Shown: positions 1 to 64,000 of the stretch, piece after piece
Position numbering within the stretch: the stretch's first letter is position 1
Layout: each line of letters starts with the position of its first letter
Origin: Octopus vulgaris
Lineage: Eukaryota
Assembly (NCBI GenBank): GCA_951406725.2
Contig: OX597821.1
Span: 58,590,001 to 58,654,000, forward strand
Reading direction: 5' to 3'
Length of the DNA stretch: 64,000 nt
The notes under the pieces: model-generated
Told to the model about the DNA's origin: nothing
What the model saw: the letters and a program-made list of their open reading frames with translations, nothing else
The model's database searches: none
Translations under genes and position numbers: made by a program

Positions 1-1418
1 GACAGTTAGATATAACTGTCGTGAGATATTAAATACATTTAAGAAATTTGAAGATATTAAGTGTTGTTTAAGTTCTGTGTCGTTGACAACACTGAATTGT
101 ATTTATTTATTTTTTATCTTTATTTGTTTTGTACATATTAGATCAGACTTCCTCTTTCTCATTCACCCTTTCTCCCGGCGAAAGACCAACAATCAGCTGG
201 TTTAACGAACACACACTCCCCCCCCACCTCGCTCTCTCACACATTCATATACACACACTTATGTAACATTACCAATCCTTGTGGTCTCGACTTCACAACG
301 GCTTGGTATTTTTAGTAAATTACTCCTCTGGGTGTGCATTCACTAATCATTGACAGATAGTTGCTATGCTTGTGTAAACAGAAATGTCATTGAGAAAAAC
401 CTTAATTTTTGCCTGAAGGTGGAGCGGTTGGGAAGAGGAATATCTTATTACTCCTGGGCAAAATGTAATACTTAACGGCATTTCGTCCGTCTATATGTTC
501 TGAGTTCATATACTGCCGAGGTCTACTGTGCCTTTCATCCTTTCGGATTCGATAAAATATGTACCAGTTGAGCACTGGGATCAGTGTAATCGACTGACCC
601 CACTCTCCCCCAAAATTGCTGGCCTTGTGCCAAAATTTGAAACCGTTATTATTATTCCAGCCATTCCGGCTTTTTGTAATCCAAGTTCAAATTTCACCGA
701 GGTCCACTTTGTCTTTCGTCCTGTCGGGGTCGATAAAATAAGGACCAATTGAGCACTGGGGTTCACGTAATTAACTTACCTCCTCCCCACAAAATTACTA
801 GCTTTGGGCTAAAATTTGAAAAACTCATCATTTAACGTGCGTTTTCTGTTCTGGGATGAGTTAGACGGTTTGGCAGGAGCTGGCAAACCAGAGAGCTTGT
901 TTTGGGATGGATTCTACAGCTGGATGCCCTTCCTAACGCCAACCACTTTACAGTGTACTGGGTGCTTTTTACGTGGCAACAGCATGGGTGCCTTTTTAAT
1001 GACATTGGCATGAGTACTTTACGTGACACTGGCATGAGTGCTCTTATTGAGGTTCATGTAATTAACTTACTCCCTCTCCACAAAATCACTGGCCAAAATT
1101 TGAAACATCATCATCATTTAATGTCCATTTTCCATGCTGGCAAGAGTGCTCTTTATGAGGCACCGGCACTAACCATTATTATGATGCCAGTACCGCCTGA
1201 CTGGTCCTCATGCTGGTGGCACATAAAAAGCAACCACTACACTCTTGGAGTAGTTGGTGTTAGGAAGGGCATCCAGCTGTAGAAACATTGCCTGATCAGA
1301 TTTGGGCCTGGTACAGCCTCCTGGCTTGCCAGCCCTCAGTCAAACCGCCTAACCCATGCCAGGATGGAAAGCAGACGTTAAACGACAATGATGACGATGA
1401 TGATGATTATTATTATGC

Positions 1419-1582
1419 AGGCGCAAGAGTGGCTGTGTGGTAAGGAACTTGCTTACCAGTCACATGGTTTTGGGTCAGTCCCATTCCATGGCACCTTGGG
1501 CAAGTGTCTTCTGCTATAGCCTCAAGCTGACCAAAGCCTTGTGAGTGGATTTGGTAGATGGAAACTGAAAGAAGCACATATA

Positions 1583-1634
<52 letters not shown>

Positions 1635-1857
1635 GGTGTGTATATGTTTGTGTGTCTGTTTGTCCCCCCAACATTGCTTGACAAGCGATGCTGGTGTGTT
1701 TACATCCCCATAACTTAGCAGTTTGGCAAAAGAAACCGATAGGGTAAGTACTAGGCTTACAAAGAATAAGCCCCAGGGTCGATTTGCTTGACTAAAGGCG
1801 GTGCTCCAGCTAGGTCATAGTCAAGTGACTGAAATAAGTAAAAGAATAAAAGCAAGA
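1419..1857 (+). mobile_element. tRNA-derived SINE, family A (octopus-type), full length with central (TA/TG)n
   Basis: Head GGCGCAAGAGTGGCTGTGTGGTAAG...GGTCAGTCCC with A/B-box-like motifs; tail GACTGAAATAAGTAAAAGAATAAAAG. Many homologous copies throughout the window. Confidence 0.85.
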
Positions 1858-2779
1858 ATTATTATTATTAAGGTGCTGAGCTGCCAGAATTGTTAGCATG
1901 CTGGACAAAATGCTTAGCTGTATTTTGCCCGTCACTACATTCTGAGTTCAAATTCTACCAAGGTCAGCTTTGATATTCATCCTTTCGGGGTTGATATAAT
2001 CGACTTATCCCTCCTCCAAAGTGGCTACCGTTATTATTCCAACTATTTAAATTTATTAAATGTCTTCATTAAAATTTTTTTTAAAACTAAAAAGTTTTGT
2101 CAGCAAAACTTAAAATGATGCTCAACAGATATTAATGGAAAATGTAATTTTCAGTCTAAACTATCAGTCTATTGTCTTTCATAATTCTGGAGGTAATAAA
2201 GAAATGAAGTACCAGTCATATATTGGTAGTTTATTCTGCCAACTACACTTCTTGTCCTAATATGATTATATTTTATTTAGCATATGAATGGTAGAATTTA
2301 TAGAGCTGTGGATAGAACATGCCTTGTAGAATTTAGTTATGTCTGAGTTGAAACTCCATTTAGGCGACCTTTGTTTTCCATCATTCTGGTGTTAATGAAA
2401 TAAAAGCATCAGTCTGGATGTAATCGACTATGATCTTGCTCAGATTATGTGACATTAGCAGAGCTTGCTGCAGTATTTTGATTTGCCAGTTCCTGCTAAA
2501 CCATCCTATCCATGTCAGCACGAAAAACAGATGCTAAATGATGATACAGTTGTGTTGCTAAATTCTTCATCTTTGGATTTGCTTCTGTCACATTCCTGGT
2601 AAATAAATCCTGTTCACACTTGCAGTTGGGACTCCTGGTCACAGCAAGTTTCCTTTCTGCCAGGATATGTTGTTGTTTAACACTTCCTTCAAATCATTTC
2701 TGATTTAGCAGACCAACCTATGATAAAAAGCATTCCATAAAAAGCATAGTTTTATTGGACTACATTATTTTCAAAATCA

Positions 2780-3255
2780 AAATCAAATTCAATGACTGGC
2801 ACCCATGCTAGTGGAGCGCTAAGAGTACCATATGAGCATGATTGTTGCCAGAGCAAAAAGCTGGCATCCGTGCCAGTGGCACGTAAAAAGCACCATTTGA
2901 GCGTGATTGTTAGCTACGTCACCTTACTGGCACTTGTGCTAGTGGCACATGAAAAAATATTCGAACGAGGTCATTGCCAGTGCTGCTGGACTGGCTCCTG
3001 TGCAGGTGGCACATAAAAAGCACCATTTGAGTGTAGTCGTTGCCAGTACCGCCTGACTGGCCCTCGTGCCGGTGGCATGTAAAAGCACCCACTACATTCT
3101 CGGAGTGGTTGGTGTTAGGAAGGGCATCCAGCTGTAGAAACTCTGCCAGATCAGATTGGAGCCTGGTGCAGCCATCTGGTTCGCCAGACCTCAGTCAAAC
3201 CGTCCAACCCATGCTAGCATGGAAAGTGGACTTTAAACAATGATGATGATGATTT
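2780..3255 (+). mobile_element. RTE-type LINE 3' UTR fragment with internal ~50 bp repeats and (GAT)n tail
   Basis: Same GGCACGTAAAAAGCACC repeats and GGAAGGGCATCCAGCTGTAGAAAC...GATGATGAT tail that follow the RTE ORF remnant at 41880-42770. Confidence 0.75.
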
Positions 3256-4220
3256 TCTTATTTAAGATACTGTAGTGAGAGAATTGACTTTTGTTTCTAG
3301 CAAGACAAGTGACCATGTTGATGTTTTCTTGTCAACTTGTCCAGCATATATAAAAGTCACAATTCTGAAGGGTCATTACTCTTGACCAAACATCAGATAT
3401 TGCCCACTGTTTCAGCTTGTTTTATTATCTTGAAATTATTTAAAATTTTTCCACAGAAATTAAATAATAATAATGATAATAATCTTTTCTACAATAGGCA
3501 CAAAGCCTGAAATTTGGTGGAGGGGGGTAGTTGATTATATTGACCCCAGTACTTGACTGGTACTTATTTTGTCGACCCTAAAAGGAAGAAAGGCAAAGTG
3601 GGCCTTGGCAGAATTTGAACTCACACTGTAGCAGCAGACGAAATACTGCTAAGCATTTCGTCCAGTGTGCTAACGGTTCTGCCAGCTTGCCACCTTAATA
3701 ATAATAATAATAATAATCCTTTCTACTATAGGCACAAGGCACAATTTTGGGGAAGGTGGCTAGTCAATTGTATCGACCCCAGTGTTTCACTGGTACTTAA
3801 TTTATTGACTCCGAAATGATGAAAGGTAAAGTTGACCTTGATAACAATCATGATGATGAAAACTAACTGTAACTATAGCAACAAATGGGTTGAATGAAAA
3901 GTGTTTCCTCTGGCAGTTTTCGTTTCTAACCAGTAAGACAGGATACTACAATCTTGTTTCAGTTACACCCATTCACAACAACTCGGAAATGTCCACCTTC
4001 ACAAATACCTAGTTACTTATTACTACTAATCTTTTAACTGTTTGTCGAAGGTGGTATAAATATCACAAACAATGAAGTCTATATATAGCTATGTTAGCTA
4101 AATCACATATATGTTTATGCAATACTTTCCTTCGTCTTAAATGTAAGGAGTTCATTCTTGTTTGACGGGCTCTTCAATCAAACTCAAAGCTTTTTGTTTT
4201 TAATTTAAATACATACATAC

Positions 4221-4279
<59 letters not shown>

Positions 4280-4661
4280 TTCACACATTTACTTCAATAT
4301 TTATACATGCATATATTTCATCTTTTCCACCCATCCCACTTGTGCAAATCCAAACTGTTGATGGACAAGATTGCAATTTGGAACCAAGCCTACTAAGTCC
4401 ACAACTAATTTCCTGTTAATAGCACAACATACTGTCGTTCACGAACTTAGTTGTTTTGCTATTTTTAACATGCACTTTTCCATGCTTGCATGGATCAGAT
4501 GGAATTTGCTAAAGTAAATTTTCTATGGTCAGATTCCATTCCTGTTGCAAATACTTACCTGTTTTCTAGCAAGCTGATATTTCTCCATGGCTGGACATAT
4601 TTTTCATGAAAAATTTTAGATGAATAATAAAAGCAATAAAGGGCAATAACAGTGTTGTTTA

Positions 4662-4703
<42 letters not shown>

Positions 4704-4971
4704 CAGACAATAAGAACAGTGTTATGTAATTGCAATAGATTGTTACCAGTTACAAAATTGAAAACTGATGATGTCCCTCTATCAAAATAGGAACACAAGA
4801 TTTCCTCATATTTTTGAATTTCTGTGTTTCTGCAGTTGTTTCCATTTTACATTTTGACAAGTTATCAAAATATTGTTCAAACCGATAAGCAGTCTCTTGC
4901 AATTGTATCGTGTTCTTCTCACTGTCTTCATGAAGAGTTACGTCAACCTTTATAAAATATTATTATTATTA

Positions 4972-5422
4972 AGGGGGCAAGCTGGCAGAATCATTAACAC
5001 ACCGGGTGAAATGCTTAGCAGTATTTCGTCTACTGTTACGTTCTGATTTCAAATTCCACTGAGGTCAATTTTGTCTTTCATCCTTTTGAGGTTGATAAAT
5101 TAAGTACCAGTGAAATACTGGGGTCAATATAATCGACTAGTTCCCTTCCCTCAGATTTCAGGCCTTGTGCCTTTAGTAGAAAGGATTATTATTATCGTTA
5201 TTAAGGCTGCAAGCTGGCAGAATCATTAGCATGCCGAGTAAAATGCTTAGAGGCATTTAGTCTGTCTTTACATTCTGAGTTCAAATTCTTCTGAGGTCGA
5301 CTTTGCTTTTCTTCCTTTTGGGGTCGATAAATTAAGTGCTAGTGAAACACTGGGGTAGGTGTAATCGACTAGTTCCCTCCCCTCAGATTTCAGGCCTTGT
5401 GCCTTAGTAGAAAGGATTATTA

Positions 5423-5458
<36 letters not shown>
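4972..5458 (+). mobile_element. Two head-to-tail copies of tRNA-derived SINE family B (Meta-domain-like core), ending in (ATT)n
   Basis: GCTGGCAGAATCATTA...TTCAAATT...TTTCATCCTTTTGAGGTTGATAAATTAAGTACCAG-type unit occurs twice, each ending CTTTAGTAGAAAGGATTATT-like. Confidence 0.8.
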
Positions 5459-5459
<1 letters not shown>

Positions 5460-7395
5460 GCACAGTGCTAAGAACACACATATATTGTTAGCAAAACGCA
5501 TATTAAAGGAGAGATTATTCTTCAAACATAAACTTTTAAATGAATTAAAGACACAAGTATTTTTGCTTTTTGATTCTCTTCTCAAAGACAGCCATTCAAC
5601 ATTAAAGTGCAAAGCTGATTTGTTTTCCTTTTTATTCACTGCCAGAATCTATCTAAGTTTACATGGTTCCATTTTTAATTTATGTACTTCTAAGACAAGT
5701 TTATACAGTGGTAAGTACTTTAAAGATATCTCTCCTGCTGTATAAAACTCATATAAATTTTAATGCTGATTTTGTTCTTGAAAGAATTTTTGTGTGATAG
5801 AGTAAATTTCATTAAAGAGATTTCAATTATGCATTACTCATGCTCTTTATAGTGGTGAATTATAATTTTTTCATAGGTGCAGGTGTGGTTATGTGGTAAA
5901 GAAGTTTGCTTTCCAACTGTATGGTTCCAAGTTCAGTCCTACTGCATGGAACCATGGGTAGTTGTCTTATAGCTTGGCCAAACAAAGCCTTTGAACAGAT
6001 CTGGTAAACGGAAGCTGAAAGGAAGTCATTTTGTGTGTATGTGTGTACTCTTTTGTAAATGAGCATCATTGTCATACGAGCAAGGTTGTTCATTTGCAGG
6101 TTTCAGTGGAAAACATGTCTTGCCATGGGGAAATACTATTTTGATTGGGAACTGGTAAGAGTTGGCGACAGGAAAGTCATGCAGCCATAGAAAACGTGTC
6201 TTAATGAATTATGTCTGACCCATGCCAGCATAGCAAAGTGGATCTTAATGATGATAGTGATGATTTCTAATTAAATTTTACATAGATTGGCCATTAATTA
6301 AATACATTTACTGAATTTAGAGCACTAAGTAATTAAGGATGTAGACTCTATTCATTGTCTAGTTTAATACCGCTTATCACTTTGGTGCTCTTAGCAAGAT
6401 CTAATCTGTAAGCATTTGGGCCACATCTCCAGTGTGAAGGTAACTCAATATCTTGATGTATTGCTTCATCCTGTAGTCACCCATGAGTCTTGGCTTCTTT
6501 CTTTCTTTCTTACTTTCTTTCTTACCAATCTCAGAGACCACACAGAGATCATGGCTATTGGCTGTCCTTCTTCCTCTAACTCAGATATTTAAAAAAAGGG
6601 TTGCACTTCCTCTAACTCATATTTAAACAAGATTTAATTTAGCTGTAACTTCAGATTCATTAACATTACATGAGTGGGAGATGAATATTCCCCTGGCTAG
6701 GTCACCAGTCTATTGTTGACAGCATTCCCCTTGGTAGCTAGATGAACTGAGGCTATTGGACTTGAGTGTCTACTCGGTGGTGGACTCTCTTATCATATGC
6801 CTGAGGATTCACCAAGACAGCTGAACAGTGCAGGATTATGGAGAGCAGCCATCAACCTATGAGTGCAAGGTCAAATCTGTAAACTTTCAGTAGCATCTTC
6901 CATGTGTCCCTGTCACCTCTTATTCTATCACCACAGGATTTATGAAGAAAATGCGAGTGGGCTGGTGTCTTGGATTGCTGAACAAGCTGCACGATGAATA
7001 TTATTAGAGGTGCCATGGTTTCCACTCTCTCATCCTTCAAACTCATACTTGTCTGGTGCAACAAGTTCCACAAGACCGATACTTATCAATATGTAGAATT
7101 TGTATGGAATTGTGTCTTTTTAGATAAGTTGCTAAAGAAGTGAAGGGCCACTTCAGGCCTGGGTGCATTGGGTTGTCTGTGAGCGAACTTCTTTTGGAGG
7201 AGCCTCGTGGTGCTTAGGTGTCTTTTATGTGTTACTCCCACTTTTATGAGTGTCTTTTATGTGTTACTGGCACAGGATAAAAATCACGTGATTAAAATCT
7301 TGTAGCGACGAAATAATGTATGATTAGTTTAAAGCAATGAGAACAAATAATAATTACATCTGACAGAGAAATCTGAATGCCAAATAAATACAGTA

Positions 7396-7853
7396 ACCTT
7401 TTCGTTACTGTATTTATTTTGAGATGCTCTGTGTTTCTTTCAATTACTTTAAATATAACAAAGAATTTAGTAAAATAACTTAGTGTTAGTAACATAAATT
7501 GTGACTAAGGTTTGGTGGAAGGTTTTAATTCAAAATTTATGAAAACAAAACATTTGTACTCAGAGCCAGAGCCATTTTCAGTGGGATTGGTAACAAAAGG
7601 GTTAAGAATTGTTTCTCTATAATATATTTTAACCCTTTTGTTACCATATTTCTGTTGAGATACTCTGTTTTTCTTTCAATTACTTTTAAATATAACAAAG
7701 AATTTAGTAAAATAATTTAGTTATGATTCAGCTAGTGTTAGGAACATGAATTGTGACTAAGGTTTGGTGGAAGATTTTAATTCAGAACTTATGAAAACAA
7801 GACATTTGTACTCAGAGCCAGAGCCAGTTTCGGCTGGGTTGGTAATGAAAGGG
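7396..7853. mobile_element. Two tandem ~210-220 bp TTAA-type (piggyBac-like) MITEs
   Basis: The second copy (7633..7853) reads TTAA|CCCTTTTGTTACC...GGTAATGAAAGGG|TTAA. The first copy (7396..7601) is homologous along its length. Confidence 0.75.
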
Positions 7854-8430
7854 TTAAATGTACTCTTATTCTCACCCTCAAACATACAATACTCTATTTT
7901 CATCGTTACTGTTTTTTACATTTCACTTTATTCCTATTTATGTTTACTTTTATTAATATATTTAATAAATGCATCAGAAAGTAGGAAATGCTTGAAATTG
8001 ATGCAAAAGAAAAAGAGTCACTTATTCAAGCCCTTCTCTTGCTATGGTGCATTGGACATCAATGAGTTTTTCTCCACTGTTCTTTCCTCTGAGTTGTTAT
8101 TTTTGATTTTCTTCCAGTTGGCTCCCTGTTTTTTCAGTTCTGCTTCAGTATCCCACTTCCGGTTATTTTTAGAGTGTTCTCTTGTCTGCCTCACTTGCGA
8201 GCGCCAGGTTAGGTCCTGGTTTCCTTGAGGGGAAGATTTCCCTCTCTCTGGTCTTGTTAATTTTGAATTGTCATTGATGTTTCTCTAACTTAGATTTTCT
8301 CTGGGTATGGGTTTTGGCCCAGCGCAAATCCATTTTCACCCTTGGAAAATGTGGTCATATTATTCTGGCCTCTGTTTTTTGACTGCTCAGCACGGGAAGC
8401 ACTATCAGGAGCTTGCACTCTGCTGGTATA

Positions 8431-8463
<33 letters not shown>

Positions 8464-8843
8464 TATGTTAGGGCATGGACTAGTGTGTTGCACTCATGAT
8501 CCCTAGATTGTGGTTTCAATTCCTAGACCGGGTGGTGTATTGTGTTCTTGACCAAAACATTTCGTCTCATGTTGCTCTGTGATCACTTTGACACCTGACG
8601 CCTGGTACACTGTGCACCTGTCCAGACAACATTGATTTGATGGAGAGAGTGAGCTAATAGGCAGCACAAACATTTGTTCATAATAAACAAATCGTTTGTG
8701 TAGGTTGTATGGCAAAAGCTAAATGCTTATATGTCATCTTCAACAGGAGAGTCCATCATGTATATATATATATAAACATTATCGACCACACATACTGAAT
8801 GTATATGTGTTGTGTGTTTGCTAGTAGGCTGTGAATTGGTGTG

Positions 8844-8899
8844 ATGGAGATTTCTACCTCAAAGTGCTTGCTTTTAAGACACCTGAAAGTGATGGACAG
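8844..8899 (+). CDS. ALS2: Alsin (ALS2) orthologue, probable first coding exon (ATG 8892 gives MDS; in-frame upstream ATG at 8844)
   Basis: ATG GAC AG|GTGAGA: a phase-2 donor matching the phase-2 acceptor at 32861, giving MDSEEEKDGIVCLWEG, similar to the vertebrate alsin N-terminus (MDS...KERGLVHIWQAG, from memory). Tandem acceptor TAGTAG at 8822-8827. Confidence 0.7.
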
Positions 8900-9848
8900 G
8901 TGAGACAACTCACCCCAAATCCCATCAAGTGGATGTATGATGAATGGTTTACATTTATGATCATATCTTTCTTTTCTTTTTTTTTCTTTGTTTTTTTTTT
9001 GTTTTGTTTTTTTTGCCATGCATAGCTGTGTAGTTAAGAACCTTGTTTTGCAGCCATGTGGTTTCAGGTTCGGTCCCACTGTGTAGAACCTTGGGCAAGT
9101 GTCTCAACTATAGCTTCAGCTCAGTCAATGCTTTGTGAGTGAATATGGTAGATGGAAACTGTAGTAGCTCGTGTGTGTGTGTGTGTGTACATGTATAAGT
9201 ATGTTTATGTGTGAATGTATGTATGTGTGTCTTTGTGCTTGTGTCTCTCCCACCTCCTCTTGACAACTGTGTTGGTTTGTTTACATGTCTGTAACTAAGC
9301 AGTTTAGCAAAAGAGACTGACAGAATAAGTCCCAGACTTAAAAAAAAATTCAGTACTGTGGTTGATTTGTTCAATTAAGCCCTTCAAGGTGGTGCCCCAG
9401 CATGGCTACAGTCCAATGACTGAAACATATCATAGAATAAAAGAGAGACTCATTATTCCTAAAACAGCATTTTCTGATGTTACCTTATCTGATGCAGTAG
9501 GTCGTGCTTTGTGAGGGATTTAGCTGCTGTTTTTAGTATTGTCTCTTCCTTGTCTTGTATAATGTTTTATGCAGTGTTTTTCATGAGGGGCACCCGAAAG
9601 GAATGAAAACCAGGGGGAAATATTGCCATGTTTGTTAAAATTAGATGGTCTTTAACCTGTTAGTATTTAAACTGGTCATATCTACCCCAAATATTCAATC
9701 TGTTCTGTGTTCAAACAGGCCAGATCCAGCCTTTCATACCTACCCTTCAGTGTCATTCCAAAAATAAGCAGTCACATCATTTTAAAATCTCAAAACAACA
9801 AGATAATGTGTAATTAATTCAGAACAGTGTGAAGATATGTGGCCTAAG

Positions 9849-10230
9849 CACAGGAGTGGCTGTGTGGTAAGTAGCTTACTTACCAACCACATGGTTCCAG
9901 GTTCAGTCCCACTGTGTGGCACCTTGGACAAGTGTCTTCTACAATAGCCTCGGACTGACCAAAGCTTTGTGAGTGGATTTGGTAGACGGAAACTGAAAGA
10001 AACCTGTCAAATATATATATGTGTGTGTGTGTGTGTCTTTGTCCCTCCAACATCACTTGACAACCGATGCTAGTGTGTTTACATCCCCATAATTTAGCAG
10101 TTCGGCAAAGTGACCGATAGAATAAGTACTAGGCTAACAAAAAATAAGTCCTGGGGTTGATTTGTTCGAAAAGGCGGTGCTCCAGCATGACAACAGTCAA
10201 ATGACTGAAACAAGTAAAAGAATAAAAGAA
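9849..10230 (+). mobile_element. tRNA-derived SINE family A, full length
   Basis: Colinear homology to 1419..1857. Confidence 0.85.
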
Positions 10231-11075
10231 TAGTTGTTTGGGTGTTCTACTCACAATTGCTAGAGTGTGGGTTCGTTTCTTGGACTAGGTAGCGTGTTGT
10301 GCTCTAGTGCTGTGTGGGGATCAGCATGTCAAAGAATAGACCCAGTGTTTCCTCTGCATGTCATAAAAGGCAATTAAATGAGGTTGAGGTAGGATTTGCA
10401 CTCTGACTCATAAAAACCCTCACCATCAATGACTACCCAAACAGACCCATGGGCTGGATGGTTGTCGCCTGAGTGGTGCAACAGTGCCATCCGCCAGGAG
10501 TAGGGAATTACCAACAAATGGTAAATGCAGTGACTCACTGTTACAGCGCATGCCCCTATACTACTACTCTTTTACTTGCTTCAGTCATTTGACTGTGGCC
10601 ATGCTTGAGTACTACCTTTAGTCAAGCAAATCAACCCCAGGACTTATTCTTTGTAAGCCTAGTACTTATTCTGTTACACTCTCTGAGTGGTTGGTATTAG
10701 GAAGGGCATCTGGCTGTAGAAACTATGCCAGATCAGATGGGAGTCTGGCGCAGCCTTCCAGCTTGCCAGCCTTGGTCAAACCATCCAACCCATGCCAGCA
10801 TGGAAAGCGAACGTTAAATGATGAGGATGATGATGAAACTCTGTTTTGTTTTCTTATTACACTTTACACTTTTACACTTTTACTTGTTTCAGTCATTTTG
10901 ACTGTGGTCATGCTAAAACACCACCTTTTAGTCAAAGAAATTGATCCCTGGACTTATTTGTAAACTTGGTACTCATTCTATCGGTCTGCTGAACTGCTAT
11001 GTTATGGGGATGTAAACACACCAAGATCGATTGTCAAGCAATGGTGAAGGGACAATCACAGACACAAACACACAA

Positions 11076-11128
<53 letters not shown>

Positions 11129-12518
11129 TGACATGCTTCTTTCAGTTTCCATCTACCAAATCCACTCCTGAGGCTATAGTAGAAGACACTTGCCCTAGGT
11201 GCCACACAGTGGAACTGAACCTGGAACCATGTGGTTGGGAAGCAAGCATCTTGCCTCACAGCCATCAATAAAGATTTGAGCAGGACTGGTGGGGAGAGAA
11301 GGGGGTTGGGGTCTGTTAGTTTAAGGGCCACTGGTTTAGTACATTAAAGCCAAGGCTAAATGCAATTTCCATAGCATATAAGTGATTGAGATTATAACAT
11401 TCTCCTTTAAACGGGATGCTGATCCATCATAGGGTTATAAGGCACAGGTGTGGCTGTTTGGTTGAGAATCAAGCTTCTCAACCATCTGGTGCTGGGTTCA
11501 ATCTGAATGTGTGGCACCTTGGACATGAGTCTTCTACTATATAGTGAGTGGATTTAGAAGATGGAAACTGAAAGAAGCCCATCTTATATACATGTGTCAG
11601 TGTGTGTGTGTACCGTTCTCTTGACATTATGTGATGGTTTAAATTAGCATTACTGTCATGCAAGCAATGTCCTTCATTTCTAGTCTTCCATGAAAAAACA
11701 TGTCTGACCATGGGAAAATATTATGTTGCTTGGAAACAGGTGAGGGTTGTCAACGCGATGGGTATCCAGCTGTAGAAAATGTACCTCAACAATTTCTGTC
11801 TGACCCGTGCAAGCATGGAAAAATGAACATTAAATTATGATGATGATAATGTCTGTCAATATGAGTTTCAAGAATGTCTTTTCCGTGTGGCAGGTATGTC
11901 TTAGATAAGAGACAAGAAGTGCATCCAGCTTTTGAAAAATCTGCCTCAATGAATTTTGTTTAATGCATGCGAGTACGGAAAAATGGACCTTGAAACAATG
12001 ATGATCTTCATCATGGGGATGATGAAACATATATTGAGAAAACAAAGTCACTGCCTTTGATATTGGCAAAATCATTGACAAGCAAGCCTCTATGTCTAAC
12101 ACCTTTTCTATAGATTACAGCAGGATTAGACCTTTCTCTCAGTTCTTATTGTGTCAGCCTATGTTTTTTGGTATCTGCTCCATCGATTTTGATGTCTCCT
12201 AAGAACCCATCATTTACTTGCATCTCTTTCTCCTCGTTAGAGACCTCCTGAAATTACTGCTATTCCTACATCATTGTCACCGTCATCATCATCATTTAAC
12301 ACGGATTTTCCTATGCTTGCATGGGTCAGACAGAATTTGCTGAGGCAGGTTTTCTATGGTCGGATGCCCTTCCTATTGTCAAGTAAGATAATATTTCCCC
12401 ATAGCAAGACAGGTTTTCATGGAAGACTGGAAACAAACAACCCCACTTATGTGATGGTGATGCTCATTTACAACTATCATGTGATGTCTAAACAAAGTCA
12501 CACACAAATATACATATG

Positions 12519-12590
<72 letters not shown>

Positions 12591-15500
12591 ATGACTGGCT
12601 TCTTTCAGTTGCTGTCTTCCAAATCTATACATAAGACTTTTGTCAGCCTGAGGCTAAAGTAGAAGGCCCTTGCCCAAAATGCCACAAAGTGGGCTTGAAC
12701 CCAAGACCCAAGATTTTTAACTACACAACCATGTCTGTGACTTAGAGAATGAGAATGCAGTAAAGTGGTTTGTGCTATACAGATGCAGGATGGAATGGTC
12801 TGAGTAAATACCAGGAGAAAAAAAAGTATTAAAGTTTGATCAGTATAAACACTGGTTTCCAGATTCTTTTCTACTCTAGGCACAAGGGAGCCAGTCAATT
12901 AGATTGACCCCTGTATGCAACTGGTACTTAATTTATCGATCCCAAAAGGATGAAAGGCTAAGTTGACCTCAGTGGAATTTGAACTCAGAACGTAAATACA
13001 GACGAAATGCCGCTAAGTATTTCACCTGGCATGCTAATGTTTCTTATTTCTTTATTGCCCACAAGGGGCTAAGCATAGAGGGGACAATCAAGGACAGATA
13101 AAGGGATTAAGTCGATGACATTGACCCAGTATGTAACTGGTACTTAATTTATCGATCCCGAAAGGATGAAAGGCAAAGTCGACTTCGGCGTAATTTGAAC
13201 TCAGAACATAACAGCAGACAAAATACTGCTAAGCATTTCACCCGGTGTGCTAACATTTCTGCCAGCTTGCCACCTTTTTCTCAGATTCAGCACCTTAGGC
13301 ATGTGAGACATTTTGGCATTGCTGATTTGGCACCGACTTACTTGACATCAGACATTTTAACGTCTTTCTCTCTCTCTCTCTCTCTCTCTCCCTCCTCCCC
13401 CTCTCTCTCTGTTTATGCACATGAGCATATTACTCATTATGTATATTAAGAGGGGGAAAGTTTTCATATCATTATGTTCAATTAATAAATCATAGTGCCT
13501 ATGCTAGTGCTATGTAAAAAAACACCCAGTACTCTCTGTAAAGTGGTTGTTGTTAGGAAAGGCCCCCAGTTGTGGAAACCATGCCAAAACAAACAATTGG
13601 AGCCTGTTGTAGCTCTCTGAATTGCCAGCTCCTGTCAAACTGTCCAACCCATGCTGGCATGAAAAACATGCTAAATGATGATGATGATGGTGATGTCTCT
13701 TCTCCCCCGCTTCTCTTACTCCCATCTCTCTCCTTTTGTATATTTCTGCGTGTGTGCAGTGTCAAAATGTAGTCACCAAAACTGGTCAGATGTCCAGTCC
13801 GTGTCCAAACAGCTGCATCCAATTGTCCAATCATCTCATTCCATATATAGAAGTAACTACTGGGCTATTATTCTTTTATTTGTTTCAGTCATTTGACTGC
13901 AGCCATACTGGAGCACCGGCCTTAGTTGAAGAAATCAACCCCAAGACTTATTCTTTGTAAGCTTAGTACTTATTCTATTGGTCTCTTTTGCTGAACTGTT
14001 AAGTTACGGTGACGTAAACACACAAACATTGGTTGTCAAGCGATGTCTGTATTTGCCCCCGCCACCATCACTTGACAACCGATGTTGGTGTGTTTACATC
14101 CCTGTAACTTTGTGGTTTGGCAAAAGCGACCACTAGAATAAGTACTAGGCTTACAAAGAATAAGTCCTGGGGTCGATTTGTTTCGACTAAAGGTGGTACT
14201 CCACCATGACTGCAGTAAAATGACTGAAACAATTGAAAAAGAAAAGAATAAGTACTCGAGTTGATTTGTTTGACTAAAACCCTTCTAAGCAATGCCCCAG
14301 CATGGTCACAACACAATGACTGAAACAAGTAAAAGATAAAAGATTATACCAAATCATCTCCTAGTTGAGGGCTATACTGCACTTTTTGACTGAGTGGTGA
14401 TGAACCATATTTGGTATGATATGATAATTACTTGCTTATTTTATTTTTGTGTCACAACCCATGCTGTCTCCAACCCATGCTGGCATGAAAAACATGCTAA
14501 ATGATGATGATGATGATGATGATGGTGATGTCTCTTCTCCCCCGCTTCTCTTACTCCCATCTCTCTCCTTTTGTATATTTCTACGTGTGTGCAGTGTCAA
14601 AATGTAGTCACCAAAACTGGTCAGATGTCCAGTCTGTGTCCAAACAGCTGCATCCAATTGTCCAATCATCTCATTCCATATGTAGAAGTAATTACTGGGC
14701 TACTGTTCTTTTATTTGTTTCAGTCTTATTTATCTAAGTCTGATGCAGTTGCCTTTGTTCAAATGGGAAGGTCCTCTGGAAAGAAAGATTGACTTTTAAC
14801 TGTAAAGTTGAATGATTGCAACTTTTACGTCTTTTAATGACTTTGCAACAATTTTGGGTTGACAAAACTGCAATAATTGATGTCATAAGGTGGTGAGCTG
14901 GCAGAAATGTTAGCATGTCGGGTTAAATGCTTAGCAGTATTTCATCTGTCTTTATGTTCTGAGTTCAAATTCTGCCAAGGTCAACTTTGACTTTCATCCT
15001 TTCGGGGTCGATAAATTAAGTACCAGTTGCATACAGGGGCCAATCTAATCGACTGGCCACCTCCCCAAAATTTTCAAGCCTTGTGCCCAGAGTAGAAAAA
15101 AATAATTGATGTTGTTGAATGTTAATTCTCAAAGATTATTTTCTGTGTGTGTGTGTGTGTGTGTGTGTTGTACATATGCATGTGTTGAAGATTAAGTTTT
15201 GGGGATTTCTAAAATGATAATATTCAAAGTGTTCATATACATCTACTATAGCCTGTGTCATCATCATCATCATCATTGTCATTTTAGTGTCTGCTTTTCC
15301 ATGCTCACTTGGCTCAGATGGAATTTTCTGCAGCTGGATGCCCTTCCTGTCACCAACCCTCACCTATTTCCTAGTAAAGTAATATTTTCCCCATGACCAA
15401 ACATGTTTGCAGGTAAGATTAGAAACAAAGGACACTCATAATAACAGCACTCACCATTATCATGCAATGTCAAGGCAAGGAAACAGTAACACACATACGC

Positions 15501-15814
15501 ACACACACACACTCACTCACACATACACACACACACGCGCGCGTGCATGCAAACACACACACAGACACATATATGGCATGTAAAAAGCACCATCTGAACG
15601 TGGGTGATGCCAGCACTGCCTTGACTGGCTTCCGTGCTGGTGGTACGTAAAAAGCACCCACTACACTCACGGAGTGGTTGGCATTAGGGAGGGCATCCAG
15701 CTGTAGAAACACTACCCGATCAGACTGGAGCCTGGTGCAGCCTCCAGGCATCCAGACCCTGGTCAAACCGTCCAGCCCATGCTAGCATGGAAAACGGACG
15801 TTAAACGATGATGA

Positions 15815-15859
<45 letters not shown>

Positions 15860-16815
15860 CGAGAGGTTTTGGTATCCAGAAGACCCAAAATGGCAGGTAA
15901 GACTATGTAAGTGCTACGAAAGGACTGTAGTTATTTAACTGTCTCATATCGTCTCTGCCTTTCTCTTTATAAATGTCCTAGAAATTTCACACTGCCTTGG
16001 CTTTGCTGTTCCATTTTATTTAACACACACACACTGCTGACTACCAAATCCATCTACAAGGCTTTGGTTGGCCCAGGGCTATAGTAGATGACACTTGCTC
16101 AAGATGCCATGCAGTGAGACTGAACCTAACTCCATGTGATTGGGAATCAAACTTCTTACCACACCTGCCCCTATTGACACAACTAAATTAATCTCACAGT
16201 GGTCCCGATGTTGGGTCTTCTCGTTACTCATTCAGTGGAACTCTCTGCTGATAGAATTGCAAAGAAAATGGTTGAATATTCCAAAGAGACTTGCACTCTT
16301 AGTTCAGTCTTCGGAGTGACTCGGTACAACATTAGATGTGACAAACTGGGTCTTTGAATTACAAATAAAGTACATCTGATGGGCTTCTATACAATTCCTT
16401 TCTGCCCAGTTTCATTCATAGCACTTGGGTTGATATGAGGATTTTGTAGATGATGCTGGCTCATGGGGTACATAAGGGACTTGATCCCAGACCCTCATGA
16501 TTGTAAGGTACTTCTGATCATTTTATTCTACCTATACACATCTTGTAAACAGACTTAATTCTTTCATACAAAATTTAAAAAAAAAAAAAACTTTTATCTT
16601 TTACTTGTTTCAGTCATTGGACAGTCGCCATACTAGGGTATCACCATGACAGTCTAGTTGAACAAATTGACCCCAGAACTTGGTTTTTTTATGTTTGGTA
16701 CTTATTCTGTTGGTCCCTTTTACTGAACTGCTAAGTTATAGGGGCATAAACAAACTAACACCAGTTGTCAAGTGGTTGTGGGGGACAAACGTAGTTACAA
16801 AGAAATGCATATACA

Positions 16816-16863
<48 letters not shown>

Positions 16864-19177
16864 AGGTTTCTACACAGTTTCCTTTTATGACAGACATATT
16901 CACAAGTCATTGGTCAACTCAGGGCTATAATAGAAGACACTTGCCTAAGGTGCCATGCCGTGGGACTGAACCCAAAACCACTTTGTTGCAAAATGGGCTT
17001 CTTAACCACACAGCCATGTCTGCACCTAACAATTTTTCTTTACTCTACAAATTTTAGCTTCAATTATGGAAGGCTGGTAAGGAAATTAAAAACATTAATT
17101 TGCAATGATGTAAACAGAAGTCAACTTGATGAACTGAATTTTCAGTGTCATGATTGGCAATATGGATTGCATGATGTTGTGATTGTAGACCCCATGTTGA
17201 GTCCTGATTGAGCTGAACTATGATCAGCTACGTTCCAGCCATGACCATCTCATCTAACTTTCAGTTATGGAGTATCTAGGACTACATTATCCAATCTGCC
17301 CTTCCAATGCTTAAGAAAAATATGGGTTGAGATTTGACTGTTGTTTCTAGCAAGTCGAGCATCCATTTAGAGAGGCACTCTCTTTTACTTGCAATAATTG
17401 TTGCTGGTGTTGTCCTAATTTTCAAATCATTATTTTTAATTGCTGCATAAATGACGTTGAGATTTCTAGTCACATGTTATCATTGACACCCATTAAACAT
17501 TTTGCTGTTTAACCCCAGGCTGGCTCTGGTTGTCCAGAATTATGATCAAAAACAATCCAGCTATAACCTCTTATTTATTTTTTTAAAAGTTTTTTTTCTA
17601 CTTGTTTCAGTCATTAGACCGTGGCCATGCTAGGGTACCACCTTGAAGAATTTTTCTTTGAATGAATTGACCCCACTTTTTTTTAAGGCTGGCATTTATT
17701 CTATCTGTCTCTTTTGCTGAACTGCTAAGTTAGGGGGGATGTAAACGTGCCAATGCCGGTTGTCCAGCAGTGGTGGCAAATCGACGCAGATACAAAGACA
17801 CATACACACACATACAGATTATATGTATATGACAGGCTTCTTTCAGTTTCCATCTACCAAATACACACACAAAGCTTTTGTTGGCCTGAGGTTGACCTTG
17901 TTATATTTTATATGCCATCAGATATGGTGTGGTGGTAAGAAGCTTGCTTCCCAACCACATGGTTCTGGGTTCAGTACCACTGCATGGCACCTTGGGTGAG
18001 GGTCTTCTACATTTTTATTGCTAACTTTTACATAGCTGGGGCTTGAAGTGTTTATGAATGCATACCTGATCGTTATAGACTCTATACGAGATCTTTTTTA
18101 CTCAGTAGTTTTATAAAATACATTTGAAAACTTTCACATACATTAAAAGCTACTAGAAATTTTAGCATTTTCTCATAGGTGTAATGCATATGAAGGTAGA
18201 AAGAAAGTAGAAGTTATTTTACATCTACATGAAAGTTTTCACAGATATAAAATGGCTATCAAATTTGTTAACAGAAAGACATTATATATATCTATAAATC
18301 TATATCTGTATCTATATATGAAAAGAAATATATATATATATATATATATATATGGGGCTTTGTTGGAGCTGGATTTTCTACGGGGATCATACTCTTGCTT
18401 ACCACCAACCTCAGTTTCTAGACACGAGTGGTCCTGAGACCAAGGCCTCTACCATGATTTTTAAGAAATGTGGTGGGAAGCCTCATGATAACAAAGGAGA
18501 ATGGACACCAGCCAGTCAGCCCAAAGGTTGGGTGGGCTGCACTTGCCTACATTGGTTGCTATGGCATTGAGGTAGATCTGGCCACCCCCTGTTAATGGAG
18601 ACAAAACCCGGATTTAAAACACTAGATGATGATGATATATATGTGTGTGTGTGTGTGTGTGTGCGTGTGCTGAACCTTTCTTTAAATTTGTTGGGTGTTC
18701 TTTTTTTGTTTTCAACTTCTTAAACTATAGAAAAGCTTTATCTCTTTTATGTTGTTACATGTAACGTGCTAATGTCATAAAAAAGACCTTTTACCTTTAC
18801 GATTTACATTACCCTTTTTTAAAATTTTGTTAGCATTTATGTAGTCAGGGTTTAAAGTGTTTATAAATGGGTACCTGTTATTTGTAGAACTTTTTACTCA
18901 GCAGTTTTACAGAATGCATTTGAAAAACACAAATTAAAAATTACTGGAAAATTTAATTCCCAATTAGAAAGGACCTAGTTATAATCTGATATTCATTTAA
19001 AAAAAAATACTATATTTACTCATATATAAGTGGCACCCTTAATTTAGTGTTTAAATCTTGCTACAAATTTTTTTTCCTTTCATAGTTTAAGCTTTGCCCC
19101 ATATAAGTCATATCCCAGTTTTTTTCCATTAAAATAAAGTATTTGACTATGTGACTTATACACAAGTAAATACAGTA

Positions 19178-19399
19178 TACAAGGGGATGCTGAAAAGTTC
19201 CTGGTTTTAAGGGTATCATGAAAGGCCTGGTTGGAGGCCCAACCATCTGGGTTCTTTCACAGGGCTTAGAAAAACTGAAGGCTCGCTGCAATAAGTGTGT
19301 GATTCTGAGAGGAGAATATGTTGACTAAAAAAAATCTTAATTAACTGATCCTCCTGTATTTTCTTTTACTCAAAGCCAGGAACTTTATAGCATCCCCTC

Positions 19400-19402
<3 letters not shown>
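19178..19402. mobile_element. Mariner-like MITE
   Basis: TIRs TA|CAAGGGGATGCTGAAAAGTTCCTGG and CCAGGAACTTTATAGCATCCCCTCG. Second copy in the opposite orientation at 32535..32753. Confidence 0.8.
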
Positions 19403-19436
<34 letters not shown>

Positions 19437-19570
19437 CACACACACATATATATATATATATTTAAAATATATTCTGCAAAGTGACTTTTTTTTAAGGTAT
19501 GTTTTGTAAAACATAACTAAACTATTAAAGTTTAAAAATTCACAAAAAGATATTTTTTTTTATTTTGATT

Positions 19571-20872
19571 TCAACAACAACAGCAGCAACAACAACAAAA
19601 ATATGAATACCATTTAGAACTCACTTTGGTAGTTTGTATTTGATTTTGTGGCATTTCTGTTGGACTGAAATGAGGAAAGCGAAGGGGTTTGCTAAATATT
19701 GGTGTTAAAAAGTTTGATGTTATTTTCTGCGACATTGTAAGGTGAGGTAAAATCCGTTGTCCAATGAAAATAGGTATCCTGAATCTTAGTTTCCCGCTTA
19801 ATCCAGAAAAAGTGATCTCAACCTGTAAGTAGTGGGACACTTGAAATAATTTGCATTTGTACTGACTGATACACAGGGCCGCATTCTTGTGAATAGGAAG
19901 AAAAATCTGGAATTTATTTTCCTTCTTTTCATTCTGTGATGGTTCCTCTATTGGACTAGGGTCCTTTGAGCGCACATGCGAAATGCATTTAGAAAAACGT
20001 TCACTCTTTTCTTCAAACTGAACCAACTGGTTAAGTGTTCCTGTAATTTTCGAAACTGATTTTGTTGGCCATCCTGGGTCGATGGCTATCTGGAGACCAA
20101 GGCAGATCCTCTCTCCTGGTTCATATAACCTCTTGTCAAGAGTTAAGACAATGTGAACTTGTTTTCCACGACTGAACTTTAATTTGGTTTTCTCTTCATG
20201 ATTCACAGGAATCAGTGCCTCTGACAGTCTGTTTACTAGGCTACTGGGAGATTCTTCAACTTGAAAGTGTTTCTTTCTCAGTAGCACAGTATGGGGATCC
20301 CTTGATTGAAAATTGTGGCTTGAGGGATGAATGTTGAGGGGTGTATGAATATATATGGCTATAAAGTAGGTAATTTCTAATACAACTGTGTTTTTGTCTT
20401 CATAGAGCAACGATGATGGTATATCTGGTGGTAACCAGAATTTATACTGTGAGCTGTACAAGCCTGGCATGGCAATCATCCTTTCATGAGGATTACCCAG
20501 AACAGCAAACTTTTTATTCATGAAAACCTTTTTAGGAGCACCTCCGATTCCTGTTTGTAGATATGTAGCACTGCTTTGACCAACGATAATCATTTCAATA
20601 AATTGTAGCTCCAAAGGATGTTTTATGTAAAACTCCAAGTCAATAGTCATCAGTTCACCAGGCTCATAATTTGCATCATCTGCTTTCTGAGTGTAGATTT
20701 GAAAATATGATATTGGGCTTGAGTTCCGTACCCTGTGTGTAGATCTACCCAGAGTTGGAAAGGTTGTAAACACTTGGTGTATATCTCTACTCGATAGTGA
20801 CTTTCGGATTGGTGCTCGATGGCGTGTATGATATGTCGACTGACTCAAAGTTTTCCTTCTTAGAGTTGTCAT
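19571..20872 (-). CDS. Alpha-arrestin / arrestin-domain-containing (ARRDC-like) protein, 433 aa, single coding exon, nested antisense in an ALS2 intron
   Basis: Long repeat-free ORF. Arrestin_N-like YEPGELMTIDLEFYIK and PGLYSSQYKFWLPPDIPSS...ITYFIAIYI; Arrestin_C-like VHIVLTLDKRLYEPGERICLGLQI and CKLFQVSHYLQVEI...LRFRIPIFIG. In-frame TGA two codons before the ATG. Ends in YSYFCCCCCCCC-stop. Confidence 0.85.
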   Translation of the reverse strand: MTTLRRKTLSQSTYHTRHRAPIRKSLSSRDIHQVFTTFPTLGRSTHRVRNSSPISYFQIYTQKADDANYEPGELMTIDLEFYIKHPLELQFIEMIIVGQSSATYLQTGIGGAPKKVFMNKKFAVLGNPHERMIAMPGLYSSQYKFWLPPDIPSSLLYEDKNTVVLEITYFIAIYIHTPLNIHPSSHNFQSRDPHTVLLRKKHFQVEESPSSLVNRLSEALIPVNHEEKTKLKFSRGKQVHIVLTLDKRLYEPGERICLGLQIAIDPGWPTKSVSKITGTLNQLVQFEEKSERFSKCISHVRSKDPSPIEEPSQNEKKENKFQIFLPIHKNAALCISQYKCKLFQVSHYLQVEITFSGLSGKLRFRIPIFIGQRILPHLTMSQKITSNFLTPIFSKPLRFPHFSPTEMPQNQIQTTKVSSKWYSYFCCCCCCCC

Positions 20873-23800
20873 CTTTCAACCAGTTATTGAATCTGAAAAG
20901 TGATTTCTGATTCTGTCAGGGAAATTTTTTCTTAAACTTGTATGATTTGCAGAAATCTCTGTTATGATGACACGTCTCCAGTTGAAGAAAATAATTTCTC
21001 AGCAAATCTTATTTATTTTGCTTTTCAGTGTTAAAGCTGTTGAGGAGTAGTTGCAGATTGTAGACTGTAATCTTTATTGTAGATATATGTGCTAGCAAAC
21101 TGGTTAAAGCACTTCTATACTCACAAATTTTTTTGTTTCTGTTTTAGTTTTTATTAAAGGTGTGTCATTGTAAAATGATGTATCCAGCAAGCAATTTCTT
21201 TTTATAGCTTAAGACGGTAACTTTTTGTTTTTTGTGGTTTCCATGCACACAGTACAGATAATGTTCGCCTCTGGGGGAGAAAACAGGTTCTACCTAAGTG
21301 TCAGTTGCCAGCACCATACATAATACTGATTGACCAATAATGAAGCTGGATTGATATAGAGAATGTTAAACACATTGTTCCTTTAAATTATGGAGGATAT
21401 ATATGTAAATTACCAATTCAGTGTCTGAGTTATTTATTCATTCCATTTCCAACTTATATACTGGGAAGAAAATACAAAGCAACATTCCGTTATGTAACTT
21501 TTCTATGTTAACTACCAGTATGATTGGCTCCTGGTTATTGTTGCCTTCTTTTTTTAAACAAGTAATTTTTTTTTCAATTTGCTGAATGATATTTCTAAAT
21601 TTCCCATGAAGGCATATGCTTTCATTTTATCTGATTGTTTTCTTGGGAAAAATGTTTTGTGGAGATCTAATTTGAATAAACTGACATGAAACAAGAAAGA
21701 AATCACTGTTGTTTAATAATAACAAACTAGAACTTGATGAGGGAAGCATTTCAACTCTCTCTCTCATTATCTATCAGATGCAGTGGGACTGGCATGAGAC
21801 AATTGGGTGTAGCTGTTTGGACATTGATGATTTGGCCTGGCTGACTGGACATCCAGCTTGTTTTGGTGACAGTACTTTCTGGTGCTGGAGGAAAATTTAC
21901 ACACTCACACACACTTGTGCTCAGAAGTGTGTGTGTGTGTGTAAAAACCATGCCAAAAGTGACCTTGCCTGTGCAAGTACCACATAAAAAGCACTCAGCC
22001 CACTCTGTAGAGTAGTTGGTGCTAGGAAGGGCATCCAGCCACAAAAAAAAAAAGATGCCAAAACAGACACAGAAGTCTGGTGTAGTCTTCTACCTGGTCA
22101 GATCCTGTCAAACCATCCAACCCATGCCAGCATGGAAGGCGGATGTTAAACGATGTTGATGGTGTGTGTGTGTGTGTGAAGGCATGTGGCCTAGTGGTTG
22201 GGACAGCCACACTTTTGAGATTGTGGTTTTGATTCTCAGGCTGGTTGCACATTGTGTTCTTGAGCAAAGCACTTCATTTCATGCTGCTCCAGTCTGCTCA
22301 GTTGTAAATGGGTAACCCTTCCAAGTGGGGGGAATGTTGGCCTGCTCCTCTAGCCAGCAGAGTAGCTTCATTTGAAAGCTAAAATAATACAAAGTGCATT
22401 GTGACTAGCGATGTATAACAACATCTGATAGTCTGGTCAATACTGCAGTTGCTATTTTACTCTACAGGACCCCACCCCCACTCCATAGCTGTTTGATGTT
22501 TTAAAAATCCTATATATTTGAGTATTATTAGAAATTGTATAAAAAAAAATTGTTTAAATATTTTGTTTATTGAAGAAGTATAACTAATTTATTGCAGATA
22601 ATTTTCAACCACAAAATCTTACATAAACCCCAGTTCAGAGCCACTGAGTTAATGGTTTGAGAAAGAATTTGAACAGTGGGAAGGGAGTTCTTGATAGATT
22701 CAGATGTGGGAGATTTAGGACTAATTGAACCAGTTTGAGGAAGAGGAGAGGTGCACTGACTTGGTGTAAGAAGACATGGTTTGTCAACTGTATAAAGATG
22801 TCAAACTCAGAAGAATCAATGGCATTGGGTTGGCAACTTTGGAGAAGGGGCATAACCTGACTATAGACTAGTAATTGGAGTGTGTTAATGTATTCATATT
22901 TGCTAGCTGTTGTTTCTGGCTTTGAGAAAAAGTTGTAACCTTTGTGATAGAAATATTTGTCATAATACTGTAGAAGACAGCTGGAAACTATTCTATGCTT
23001 TTCTTTCATTATTTCTTAATTTCAAGTCCCAACTTCTAATCCCACCAAATATTATGAAGAAATAATTATCTCCCTTGTATTAACTGTCCACTAGGGAACT
23101 CCATGTATTCCAGTACAGCTTTCCCAATAAAATATCAATTCTTTCTCTGCATATTTTTTTTATTGCTGTTACTTGTCTGTCAAAACATGAGAATGTATAA
23201 AGTAACTGAAGTTGGTATGTGGGTTTTGCTGAGATAGCTGAGAGAGAGAGAGAGAGAGAATGTGTGAAAAGGTCAGAGTGTCAAAAGAAAACCTGTTGGA
23301 CCTTTATAATGATATACAAAAAGTAATGCCACAATACAGTGCAGTGGAAGCAGGTGCAAACCAGCTGTGCACTTGTATGTTTTTTTTTTCTGGTTGACAA
23401 ACAAATGACAAATTTCTTGTTAATGTTATAAAAGTTAAAAGTAAGATTCTGTCATGAAATGAAGATGATAAACATATATTTATATAAATCATACCCCTAA
23501 TTTAGTGTTAAATTTTGGTACAAAGATTGCATGCATACCATGGCAGTTTTAGCTTTATCCCATGTATAAGTCACAACCCTGTTTTTGCAGTTTTTATAAA
23601 GTATAAAAATAATGCAACTTATAAAGGAATAAATGCAGTAAGTTCACCAAAAGTGGATTTTAAAAGATTTTTTTAACAATTTGCATTAGCAGGACTGTTT
23701 TAATACGTCAGATATTTATACTAACAAGTTCTTGAGTCACAAAATACTACTAAATTGGAACCTAATAGAAAAATACCGTCTGTCTGTCTGCCTCTCTGTG

Positions 23801-25035
23801 TGTCTGTCTGTTTGTCTGTCTGTCTCTCTCTCTCTCACTGACACACACACACGGCATCGTGTTCACATGGATGTAAACTTGATGCATCTGATCCTAGGCA
23901 TTATAGTTTTAGTTCATCTAAGTAAAATATTTAATCCCTGAATGTACTCAATGACTCATTAAGTAGTTGGTGCTATGAATTTATGTCTGAATTATACAAA
24001 CAGGAAGAATAGAACATAGAAAAACCCATGCCAGCATGGAAAGTGGACGTTAAACGATGTTGATAATGATGATGACGTGAATAAACAAGTGTTACATTTG
24101 ATAGAGTAATCCGAATGCTAAAGGGCTAAATCTTTGACTATACATTCAAATTTTTCTATTAAATGGACAATACAGGCACAGCTGTGGCTGTGTGGTTAGA
24201 AGTTTGGCTCCCAATCACATGGTTCTGGGTTCACTCCCACATTGTGGCACTTTGGGTAAGTGTCTTCTATTATAGTGTCGGGGCCAATCAAAGTCTTGTC
24301 AGTGGATTTGGCTGACAGAAATTGAAAAAAGCCTGTCATATATATGTGTGTGTGTGTATCTTTATGTCTGAGTTGTAGTGCACCTGAGCACTGTACACAA
24401 TTATTATTATTATTATTATTATAACTTAGCAGTTTTGACAAAAGAAACCATTGGAATAAATACCAGACTTTAAAAAAAACAAAAAACGTACAGGGGTTGA
24501 TTCATCTAACTAAAAATTCTTCAAGGCGTTGCCCCAGTATGGCTGCGGTTTAATGACTGAACTGAGTAAGATATAAAGGGAAATATAAAAGAATACATGA
24601 AACAGATTCCTGTAATTCCCATGTAATGTCAGCTTCAACTAAAACATGTTTAATGTTTTATCTTCAGCCCTGTATCTCCATAGCTTTGTCACTTTTCACA
24701 TAAAGTAGTAAATATGTAGGTGTAGTTAGCATAAAACATATTTGATGGATTCCCAGAAAGGTCATTGTTTTTAGGAAAGGAAGGCAGTGTGTAAGGATGG
24801 TTGGCAGGGTGGGGGTTAGTAAATGTGGGCAGTTGAGCATACTGGAATAACCAGCCTTCAAAATGTAAACCAGTTTATGAGACAGCAAGGTTTCCAAAGT
24901 AATGCAGCACAGCAGAGACCAATAAATGAAGCCAATGATCAATAGCAAATAAAACTCAGAATCCAAATTAATTAGCTCTGGTCTGTATCGATAAAAATCA
25001 TTTAATAAAGCTTGGACATTTTAATAAATTAATAT

Positions 25036-25700
25036 TCTTTTCTACTCTAGGCACAAGGGCTGAAATGTTTGGGGAGGTGGGGCCAGTCGATTAGATTGAC
25101 CTCAGTACACACCTGGTATTCAATTTATTGACCCTGAAAGGATGAAAGACAAAATTGACCTTGGCGGAATTTGAACTCGGAATCTAAAGACAGATGAAAT
25201 ATCGCTAAGCATTTCTCCTAGAGTGCTAGTGATTCTGCCAGCTTGCTGCTTTTTATTCGTTTCTAATCTAGGCACAAGGCCCAAAATTTTGGGGGAGGGG
25301 ACCAGTTGATTAGATCGACCCCAGTACACAACTGGTACTTAATTTACTGATCCTGAAAGGATGAAAGGCAAAGTCGACCTTGGTGGAATTTGAACTCAGA
25401 ATGTAAAGACAGATGAAATACCGCTAAGCATTTTGGCCAGCGTGCTAATGTTTCTGCCAGCTTGCCACCATAATTGGAATTAGATAATTCTTTTCTACTC
25501 TAGTCACAAGGCCCGAAATTTTTGGGGAGGAGGTCAGTTAATTAGATCGACCCCAGTATGCAACTGGAACTTAATTTATCGACCCTGAAAGGATGATAAG
25601 CAAAGTCGACCTCAGCAGAATTTGAACTCAGAACATAAAAGCAGACAGAATACCGCTAAGCATTTCACCCAGTGTGCTAACGTTTCTGCCAGCTCGCCGC
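25036..25700 (-). mobile_element. Three head-to-tail copies of SINE family B
   Basis: Three ~215 bp units (about 25036-25250, 25257-25470, 25487-25700), each reverse-complementary to the 4972..5190 unit. Confidence 0.82.
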
Positions 25701-27284
25701 CTTTTTAATAAATGAATATTGTGTAGGTGGATGGGAATGCTGATGTTTTGAATAATAATGCTTTCTTGAAGTGAGAAATTTCAAAGTGTATAAAATAGTA
25801 CTAAGCAAAACAGAAGCTTGAAGGATATGGGAGAGAGGGAGTGAGAAGGTTCATGTGTGGCTTTGTGGTTAAGAGGTTTGCTTCCCAACCACATGGTTTC
25901 AGGTTCAGTCCTACTGCATAGCACTTTAGGATAGTGTTGTCTGCTATAGTTTTTGGCCAACCAAAGATTTGTGGGTAAATCTGGTAGATAGAAACTAAAA
26001 GAAGCACATCATGTGTGTGTGTGTGGGTTTGTCCTGCACCACCACTTGACAACTGATGCTGCTTTAGAAAATTACTATTTTTAAATCTCTTTGTTTACAT
26101 CCCTGTGACTTAGCAGTTCAGCAAAAGAGACCAATAGAATAAATACAAGACTTAAAAATAAGTACTGGTACTGATGTGTTCCACTAAACCCTTCAAGGTA
26201 GTGCCCCAGCATGGTCACAGCTATGAAATCCACTCACAAGGCTTTAGTTGGGCCACAGCTATAGCATCAGGCTTAATATAATTTAAACAGTCAGTTAGGG
26301 GCTAACTTACTAACTTCATATTCAAGTCTCTCTTCAGCTTATCATCATTCCGATTGCTATCTTTGTTTTAATGTCCACATTTCCACGTTTGCATGTCTTG
26401 GCCGGAATTTTATTTAGGCAAATTTTCTATGACTGGATGCCCTTCCTGTTGCTAGTGACACCTGTTGCCAGTGACATCTCTCTTGTATTAACACAAACTA
26501 CAATGACAAACTAAGACTACTGTATTTTCTGGCATACAAATCAACATAGTATATAATGTTAACATGTAGTGTAAACATTCAAACATCGTCACTATCTTTC
26601 CAAATCCTTCTGCATTTCCCATGGAATTTTTGGTTCTCCAAAGTCGTCTGGGTGCATAAGTCAACCTACATCTCTTGGCTACAAATTTTAACCTTAAAAA
26701 AATTTGACTTTTATATTGGAAAATACAGCAAGCGATGATCTTACTGCTGTAGTTGCTTAAGTTATATTGAGTTTCCTGTGACTTAAGTAATTTTAGAACT
26801 TGAATCTTCAGTTACGAGAGTGAGAGAGAGAAATAGAATGAGAGAAACACATGTACACAACAAAAGTCTCTTTGACAACATTCCGTGGATTTGGTCATCA
26901 AGAACAGAGACAAGATCTCACAAAGCTCCCATTAAAAACACCGAGCACGTGGCTTAAAATATTGCGTGCTTTTCTTTTTTTAAATAAAAATTCTTTCCTA
27001 TGACTAACTTAACAGTTTATTAATTTGTATAAATTTACTCTAAACTATTTGTTGTTGATTTTTATTTTTTCTGATTCATTTCTATAAACATTGAAAATGT
27101 AAATATCACAAAATATTCTCTTTATTTTATTTATGACAAAGCATCATCACAATTCTATTTTGAATCTGTTACATTCTATTGCCATGTGTTGTATTATTGT
27201 ATTGCTTCATTCATTGAATTCAAGATCTCTCAATTCACCATAACATTCTATGTATGACTGAATGTGTGTATATTTACAAGCACA

Positions 27285-27319
<35 letters not shown>

Positions 27320-27491
27320 TTGCATGTAAGTGTTTGTATGTGCTTAATTTGTATCCCTCACAAACATCACTCCTCACACAGACATAGACCTCGGAGTAAC
27401 GGAGCCCTCACATTAAAACAATGTCGTCAACTTTATAGAGTTAGCACCAATAATATATTCAGTGCATAGCCTCAAGGAGTATGTTTGTACT

Positions 27492-27568
27492 ATGAATGTC
27501 AGTTACCCTGACGTCTGTCACAGACTCAGCCAGTCTCTCAACTGCAGTTTCTGTTGCCAATTAATGCG
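27492..27568 (+). CDS. ALS2: Candidate alternative first coding exon of ALS2 (MNVSYPDVCHRLSQSLNCSFCCQLMR)
   Basis: ATG-started 77 nt open frame ending CG|GTAAAT (phase 2), compatible with the 32861 acceptor; lies in a repeat-poor island. No transcript evidence. Confidence 0.4.
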
Positions 27569-27976
27569 GTAAATATACTTGATACTGTATTTTTTCAGGA
27601 CTTTTAAAAATTTTATCTAATCGCAAATGCTCGATAACAGACAGTATTATTTTTCAAAACCCTATCTCGCAAAAGCACTCAGGTTCAAATCTGCTCTCTC
27701 TTTTAGATACACACATGCCATCACTATCATCATCATTTTAATGTCCACTTTTCGATGCTTGCATGGGTCAGATGGAATTTGTTGAGGCAGATTTTCTAGC
27801 CCTTCCTGTTACCACCCTTCATCTGTCTCCAAGCGAGGTAATATTTCCCCATGGACAGACATGTTTTACTTGGAATCTTGGAAATGAAGGGTACCACTTA
27901 AATGACAGTGGCACTCATTTACAACAATTATACCAGGTCAAGACAAAGATGCTAACTCAACACACACAAACACATG

Positions 27977-28027
<51 letters not shown>

Positions 28028-29329
28028 GCGTGCACACACAGATGCACACACACGTGATGAGCTTCTTTTAGTTTCCATCTATGAAAACCATTCACAAAGC
28101 TTTAGTTGGGTCAGAGCTATGGCAGAAGACATTTGTCCAAAGTGCTGCATGGGGGAAATGAACCTGGAAACAAGTGGTTGGGAAGCAAGCTTCTTAATCA
28201 CACAGTTACACCTGCACCTATTACTCACACTTGCATACACACATATGCATATATATATATATAATGCGGTCAATGCCAGTGCTGCCTGACTGGCTCCTAT
28301 GCTGGTGGCATATAAAAAGCACTATTCAAGCGTGACAGATGCCAGTGCCACCTGACTGGCATGTAAAAAGCATCATTTGAGCGTGGTCGATGCCAGTGCT
28401 GTCTGACTGGCTTTTATGCCAGTGGCACGTAAAAAGCACCCACTACACTCTTGGAGTGGATGATGTTAGGAAGGGCATCCAACTGTAGAAACTTTGCCAA
28501 ATCAGATTGTTGCATGGTACAGCCTCCTGGCTTGCCAGTCCCCAGTCAAACTGTCCAACCCATGCCTGCATGGAAAGTGGAGCAGATGTTAAATGATGTT
28601 AATGATGATGATGATATATTTATATATATATATGCATGAGGGCTTGGAAATTTCTTGTTTGATACGTAGGTGTGTATTTAGCCTGTCAGGGTGGGTTACA
28701 CTCTAGTCTGTGGTGAAGGCAACTAACCCAGAAGATTGAGAACTCTAACAGAAGTATGTTATTCATTAAGTTTGTGACAAACATTGACACCAACTTTCTG
28801 CTATTGGCGTTTCCAAATGTTAGTGGCTATAATATTGGCTGTTAGACCCTCATGAGAATCAGGAGAATAAGAGAACATTCAAATCTGCACATGCACTGAC
28901 TTCAAATACTGTACACATTCACACAAACATGTACAAATACCCTGTTGATGTTGTTGAAAATTCCAATGAAGGAGCCTTAAATCTAGGTTAGAAACCTGCT
29001 CTTTATTGGCAAGAAATCTTGAAATAAAACTGAATAACATACATACATACATACACACATACATACACACGTACATGTACATACATATATATATACATAC
29101 TTACTACTATCAGTTGTGTCCTCAAAAATAGAAAACATACATTGATTACAGTAAAATTGTGTATTTTAGGTCAAACCAGTAACTATTTTCATGCTTATGG
29201 GAAAACATCTAATAATATGAATATTTTATGTAATGTCTGTCATATTACTTAATATGCATTTTCAGTTCTCATTATCTCTTTCTGTATTATCTTGTTTTTT
29301 ACTTTAAATTAATAGCAATCGTTTTATTC

Positions 29330-29860
29330 CATTTCATCTGCTTCACTTGGCTTAACTGCTGATGTAATGACATTACATTATAATTAGACAACCAGGTCAG
29401 GTATACTTTTAAGCAATCTTCAGTGAATTCACTACCTCTTCCATCTGATATGAACTGAACATTCAATTTTTTTAATTCTGAGAAACTAAGATTCTGAATC
29501 ATAACTCTGAGCACCTTTTCAAACTCCACCTGTCTAACATCCATGAACATGTTTACAAAGTCAGAAAAGAGCACATCTTCCATGACTTTCGGAAGAATTT
29601 TTTCATGCTAAGAGTTGCTGAAGTATGGAACAAACTGCCAGCATCAGTTGTTAGTTGTCGGAGCACTGCATCCTTCAAAACTTCCATGCTTCTTGAGATT
29701 TGCCTACACTACACCTGATTTTTCTCCTCTCCATACACACGCAAGCATGTATCTGACTCATACACTGTTCACTTTCCAGACTATTGTACATTACTGTATA
29801 TGCTATTTATACACTTTTGACAAGTTGTGGTGCACCTGAACACTGTATACATTAATTTCA
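29330..29860 (+). mobile_element. Degraded CR1-type LINE 3' end
   Basis: Translates, with a frameshift, to RKNFF..LRVAEVWNKLPASVVSCRSTASFK, typical of CR1 ORF2 C-termini. Related fragment at about 48640-48800. Confidence 0.65.
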
Positions 29861-30529
29861 TTATATTATATTATATTTTAAAATTTCTAATTAGAAGTTT
29901 TTTACTTGACACAATCCCCATCCACTGAGTCAAACACCTTATGGAGGTTGATGTATTAGGTTGCAAGCAGCCCATGCTGAAAGCTCTGCTTGCATTCAAT
30001 GAGTACACAAAGAGCCAGGATCCTGTCAGTAGTTGAACTCTTTGGCATGAACCCTTGAGATGTGTCCTGTTACCTGTATGATTCAAGAGTGCCAGCTCAG
30101 ACTGTTTGACCATGTTGCTTGATTTCATGAGTTAGACCCTGTTTACCATGTTGTCTTCACTGAGGATTTGGCTGAGTTAATGGCTCATCTTGGTTGACTA
30201 CATGTTACATGGTCACAGTAGATGAGGAGGTATCTTGCAGAAATGAGGACTGGTTGAGACTTTGCTTGATGGGTCACCCGGGAGGATCCAGGGATATACT
30301 GACAAAGGGTGAATGCAGTAACATGCTGCAATGGTACATACCCCCTACACCTGACCCAACCTGTCTGTACACAATAATCTACAATATAAATTGGACATGG
30401 GCGATTGTTGTATTCTTTCTTGTCTTGAGGTTCACAGCCAAACGGCTGGCTGGATTCGCTTAAAAAATGGCACACATGTGGAGACGGGTGCATAGATTGG
30501 AATGCAGTTTGTATTTTTTTCCTGGCCCC

Positions 30530-30757
30530 CATGAAGTCCTCTGAACTTTCCAGAAAGTCCCAAATCCTTGGAACTTTCCAGGAAATCATCGGAAGTATCC
30601 AGGAAGTCCCATCCTCGGCAGTTCCGAGGATTTGGGTACTTCCTGGGGGAACTTTCCAGGAAATGCTCGGAACTTTCTAGGAAGCCCCAAATCCTTGGAA
30701 CTTTCCAGGAGATCCTCAGAAGTTTCCAGGAAGTCCTCAGAACTTTCCAGGAAGACC
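30530..30757 (+). repeat. ~21 bp-unit minisatellite (consensus about GGAACTTTCCAGGAAGTCCTC)
   Basis: About ten degenerate GAACTTTCCAGGAA cores in tandem, directly joined to the 3' half of a family A SINE. Confidence 0.85.
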
Positions 30758-32534
30758 CATGTGTGTGTGTCTGTGTTTGTTCCCCAACATCGCTTGACAA
30801 CCGATGCTGGTGTGTTTACGTTCGGCAAGAGAGACTGATAGAATAAGTACTAGGCTAACAAAGAATAAGTCCTAGGGTCGGTTTGCTCAACTAAAGGCAG
30901 TGCTCCAGCATGGCTACAGTCAAATGACTGAAACAAATAAAAGAAGAAAAGAATATATATATAGGCATGGCTGTGTTGTTAAGAAGCTTGCTTTGCACCC
31001 ATGTGAATTTGGGTTCGGCCCCACTGCATGGTACCTTGAGCAAGTGTTTTTGACGATAGCCCTGGGCCAACAAATGTTGTGTGAGTGAATTTGGTTGACT
31101 GTAACTACAAGAAACCCATTGGTAAATGATGACGATAATGTTGATATTAACTCTTCATCATCATCATCATCGTTTAACATCCGCTTTCTATGTGGGTTGG
31201 ATGATTTGACTTGAGGACTGGCGAACCAGATGGCTGCACCAGACTCCAATCTGATCTGGCAGAGTTTCTACAGCTGGATGCCCTTCCTAACGCCAACCAC
31301 TCCGAGAGTGTAGCTACTAATTTCAATTATTAATTAATTTTTCAAACATTAAAGCAAGAGACCATTAAGCAGGGTGTTGCTATCATCATCATCATCATGT
31401 CTGCTTTTTCCATGCCACAATGGAAAAAAGATTTGAGGTACTGTTGTTCAGCTGGACATCCTTCCTGATGCCAACCATTTCATGTTTTCAGTTAAATACT
31501 TTGTTTCAATGGCTTTCAGATGTTTTTACTTATGGGGGACATAAGTGACATCTCTGTCATCTCTGTCTAAGCAGCCTCAATGAAAAGACACACCCACACA
31601 CACTCTCTCTCTTTCTCTCTCACTTTTGAAGCCACACAGCCATGCTTGTTGTCCAACATATAATGATTCATCATTTAACATTCACTTTTCCATGCTTGCG
31701 TGAGTCAGATGAGAATTGTTTGGGTGGATTTTCTATGACTAATCCTCACTTGCCAACCCTCAATTGTTTCCAAGCAAACTTGTATTTCCTATGGCCAGAC
31801 ATGTTTTCACAGAAGACAGAAAACAATCATTACATGCGCGACAATAATGCTCATTTACAACCACTATGTCAAGACAAGGGTACACACACACACACACATG
31901 CTCACACACACACACACACACACGTATGTATATTGAACTGAATTCTTTCATGTTTTGCTCTACCATGCAAAGGGCTTTGGTCCATCTGGGGCTATAGCGG
32001 AAGACAGCTTCCCAAGTTGCTGTCCTGTAGAACTGAACCCAAGTCCTCGTGTATGGGAAGCAAGTGCCTTAATCACACACCCATGCTTGTATCTAAATGT
32101 GGGTGTATATATTTATGTGTGAGTGTGTGTGAATGTGGCCAGACCCCCTTAGAGTGTGTGAATTTAAGGGCCAAAACACTTGCCTGAGGGGAGTTGCTTC
32201 TCTGAAGACTTTCTGCTGTTCAGCTGTCTTGAGAGTGAGAGTTTCTTATCACTATGTGTGTGTGTGTATATATATATAAATGTATGTATATTTTTTTAAA
32301 GTGTACAAATAAGGAAAAAAATAAATAGTTACCAGGGTAGCAAAAATTCACATATATAATTAAAAAGTAATGCCATAATACATTATGGAGGATATATCAT
32401 AAACAATAATTAATTTATGAATATATCGATGGCCAAACATGTTATCATAAAATATATAGAAGAAAAACGTTTATAATTTTGAACAAGTCACAATTATAAC
32501 TAAGAGAGTTTTAAAAACCCTTACACGTTTTATA

Positions 32535-32753
32535 TATGAGGGGGTGCTGAAAAGTTCCTGGCTTTGGGTGAAAGAAAATACAGGAGAGTCAGTTAATTAT
32601 GATTTTACGCATTGTACTCCCCTTTCAGATTCACACATTCATTGCAAGGGTATTTCAGTTTTCCTATGCCCTGTAAAAGAACTTGGAATGTTGGGCCTCC
32701 AACCAGGCTTTTCACAACACCCTTAAAGCCAAGAACTTTTCAGCAACCACTCA
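32535..32753. mobile_element. Mariner-like MITE (second copy)
   Basis: TIRs GAGGGGGTGCTGAAAAGTTCCTGGCTTT and AAAGCCAAGAACTTTTCAGCAACCACTC; interior homologous to 19178..19402. Confidence 0.75.
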
Positions 32754-32860
32754 CTTGTTTATATGTTTGTGTGTGCATATGTGTGCGTGTTTGTATGTAT
32801 TTGCATGTATGCATTCATATCTATAGTCTATCATTATCCTTTTCTTTTTTCTTTTTACAG

Positions 32861-33105
32861 TGAGGAAGAAAAGGATGGAATTGTTTGTCTGTGGGAAGGA
32901 TACTATGGAGACATACGACTGCAAACATTCGACATATTTTCCAACAAGGTCATCAAGAGAGTATCCCTTGGTTTTGACCATAGTCTTTTCATCAGCCAAG
33001 AAGCTGAGGTGTTTGCTTTGGGCAGTAATAGCCATTGTCAATTGGGACTCAATGGGTTGACAAAAACCTCAATCACTACCCCACAAATATTGGAAATATT
33101 CAATG
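32861..33105 (+). CDS. ALS2: ALS2 coding exon, first RCC1-like blades
   Basis: Pyrimidine tract TTTTTACAG acceptor and G|GTGAGT donor (phase 1). Encodes RVSLGFDHSLFISQEAEVFALGSNSHCQLG, an RCC1 repeat. Confidence 0.93.
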
Positions 33106-33408
33106 GTGAGTAATTATTTTTACAGGCGTTTATGTATTGATTTCATATCCAGGCACAATAAGCTACAGATTTATTCGGAAGAAGGAATCGGATGTGTGTC
33201 ATTCATGCCTTTCTTGGCAGTGTTAGTGCTATTACATGAGCACATGGCACGGCTCTGTGGTTAAGAACTTTGCTTTGTAAACATCAGCCAAGTGGTTTCA
33301 TGTTTGGTGCACAAGTGCTGTAGGTGTGTGTCTTTTACCACATCTTTGGGTTGACCAGCATATTCTGAGTGAAACAGATGGAAACTGTGTGGAAACCTCT
33401 CATATATA

Positions 33409-33747
33409 CACAGACATCTCAAAAGTAGACAGACACCACCATTTTTGAAAGGTCTATTTCTAGAAATAAAATAATGTCATTTAATACATTTAAGTACTTA
33501 ATCTAGTATTTAATAGACATGCCTTGTGTAGTTTTTTTATGTGTCTGCACTGTATGTGTGTGTGTGTGTGCGCATGTGAGTGTGGCCAAGCCCCCTTAGA
33601 GTGTGAGAATTTAAGGGCCAAAACACTTGCCTGAACGAGTTGCTTTTCTAAAGACCTTCTGCTGTTCAGCTGTCTTGAGAGTTTCTTATCACTTATCTGT
33701 CTGCACTGTATAATGAGGGACATCTATTTACTTTTGAGATGTCTGTG
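33409..33747. mobile_element. Tc1/mariner-type MITE with TA target duplication
   Basis: TA|CACAGACATCTCAAAAGTA ... TACTTTTGAGATGTCTGTG|TA. Part of the interior is also present at about 32125-32260. Confidence 0.8.
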
Positions 33748-33914
33748 TATATTGTTGAGCAATATATTCCTCATTATGGCATAATGTTACCAATGGTTTC
33801 ACTCCATCTATTGCATTTGGCAATACTGACAATTTCTCTCACATGCTGACCAGAAGCACATGGCCTCTTTTGTGTTGAAGGTAAATATACAGCCCTGGTT
33901 CACATGAACTAGAA

Positions 33915-34084
33915 CAGTGGTTCCCAACTTGGGGTCCCGCAAAGGTAGTACTGGGGGTCTGTGAACTAAATTCAAAATTTCATTCACATATATATATATA
34001 AGGATAGGCATATTAAAAGGAGTCCATGGGAGAACACATTTAAATAAAAGGGTTGGAAACCACTGAAAAGGTTGGGAACCGCTG
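33915..34084. mobile_element. hAT (Charlie-like) MITE
   Basis: TIRs CAGTGGTTCCCAAC and GTTGGGAACCGCTG; 8 bp flanks AACTAGAA and AACCAGAA (TSD with one mismatch). Confidence 0.78.
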
Positions 34085-34785
34085 AACCAGAATAAAAAAG
34101 TGGTGAACACTTAGGATATTTTCTGGGAGGGAAAGAAAAGCCGTCTCTCATGGAATGATATCAGCTGTGACTGAAGAGTTTCAGGTGTGCATGTGTACTT
34201 TTTTGGGTTTTTTTCTCTTTTCTTAAAAAGGAGACAACTAAATTGCCAAAAGGAATTTTCTTTCAGGAGGACAGCAGTGAAATATTTCGCTTAAAAAAAA
34301 AATTATGTGGGTATGCACTTGCACACATACACATGAACACATACAAACACACTATGTTGTTTAGGAAAGCATAACAAATAATATGCATATAATAAATTAA
34401 TTTGTGGAGGCGCGTGGCTTAGTGGTTAGGGTGTTAGCACCATGATTGTAAGATTGTGGTTTTGATTCCTGGACCGGGCGACATGTTGTGTTCTTGAGCA
34501 AAACACTTCGCTTCATTTTGCTCCAGTCCACTCAGCTGGCAAAAATGAGTAACACTGCAATGGACTGGTGTCCCATCCAGCTGGGGAACACATACACCAT
34601 AGAAACTGGGAAACCGGGCCCATGAGCCTGGCTAGGCTTTAAAAGGGCGCATTTATATATTTATTTATAATAAATTAATTTACCATGACCTCTTGTAAAA
34701 ACGTCTGTGTTAAATGTCTTTAAAAACACATTTAATCAGACTGGATATCCTTGTGTAACGTAATTTATTGTATTTTCTGTTTCAG

Positions 34786-36564
34786 GAAAGGAGATAACAG
34801 AAGTGGCATGTGGAAAACAGTACAGTGCTGCTGTGTCTTCCTCTGGAGATGTTTTTACTTGGGGTGATTCCACAAAAGACCAGTGTGGTTTGGGACGTTC
34901 TGAGATAATTTCTAACCCTGAGCAAGTCACATTTCGTTTGACAGAAGATAAATGTAAACATGGGATTCCAATGCCTGAAGAAAAGATCCTGATACGTCAG
35001 GTAGCCTGTGGTGAGACCCACACATTGGCTATTTCCTGCAGGGGTGAGTTATGGGTCTGGGGTAGTGGAATGGGACTTGGATTAGGAGAACAAACAACTT
35101 CTCCTGTACCAGAAAGAGTGGAAGATCTTTTAGAATACAATGTACTTGATGTCTCATGTGGTCTGTCACATAGTATAGCTTTGGTTGAAAAACAAGGAGC
35201 CATTGGTACACCTAAAAAGATGAGTTCTGATATGAGATTCCACAAGTATTATCCTCCAACATGTGCCAAGTGTAACCAAGAGATCTATAGCTACATTGAA
35301 ACTAATGATTTGTGTATTATAAGTGATGAACACACTTGCTGTAAGAAACCTGACAACAAAGCACCGATAACGAGATCTGAATCTTTAAAGAATGAGTCAT
35401 TATCAAACTCTGCCCCATGTCTAACAAAAGAAACAGACAGCAGTTCTGCCTATGAATCCTCTCAACTGACATCAGAATCAACTGAACCTTCTGAAATAAA
35501 TTCTAGCAATGGAATTACAGGTGGCAAAAGTCAATCTTGTAGCAATATTAATAAACCTTTTGTTTCTTCACAAGAACCTGAAGAAAAACATACTACAGAT
35601 TTGAAAACTGGAGAAAATCAGTCCCAAAATGGGCAAATTGTGAACTTAACTACAAAAGATGAAGTCATCCAAACTTCACAATCTGAAGAGAAAAGTGCTT
35701 GTGAGACAAAGGCTGCTGATAGTTCTTGTCCTACAAATTCTGTAGCAGAATGTGATAATAAATTAAAACCTCGACTAACAAATGATGCGATTCAAGCAAC
35801 TCTGGACAATAACATGGAAAGCGAAGCAAATGGAAATACAATTCCAAACACTGCTAATTCTGAAGAATTTCAAGAACATTCTAAGGAAAATAATTCAGTT
35901 CAGAAAATCGTTGATTCTTCAGACAACTCAGAGACTCCTGTGAAAAATTCCGTTGACTCTAAAGGGGATTTGGCTGATGATGCAGATTGCAATAATAGTC
36001 ACAGTTCACAACCTTCAACAACTGTTAGTATGGAAAATATAGTTCAAAAATCTCATATTTTGGATGAAGATGAAGCTCGGGAGTTCCTCGCCAAACAACT
36101 CTGCAACCGAGAAGATTCTGATACAGATTTGGGTTGTCAACATCCTATTAAAAGTCGGTTGGAAAACTTACTTATTTCAGTTCCAGAAACTTCTGTGGCT
36201 GTCGTTCAACAGGTCACTGATTTAACCCATCGGGCAATCAGCACATTCCGATCATCAGTTGGCAGCATGGCAGATTCCTTTGGTTTTGTCTCTGGTCAGG
36301 GTATAGAATTAGATGGTCTTTCAAAGTCTAGCAGCATTGATTCCAATTTACAGTCAGACACTGACTCGCCAAACTTATCCCGTCGTGACTCTGTCTTTAC
36401 ATATGATACTTCAGTAAGTGAGGATTTGTGGAGAAGAAGATCTGGCAGTACCGATGATATTCTTTTGAGTGAGAGGTCCGATTCACATTCTTCCCTCAGA
36501 GCCCTTTGGAGACGATCCAAGAGGCTTGAAAAAGACCGACAGACACATAAAAAAGATGAGAAAA
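34786..36564 (+). CDS. ALS2: ALS2 large coding exon (1779 nt): RCC1 repeats plus long low-complexity insert
   Basis: TTTCAG acceptor and A|GTAAGT donor (phase 1). Encodes VACGKQYSAAVSSSGDVFTWG, VACGETHTLAISCRGELWVWG and VSCGLSHSIAL, then CAKC...IISDEHTCC as in alsin and a Ser/Glu/Asn-rich insert. Confidence 0.95.
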
Positions 36565-36753
36565 GTAAGTCAGAGTTTTACTGTCACTTGTTTCTTAGAA
36601 TTTTTCCTGTTTTTTTCACTTATGATTTAGTCAAATCTCCATTCTTTTTCTTTCTCCTTTATACAGTAATCCCTTGCCATATTGCGGTTCATTATTTAAG
36701 CTTACACCCCCATTGTATCTTTTTATCTTATTTAAAGCAGATACATTTTTAAA

Positions 36754-37234
36754 CAGGGATGGGGAAACTTTTTAGTGTGTTGGGCAAAAATTTCCTAAGC
36801 AAAAGAGTTCTAACTCTTATATCTGCGTAAATCTTGTATATATCTATGTATGATTTGATATACATTAATAAAGATAGGTTTAACACAGTAAATTAATGTG
36901 TAATATCTTCATTTACGCCATCACTGAATTTAGGACGCTTATATCACTTATGAGGTATTCTATATTTTTCAGCTAGAGTGTAGTTGGGTCTCAAGGGGGT
37001 GGTACAAACCTAGCAATATGTGTTTTCTGCTGAAAACAAAATTTCCATTCAAATGGCAATTACTGGATGATTTCTGACCATTTTAAATTGTAGTGGAAAC
37101 GCAACCTATGTCACAAATAGGTATACGAATATTGTATAAATTTTGATTGAAAAATTTACTATATTTTGTACATATGAGTATATCAGCCTGTGGACACAAT
37201 AAAATGGGCTTGCAGGCGCAATTCCCCACCCCTG
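36754..37234. mobile_element. hAT-like MITE
   Basis: TIRs CAGGGATGGGGAA and TTCCCCACCCCTG; 8 bp flanks TTTTTAAA and TTTTAAAA. Confidence 0.7.
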
Positions 37235-38073
37235 TTTTAAAAGAAAGCCACTTATAGGTGTAAGCTTAGCTGTGTGGTAAGAAGTTCGCTTCCCAATCAC
37301 ATGGTTCCAATTTCAGTCTCAGCATGGCACCTTGGGTAAGCGTCTTTTACTAAAGCCTTGGGTTGACGGAAACCTTGTATGTGGATTTAGCAAATGGAAA
37401 CTGAAAGATGTTCACACGTGTGTGTTTGTGTTTGTCTCCACCACCACCACTTGACAACTGGTGTTGATGTATTTACATCCCCGTAACTTAGCAGTCCAGC
37501 AAAAGAGACTGATAGAATACCAACTAGACTTTAAAAAAAAATGTACTGGAGTCAATTCATTTAACTAAAATTCTTCAAGGCAGTGCCCCAGCATGGCCAC
37601 AGTCTTATAACTGAAACAAGCAAGAGATGACTTGTTTTAGTTTCTGTTGTTAGCCTCTGTTGACTTACCACATGATTTGCCATGTAGTTTCTGTGCATTA
37701 CAAACATGTATTTTCATCCCTGAATTTAGAATTTCCTTAATTTTTGTCATACTTGTATGATTTGGGAGTTCCAGCTCAGATTATTTGGTCATGTTGCTTG
37801 ATTTTCTGAGTTAGACCCTGCTTACCATGTTCTCTTCATTGAGGATCCAACTGGGTTGTCGGCTCATGTTGGTCAACCACATGCCACATGTTTATGGCAG
37901 ATGAGGAGGGATCTCACAGCGATGGGGACTGACTAGGATTTTGCTCAATGGGCCGCTCCGAGTGAAGGGGAGAGAGATAGTGACATTACACATACAATGT
38001 GTTGATGCACACACATAAATAGAGAAAGAAGCAGGGTGAGAGAGAGAGAGAGAGAGAGATTACACATGCATAT

Positions 38074-38235
38074 AGGTGCAGGAGTGGCTGTGTGGTAAGT
38101 AGCTTACTTACAAATCACATGGTTCCAGGTTCAGTTCCACTGCGTGGAACCTTGGGCAAGTGTCTTCTGCTATAGCCTTGGGCCAACTAAAGCCTTGCGA
38201 GGTGATTTGGTAGATGGAAACTGAAAGAAGCTCAT

Positions 38236-38266
<31 letters not shown>

Positions 38267-38500
38267 GTTTGTGTGTGTATATATTTATATTTGTGTGCCT
38301 GCGTTTGCCCCCTAACATCATTTGACAACCAATGCTGGTGCGTTTATGTCCCTGTAACTTAGCAGTTCGGTGAAAGAGACCGGTAGAATAAGTACTAGGC
38401 TTACAACGAATAAGTTCTGGGGTTGATTTGCTCGACTAAAGGTGGTGCGCCAGCATGGCTGCAGTCAAATGACTGAAGCAAGTAAAAGAATAAAAGAATA
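38074..38500 (+). mobile_element. tRNA-derived SINE family A, full length
   Basis: Colinear homology to 1419..1857. Confidence 0.85.
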
Positions 38501-39404
38501 GAGAGAGATTACACATACATATAGACGGATTTAAATTGAGGGAGATAGTGAGGGAAGGAAGAATGAGGGATACATTAAAAAATCCAATGTTAGTGAGGTC
38601 AGCGTTGAATCAGCATCACTGAATAAGTGGTGCCGAAACAGCTGTACCAAAATGTCTTCAGCCCTGCTTCAGTAACTTGAGTTACAGGAAAATCAAGAAT
38701 TTTTTTTTTCTTTTTTCTTAAGAATATCAAAATTGTTGTTTTATTATAGAAAGAAAAAAAAAGAAAAAAGTATAAAAGATCAAATTATCAAGACCCCCCT
38801 CCCTCCCCGACACTCACTGCAACAGCCACTCCAGTTTTAAGTTTGAAATTGTGTCAGTTTGTTTGTTTGATATTGAGCATGTTTTTTTTTTTTGCAACAA
38901 AAAAAAATTAAAACAAATAAATTAATAAAAAAAATAATAAATGTTTTTACATGAAGCAACAATGGAAATTTTAACGAGTCAAGTTCTCACATTATCATTT
39001 GTGTAACAATTAAGTTTTCACTTGAGATTTTAATTTAAATATGAAATGAGCAGTGCAGATAAACAACTTGAGACGAGAAGTTGTCTTGAGGAAGTTGTTA
39101 TCGAAACAGTTCACAACAACATTATGTCATATCTCACATGCAACATAGCTTCTAGTATTTTAGTAACATTCTGAGTTCATGTCTAACTAAGTGAAAGGCT
39201 TAGATCTAATTCTGTGGTATTAAACAGTCCAGCCTATACCTACATAGAATCCTCTTTATTTAATGTCCATTTTCCATGCTGGTATGGGTTGGATGGTTTG
39301 ATAGGAGCTGGGAAGCTTGAGAGTTGCATCAGGCTCCAGTTGGCTGTTTTGGCATGGTTTCTATGGCTGGATTCTCTTCTTAATGACAACAACATCAACA
39401 TCAT

Positions 39405-39880
39405 CATCGTTTAATGTCTGCTTTCCATGCTAGCATTGGTTGGACGATTTGACTGAGAACTGGCGAAACAGATGGCTGTATCAGGCTCCAATCTGATCTG
39501 GCAGAGTTTCTACAGCTGGATGCCCTTCCTAATGCCAACCACTCCAAGAGTGTAGTGGGTGCTTTTACATGCCACTGGCACGAGGGCAAGTTAGGCAGTA
39601 CTGGCAGCGGCCATGCTCAAATGGTGTTTTTTACATGACACCTGCACGGGAACCAGTCCAGCAGCACTGGCAACGCCCTCGCTCAAATGTTTTTTCATAT
39701 GCCACCGGCACAAGTGACAGTAAGGCAACGCTGGTAATGATCACGCTTGAATGGTGCTTTTTACATGCCACCAGCACGGAAGCCAGTTAGCCACTCTGGT
39801 AACAATCAGACTCGGATGGTGCTCTTAGTGCTCCACTAGCATGGATGCTAGTCATCGAATTTGATTTCGATTTCCACTTT
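39405..39880 (-). mobile_element. RTE-type LINE 3' UTR fragment
   Basis: Reverse complement of the 2780..3255 element. Similar minus copies at about 53095-53720, 55930-56450 and 57805-58045. Confidence 0.75.
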
Positions 39881-40526
39881 ACAAAATGTACTTGGTGAGG
39901 TACTTTTTATGTGACACCAGCACAATTGCTTTTACATGGCACCAGCACAGAACACTTTATGTGGAATCAGTACCAGTGGGGGTCACCAAGTAGCTTACAA
40001 GGCAGAGATCTCTCGGAAGGGAGATGATGAGAAACAAATAAGAGAGAGGACTTTCTCTTCACTTGGTTATGGTGCCAGACTATTATAGTCTTCCCTGATA
40101 AACAAATCAATAGTTTATAACAATTGGTTAAATTATTGAATCTCCCCCACCACTGTCCATTCTTCTGTTTCCCGTCCTCTCTCTTCCTATCTATTTCTGT
40201 TTTCCTCTCCCTTTCTCTCTCAATCTTTCTCACTCTCTTTCTCTCATTTCTAATATTTTATGAAAACATATCTGGTCACAGGGAAATATTAACATGGTTG
40301 GAAACTGGTAAGAATTGGCAATGGGAAGGGCATCCAGCCTTTGAAAATCTGCTTCAGTGAATTCAATCTGATCTACACAAGCATGGAAAAGTGGAGATTA
40401 AATGATGATGACGATATGAGAAATATGGATCAAGTTATGTTCATTCTATCTGCCACCATATTTTTATACAGAGTTTATTATCAGAAAATTGATTCTACTT
40501 TTTTTTTCTCAATTTATCTATTCCAG

Positions 40527-40635
40527 GTGTCAGTCAATGTTCCAGTATTGAACCACTGCCTTATTTCGAAACAGAGGTCTGGTGTTGGGGTAAAAACAGC
40601 AAAGGCCAACTTGGGCTTGGAGATGGTATAGAACG
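40527..40635 (+). CDS. ALS2: ALS2 coding exon (RCC1 repeat)
   Basis: TTCCAG acceptor, CG|GTAAGT donor; encodes ETEVWCWGKNSKGQLGLGD. Phases 1 and 2 fit the neighbours. Confidence 0.93.
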
Positions 40636-40800
40636 GTAAGTAAATTCATGTGTATGTATGTATGCATGTGTGCTTGCACTTTCTTGTTAATTTAGGGAAG
40701 CAATTCAAGATCCATGGCTGGCAATGCAAAGCTCTGCTAAACTGCAATGGTTGACTGAGTTTACTAGTAAACAAGGGAACTCGAACATTTTTGCTGTTAC

Positions 40801-40982
40801 TCTTTTACTTGTTTCAGTCATTTGACTGTGACCATGCTGGAGCACCGCCTTTAGTCGAGCAAATCGCCCCCAGGACTTATTCTTTGTAAGCCTAGTACTT
40901 ATTCTATCAGTCTATTTTGCCAAACCACTAAGTTACAGGGACGTAAATACACCAGCATCGGTTGTCAAACACAGACACACAA

Positions 40983-41047
<65 letters not shown>

Positions 41048-41490
41048 AGCGTGGCCGTCTGCCAGCCTCGTCTGGCACCTGTGTCGGTGGCACATAAAAA
41101 CACCATCCAGCGTGGCCGTTCGCCAGCCTCGTCTGGCACCTGTGTCGGTGGCACATAAAATCACCCACTACACTCTCGGAGTGGTTGGCGTTAGGAAGGG
41201 CATCCAGCTGTAGAAACACTGCCAGATCTGACTGGCCTGGTGCAGCCTTCGGGCTCCCCAGACCCCAGTTGAACCGTCCAACCCATGCTAGCATGGAAAA
41301 CGGACGCTAAATGATGATGATGATGATGATGATGACAGGCTTCTTTCAGTTTCCGTCTACCAAATCCACTCACAAGGCTTTGGTCGACCCGAGGCTATAG
41401 TAGAAGGCACTTGCCCAAAGTGCCACACAATAGGCCTGAACCCGGAACAATGTAGTTCGTAAGCAAGCTACTTACCACACACCCACTCCA
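40801..41490 (-). mobile_element. Family A SINE (minus) interrupted by a plus-strand RTE tail at about 41045-41335
   Basis: The SINE 3' half (40801-41044) and 5' half (41335-41490) flank a CpG-rich RTE 3' UTR inserted next to the central (TA)n. Confidence 0.8.
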
Positions 41491-41879
41491 GAACATTATT
41501 GTCTAATGACATTGAACCTCACCTTCTGATTTTATTACAATAAGCCTCTTTCAATATTACCTGCATAATATGCACTTTCTTCTCCAAAATCAAGTTTTAA
41601 ATTTGGTTACATTCAGTACATGAGAATAAGCTGCAAAATTTTCCCCACTTTCATTTATTAACAAATTGCACTATAATTTTATAAAGCTTTATTAATTTTT
41701 AGGTTATGTTTGGTATTATATATCAGTATCATCATCATCGTTTAACGACTGGGTTGGACAGTTTTGACTGGAGCTGGCAAGCAGATGACTGTGCCAAACT
41801 CTACTGTCTGGTTGAATGCCCTTCTTAATGCCAACCACTTTAAAGAGTGTACTGGGTGCATTTCACATGGCACCAGTGC

Positions 41880-42770
41880 CAGTGAGGTTGAAGCTAGCAT
41901 GATCCGCTGGATGTGTAATGTCAGTGTGCACACATGACAGCGCCCTGAGAGAAATGTTGGACATAAGAAGCATTGGATGTGGCGTGCAAGAGAGACGTTT
42001 GCATTGGTATAGACATGTACTACGGATGGATGAGGAGAGCTGTGTGAAGAAGTGCCACTCCCAAATAGTGGAAGGAATCTGGGATAAAGAGAGACCCAGG
42101 AAGATATGGGATGAGGTGGTGAAACATAACATGCGAACGTTGGGCCTCACAGAGGAAATGATGAAATACAGAGACCTCTGGAGACATGCTGTGACTGAGA
42201 AGACCCGGCAAATAAAGTGAGCTCACAGCTGTAACCTACACCAGTGTTGCATAACCAGCCAACTCAAAAAGTACCCTTGGATCATAGGGTGACATGCCAT
42301 GCTTGAGGAGATCTATTGAGTCAAGTACATCAACATCAAAATGAAATCAAATCACAATGAAATGGAAATTGTAGTTGTGGTCCCTGTGCTGGTGACATGT
42401 AAAAAGCACCATCCAAACATGGTCAATGCCAGCCCCATTGCCCTGACTGGCGTCTGTGGTGGTGGCACATAAAAAACACCATCTGAATGTGGCTGATGCC
42501 AGCACCGCCTTGACTGGCTCCCATGCTGGTGGCATGTAAAAAGCACCCTCCGATCATGGTCAATGCCAGCCCCCTCAGGCCCCTGTGCCAGTAGTACGTA
42601 AAAAGCACCCACTACACTCTCGAAGTGGTTGGCGTTAGGAAGGGCATCCAGCTGTAGAAACATTGCCATATCAGACTGGTGCCTGGTGCAGCCTCCTGGC
42701 TTTCCAGATCCCAGTTGAACTGTCCAACCTATGCCAGCATGGAAAACAGACGTTAAATGATGATGAAATG
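41880..42770 (+). mobile_element. 5'-truncated RTE-clade LINE (ORF C-terminus plus 3' UTR)
   Basis: LREMLDIRSIGCGVQERRLHWYRHVLRMDEESCVKKC...EGIWDKERPRKIWDEVV is the RTE C-terminal signature; followed by a repeat-bearing 3' UTR and (GAT)n tail. Confidence 0.85.
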
Positions 42771-45210
42771 ATTAGAGTAGATTATGTACTTTTGGACTAT
42801 AGTAGACAATTCTTGTAGCTATTGTGCAACACTCTGTGTTATGGATAGTGTCTTAGACTTTTAAGACAGTTTAGATCCAACAATCAAGATGTGTGTAACA
42901 CATAGTAACATGGACTTTTATGGTGACTGTGGTTTTTGATCCAGCTCAGCTATAATCTATGGTAATCCAGACCATCCTCTCTTTTATTCAGACATACTGT
43001 ATCCGATGGCAATTAAGCTGTATCAGCCCCTTTGCCTTTCCCTTGGATAACATCGGTGGCATGGAGAGGGGTAGCTGCTATGCATGGATGACTGCTGGTC
43101 TTCTATAAACAGACTTGTGCCTCAGAGGGTAACTTTCTAGGTGCATCCCATTGTTATTCATAACCAAAGGGAGTCTTTACCTCTTTACTGTATTTGATGG
43201 TATAAAAGATGCTCGAGTGTGTTGGATGCACCCCAATTTCAGCAGTATATATTCAGGAAAAACAAAAAGTGTTTAGTTTATTTTAGTATGTAATTTAGGC
43301 CCATCTTTGTATATCGGATTAGGACTGATTTTTTTTCAAGACATTTTTGGAGGAAAAAGTATGTCTTATGTACCATCATGTATGGCAATTTACAGAGGAC
43401 TACATTATCTAATGTGTGTTTCCATTTTAAAGCCAGTTGGGTGTGATTTGAAGGGGATTTGGTTACTATTTATAGCATGTCAAGTGATTTGGTAGGGGCT
43501 TGGGCTCCCTTGTTGGCTACCAAATTATAGTTTAATTAAAGTTTGCTCAAGTTTGAGAACAAGCTGCAATGCAGACTAAATTCATTATCTTAAGTAGTTT
43601 GAAATTAACATAGAAGTATCATAAATTTTATTTTCATCTTACTGTCATCAAAACTGGAACCAACTGAATCAACCATGTAGATGGAACCAGTAAAGAAGAG
43701 CCTCTATACAAACAAATGAAAAAAAATCTTTGGAAGTCAATGAGACACGCTTCTGCATATTTGTCTGACCTGCAAGAAATCGCAGCTAAATCTGCCTTAA
43801 ATCATATCCTACTGTTGAAGAAAAGAAACTGAGACAAAACACATCAGGTGATATAGTTGTTGTAAACACAATGTCTAGAAACACAATATAGTTATAGAAA
43901 AATGCTGTCTGAAAAAATGATGGGATAGTCACAGCTGGGATATCTTTGATTAGGGTTGACCTGGAACTAAACAAAAGTGACAACAACAGCAACAACAACA
44001 GTTTTATAACTTCCTCTTTTGTGTCTTTGCTTAGTGACTGGGATTCCTCTCTAAAAACAGCTTTTTAGTGAAAATTATGAAATAGTCAGTTTTTTTTTTT
44101 TATTAAGTGTTATTAAAATGGCTTACCTTGTCTATAAATACATGTAAAAAAAAAAAGCTGGGTGTATATTTCTTTTTTTTTTTTCTTTTCACAATTGTCA
44201 TTGAAATAATTCCTTTTTCCACCCATATTTATTTTTCAACCAACAAGTCCTACAACAATGTGAAACATTAATTTCATTTGTTTCTCACAGTCATTTGCAG
44301 TCTCCTCCCTCCTCAACCCCCACCCCCACCCAATAGAGGAGAATATGAAAGTGTGATAGTCACTTATCCATCTCTTTAATTATAAAACAAAACAAAAGAC
44401 AACAAATTTTCCTTTTATTGCAGTCATAGGTGCAGCTACGGCTGTGCGGTTATGAAGCTTGAATTGCAACCATATGGTTTCAGGTTCAGTCCCACTGCAC
44501 TGCACCTTAGGCAAGTTTCTTCTACTATAGCTGCTGATTGACCAATGTTTTCTGAGTGAATTTAGTATACTCTCTCTTTACTCTCTCTCTTTTACTTGTT
44601 TCAGTCATTTGACTGTGGCCATGCTGGAGCACCACCTTTTCAGTTGAGGGGTCTTGTCTTATGAGTTACTTAGTAACCTGACTAGTGTTGGTGCTGTGTA
44701 AAAGGCATCTAGTACATACTGTAAAGTGGTTGGTGTTGGGAAGGGTATCCAGCCATAGAAACCAAAGATGTTTCTTCCTGACCAATATCTCCAATGTAAA
44801 CTAATTTCCATAGCGGGAACCATTGAAAAGGGGGAGAAAGAGAGACACTATCAACATTGATGTGGTTAGTTATTTTTCACAAGTATTTCAGAATTGCTTC
44901 TTCAGAAAATTTCAAGAAAATATTTTTATTGTTGTTGTGTAGTTCTAAATCAGCCGTAGCCATTCCATATTTTGTTTCTAGGTGTAGTGTATTGATGGCT
45001 AGATTTTTCAACATGCCCTTTCATTCTTTGTCATTTCTTCAGTGAGAGGTTTCTGGATTTGGGCTGCTATTTCTAACACTTTAAGCAGTCATGTAGAAGC
45101 TTCCTCAATAGCTTGTAACAAATATGTATTTCGAGAAAGTTTTTTTTTAAATGTTTCCTACAAAAAAAAAAAGAAAGAATTTATATCATTCATATATTTT
45201 GATTCCTTAG

Positions 45211-45307
45211 TGACAGACCACGCTGTGTCAAGACATTGAATTCTAAAAACTGCACCAAAGTGGTTGCTGGTTCTCAACACTCCTTGGCACTCACAGCCTA
45301 TTCACAG
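45211..45307 (+). CDS. ALS2: ALS2 coding exon (RCC1 repeat)
   Basis: CCTTAG acceptor, CAG|GTAATA donor; encodes DRPRCVKTLNSKNCTKVVAGSQHSLALTAYSQ. Confidence 0.93.
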
Positions 45308-45518
45308 GTAATATGCTTCTATTTATCATCATCATCATCATTATTATTACTGTTATCTGGCAGTTTGTCTTTATGTTCTGAGTTCAAATTCCGCCAAGGT
45401 CGACTTTGGCTTTTGTCCTTTCGGGATTAATGAAATAAGTACCAGTTGAACACTGGGGTTGATGTATTGACTAGTCACCCTCTCCCAAATTTCAGGCCTT
45501 GTGCCTATAGTAAAAAGG

Positions 45519-45556
<38 letters not shown>

Positions 45557-45557
45557 C

Positions 45558-45595
<38 letters not shown>

Positions 45596-47984
45596 TGTAA
45601 AGGTGCTGAGCTGGCAGAATCATTAGCACGCCAGGCAAAATGCTTAGTGGCATTTTGTCCTTTACGTTCTGAGTTCAAATTCTGCCAAGGTTGACTTTGC
45701 CTTTTATCCTTTCAGGGTCGATAAAATAAGTACCAGTTGAACACTGGAGTTAATGTAATCAACATAACCCCTCCCCTAAAATTGCTGGCCTTGTGCCAAA
45801 ATTTAAAGTGATTATTATTATTCATATACTCACAACAGATTAGACTTTTGGGAAAGAAAATTTCCTAACATCAGACTACAACAAGTAACCTTAGATACCA
45901 AGAACCCTCCTAAGTATCTTAGCTGTCCCTAATAACACTGTTTTCTAGAGCTGTATTAAACTGGGTTTTATGCCTGTTTCCTCTATAATTATTATTACCT
46001 CCACCTTAGCGAAGGCATAGGTATTGTTTTCAGTCATGTTTGTTTGTCAGTGGACAAGATATCTCAAGAACCACTGGATGGATTCGGATGAAACTTTCAG
46101 GGATTTTTGACCTTGTGACTGGTACAAACTAATTAGACTTTGGGATCGATCCGGTACCAGACAAGGATTCTGGATTATTTGTTATATTTACTTTACGTGA
46201 TTACTATCTTATCTTAACTTTCAAGTCTTTTTCAGTTATCTCTCTTTAGGCTGTAACTATTTTGAATGGTGAATTTGTTAACTTTGGCTTGTATTAGATA
46301 AGGATAAATTTTCTACGGCCACCTTAACATGCCATGACTATCATTGGGATCGCTCAGGTACCAGATGAGGATTATAGATTATTTTTCCTGTTTCCTTACT
46401 TAATTTTTGAGAGCGGTCTGGTTCATTTTTAGTATTCTCATTTGTGAGAGTAGTCAAGTTTATTTCAGATATTCTCATTTTAAAAATCAACTCTGCCTAA
46501 TCATTGAGAGAATGTTGGTGTTGCCTTGGCAGAAATTTGCACTGTCTGAGTGGTCGTTGTCGTCGTCGTCTTCTTCTTCTTCTTCTTTTTCTTCTTCTTT
46601 CTTCTTCTTATCATTATTATTATTATTATTATTATTATTTTGAATATTCTGATAACTTGTAAATGTCTCACACCAGAGAGTTTTACTGCTGTTAGGACCT
46701 AATCTCTCAGCTTTATCTTTTAGATATGTTTTGTTCATCTAAGTTATCAAAGCTTTTATAAAGTATAATTTATTATTATTGTTGTTGTTGTTTTATTTGT
46801 AAATACAGGATTTAACTTGATATGTCACATACACATTAGTTTTTTATTTTTCAACCAAACTTATAATTGCACAATATTTAAAATAATTTATTTAGATAAC
46901 GATTTTCACCATTCACTGAATTTCCCTCTATCCGTCTCACACTCTTATGAACTTACCAACGCATACCACTTCTCTTTAGTATACCTTCTTGTAATTTTAG
47001 GTACACCCTGACATAGCTTCTCCACCTCCTCCTTTTTTCCAACTAGCATAATCATGTATCTTTACTTAAAGCCAGACACCTGTCCCCCACCACCACCACC
47101 ACTGTCATATGAACCTCTTATCACTTGGCATAAAGCCTCATCCTTCAATACTACTCCCCTCTTTTTCAGTTGAGGGGCTCTTGTTTTATGAGTTACTTGA
47201 TGACCTGTTTGGTGCTGGTTCCATGTAAAAAGCACCCAGTACACACTGTAATGTGGTTGGTGTTGGGAAGGGCATCCAGCTACAGAAACCAAAGCAGACG
47301 TTGGAGCTTGATGCAGTCCTTTGGCTTGCCAGCTCCTGTTGAACAGTCCAACCCATGCCAACATGGAAAATGGACATTAATTGGAATTGATGATGATGAT
47401 TGTATACATTTCAATAATGTGTTTATCATCATCTAATGTCTGTTTTCCTTGCTGGCACTGGTCGGATGGTTTGACAGGAGCTGGCAAGCCAGGAACTGCA
47501 CCAGACTCCATTCATCTATTTTGGCATAGTTTCTATGTCTTGACGCCCTTCCTAATGCCAACCACTTTACAGAGTGTACTGGGTGTTTTTTTTTATATGG
47601 CACCAGCATGGTGAAATCATGGCTATGTTTATTATATAAACACCTAAAAAATCCATTCCTGAAGCATATGTACAATGGTTATTTAAATAAATTCTTTTAA
47701 ACATTATATCATATTATTCTAAGGATTTTTTAAAACTAATTAGCTTGTAAATAAAAATTTTCTTTTCATAATCCATATCATTTCCATATTGAGTTTTTAA
47801 TTTACAGTTAATTACTTGTGTCTTAAAACAATTTGAAACATTTTTTTCATCAAAAATTACACACATACACACACACACACACATACACACACACACACAC
47901 ACACACATACATATATAACGTGTCTGTTTCTGCACACATGTGGAAACACACAGTGTAGGTCTTAACTATATAGCCATACACATT

Positions 47985-48238
47985 TTATTACGGAGATGTA
48001 CTTGCATAGCAAGTGACCTGATCTGAGATCGTATGCTGAAACAAAAACAATTACAGCATGGAAAGTGTTTATAAGCCATTTAAAAACACACAAAACCCAT
48101 TAGATTCACTTCAACATTTAAATTTAATTTGCCAAAATATTTTCGTCGCTTTGAGACTGCGACCTGGTCACTGACAAAATTCCATGCTGCATCCGTGTGT
48201 GTTTTTGTGTGTTTTTAAATGGCTTATAAACACCTTCC
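47985..48238 (-). mobile_element. Probable Penelope-like pseudo-LTR remnant with inverted ends
   Basis: 36 bp inverted repeat (48060-48095 vs 48203-48238, one mismatch) encloses a minimal hammerhead-like fold on the minus strand. Confidence 0.55.
48128..48178 (-). ncRNA. Minimal type I hammerhead ribozyme-like motif, G3:C8 core variant
   Basis: Minus strand reads TTTGTCA-GTGACCA-G-GTCGC-AGTCTCAAA-GCGAC-GAAA-ATAT-T-T-TGGCAAA: stem I (one G-U), core, stem II, GAAA and a palindromic stem III. Confidence 0.6.
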
Positions 48239-48305
48239 AATTTTTTCATATACATTTTATAAATCTTAAAACTTATGTTGTAAAATAATGCCCATTTCAT
48301 TGTAG

Positions 48306-48380
48306 GTTTTCTCATGGGGTTTCAATGCTTATGGACAATTAGGGCACACTGAATCTTCAAGTGTTCCATCTCCAGTTAAA
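48306..48380 (+). CDS. ALS2: ALS2 coding exon (RCC1 repeat)
   Basis: TTGTAG acceptor, AAA|GTGAGT donor; encodes VFSWGFNAYGQLGHTESSSVPSPVK (75 nt, phase 0-0). Confidence 0.93.
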
Positions 48381-49050
48381 GTGAGTTGCTTTTTTTTGCC
48401 TTCCTCTTATTTTTATTTGTTTTTTGTGTGTGTGATAGCAATTTACTTGACCTTAGCTTCATTACAGCAATAAAAAGATAACTGGCCAGCTATTTAAATA
48501 TGGGTTAGTTTGAGATGATTGGACTTGACTACTTGAATGCTGAAGTTTTTATATGGCTGACTGGACATTCAGCTTGTTTTAGCAACAATATGTTTTGGTG
48601 TTGGAAGCAAACAGAGAGAGAGATAAAAAAAACTATACATTTACAGAAAGAGAGATTACACGTACAACACATCACCCATGACTTTTGGAAACATTTTATT
48701 CATACTCAGAATTCTTGAAGTATGGAATAAACTACCCACATCAGTTGTTAGCTGTTGGGATGCTACATCCTTACAACTTCCATGCTTCTTGAAATTTGCT
48801 AACAATATGACGACTCATTCACTATTCTGTTCTTTTCCACTCTAGGCACAAGGCCCAAAATTTTGGGGGAAGGGGCCAGTCGATTAGATCAACCCCAGTA
48901 CGCAACTGGTACTGAATTTCTTGACCCCAAAAGGATGAAAGGCAAAGTCGTCCTTGGTGGAATTTGAAGTCAGAACGTAAAGACAGACGAAATACCGCTA
49001 AGCATTTCATCCAGCGTGCTAATATTTCTGCCAGCTCGCCATCATATTCA

Positions 49051-49088
<38 letters not shown>

Positions 49089-49645
49089 CACTCCTGTGCA
49101 GAATCATTAGCAAGAGCTGGCAGAATCGTTAGCAAACGTGGTGAACTGGCAGATTCGTTGGCATGTCAGGTGAAATGTTTAGCGGTATTTCATCTGGTGT
49201 TACATTCTGAGTTCAAATTCTGCCGAGGTTGACTTTGGCTTTCATCCTTTCGGGGTTGATTGAATAAGTACGGGTTACACACTGGAGTTGATGTAATCAA
49301 CTTAACCCCTTTGTCTGACCTTATTTGACCCCTCTGTGTTTAGCCCATTGTGGGCAGTAAAGAAATAAATTATTCTATGCACTGTTCATGCACTTTTGGC
49401 TACTTTTTCTGATGAACTGTAGAGCACCTGATCACTGTATACAATACATTTATTGTGTATATTATAACTAGATGCTCACTCACATAAAGAGAGAGAGAGA
49501 GAGAGAGAAACCGTAAAATATCTGGTGTCAAATAACTCAACATGGAATCGGTGATGTTAAATAAGCAGTTCCAAACGACTGTGCCAAAGCCTCTTGTACC
49601 TTTATATAGGTGACAGTATTCTCTCTTACTTTCTCCTCCTTACAT

Positions 49646-49682
<37 letters not shown>

Positions 49683-50205
49683 CACACCTTCACTCACAAT
49701 CACACACACACACAGGTATTATATGTCTTTTTGCTGTGGGTCTGTCAGCCTCAGTCTCTTTTTTATTTTATTTTACTTTACTTTTGTCCTGTTCACAGTG
49801 ATTTTCTTTGTTAAACAATCTGTGTGAAAGTGCACGGCTTAGTGGTTAAGGTATTTGGCTCAAGATCATAAGGTCTTGAGTTCAATACCCTGTAGCACGT
49901 TGTGTCCTTGGGCAAGACATTTTATTTCACACTGCTCCAGTCCACTGAACAAGCAAAAATGAGTAGTATCTGTAATTCAAAGGGTCAGCCTTGTCACATT
50001 CTGTGTCACTGAATCTCCTTGAGAACTACAATAAGGGCACATGTGTCTGTGGAATACTCAGCCATGTGCATGTTAATTTCACGAGCAGGCTGTTTGGTTG
50101 ATCATATCAACTAGAATGCTTGTCGTAATCAATGGAGCACCAGTTTAAACACTCTGTACTGATCTTGTATTGAATAATAATAAGTTTTACATTTTACTTA
50201 TTCAG

Positions 50206-50318
50206 TTTGTTGCCAACTGCTTGGTATGGGACATTGCTGCTGGAGACAACCATTCTTTATTCCTAACTGATTCCGGAGGTTTTCATCCTGACGTCTACTA
50301 TTCTGGGAAACAACCCAG
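50206..50318 (+). CDS. ALS2: ALS2 coding exon (RCC1 repeat)
   Basis: ATTCAG acceptor, AG|GTAAAT donor; encodes FVANCLVWDIAAGDNHSLFLTDSGGFHPDVYYSGKQP. Confidence 0.93.
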
Positions 50319-50864
50319 GTAAATTTGAATAGATATTTATTAAATACTAATAAATTATGTTTTATCTGAATCATTATTATTTTCTGCAAGGCAGAGGCCT
50401 GGCTGTGTGGTTAAGAAGCTTGCTCGCTAATCACATGGACTCAGGTTCAGTTGCATTGCATCGTACCTTGCGCAAGTGTCTGCTACTACATAATCTTGGG
50501 CCAACCAATACTTTGTAAGTGAATTTGGTAGATGGAAACCGTGTGGAAGCCTCTGTGTGTGTGCACAGTAGTCCTCCCCACCAGTTGACAACAGCTGTTC
50601 ATTTGTTTATATTCCTGTAACTTAGCAGTTTAGCAAACAAGATTGATAAAATACATACCAAACTTTAAAAACTAAATACTGTGGGTAGTTTGACTAAAAA
50701 CCCTTCAAGGTGGTGCTCCAGCATGGCCACTATTGAATAGCTGAAACAAATAAAAGATAAATATGAAAGGTTCTTTCTACCATTTCCAGCTTCTGTAATG
50801 TACTAAAAGAGACTAGGAAAAAGAAAAATTCAAAAATACTAAATAACTTCATATATTCTTTCTT

Positions 50865-51670
50865 GAAAGAAATGAAGCTGATATGCTTTGCTGGATGTGC
50901 AATGTCAGTGTGCATGTTCGACAGAGTGCAAGCGTCTTGAGAGAAAAGTTAGGCATAAGAAGCATCAGATGTGGTGTGCAAGAGAAACGACTGTGCTGGT
51001 ATGGTATTGTCATGTGATGCACATGGACGAGGACAGCTGTGTAAAGAAGTGCTGATCTCTAACTGTGGAGGGAACCTGTGGTAGAGGTAGACCCAGAAAG
51101 ACATGGAACAAGGTGGTGAAGCTTGATCTTCGAACTTTGAGCCTCACAGAGGCAATGACTAGTGAGCAAGACCTTTGGCAATGTGCTCTACTTGAGAGGA
51201 CCCATCAAGCCAAGTGCACCCGTGGTGGTAGCATGTTAGCAACACCTTTTGAGTAGTGGGCATCAGGGAAGCAAAGTGACTGAATTCCTTTCGATTGTTG
51301 AGCCTCACAGAGACAAAGAGGCTGAGTTCCCTTTGAGTGTTGGGCTTCACAAATGCAATGACCAAGACATTATGTCATGCTTGAGAAGACCCATCAAGCT
51401 GAGCAAAATCACAGTTGTGAAAGATATCAGTGTCGCACAAATTAACACATAAAAGCACCCTGGTGTCACACAGATAGCACCTGTGCCAGTGGCATGTAAA
51501 GGCACCCATTACTCTTTTGGAGTGATTGGCATTAGGAAGGGCATCCAGCCATAGAAAACTGTGCCAAATCAGACAGGAATCTGGTACAGTCTTCCAGCAT
51601 GCCAGCCCGGTCAAACCGTCCAACCCATGCCAGCATGGACAACGGATATTAAATGATGATGATGATGATA
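50865..51670 (+). mobile_element. Degraded RTE-clade LINE 3' end
   Basis: Encodes LREKLGIRSIRCGVQEKRL and VEGTCGRGRPRKTWNKVVKLDLRTLSL; homologous to 41880..42770. Confidence 0.8.
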
Positions 51671-51807
51671 GTGATATTTACTTATAAAAGGAACAAGTGT
51701 TTTGAAAGCCAAAATGGCAGAATTCATAATGATATTTCTTTGATTTTTTAAAAATAAATGTTTGAAGAAATCAGGGTCTCATTAATATAACATTGTCGTC
51801 TTTTCAG

Positions 51808-51871
51808 TGAGAATCAATTCAGTTCTGTGACAAAGACCGGCAAGCCAATGGTTCTAAACACTCTGAGAAAG
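51808..51871 (+). CDS. ALS2: ALS2 coding exon
   Basis: TTTTCAG acceptor, AAG|GTAAGA donor; encodes SENQFSSVTKTGKPMVLNTLRK. Phase 2-0 links both neighbours. Confidence 0.88.
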
Positions 51872-52059
51872 GTAAGAAACAGAATTCTATAAGTGTCAAG
51901 AATCTATAAAGCTGTTATCACTCACCTGATATAATTTCACCATCTCTGAGCTAAACAACTATTTTATGTTGCATTAAGAATATTATTTTAATGCATTTAA
52001 ATTATGTAAATTTCACATTTAAACTTGTTTATTTATTTATGTATTCTTTTTTACCTTAG

Positions 52060-52231
52060 ACTGGTTGGATCCGCTCTTTACAAGCTGGTGGAATTTCTTG
52101 TGGTTGTTTAGTTGGTAAGAGCTCATCAGGCCAAACAGCTACAGCTTTTGAACTTGCTCTTTCTGAAAGAAACTTCTATTCTAAACTAAACAAAATTGCA
52201 ACAAAATTTCTTTCTCCCTTGAAAACATCAA
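52060..52231 (+). CDS. ALS2: ALS2 coding exon (end of RCC1-like domain, start of DH domain)
   Basis: CCTTAG acceptor, A|GTAAGT donor; encodes TGWIRSLQAGG...AFELALSERNFYSKLNKI, the DH first helix. Confidence 0.93.
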
Positions 52232-52397
52232 GTAAGTACCACAACTTAAATGTTTTCTCTCATACCATATATCTGATTTGTTTCTGAAACGAATCGTTAT
52301 TTCATTGTATATCTAAATGCCAGAAATAGCTTGCTTTTCCCTTCAACCATTCTGTTTTTATTCTTATTCTCTGTTCTGTATTTTATTTATTTTTCAG

Positions 52398-52480
52398 TGT
52401 TCTTGTGTGCCATGGAATCCAGTTACTATAAATCTGTTTTTACTGCCCACATCGATGCTTTCCTTGACCTCACCAACAAA
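52398..52480 (+). CDS. ALS2: ALS2 coding exon (DH domain)
   Basis: TTTTCAG acceptor, AAA|GTGAGT donor; encodes MFLCAMESSYYKSVFTAHIDAFLDLTNK, phase 1-0. Confidence 0.88.
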
Positions 52481-54097
52481 GTGAGTTGATTGAGTGTGAA
52501 TATATTTCTTTACCATTTATTCTAAAAGAATCAGTTGATCAGAAAGTACACAAATGACAAAAAATTTCACCTAAAGAATATCGAACAGTTTTTGCTCCAC
52601 AAGGGTTAGAAAGTGACACCTTTTGGATTCGTTAACTTACATAAAATGTATTTTACACTGTCCACAAAAAAAAAGTATAGAGCAATGACAAAGTTAAGAA
52701 AGCTGAAGCACATTCTGAATTATCTCGTTTACTGACTGAAACGAATAACATTTTTTTCTCAATAAAATAATTTTTCTGGTTAGTTGTTTTGATATTCATC
52801 ATCATCATCATGATTTAACATCGACATTCTATACTGGAATGGACAGCTCAACAGAATCTGACAAACCTGTGGGCTGCATTGGTCTCCACTGTTTACCATA
52901 ATACATGTACACTAGGTTTACAATATATATGGTGCATAGAATGCATCATATGTATTGTAAACTACACTCATTACTGTTTGTTCACCATTTTAACCAAGGG
53001 GGGTACCTCATCTAACGACTTCCAAAACCTTGGTTGTCACACGTGTTTTTATACACCAAACACCTATATAAGAGAATCTCTCAAGCCTATCATCATCATT
53101 GTTGTCGTTTAACGTCTGCTTTCCATGCTGGCATGGGTTGGATTCTTTAACTGAGGACTGGTGAGCCAGAAGGCTGCACCAGGTTCCTATCTGATCTGGC
53201 AAAGTTTTTACAGCTGGATGCCTTTCCTAATGCCAACCACTCCAAGAGTGTAGTGGGTGCTTTTACATGCCACCAGCACAAGGGCCAGTCAGGCGGTTCT
53301 TGCAACGACCATGCTCAAAAGGTGTTTTTTATATGCTACCTGCATGGGAGCCAGTGCAGTTAGCAACGACCACACTTGAATGTTGTCTTTCATGTGCCGG
53401 GAAGACAACGCTGGCAATGATCACGCTTGAATGGTGCTTTTTACATGCCACCGTCACAGAAGCCAATCTGTGGCCCTGGCAATGATCACGCTCAGATGTG
53501 CTTTTAACATTCCACTGGCACAAGTGCCAATCAGGTGGTACTGTCATCAGCAATTTCGATTTTGATTTCACTTGCCTCAGTAAGTCTTCACAAGCAAAGT
53601 TTATTGTCCAATGAATGCGGGCTATTCTTAAGTGGGCTGGTTACACCCACTGGCATAGGCCACGGGCTATGGTCTCACTTGGTTTGTTGGGTCTTCTCAA
53701 GCATAGCATATCTCCAAATGTCTCAGTCAACACAGTATTCAGTGTTCTGACAGGGCATCCATGTTAAGTTGGATATAAAAGATTACCTTTTGGCTTTAAT
53801 ACTTCTGTTGCTAATTGTTAATCATAAAATCATATGTACACTGCCATTTACACTTGGTGTAGTCAATAAGTAAACAAAGTCGGAGAGGCCTTTTGAAAGG
53901 TCATAGGCACTGCATTCCTTTCTGACTAAAAGATAAAACAAAAATGTAACAATTTTTTTAAGTGTTAATGTATTACTGAAAATAATAATTTGTTGAATTA
54001 TTGTCATTAGTTGTTAGTTGTGTGATGTTTCATAAATATAAAGTTGCTATTTTATTTAAATTTAATTTAAATTGTTAATTAATCTTTACATTCTTAG

Positions 54098-54270
54098 ATT
54101 GGGGAAAACTGTGTGCAGTTGACCCGGCTGATTCGAGGTAATGAAGACATTACTCATAGTCGTATGTTCCAAAAATCTAAAGAACTTATTGAGTACTTCA
54201 AGAACTACTCTCTTCGATTTGGTGACATGTTGGCGATTAATGGCTTTGAACATTGCACCAAAATTGGCAA
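54098..54270 (+). CDS. ALS2: ALS2 coding exon (DH domain)
   Basis: TCTTAG acceptor, AA|GTAAGT donor; encodes IGENCVQLTRLIRG...FGDMLAINGFEHCTKIG. Confidence 0.9.
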
Positions 54271-55260
54271 GTAAGTCTATAGCTCTATTAATATCAAGTT
54301 TTACTTGTTGAATATTGTTTCAATATTCTTATATTCTTTTATTTATTTCAGTCGGTTGACTGCGGCCATACTGGCCCACCGCCTTTGGTCGAACAAATCA
54401 AACCCAGGATTTATACTTTGTAAGCTTAGTACTTTTTCCTGGATCGCTAAGTTACAGAGATGTAAACACACCAACATCGGTTATCAAGTGATGGTGGGGC
54501 TACAAACACAGACACACAAACACTCATACATACATACATACATACACACACACGACGGGCTTCTTTCAGTTTCCGTCTACCAAATCCATTCACAAGGCTT
54601 TGGTTGGCCCGAGGCTATAGTAGAAGGCATTTGCTCCAGGTACCATGTAGTGGGACTGAACCTGAAACCATGTGTTGGTAAACAAGCTTCTTACCACACA
54701 GCCACTCGTCACGTACATGTTTTAGATTGTGGTTACATTTTAATGAAGTAATTTGACGTATTTTTTTATAATTTTGTAGTAATTATTTAGTTGATTATTT
54801 ACTCACTATAAGTGCAGGCATGGTTGTGTGATAAGAAACTTGCTTGGCAACCACGTGGTTCAAGGTCAGTATCTTTGACAATAGCCTCACACCAACCAAT
54901 GCTTTGTGAATGAATTTGGTGGACAGAAACTGTGTGGAAGTCTGTTGTTTGTGTGAGTGTATATGTATATGTGTGTGTGTGTGGGGTGTTTGTTCCCCGC
55001 CACCACCACCATCACTTTACAACAGGTGTTGATTTGTTTATATGCCCATAACTTAACAGTTTGGCAAAAGAGATCAATAAAATAACGACCAGTCCTTTTA
55101 AAAAAATAAGTACTGGGGTCAATTTGTTTGGTCAAAACTCTTCAAGGTGGTGCTCCAGCATGGCTGCAGTCCAATGGCTGAAACAAATTAAAGATAAAAA
55201 AATAAAGACTTTTCTTTTTCATTAAATTATCATATTGTCTTTCCTTTTTTTTTCCTTCAG

Positions 55261-55426
55261 TTCTTACTTTGAGAAAATTCAAAACGTTTTTACTGAGATC
55301 CTTGATGAGTCGACTTCAGAGAAAATGAATTATGCTTCCATCCTTCAACGCATACTGCAATATCCTTTACATAGGCCTAATGAATATGGCCATATGATCA
55401 ATAAATTATCCATGGGATACCCATCA
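55261..55426 (+). CDS. ALS2: ALS2 coding exon (DH domain)
   Basis: Long pyrimidine tract with CTTCAG acceptor, TCA|GTGAGT donor; encodes SYFEKIQNVFTEIL...ILQYPLHRPNEYGHMINKL. Confidence 0.92.
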
Positions 55427-55506
55427 GTGAGTTTCATTATATATTATCTTCTATTGAATATTCTTGGTAAATGTGACAGGAAGGGAAATGTTTGTGGGTT
55501 GCTACA

Positions 55507-55757
55507 CTTTATCATTATCATCATCATCAACATCATAAGTGAGGTGTGGTTGTGTGGTAAGAGGTTTACTTCTCAACCTCATGGTTCTGGGTTCAGTCTC
55601 AATGCATGGCGCTTTGGGTATGTGTCCTACTATAGCACTGGGTTGACCAAAGCGCCATGCATTGAGACTGAACCCAGAACCATGAGGTTGAGAAGTAAAC
55701 CTCTTACCACACAACCACACCTCACTTATGATGTTGATGATGATGATAATGATAAAG
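55507..55757. repeat. Perfect inverted repeat, 111 bp arms, 29 bp spacer
   Basis: 55507-55617 is the exact reverse complement of 55647-55757 by eye; the arms consist of a SINE A head plus flanking (ATC)n. Confidence 0.92.
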
Positions 55758-55759
55758 AT

Positions 55760-55796
55760 AATATGTTGAATGCCCTTCTTGTGTTTGTCTACTCAC

Positions 55797-55830
<34 letters not shown>

Positions 55831-55867
55831 GTGAGTAGACAAACACAAGATGGGCATTCAACATATT
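55760..55867. repeat. Near-perfect palindrome centred on (TA)n
   Basis: AATATGTTGAATGCCCTTCTTGTGTTTGTCTACTCACCC-(AT)n-GGGTGAGTAGACAAACACAAGATGGGCATTCAACATATT, one mismatch. Confidence 0.9.
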
Positions 55868-57418
55868 TATTGGGAGTTACATGTATGGATCAAAATGGTT
55901 TGATTCAGACTCCTTAGAAATTTGACCTAGGACTGGTGAGCCAGAGGCTGCGCCAGGCTCAATCTGATCTGGCAAAGTTTCTACAGCCTGATGCCCTTCC
56001 TAACGCCAATCACTCCGACAGTGTAGTCGGTGTTTTTTATGTGCCACTAGGACAAGGGCCAGTCAGATGGTTCTGGCAGCGACCTTGCTCAAAAGGTGTT
56101 TTTACATGCTACTTGCATGGGTGCCAGTCCAGCGGCACTGTCAATGACCACAAATGTTGTTTTTCACGTGCCACTGGCACATGTGCTGGTAAGGTAAAGC
56201 TGGCAATGATCACACTCAAATGGTGCTTTTCATGTGTCACTGGCATGGGAGCCAATCTGTGGCCCTGGCAACGATCACACTCAGATATGCTTTTAACGTT
56301 CCACTGGCATGAGTACCAATCAGGTGGTACTGTCATCGGCCACATCAGCAATTTTGATTTGTTTACACTTGCCTCGATAGATCTTCACAAACAAATTACA
56401 TTGCCCAATGAATGAGGGGTACTCATAAGTGGGCTGGTTATACCCTACATTCGGATGTACTTTTAATGTTCCACTGGCATGAGTGCCAATCAGGCAGTAC
56501 TGTCATCGGCCGTATGTGTAATTTTTGTATGTATGTGTGTATATGTATATATATATATATGTGCCTGTGTTTGTGCATATCCTTGTCTTGATGTCTCGGT
56601 TGTAAACAAACATCACTATCATATAAGTGATATTATTCTTTTCTAGTCTCCCATGAAAAGCATGCCTGACCAAAGGCAGATATTACCTTGCTTGGAAACA
56701 GGTGAGGGTTGGTGAGAGGAAGGGCATCTGGCCATAGAAAATCTGTCTCCACAAATTCCCTCTGAGCCATAAGTTCCACACAGTGGGACTGAACCCAAAA
56801 TCAATAACAAGTATAATTATGATAACCACAAATATATCAAGAGGAGTGTTTCTTCAAGAATGGGCATCTAACTCAAAGAAAAACCTAATATGGGATTGTC
56901 ATTGCTCTCCACTATGTAAAAGAGCACCTGTGTTGGCACCACATAGTAAAGCACCCATACTTGTACCACATAAAATAAAGCATCTGTGCTGACATCACAT
57001 AAAAAAAACCACCCATGCAGGTACCACTTTGGAGAACAAGCTGTGCCAGTACCACTTATAAAAGCACCTGTGCCTGTTCCACATTCAAAAGCTCCCATGC
57101 TAGTGCCACATAAAAAGCCCCTGTCCTTTCTGTAAAGTGGTTGGTGTTAGGAAGGGCATCCAACCATAGATAACAGTTGACTGTTTGCCAGCTCCTGTCA
57201 AATCATTCAATCCATGCCAGCATGGAAATGATGGTGATGATGATTGCCACAAAGATATCAAGATGAGTCATTCTTCAAGACTGGGTATCTGACTTACAGA
57301 AAAATCTAGAATGCGATTGTTATTGTAATATCATATCTAATAAGCGTTTTTCAATGCATCACATTGTTATTCTTCTTATGTTAGAATTGTTTCCTTTGGT
57401 TTTTCTTCTCTCTTTTAG

Positions 57419-57550
57419 GACTCAGAGATGAGGTCTCTACTGAATTCTATATCTATCAAGTGGGATACTTTGAAAATGTCTTCTACAGAGGAGCACAATA
57501 TTGCAGACAAAACTCGGCTGTTCTGGGAGAGCAGCTCACAGAAATTAGTG
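57419..57550 (+). CDS. ALS2: ALS2 coding exon (DH-PH linker)
   Basis: TTTTAG acceptor, GTG|GTCAGT donor; encodes DSEMRSLLNSISIKWDTL...ADKTRLFWESSSQKLV (132 nt). Confidence 0.9.
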
Positions 57551-58311
57551 GTCAGTTTACCATTTGTCTCTGTCTCCTTTACGCTTTCACTTAACATAAT
57601 TTTGTCCTATATACATATACATACAAAGAAATTCACACACTCATATTAGCTCTCTGCAGCTTAATATTCGTAGAATAATCTCTGATTGCATACAAAAGAC
57701 TCTAAGTATTTTTAGTAGCCCCCCTCTCTCCCCCTCTCCCTGACTAAGCTTAGGTTTTACTACTGTCAAACATACAGCTGATTACATTCATTTAAGTATA
57801 TATATCATCATCATCATCATCATCGTTTAACGTCCGTTTTCCGCGCTAGCACGGGTTGGACGGTTTCGACCGGGGTCTGGGGAGCTAGGGACTGCCCCAG
57901 GCTCCAGTCTAGTCTGGCAGTGTTTCTACAGCTGGATGCCCTTCCTAACGCCAACCACTCCGCGAGTGTAGTGGGTGTTTTTTACGTGCCACCTGCACAG
58001 GTGCCAGAGGGGTCTGGCATCGGCCACGTTCGGATGGTGCTTTTTTTTTTTTTTATGTGGGGGGGGGGGCAGAAATATATAGGGGAGCACCAGTGGGGAG
58101 AGGTGGTTCAGAGAAATGATGACAGGTTCTAGGCAAGTAGAACGTAGGATATCAAGAGAGGGGTAATGCATGGTGAAATAGCGTATTGAAGAGGGGGGTT
58201 CGAAGAGTAGACACCTATAATGGTGGTGGGAGAAGCGACATCCGGTATAGATGGAGCAAAAATATAGAGATATCCGGTATTGGTGGTGGGGGTGGGCAAG
58301 GGCGGGTGCAC

Positions 58312-60026
58312 CGGGAATATGCAAAGGTTGAACTGACGGGCTGGCTTAAAAATGCTCTTAGCAATGGAAGGGGGGAATGGCAGACAACGTGAGAGAGGGA
58401 GAGAGAGATAGATAGAGAAGAACAGTGGAACCCCGCGAAAATGAGCCGCCATTGAAAAAAAACCCTGTATGGAGAAATAATATGCAATACGAGGCGAAGC
58501 TGAAAATAGTAATAATAATAATAATAAGCAAACTGTCGACCAGGGGATCAAAGGGACAATACTAATACTAATAATAGTAATAATAATAATAACTAATAAA
58601 CAAAACAGCTCAACCACAACATTAGATTAGAAAGACTCTTATCTTGGGAACAATAATAATAATAATAATAAGCAAACTGTCGACCAGGGGATCAAAGGGA
58701 CAATACTAATACTAATAATAGTAATAATAATAATAACTAATAAACAAAACAGCTCAACCACAACATTAGATTAGAAAGACTCTTATCTTGGGAACATTTC
58801 GTTCTTCGGCCTGACACGGGAATATGCGAAGGTTGAACTGACGGGCTGGCTTAAAAATGCTCTTAGCAATGGAAGGGGGGAATGGCAGACAACGTGAGAG
58901 AGGGAGAGAGAGAGATAGATAGAGAAGAACAGTGGAACCCCGCGAAAATGAGCCGCCATTGAAAAAAACCCCTGTATGGAGAAATAATATGCAATACGAG
59001 GCGAAGCTGAAAATAGTAATAATAATAATAATAAGCAAACTGTCGACCAGGGGATCAAAGGGACAATACTAATACTAATAATAGTAATAATAATAATAAC
59101 TAATAAACAAAACAGCTCAACCACAACATTAGATTAGAAAGACTCTTATCTTGGGAACAATAATAATAATAATAATAATAATAAGCAAACTGTCGACCAG
59201 GGGATCAAAGGGACAATACTAATACTAATAATAGTAATAATAATAATAAATAATAAACAAAACAGCTCAACCACAACATTAGATTAGAAAGACTCTTATC
59301 TTGGGAACATTTCGTTCTTCGGCCTGACACGGGAATATGCGAAGGTTGAACTGACGGGCTGGCTTAAAAATGCTCTTAGCAATGGAAGGGGGGAATGGCA
59401 GACAACGTGAGAGAGGGAGAGAGAGAGAGATAGATAGAGAAGAACAGTGGAACCCCGCGAAAATGAGCCGCCATTGAAAAAAACCCCTGTATGGAGAAAT
59501 AATATGCAATACGAGGCGAAGCTGAAAATAGTAATAATAATAATAATAAGCAAACTGTCGACCAGGGGATCAAAGGGACAATACTAATACTAATAATAGT
59601 AATAATAATAATAACTAATAAACAAAACAGCTCAACCACAACATTAGATTAGAAAGACTCTTATCTTGGGAACAATAATAATAATAATAATAATAATAAT
59701 AAGTAAACTGTCGACCAGGGGATCAAAGGGACAATACTAATACTAATAATAGTAATAATAATAATAACTAATAAACAAAACAGCTCAACCACAACATTAG
59801 ATTAGAAAGACTCTTATCTTGGGAACATTTCGTTCTTCGGCCTGACACGGGAATATGCGAAGGTTGAACTGACGGGCTGGCTTAAAAATGCTCTTAGCAA
59901 TGGAAGGGGGAATGGCAGACAACGTGAGAGAGGGAGAGAGAGAGAGATAGATAGAGAAGAACAGTGGAACCCCGCGAAAATGAGCCGCCATTGAAAAAAC
60001 CCCTGTATGGAGAAATAATATGCAAT
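58312..60026. repeat. Tandem repeat, about 3.35 copies of a 505-518 bp unit containing an internal ~145-155 bp duplication
   Basis: CGGGAATATGC recurs at 58312, 58817, 59330 and 59848. G(C/T)AAACTGTCGACCAGGGG occurs twice per unit (e.g. 58528, 58672). Confidence 0.95.
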
Positions 60027-60712
60027 ATATATATATATATAAAACTTCATATTATTCCATGCACCCACGATATTACAGTTATTTAGATAACTGACATAAG
60101 TCATGGTTCACCTGAAACAGCTGTCAAGATAAGACTATTACATCATTCTCTTTGTTTATTTGTATTCCATGTAAATTCACTCATTAAGCCTAGCTTTGTT
60201 TATCTGCCTTTTTCCTTCCATACCCACTCAACAAAGATCATTCTTATGGCGAACTTGCTACACCACAACCACCTGCCCCAGATGTAGGAGTTAAGAATTA
60301 AGTTCTCATTTATCTGAGCACTATTCCATGAATATTAACACCCCACTTGCTTTAGTGTTCTCCAACACACTCTTTATATATTATAATTATAATAATTGCT
60401 TAAATAACGAGAAGATGCATTAATCCATCTTCTTGTTACTTATGCAATTATTATTATTATCTCAACTGACACTGCAGAATTCCTGAAGTAGATCCAACAG
60501 AAACACACCCCGACTGTGGATGACACCAGGGACCCCAAACTCAACACTTCAACACACTAATCAATATATACCCCTTAATCCAAAAATATTATATATATAT
60601 ATAAATATGAGGTTCTTGGATCAGTATAATCAATTATACATGTGTCCTAATCATATTCCAATGAAAGAAATCAATGATATTTATAATCCTTATCCTTTGA
60701 TAATATTTTCAG

Positions 60713-60841
60713 GACACTCTTCGTACCCCTGAAAGACGACTCCTGTATGACACCAAGCAGAATCCTCTGACCCAGGCCAGTGCAGGACGGTTCTTCGTCC
60801 ATAACTTCCACCTTTTCAACGACATCTTTGTACATATCCAT
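60713..60841 (+). CDS. ALS2: ALS2 coding exon (PH domain start)
   Basis: TTTTCAG acceptor, CAT|GTGAGT donor; encodes DTLRTPERRLLYDTKQNPLTQASAGRFFVHNFHLFNDIFVHIH. Confidence 0.93.
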
Positions 60842-60904
60842 GTGAGTATTCAGCCAAATTTTTATCTTTTAAGCTTTTAGAAAAAAAAGATGATCTAATT
60901 GAGG

Positions 60905-61312
60905 TCCAGGAGTGGCTGTGTGGTAAGTAGCTTGCTTACCAACTATAGCCTCGGGCCGACCAAAGCCTTGTGAGTGGATTTGGTAGACGGAAACTGAAAT
61001 AAGCCCGTCCTATATATGTATATCTGTGTATATGTTTGTGTGTCTGCATATGTTTGTGTGTCTGTTGTAGTGCACCTGAGCACTGTACACAATTATTATT
61101 ATTATTATTATTATTATTATACATTTGTCCCCCCAACATCACTTGATAACTGATTCTGGCGTGTTTACGCCCCCATAACTTAGCGGTTCGGCAAAAGAGA
61201 CCAATAGAGTAAGTACTAGGCTTACAAAGAATAAGTCCTGGGGTTGATTTGCTCGATTAAAGATGGTACTCCAGCATGGCCACAGTCAAATGACTGAAAC
61301 AAGTAAAAGAGT
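60905..61312 (+). mobile_element. tRNA-derived SINE family A with internal deletion
   Basis: Homology to 1419..1857, with part of the head missing. Confidence 0.8.
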
Positions 61313-62366
61313 AATCATGCTATGAGCACAGATTTGGCTTTTTGGTCAAGAAGTTTGCATTGCTTTGCAATCACATAGTTGCAGTTATGAAGTTCTCATC
61401 CTTTGGTATCAGTAAAATAAAGTAACAGTCAGGTACTGAGCTGCTGCTGCTGAGACCCCCTTCAGTCATGACTGACCTCTAGAAAGTTACCCTCCCAGGC
61501 GCAAGTCCAGGCAAGGTTATTTATGGAAGACCAGCAGTCACCCATGCATACCGGCCTCCCCTCTCCACACCACCAGTATTATCCAATGGAAAGTCAAAGG
61601 CCAATACAGCTTGGCACCTGTGACATCGCGACTCATTTCTACAGCTGAGTGAACTGGAACAACGTTAAATAAAGTGTCTTACTCAAGAACACAGCATGCA
61701 TCCCGGTCCAAGATTCGAACTCACAACCTCACTATCGTAAGCTCGATGCTCTAACCACCGAACCATGCGCCTTCAGTCAGGTACTAGGGTTGATGTAATT
61801 GACTTGTCCCCTCTCCTCAATATTACCGAGCTTGAACCCCACTTTGCATCTGTGTCCTGTCTAGAAGAAATGTTGTGATCCCAGTCATTTATATGCTCTG
61901 GAAATTGTGTAACCAGCATTGTAAGCCCTGAGGCTCAAGAAAAATAAAGAATAACGTAAAAGGTCTATAGTATTCTTGGTAAGAACTATCAATAGTCATA
62001 AGTGGCAGTTTGGGAATAAAACTGACTTTATTCGTTTGATCTGTATCAGTGTGTGAAGATGCATGGCCTTGTGGTTTGGGTGTTGCACTCATGATTGCTA
62101 GATCATGGGTTCAATTCCCTGATCAGGTAACACATTGTGTTCTTGAATAAAACACTTGATTTTGCATTGTCCCAGTCCCCCTTTTGATTCAGGGGAATCT
62201 TGGCCTGCTTACCTAGCCAGTAGGGTGGTGTCATTTGAGGGCTGAAACAATGCAAAGTGCATCGTGACCAGCGATGTGTAACAACATCTGATAGTCTAGT
62301 CAGTCACATGATCCCATAATTTCAATGTAAATTTTTATCTTTTCTTTTTTTTTTTTTTTTCTGCAG

Positions 62367-62437
62367 GGATCTGCAATTAATGAATTTCCTCTTGAAACTG
62401 TATGGGTAGACACCTCTTCAGAATCGGAACAAACACA
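62367..62437 (+). CDS. ALS2: ALS2 coding exon (PH domain)
   Basis: Poly-T tract with CTGCAG acceptor, CA|GTAAGT donor; encodes GSAINEFPLETVWVDTSSESEQT. Confidence 0.92.
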
Positions 62438-62755
62438 GTAAGTATCTGCGTGTGTATAAACATATATACATCTTAGTTTAAAAGTTGTATGAGTAGGTTT
62501 GGTAGACAGAAACTGAAAGAAGCTTGCCGTGTGTGTGTGTGTGAAGTCATATATAAAGTCATGAGTTTGATTCTTGGCAATGCATTGTGTCCTAAAGCAA
62601 GACCCTTTATTTCAAGTTGCTCCAGTCCATTCAGCTGGCAAAAATGAGTTGTACCTGTAATTCAAAATAAGCAACTTTTGTCACATTCTGTATCACACTG
62701 AACATAAGAATTACATTAAGGCTAATACAGTTCTATATTTAAGAGATGAGGAATT

Positions 62756-63472
62756 ATGTACATTATTTACATTATTTACATTCGACGGATATTTGTCCTC
62801 ATCTTGTTTGTTTCCAAATATCTCCGAGTGAAATCACCAATAGAAGAGAATATGACCAAAGACTGTGTGTACTCCATCCCATGCAGCTGTGGTAGGTTAT
62901 ATAAAGGCGAAATATTCCGCGCCTTCAAAATAAGGGTAGATCAATGTCACAAAGCTGTGACATGAGGAGATATTGATAAATTGGGTATAGCTGATCATGT
63001 ATGGGAAAATGGAGACCACCTCTCCCTGTGGGATGAAGTTAAAATAATAGACAGAGAACACCACTGGAAAATATGAAAACTAAAAGCAGCAGCACATATG
63101 CTAGGACACAACAACCTCCTAAGCAGACTGAGTGCAAATATGAGTAGCATATGGGAACTGGTATTAAGGAAGGATAGAAAAATATTAGATTTATAAACCC
63201 TAAAATTCACTCTATAATTTCCCACAGGCATATGGTGTAGTGGTTAAGAGTGCAGGCTACTAACCCCAAGATTCTGAGTTCGATTCCAAGCAGTGACCTG
63301 AACAATAACAATAATAATAATAATAACATCGAAAAATACCTTAGGAATGAGAACCCATGTCTGAAATTTCCCCAAGACACCTGAAGAAGGCTGGAGGGTA
63401 TATCAGCCAAAACATTGTGTCAACAACAAACAAGATGAGGACAAATATCTGTCGAATGTAAATAATGTACAT
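62756..63472 (+). mobile_element. 5'-truncated Penelope-like element: GIY-YIG endonuclease remnant, pseudo-LTR with hammerhead, inverted terminal copy
   Basis: Encodes CVYSIPCSCGRLYKGE..FKIRV...GIADHVWENGDH..WDEVKIIDRE (GIY-YIG type; two in-frame TGA consistent with CGA decay). 62756-62812 is the reverse complement of 63425-63472. Confidence 0.85.
63376..63421 (+). ncRNA. Minimal type I hammerhead ribozyme remnant (probably inactivated)
   Basis: GACAC-CTGAAGA-A-GGCTGG-AGGGTATA-TCAGCC-AAAA-CAT-T-GTGTC. GAAA reads AAAA and ACGT reads ACAT, both consistent with CpG decay. Confidence 0.7.
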
Positions 63473-63996
63473 TAAGAGTGCATGTGTTTGTGGAGTGCTC
63501 AGCCATCTTCATATTAATTTTGTGAGCACATCTGTTATCTGGAACACTCGTTATCATAACCAATGGAGAGCCAGGCCACATATATATGTATGTGTACGTA
63601 TGTTTGTGTCTCCTTGTCTTGACATTGTATGATAGTTGTAAATGAGTGTCACTGTCATATAAGAACATGTCTGGCCATTGGGAAAATATTACCTTGCTTG
63701 GAATCAGGTAAGGTTTGGCAACGGGAAGGGCATCCAACAGAAAATCTGTGTCAATAAACTCCAGTCCATGCAAACATGGAAAAGTGGACATTAAAACTTA
63801 CCACACAGCCACTCCTAGGTGTATGAGTGGCTGTGTAGTAAGTAGCTTGCTTATGAACCACGTGGTTCTGGGTTCTGTCCCATACATTTGTGTGTCTGTT
63901 TGTCCCCCCAACATCGCTGCACAACCGATTCTGGTGTATTTTTCTTGTCTTCTACATTTTATTTCTTTAACTAAACTCATTTTCTTTTCTCTTCAG

Positions 63997-64000
63997 AGAT
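63997..64000 (+). CDS. ALS2: Start of the next ALS2 exon, truncated by the window edge
   Basis: Pyrimidine tract TTTTCTTTTCTCTTCAG acceptor; phase-2 join CA+A GAT. Only 4 nt are visible. Confidence 0.6.

Follow-up and report, generated by a model that had tools for sequence, protein, structure and literature searches.

Genes lying within the introns of other genes are common in animals: across seven vertebrates, 4.3-8.7% of genes take part in nested structures, 74-78% of the simple nested pairs in human and mouse lie on opposite strands, and the internal genes are the more tissue-specific ones (PMC8467205, in excerpt), and in Drosophila the expression of the two genes of a nested pair tends to diverge (PMC5174743, in excerpt). 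The opposite-strand nested genes described in these two sources are short and lie on the antisense strand of a long intron, in a host with broad expression, as does the octopus gene described here, which differs from the typical guest in being an old, apparently single-copy lineage rather than a young duplicate. The closest described relatives of its product are the alpha-arrestins (ARRDC1-4, TXNIP, and the yeast ARTs), which likewise consist of two beta-sandwiches with no predicted N-domain helix and a disordered tail; in contrast to these, the octopus protein has no (P/L)PxY motif, carries a P.F.[RK]P..F motif and a cysteine cluster in its tail instead, and begins with a basic, Ser/Thr-rich extension (11 K/R, 1 D/E, and 17 S/T in 52 aa). 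Among alpha-type arrestins, ARRDC5 reportedly has a role in testis, which cannot be transferred to the octopus arrestin; like the latter, it is described as lacking (P/L)PxY (PMC2699828, in excerpt). C. elegans ARRD-6 (PDB 7USY), whose own cysteines were proposed as a membrane anchor (PMC9605866, in excerpt), is the best PDB match by profile and by Foldseek, but shares only 17% identity with the octopus protein and has its cysteines in the C-edge loop, whereas those of octopus form a terminal run. VPS26 and the visual and beta-arrestins have the same fold, yet the octopus protein differs from the former in having no Pfam Vps26 match and from the latter in having neither clathrin box nor AP-2 motif.

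The window analyzed here is a stretch of 64,000 nucleotides from Octopus vulgaris (contig OX597821.1, positions 58,590,001 to 58,654,000), and its features are collected in Table 1. The proteins it encodes are nearly identical to Octopus records. An initial annotation had described an intact 433-codon minus-strand ORF in this window as an intronless, retrocopy-like and alpha-arrestin-like gene nested antisense within the first coding intron of ALS2, the gene for alsin. The ORF itself was borne out, as it runs stop-free for 433 aa from an ATG at 20872 to a stop at 19571 and ends in eight cysteines, compared with a longest stop-free frame of 200 aa (mean 123) in 100 base shuffles of positions 9001-32000. 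The splice acceptor reported ahead of it is also present at the exact spacing, the ATG lying 20 nt past the end of a TTTTCAG heptamer that occurs twice on the minus strand in the 11.8 kb upstream of the ORF. An in-frame stop separates acceptor and ATG, so any upstream arrestin exon would be non-coding in the ORF frame; no minus-strand donor consensus site was found in 20.9-33 kb under the pattern used, and the 5' UTR exon was not located. Directly past the stop codon, an A-rich stretch with AATAAA lies in AT-rich DNA, and CpG o/e within the ORF is 0.42. The RefSeq model of the same locus in O. bimaculoides, LOC128248556, is an uncharacterized gene of which no mention was found in the open-access literature. 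The reading that we prefer, at a probability of roughly 0.65, is that the ORF encodes a PPxY-less arrestin of an old one-exon mollusc lineage, which likely sits as an antisense passenger in a 34-67 kb ALS2 intron and is predicted to be tethered to membranes by a palmitoylated cysteine tail; such a passenger is likely to have its own promoter.

Table 1. Features of the arrestin gene and its ALS2 host in the 64,000-nt window
Feature	Positions	Strand	Basis
Window part of ALS2 first coding intron	1..32860	+	mapped first exons
'MDS' exon, ATG-GAC-AG GT; used by no annotated isoform, probably a chance match	8892..8899	+	
CDS, one exon, 433 aa, arrestin-clan protein P0001	19571..20872	-	ORF list, Pfam, orthologues
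Run of eight Cys at C-terminal end, predicted palmitoylation anchor	19574..19597	-	identical in three octopods
Tail motif P.F.[RK]P..FP.F, residues 391-402	19667..19702	-	family alignment
Arrestin C-domain, residues 237-372	19757..20164	-	Pfam PF02752, E=6.9e-17, 62.5 bits, cut-off 27.7
Arrestin N-domain, about residues 54-205, all-beta in model	20258..20713	-	AlphaFold2, 32-row alignment
Putative acceptor of 5' UTR intron	20893..20899	-	TTTTCAG; similar acceptor in L022
ALS2 second coding exon, start of RCC1-like domain	32861..33105	+	tblastn, Pfam
Further ALS2 coding exons, to about residue 1196 of 1894	34779..62438	+	tblastn with three cephalopod alsins

The proposed nesting also stood, as the ALS2 exon at 32861 was recovered by tblastn and the CDS of the ORF lies wholly between the mapped ALS2 first exons and this exon, in antisense. 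What had to be given up was the start of ALS2, which the initial annotation had placed at an 'MDS' exon ending at 8899. This exon is one of 42 candidates in 1-32861 that combine an ATG with a phase-2 donor, and among the 12 of 18 cephalopod alsin records that reach the N-terminus, seven begin MDN...S, four MSD...C, one MC, and none MDS. Two annotated first exons were mapped, both to positions upstream of the window: an MDNNMNS exon maps uniquely in the 2.8 Gb genome to G000:C8:58555549-58555568, with a GTAAGT donor, and an MSD exon maps to C8:58588712-58588890, both on the ALS2 strand; each is followed by a GT donor of the correct phase and is embedded in CpG-rich DNA. In-silico splicing of these exons to 32861 gives exactly the N-termini of 4 and 3 alsin records, and splicing of the MDS exon gives none. 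The first coding intron measures 67,292 nt from the MDN exon or 33,970 nt from the MSD exon, beginning 34.4 kb or 1.1 kb upstream of base 1, respectively, and the ORF is inside both. The 5' structure of ALS2 is hereby corrected: the gene has two alternative first coding exons with 33 kb between them, of which the MSD exon adds a 60-residue N-terminus that is kept in three Octopus species. The annotated MC start was not located, the lone candidate for this first exon having been rejected because the DNA around it is poor in CpG.

Base composition points the same way for the host. Ahead of the MDN exon, CpG o/e stands at 0.84; it is about 1.0 at both first exons and falls to 0.25-0.33 across the ALS2 intron and the rest of the gene, with the window part of the intron CpG-depleted from about base 500. 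This profile fits gene-body methylation, which has been reported for octopus (PMC9476566, in excerpt), and thus suggests a long-standing ALS2 transcription unit that extends over the arrestin gene. The description of the intron as repeat-laden was accurate, with about 48% of it repeated within the 114 kb examined. Several other features of the host were noted. About 10.4-11.3 kb upstream of the window, the ALS2 intron contains some 900 bases of TC-rich simple repeat (L008). An ALS2 exon of 1.8 kb (window 34779-36575) carries, within the RCC1-like domain, a long insert that is Ser/Glu-rich and evolves fast, at the place of which cuttlefish alsin has tandem peptide repeats. In a later ALS2 intron (window 58100-60000), a repeated purine-skewed block has a CpG o/e of about 0.8 versus 0.3 around it and is perhaps a young insertion.

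The orthologues found are full length, with 421/433 identical residues (97.2%) in O. bimaculoides and 326/431 (75.6%) in Argonauta. For comparison, alsin is 97.4% identical in O. bimaculoides (1794/1841) and 85.3% in Argonauta (1560/1829). Together, the full-length orthologues and these identity levels indicate that the arrestin ORF is under constraint, somewhat looser than that on its host. The accessions of alsin and arrestin are consecutive in both species (XP_052825972/3 and XP_052825974 in O. bimaculoides; GAB1600522 and GAB1600523 in Argonauta) and come from equal-sized contigs, which establishes adjacency in the annotation, though not nesting as such, so that the arrangement is probably the same as in Octopus vulgaris. 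A word-based homologue search with the ORF protein returned Argonauta only, and one with the family profile returned three already-known rows only. No squid or cuttlefish (decapod) member of the arrestin family was found by the homologue searches, including that of 1.8 billion representatives, and this lack of decapod hits may be due to clustering or annotation.

The encoded protein is a member of the arrestin clan with the two-lobed arrestin fold. Both checks proposed in the initial annotation, arrestin domain profiles and structure prediction, speak to this, the former in part: the Arrestin_C profile (PF02752) matches the protein as well as 32/32 family rows, whereas Arrestin_N misses the octopus protein yet matches 30/32 family rows. 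Whereas modeling of the lone sequence reached a pLDDT of 29, too low to be of use, a 32-row alignment gave an AlphaFold2 model with a mean pLDDT of 74 that is poor at residues 1-50, 182-191, and 377-412. Residues 50-380 of this model align with arrestin-clan structures at Z 15-18; in VIA, VPS26 and ARRD-6 tied at Z of about 18 (rmsd 4.2-4.7 over 270-293 residues), and visual and beta-arrestins reached Z 15-16. Foldseek matched the model to ARRD-6 (best), TXNIP, VPS26, and visual/beta-arrestins, and the best PDB matches of the family profile were ARRD-6 (3e-21) and TXNIP (8e-18), then beta-arrestins (3e-9); with the single sequence, only beta-arrestins were returned, at non-significant E-values of 0.4-0.8. 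No helix of at least 4 residues occurs in residues 54-205 of the model, so helix I of the N-domain is predicted to be absent. The Vps26 profile (PF03643) matched neither the octopus protein at E<=1 nor the 32 family rows at E<=0.01. A short strand at residues 418-422, directly before the cysteines, is confidently modeled and may fold back onto the core.

A search of 1.8 billion representatives returned, counting the query itself, 40 proteins at E<=0.001, and among the best 17 of these besides the query, the 12 with species names come from 7 gastropods, 4 bivalves, and 1 chiton. The Atlas annotates the family as 'arrestin' only. In a quick tree of 33 rows (42 minus 10 partial or part-matching rows, plus one octopus paralogue), SH-aLRT support was 99 for gastropods, 96 for a bivalve clade, 100 for octopods, and 83 for a clade of 15 other rows; this tree has no bootstrap, and the one octopus paralogue is its sole outgroup alpha-arrestin. 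The 15-row clade (P0017, P0018, P0020, P0023-P0027, P0029-P0031, P0034, P0035, P0037, and P0041), in which many members close with a cluster of Cys and then a G.G tail, might widen the family to animals other than molluscs or further. Searched against the octopus genome, a Haliotis member found the ORF best at 5e-26 and the next arrestin at 3e-4, and a second family member found the ORF at 2e-20 and the next at 6e-4, placing the ORF 17-22 orders of magnitude ahead for both queries. The octopus protein itself has one match in the 2.8 Gb genome and no closer parent there, in a search that runs exon by exon and could miss a paralogue with many or small exons; seven other Pfam arrestin matches lie elsewhere, none of them close to the ORF gene. 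Besides these comparisons, we noted a second intronless arrestin ORF of 391 codons (L010:991-2166, on G000:C21), a distant relative whose printed sequence lacks PPxY, as well as two pairs of nearby Arrestin_C matches (L012-L015), about 96 kb and 18 kb apart, of which the one on C12 is an inverted pair and the one on C19 probably represents exons of one gene.

Gene structure outside octopods came from a metagenome scan, in which 2 of 100 pattern matches proved to be family loci. The 8.5 kb contig L022 carries a complete bivalve-clade member of 647 aa in one uninterrupted ORF with a TTTTCAG 128 nt ahead of the ATG, and L023 carries a partial member that is uninterrupted as far as the contig goes; with this evidence from one complete and one partial contig, the ancestral gene probably had its coding sequence in a single exon preceded by a 5' UTR acceptor, and the octopus gene would then be an orthologue rather than a fresh retrocopy. 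As expected, the prokaryote genomes and viral contigs scanned held no relative. We conclude that the ORF gene likely represents, as its only member in octopus, an old arrestin lineage that spans the molluscs. The retrocopy origin offered by the initial annotation is left unsupported, because mollusc relatives exist, match the ORF best, and include a bivalve-clade member that is equally intronless in its CDS; these data are compatible with an ancient retroposition before the family diversified, or with a later relocation to ALS2.

Such a move is the alternative that fares best, and we rate it as tentative, somewhat short of an even chance: an old single-exon gene would have entered the ALS2 intron in the stem lineage of cephalopods or of octopods, its original copy being lost, and transcriptional interference would then have accompanied fast evolution of both its sequence and its expression. 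The octopod stem in the quick tree is indeed long (2.28 changes per column, in a tree of this gene family alone), and most of a long N-terminal extension has been lost in octopus, where about 50 aa precede the fold, the named members from gastropods and bivalves having 85-270 aa there. A burst of evolution after nesting has been reported in Drosophila (PMC5174743, in excerpt). No ALS2 exon occurs in the 8.5 kb of L022, which says little because this contig is far shorter than the octopus intron. This alternative is compatible with our preferred reading of an old one-exon passenger and differs from it only in the date of nesting.

Properties of the tail set this family apart from canonical alpha-arrestins. 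Terminal cysteine clusters are typical palmitoylation sites, and at least 2 Cys fall among the last 20 residues in 27/33 full-length family rows (42 minus one long partial-match row and eight fragments); the relaxed tail motif [PS].F.[RK][PR] follows the C-domain in the same proportion of these rows (27/33). (P/L)PxY is absent from the octopus protein and present in only 2/42 family rows, in neither case within the tail. A pattern search with the clathrin-box and AP-2 motifs taken from PMC2699828 (in excerpt), which are diagnostic of beta-arrestins only, found neither in the octopus protein. The cargo-adaptor role that the initial annotation had assumed is therefore doubtful in its canonical form, and on motif content the family appears alpha-arrestin-like yet not a canonical ubiquitin-ligase adaptor, by a PPxY criterion that is imperfect for alpha-arrestins given the lack of (P/L)PxY in ARRDC5 (PMC2699828, in excerpt). 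A loop cysteine, kept in 16/17 aligned family rows and replaced in Octopus, aligns with C196 of ARRD-6, beside W197 of a C-edge loop that has been proposed as palmitoylated (PMC9605866, in excerpt). Taken together, the missing PPxY, clathrin, and AP-2 motifs, the cysteine tails, and the ARRD-6-aligned loop cysteine favor a lipid-anchored adaptor without direct ligase recruitment, in which a predicted palmitoyl anchor likely substitutes for the PPxY route.

The initial annotation had gone further and proposed that a retrocopy settled in ALS2 and formed a co-regulated or mutually exclusive endosomal pair, in which the arrestin picks cargo and alsin activates Rab5. The alsin family acts in endocytic traffic, and the single coding exon with an acceptor right before its ATG, the A-rich stretch with AATAAA past the stop, and the adjacency with alsin kept in Argonauta would all suit this proposal, as would the activity of arrestins in endocytic traffic (PMC2699828, in excerpt). 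Nevertheless, we consider it unlikely, in view of the lack of a closer parent in the exon-by-exon search of the octopus genome, the coding exon and acceptor of the same kind in L022, and the absence of all three trafficking motifs; moreover, nested pairs tend to diverge (PMC5174743, in excerpt) or show no special relation (PMC8467205, in excerpt). As nesting is common according to the latter source, no co-regulation is needed to account for an arrestin in ALS2, and there is nothing unusual in a nested gene occupying an intron of 67 kb. The endosomal label is the only link between alsin and the arrestin and is itself weakened because PPxY is missing; a functional pairing of the two is unlikely. 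No description of an ALS2-arrestin host-guest pair was found in the open-access literature.

A different function is suggested by ARRD-6, which sits on the TMC-1/CALM-1 complex of C. elegans: the octopus protein might be no trafficking adaptor but a lipid-anchored component that assists a sensory channel or a receptor complex. The first rank of ARRD-6 by profile and Foldseek and the alignment of the family loop cysteine with its C196 (PMC9605866, in excerpt) accord with this idea, but that rank means little because, apart from ARRD-6, the hits include no alpha-type arrestin other than fragments of TXNIP/ARRDC3, and identity is low, VPS26 ties in VIA Z, TXNIP is close in E-value, a cysteine loop at the C-edge position is common in alpha-arrestins, and Octopus itself has no loop cysteine. 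By analogy, a sensory-channel role is possible and weakly supported, and we regard this account of the octopus protein as improbable. A more elaborate version, in which palmitoyl-tailed, PPxY-less arrestins across molluscs (and perhaps more widely) are ligase-free sensory channel or receptor subunits like ARRD-6 on TMC-1, were remodeled on the octopod stem after entering ALS2 (short N-terminus, loss of the loop cysteine in Octopus, Cys8), and are linked through antisense transcription to which of the two ALS2 promoters is used, is more improbable still. Equally hard to sustain is an arrangement in which the two genes are interleaved or mere neighbors, with an arrestin 5' exon beyond an ALS2 exon or with most ALS2 starts between the ORF and 32861, for although the unlocated first exons of the arrestin and of the 'MC' isoform leave room for it, both mapped ALS2 first exons lie upstream with in-phase donors and CpG-rich surroundings, the MDN start is common to Octopus, Argonauta, and cuttlefish records, and no CpG-rich start exists in 20.9-32.0 kb.

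For the preferred passenger reading, we propose the following picture. A non-coding first exon would be joined to the coding exon at the TTTTCAG acceptor, 20 nt ahead of the ATG. The Cys8 tail, once acylated, would act with the basic N-terminus to tether the two beta-sandwiches at a membrane. The anchored beta-sandwiches may then engage a membrane protein and alter where it resides or how it is sorted, and Nedd4-type ligases would not be recruited directly by the arrestin. ALS2 would serve as a broadly expressed host, with expression of the arrestin likely narrower, as is usual for nested genes, and any cross-talk between the two would take the form of transcriptional interference rather than a shared pathway.

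Overall, the nesting itself matters little, as long introns often house antisense genes. The finding of more lasting value is the subfamily: about 40 diverged proteins that lack PPxY and have in common a tail motif and a cysteine end, of which no description was found in the open-access literature searched. If the tail is an acyl anchor, these proteins would represent a ligase-independent route of arrestins to membranes, and would offer a testable parallel to the question of how ARRD-6 functions on the TMC-1 complex.

Follow-up and report, generated by a model that had tools for sequence, protein, structure and literature searches.

An Octopus vulgaris arrestin of a mollusc-wide clade with a C-terminal cysteine cluster that is likely S-palmitoylated

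The minus strand of Octopus vulgaris contig OX597821.1 carries a single-exon gene for an arrestin, P0001, that lacks PY motifs and ends in eight consecutive cysteines. We propose that P0001 belongs to a mollusc clade of PY-less arrestins whose C-terminal cysteine cluster is probably S-palmitoylated and holds the protein at a membrane. Comparison of the relatives places the clade across the molluscs, and marks the eight-cysteine string as the octopod extreme of a cluster tail that its members have in common. The initial annotation, made from this DNA alone, described the string but missed the tail module to which, on the evidence of the relatives, it belongs, with a conserved strand just before the cysteines. 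Coordinates refer to the window, the whole 64-kb stretch of DNA that was analysed, and published work is cited for the accessible parts of each source. The features of the gene are as follows.

19571..20872, minus strand: arrestin-fold open reading frame P0001, a single exon of 433 aa with an Arrestin_C match (E=7e-17), at one genome locus
20723..20872, minus strand: N-terminal extension, residues 1-50, basic, Ser/Thr-rich, predicted to be disordered, poorly conserved
20258..20719, minus strand: arrestin N-lobe, approximately residues 52-205, a beta-sandwich in the AlphaFold model
19757..20206, minus strand: arrestin C-lobe, approximately residues 223-372, from PF02752 (237-372), AlphaFold and VIA
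20162..20182, minus strand: C-edge-type loop, residues 231-237, aligned with the Cys-rich loop of ARRD-6
19667..19702, minus strand: conserved Phe/Pro motif P-x-F-x-[KR]-P-x-R-F-P-x-F, residues 391-402, C-terminal to the C-lobe
19607..19624, minus strand: tail strand V417-Y422, which holds the V-x-[ST]-K-aromatic motif and, by prediction, returns to pack against the core
19574..19597, minus strand: eight-cysteine string C426-C433, a likely S-acylation cluster whose last four residues formally fit CaaX

The gene and its fold

The reading frame is uninterrupted. Its end, which on the minus strand from 19600 to 19571 reads TTT TGT TGT TGT TGC TGC TGT TGT TGT TGA, encodes a phenylalanine and eight cysteines (19597-19574; six TGT and two TGC codons) before the TGA stop, confirming the terminal string of mixed codons that had been noticed earlier. 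An upstream coding exon is unlikely, given an in-frame stop two codons 5ʹ of the ATG, and a conserved splice acceptor before M1 was ruled out because the codon before it differs between O. bimaculoides (Met) and Argonauta (Ile). Reading of the TGA as selenocysteine was also rejected: there is no SECIS among the 11 weak Rfam matches in 15500-23500, none of which reaches the gathering score, and both octopod orthologues stop at the identical residue. Two protein queries (E 0.001) matched a single locus in the species' own genome, with no paralogue from the clade at that threshold. Other arrestin-domain genes are present elsewhere in the genome. A second arrestin-domain single ORF (L002:991-2166, plus strand; G000 C21), with an open frame of 391 aa, lacks PY motifs, and its acidic tail contains no cysteine.

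P0001 belongs to the arrestin clan, with tandem N and C beta-sandwich lobes. Pfam Arrestin_C (PF02752) matches residues 237-372, and AlphaFold, given a 30-sequence alignment, predicts two beta-sandwiches over approximately residues 54-370 (mean pLDDT 76). The top Foldseek ranks for this model are C. elegans ARRD-6, TXNIP, VPS26 and visual arrestin, and VIA aligns the whole core to VPS26 with Z 18.3 and to ARRD-6 with Z 17.8. The arrestin identity assigned in the initial annotation is thus borne out by Pfam, AlphaFold, Foldseek and VIA. Among aligned clade members, Arrestin_C was found in 30/30 and Arrestin_N in 29/30, the exception being P0001 itself.

Outside the two lobes, conservation is uneven. 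The first 50 residues, which had been described as basic and Ser/Thr-rich, do have that composition (11 Lys/Arg, 4 His, 15 Ser/Thr, 1 acidic), but they are poorly conserved (25/50 identical in Argonauta); residues 1-49 have pLDDT <50 in the octopus model, and the length of the extension ranges from 0 to 333 aa among 56 relatives. The C-edge column of the alignment holds Cys in 53/57 sequences, Argonauta included, and Phe (Phe233) in both Octopus proteins; the alignment thus indicates that this cysteine is lost in Octopus. The Phe/Pro motif is retained in nearly all of the 57 sequences (F393 in 54, F399 in 55, P400 in 54 and F402 in 52), with pLDDT <50 in the octopus model and ~50 in a Haliotis model. 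Residues 391-402 are the best candidate for a putative partner-binding linear motif.

A cysteine-cluster tail across molluscs

With P0001 as query, phmmer found 40 hits among 1.84 billion representatives; a search with a Haliotis relative found 33. Of the 65 distinct cluster representatives, 56 reach a core-profile coverage of 80% or more and were used for all counts; two of the nine that were dropped (<80%) still end in a CC cluster. A profile search of a 5.8-billion set with the clade alignment returned three proteins, all previously collected, and the ESM Atlas gave generic arrestin clusters, with no cluster for the mollusc clade.

A CC pair lies within the last 25 residues of 48/56 full-length relatives, versus 4/1183 internal 25-mers. 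The longest cysteine run is two in 34 relatives, three in 12 and eight in two, both of these being octopod representatives. PPxY is found in none of the 56 and LPxY in two, outside the tails. The 19/56 relatives with a source name are molluscs without exception (gastropods, bivalves, a chiton and Argonauta), and no squid, cuttlefish or Nautilus protein is among them. The eight relatives with no CC in the last 25 residues include one with a cluster further in, and in the chiton protein a single Cys stands at the end; some CC-less relatives may be true losses or truncated predictions. In a tree rooted on one distant outgroup, where support labels on the re-rooted path may be one node off, the octopods join the mollusc group at ~0.8 support, which is moderate, on a long branch of ~1.5-1.6 substitutions per site. 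The sister group has 15 proteins (P0017, P0018, P0020, P0023-P0027, P0029-P0031, P0034, P0035, P0037 and P0041). In most of their tails, 4-7 cysteines precede a terminal G-x-G-I-Y/H, which makes them a longer form of the tail module.

Is the octopod string a selected feature or merely a repeat? As DNA, the run is unremarkable. TRF scores it as a (CAA)9 microsatellite, and it is one of two runs of at least five TGY triplets in the 64-kb window. The other, of seven TGT/TGC triplets at 43980-44000 (minus strand), is tied to no gene found, and shows that such repeats also arise by chance in the Octopus genome. Hence, chance had to be excluded by comparison with relatives. A functionless (TGT)n microsatellite overlapping the gene end would fit a nine-unit trinucleotide repeat whose phase is kept by the stop codon, as well as the similar run at 43980-44000, and slippage probably contributed to building the string. 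Against this stands the constancy of the run, which the initial annotation had tied to function and which we find at the protein level: the proteins of O. bimaculoides, the closest named sequence (97% identity to P0001), and of Argonauta hians share the last 28 residues of P0001 without change, with exactly eight cysteines and the same stop in all three species. Between octopus and Argonauta, whose lineages split at least ~29 Ma ago by a fossil lower bound (PMC12682272), identity is 25/50 in the N-terminus, 264/345 in the core and 37/38 in the tail, and the conservation of the tail has P ~5e-4 if it evolves at core identity. The last two octopod cysteines also sit as far from the tail strand as does the CC of many gastropod relatives. 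Together, the retention of eight cysteines and of the stop position in both orthologues, and the CC clusters that end 48/56 relatives and so few internal segments, raise the run above chance. By this comparison of proteins, the eight-cysteine tail is under selection, and the neutral repeat is largely refuted; we consider it extremely improbable. The run would clearly exemplify a coding trinucleotide repeat whose length selection has kept constant in a repeat-rich genome.

Arrangement and predicted docking of the tail

Tails in the clade have a consistent order, with the Phe/Pro motif followed by a variable linker, the V-x-[ST]-K-aromatic motif and the cysteines. A loose form of the V-x-[ST]-K-aromatic pattern anchors 44/56 tails, and in 45/48 CC-bearing relatives there is a hydrophobic residue no more than two positions before the CC. 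Counted from the motif Val, the octopod run occupies offsets 9 to 16. The commonest CC position is offset 15 (13 of the 42 anchored tails with CC), and it is matched by the last two octopod cysteines. This match suggests that the octopod run likely replaced an ancestral tail helix, and that the segment beyond the last CC was lost. The helix itself is predicted in the Haliotis model, where the linker is disordered, confidence returns at residues 461-470 (pLDDT ~91) with a strand at 462-466, and a helix that holds the cysteines follows at 469-478. The equivalent strand in the octopus model is at 418-422 (pLDDT ~70). A confident, isolated strand in a tail implies pairing with the core. Hence, the chain is predicted to return to the core at the conserved tail strand, immediately ahead of the cysteines.

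Where might the strand dock? In each of the two VIA lists, VPS26 chain 5f0j_B is the only one of 50 matches whose alignment, up to residue 330, reaches the tail strand, and it adds ~3 aligned residues over that of 5f0l_B. We take the residues near 330 in 5F0J to occupy the VPS26 cargo groove in the crystal. On these ~3 aligned residues and that placement, the tail strand apparently lies on the C-lobe near the position of the VPS26 cargo-binding site. Cargo binds VPS26 between strands beta10 and beta18 (bioRxiv 10.64898/2026.05.05.722683), and the C-terminal tail of VPS26 autoinhibits cargo binding (PMC8635440). A motif search of the literature found nothing. A complex prediction for core (50-390) and tail (400-433), made without an alignment and with a tool unproven on peptides, scored 0.00 in two runs (mark 0.34), which speaks neither for nor against docking. 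In beta- and visual arrestins, which also have clathrin and AP2 motifs, a C-tail strand docks on the N-lobe in the three-element interaction. For P0001 such docking has no positive support: among the VIA matches listed for both models, no beta- or visual-arrestin match reached the strand. The last 42 residues of P0001 have no Pfam match.

A probable lipid anchor and its counterparts in other arrestins

The tails of the relatives bear directly on the kind of modification. In 40/48 CC-bearing relatives there is no Cys at a prenyl-compatible end position, and most CC-bearing relatives have 5-8 residues after the last Cys. S-palmitoylation is therefore likely to be the modification common to the clade, and the varying number and spacing of the cysteines are likely of the sort found in acylation clusters. 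The lipid anchor suggested in the initial annotation is thus the best reading of the conserved CC clusters in 48/56 relatives, as a prediction, but prenylation, which had been offered alongside palmitoylation, does not hold as a family-wide mechanism.

We propose that the tail returns past the disordered linker as a short strand, which docks on the core and continues into the cysteines. Docking near the cargo site would place the cysteines beside the C-edge membrane loop, where multiple palmitoylation by a DHHC acyltransferase could fix the protein to the cytoplasmic side of the membrane, stably but reversibly. Once anchored, the arrestin would resemble ARRDC5 or ARRD-6, staying at the membrane as the adaptor of a transmembrane partner instead of recruiting NEDD4 as a trafficking adaptor, and the partner site could be the Phe/Pro motif at 391-402. 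Counting against this model are the eight relatives that lack a terminal CC, and the octopod tail, which has two Lys/Arg in its last 34 residues and hence no polybasic patch to make the first membrane contact.

A prenyl group would provide that contact. The octopod end formally fits a CaaX box (Cys at -4), and farnesyltransferase accepts Cys as X. The main alternative is that a prenyl group goes onto C430, that the three residues after it are removed, and that the cysteines before it then receive palmitate, as in the dual anchor of H-Ras, the loss of post-Cys residues having turned a palmitoyl-only anchor into a prenyl-plus-palmitoyl one. Cys is at -4 in all three octopod proteins, and in five further relatives on separate branches (7/56 in all). 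However, prenylation is impossible for 40/48 CC-bearing relatives, any end of four or more cysteines satisfies the CaaX pattern automatically, and prenylation requires one cysteine, not exactly eight. We consider a prenylated octopod end unlikely. Still less likely, in our estimation, is a use of the cysteines as metal ligands or as a redox switch instead of for lipid, perhaps together with the C-edge cysteine. That residue is kept in 53/57 sequences and would adjoin the tail if the docking is as predicted, and a link between CYSTM proteins and metal tolerance has been described; the CYSTM clusters, however, turned out to be palmitoylated (PMC10840359 for both). The number and spacing of the cysteines vary, with longest runs of 2, 3 or 8 and no fixed ligand pattern, which makes metal or redox use less likely, and the change of the C-edge Cys to Phe in Octopus suits membrane insertion, not metal binding. 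S-palmitoylation of the cluster remains the reading that we prefer. We also entertain, tentatively and as somewhat doubtful, a further reading, that of an undescribed arrestin subfamily, in which a lipidated tail in a VPS26-type cargo groove would couple acylation, anchoring and opening of the partner site, with the octopods having a CaaX-ended string. The octopod end would then be one of several independent moves from palmitoyl-only to prenyl-capable tails.

Recruitment of arrestins to membranes is usually transient and depends on the C-edge loop, phosphoinositides or cargo. The least understood branch, to our knowledge, is that of the PY-less alpha-arrestins. The closest functional parallel to P0001 is ARRDC5, which has arrestin N and C domains, lacks PPxY and is S-palmitoylated by ZDHHC19, probably on two cysteines (PMC11912386); WW proteins are not enriched in its interactome (PMC10945707). 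The accessible part of a second ARRDC5 paper has no passage on palmitoylation (PMC12927553). By analogy, P0001 most likely works as ARRDC5 does, held by lipid and lacking PY, although its tail module is distinct. The P0001 cluster is C-terminal, whereas the accessible part of PMC11912386 does not place the acylated cysteines of ARRDC5 at the C-terminus. Human ARRDC5 has 342 aa (PMC10590129), in contrast to the 433 aa of P0001, whose named relatives (19) are all molluscan. ARRDC5 also removes the claim that a lipidated, PY-less arrestin would be without precedent, and hence no principle is overturned by P0001. What would be new, judging from sequence comparison and models, is the docked, cysteine-rich C-terminal tail module. 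Full-text searches, which covered main texts and few subscription papers, listed no account of the mollusc clade or of any arrestin that ends in a string of cysteines.

The best PDB match of P0001 is ARRD-6 (7USY; profile E=4e-21, Foldseek E=1e-15), the C. elegans arrestin of the TMC-1 mechanotransduction complex, which has a Cys-rich C-edge loop that enters the membrane and possibly carries palmitate (PMC9605866). The anchor of ARRD-6 is this loop, whereas the candidate anchor of P0001 is the C-terminal string. An exon elsewhere in the genome (L014:1321-1710, plus strand; G000 C23) closely resembles ARRD-6 and is likely part of its octopus orthologue. As this exon is, by inspection, much closer to ARRD-6, P0001 falls outside the ARRD-6 orthologous group. 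In the profile ranking ARRD-6 (4e-21) is followed by TXNIP (4e-17), the second-best PDB match, and beta-arrestin (1e-9). By structure score, VPS26, ARRD-6 and the arrestins come out level, and a place of P0001 among the alpha-arrestins in the broad sense (ARRDC5 type included) is tentative at most. VPS26 shares the fold of P0001 (VIA Z 18.3, rmsd 4.4, 270 aligned residues), but with 13% identity and no Vps26 Pfam match in any of 30 clade members (E 0.05), and we know of no lipid tail in VPS26.

P0001 also has the two-lobed fold of the PY-bearing alpha-arrestins (ARRDC1-4, TXNIP and the yeast ARTs). In contrast to these, no clade member has PPxY (56/56), and the tail consists of the Phe/Pro motif, the strand and the cysteine cluster; by these features P0001 is not a canonical PY alpha-arrestin or ART. 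A motif scan confirmed that neither PPxY nor LPxY occurs in its 433 aa. This absence had been regarded as unusual, but PY motifs, although proposed as a criterion for alpha-arrestins, are not common to all of them (PMC2699828). They are missing from ARRDC5, from 4/12 Drosophila alpha-arrestins (PMC10945707), from C. elegans ARRD-15, ARRD-17 and TTM-2, for which the authors leave open other ligase routes (PMC10590129), and from the L002 reading frame of the Octopus genome.

Cysteine clusters are well known as anchors outside the arrestins. That of cysteine-string protein anchors a soluble protein through multiple palmitoylation, and SNAP-25 and the CYSTM/CYSPD proteins are similarly held by palmitoylated clusters, as we propose for P0001. 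In CYSPD proteins the anchoring cluster is C-terminal (PMC10840359). CYSTM proteins are small and Pro/Gln-rich, and Pfam found no CYSTM match in 30 clade members, which marks CYSTM/CYSPD as an analogue of the P0001 tail, not a homologue. On a single conserved scaffold, the mollusc clade provides a natural series in which the cysteine count runs from two to eight and a CaaX-like end is present or absent. It should ease tests of how PY-less arrestins are targeted to membranes and of whether a docked tail gates a partner site.

Two neighbours of the gene complete the description of the locus. A reading frame of 124-126 aa at 22635-23015, on the same (minus) strand and 1.8 kb upstream of the arrestin, has no Pfam match. 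The plus strand at 32727-36752 carries exons of an RCC1-repeat gene (Pfam RCC1), presumably alsin/ALS2-like, which lies ~12 kb away from the start of the arrestin and runs divergently to it.
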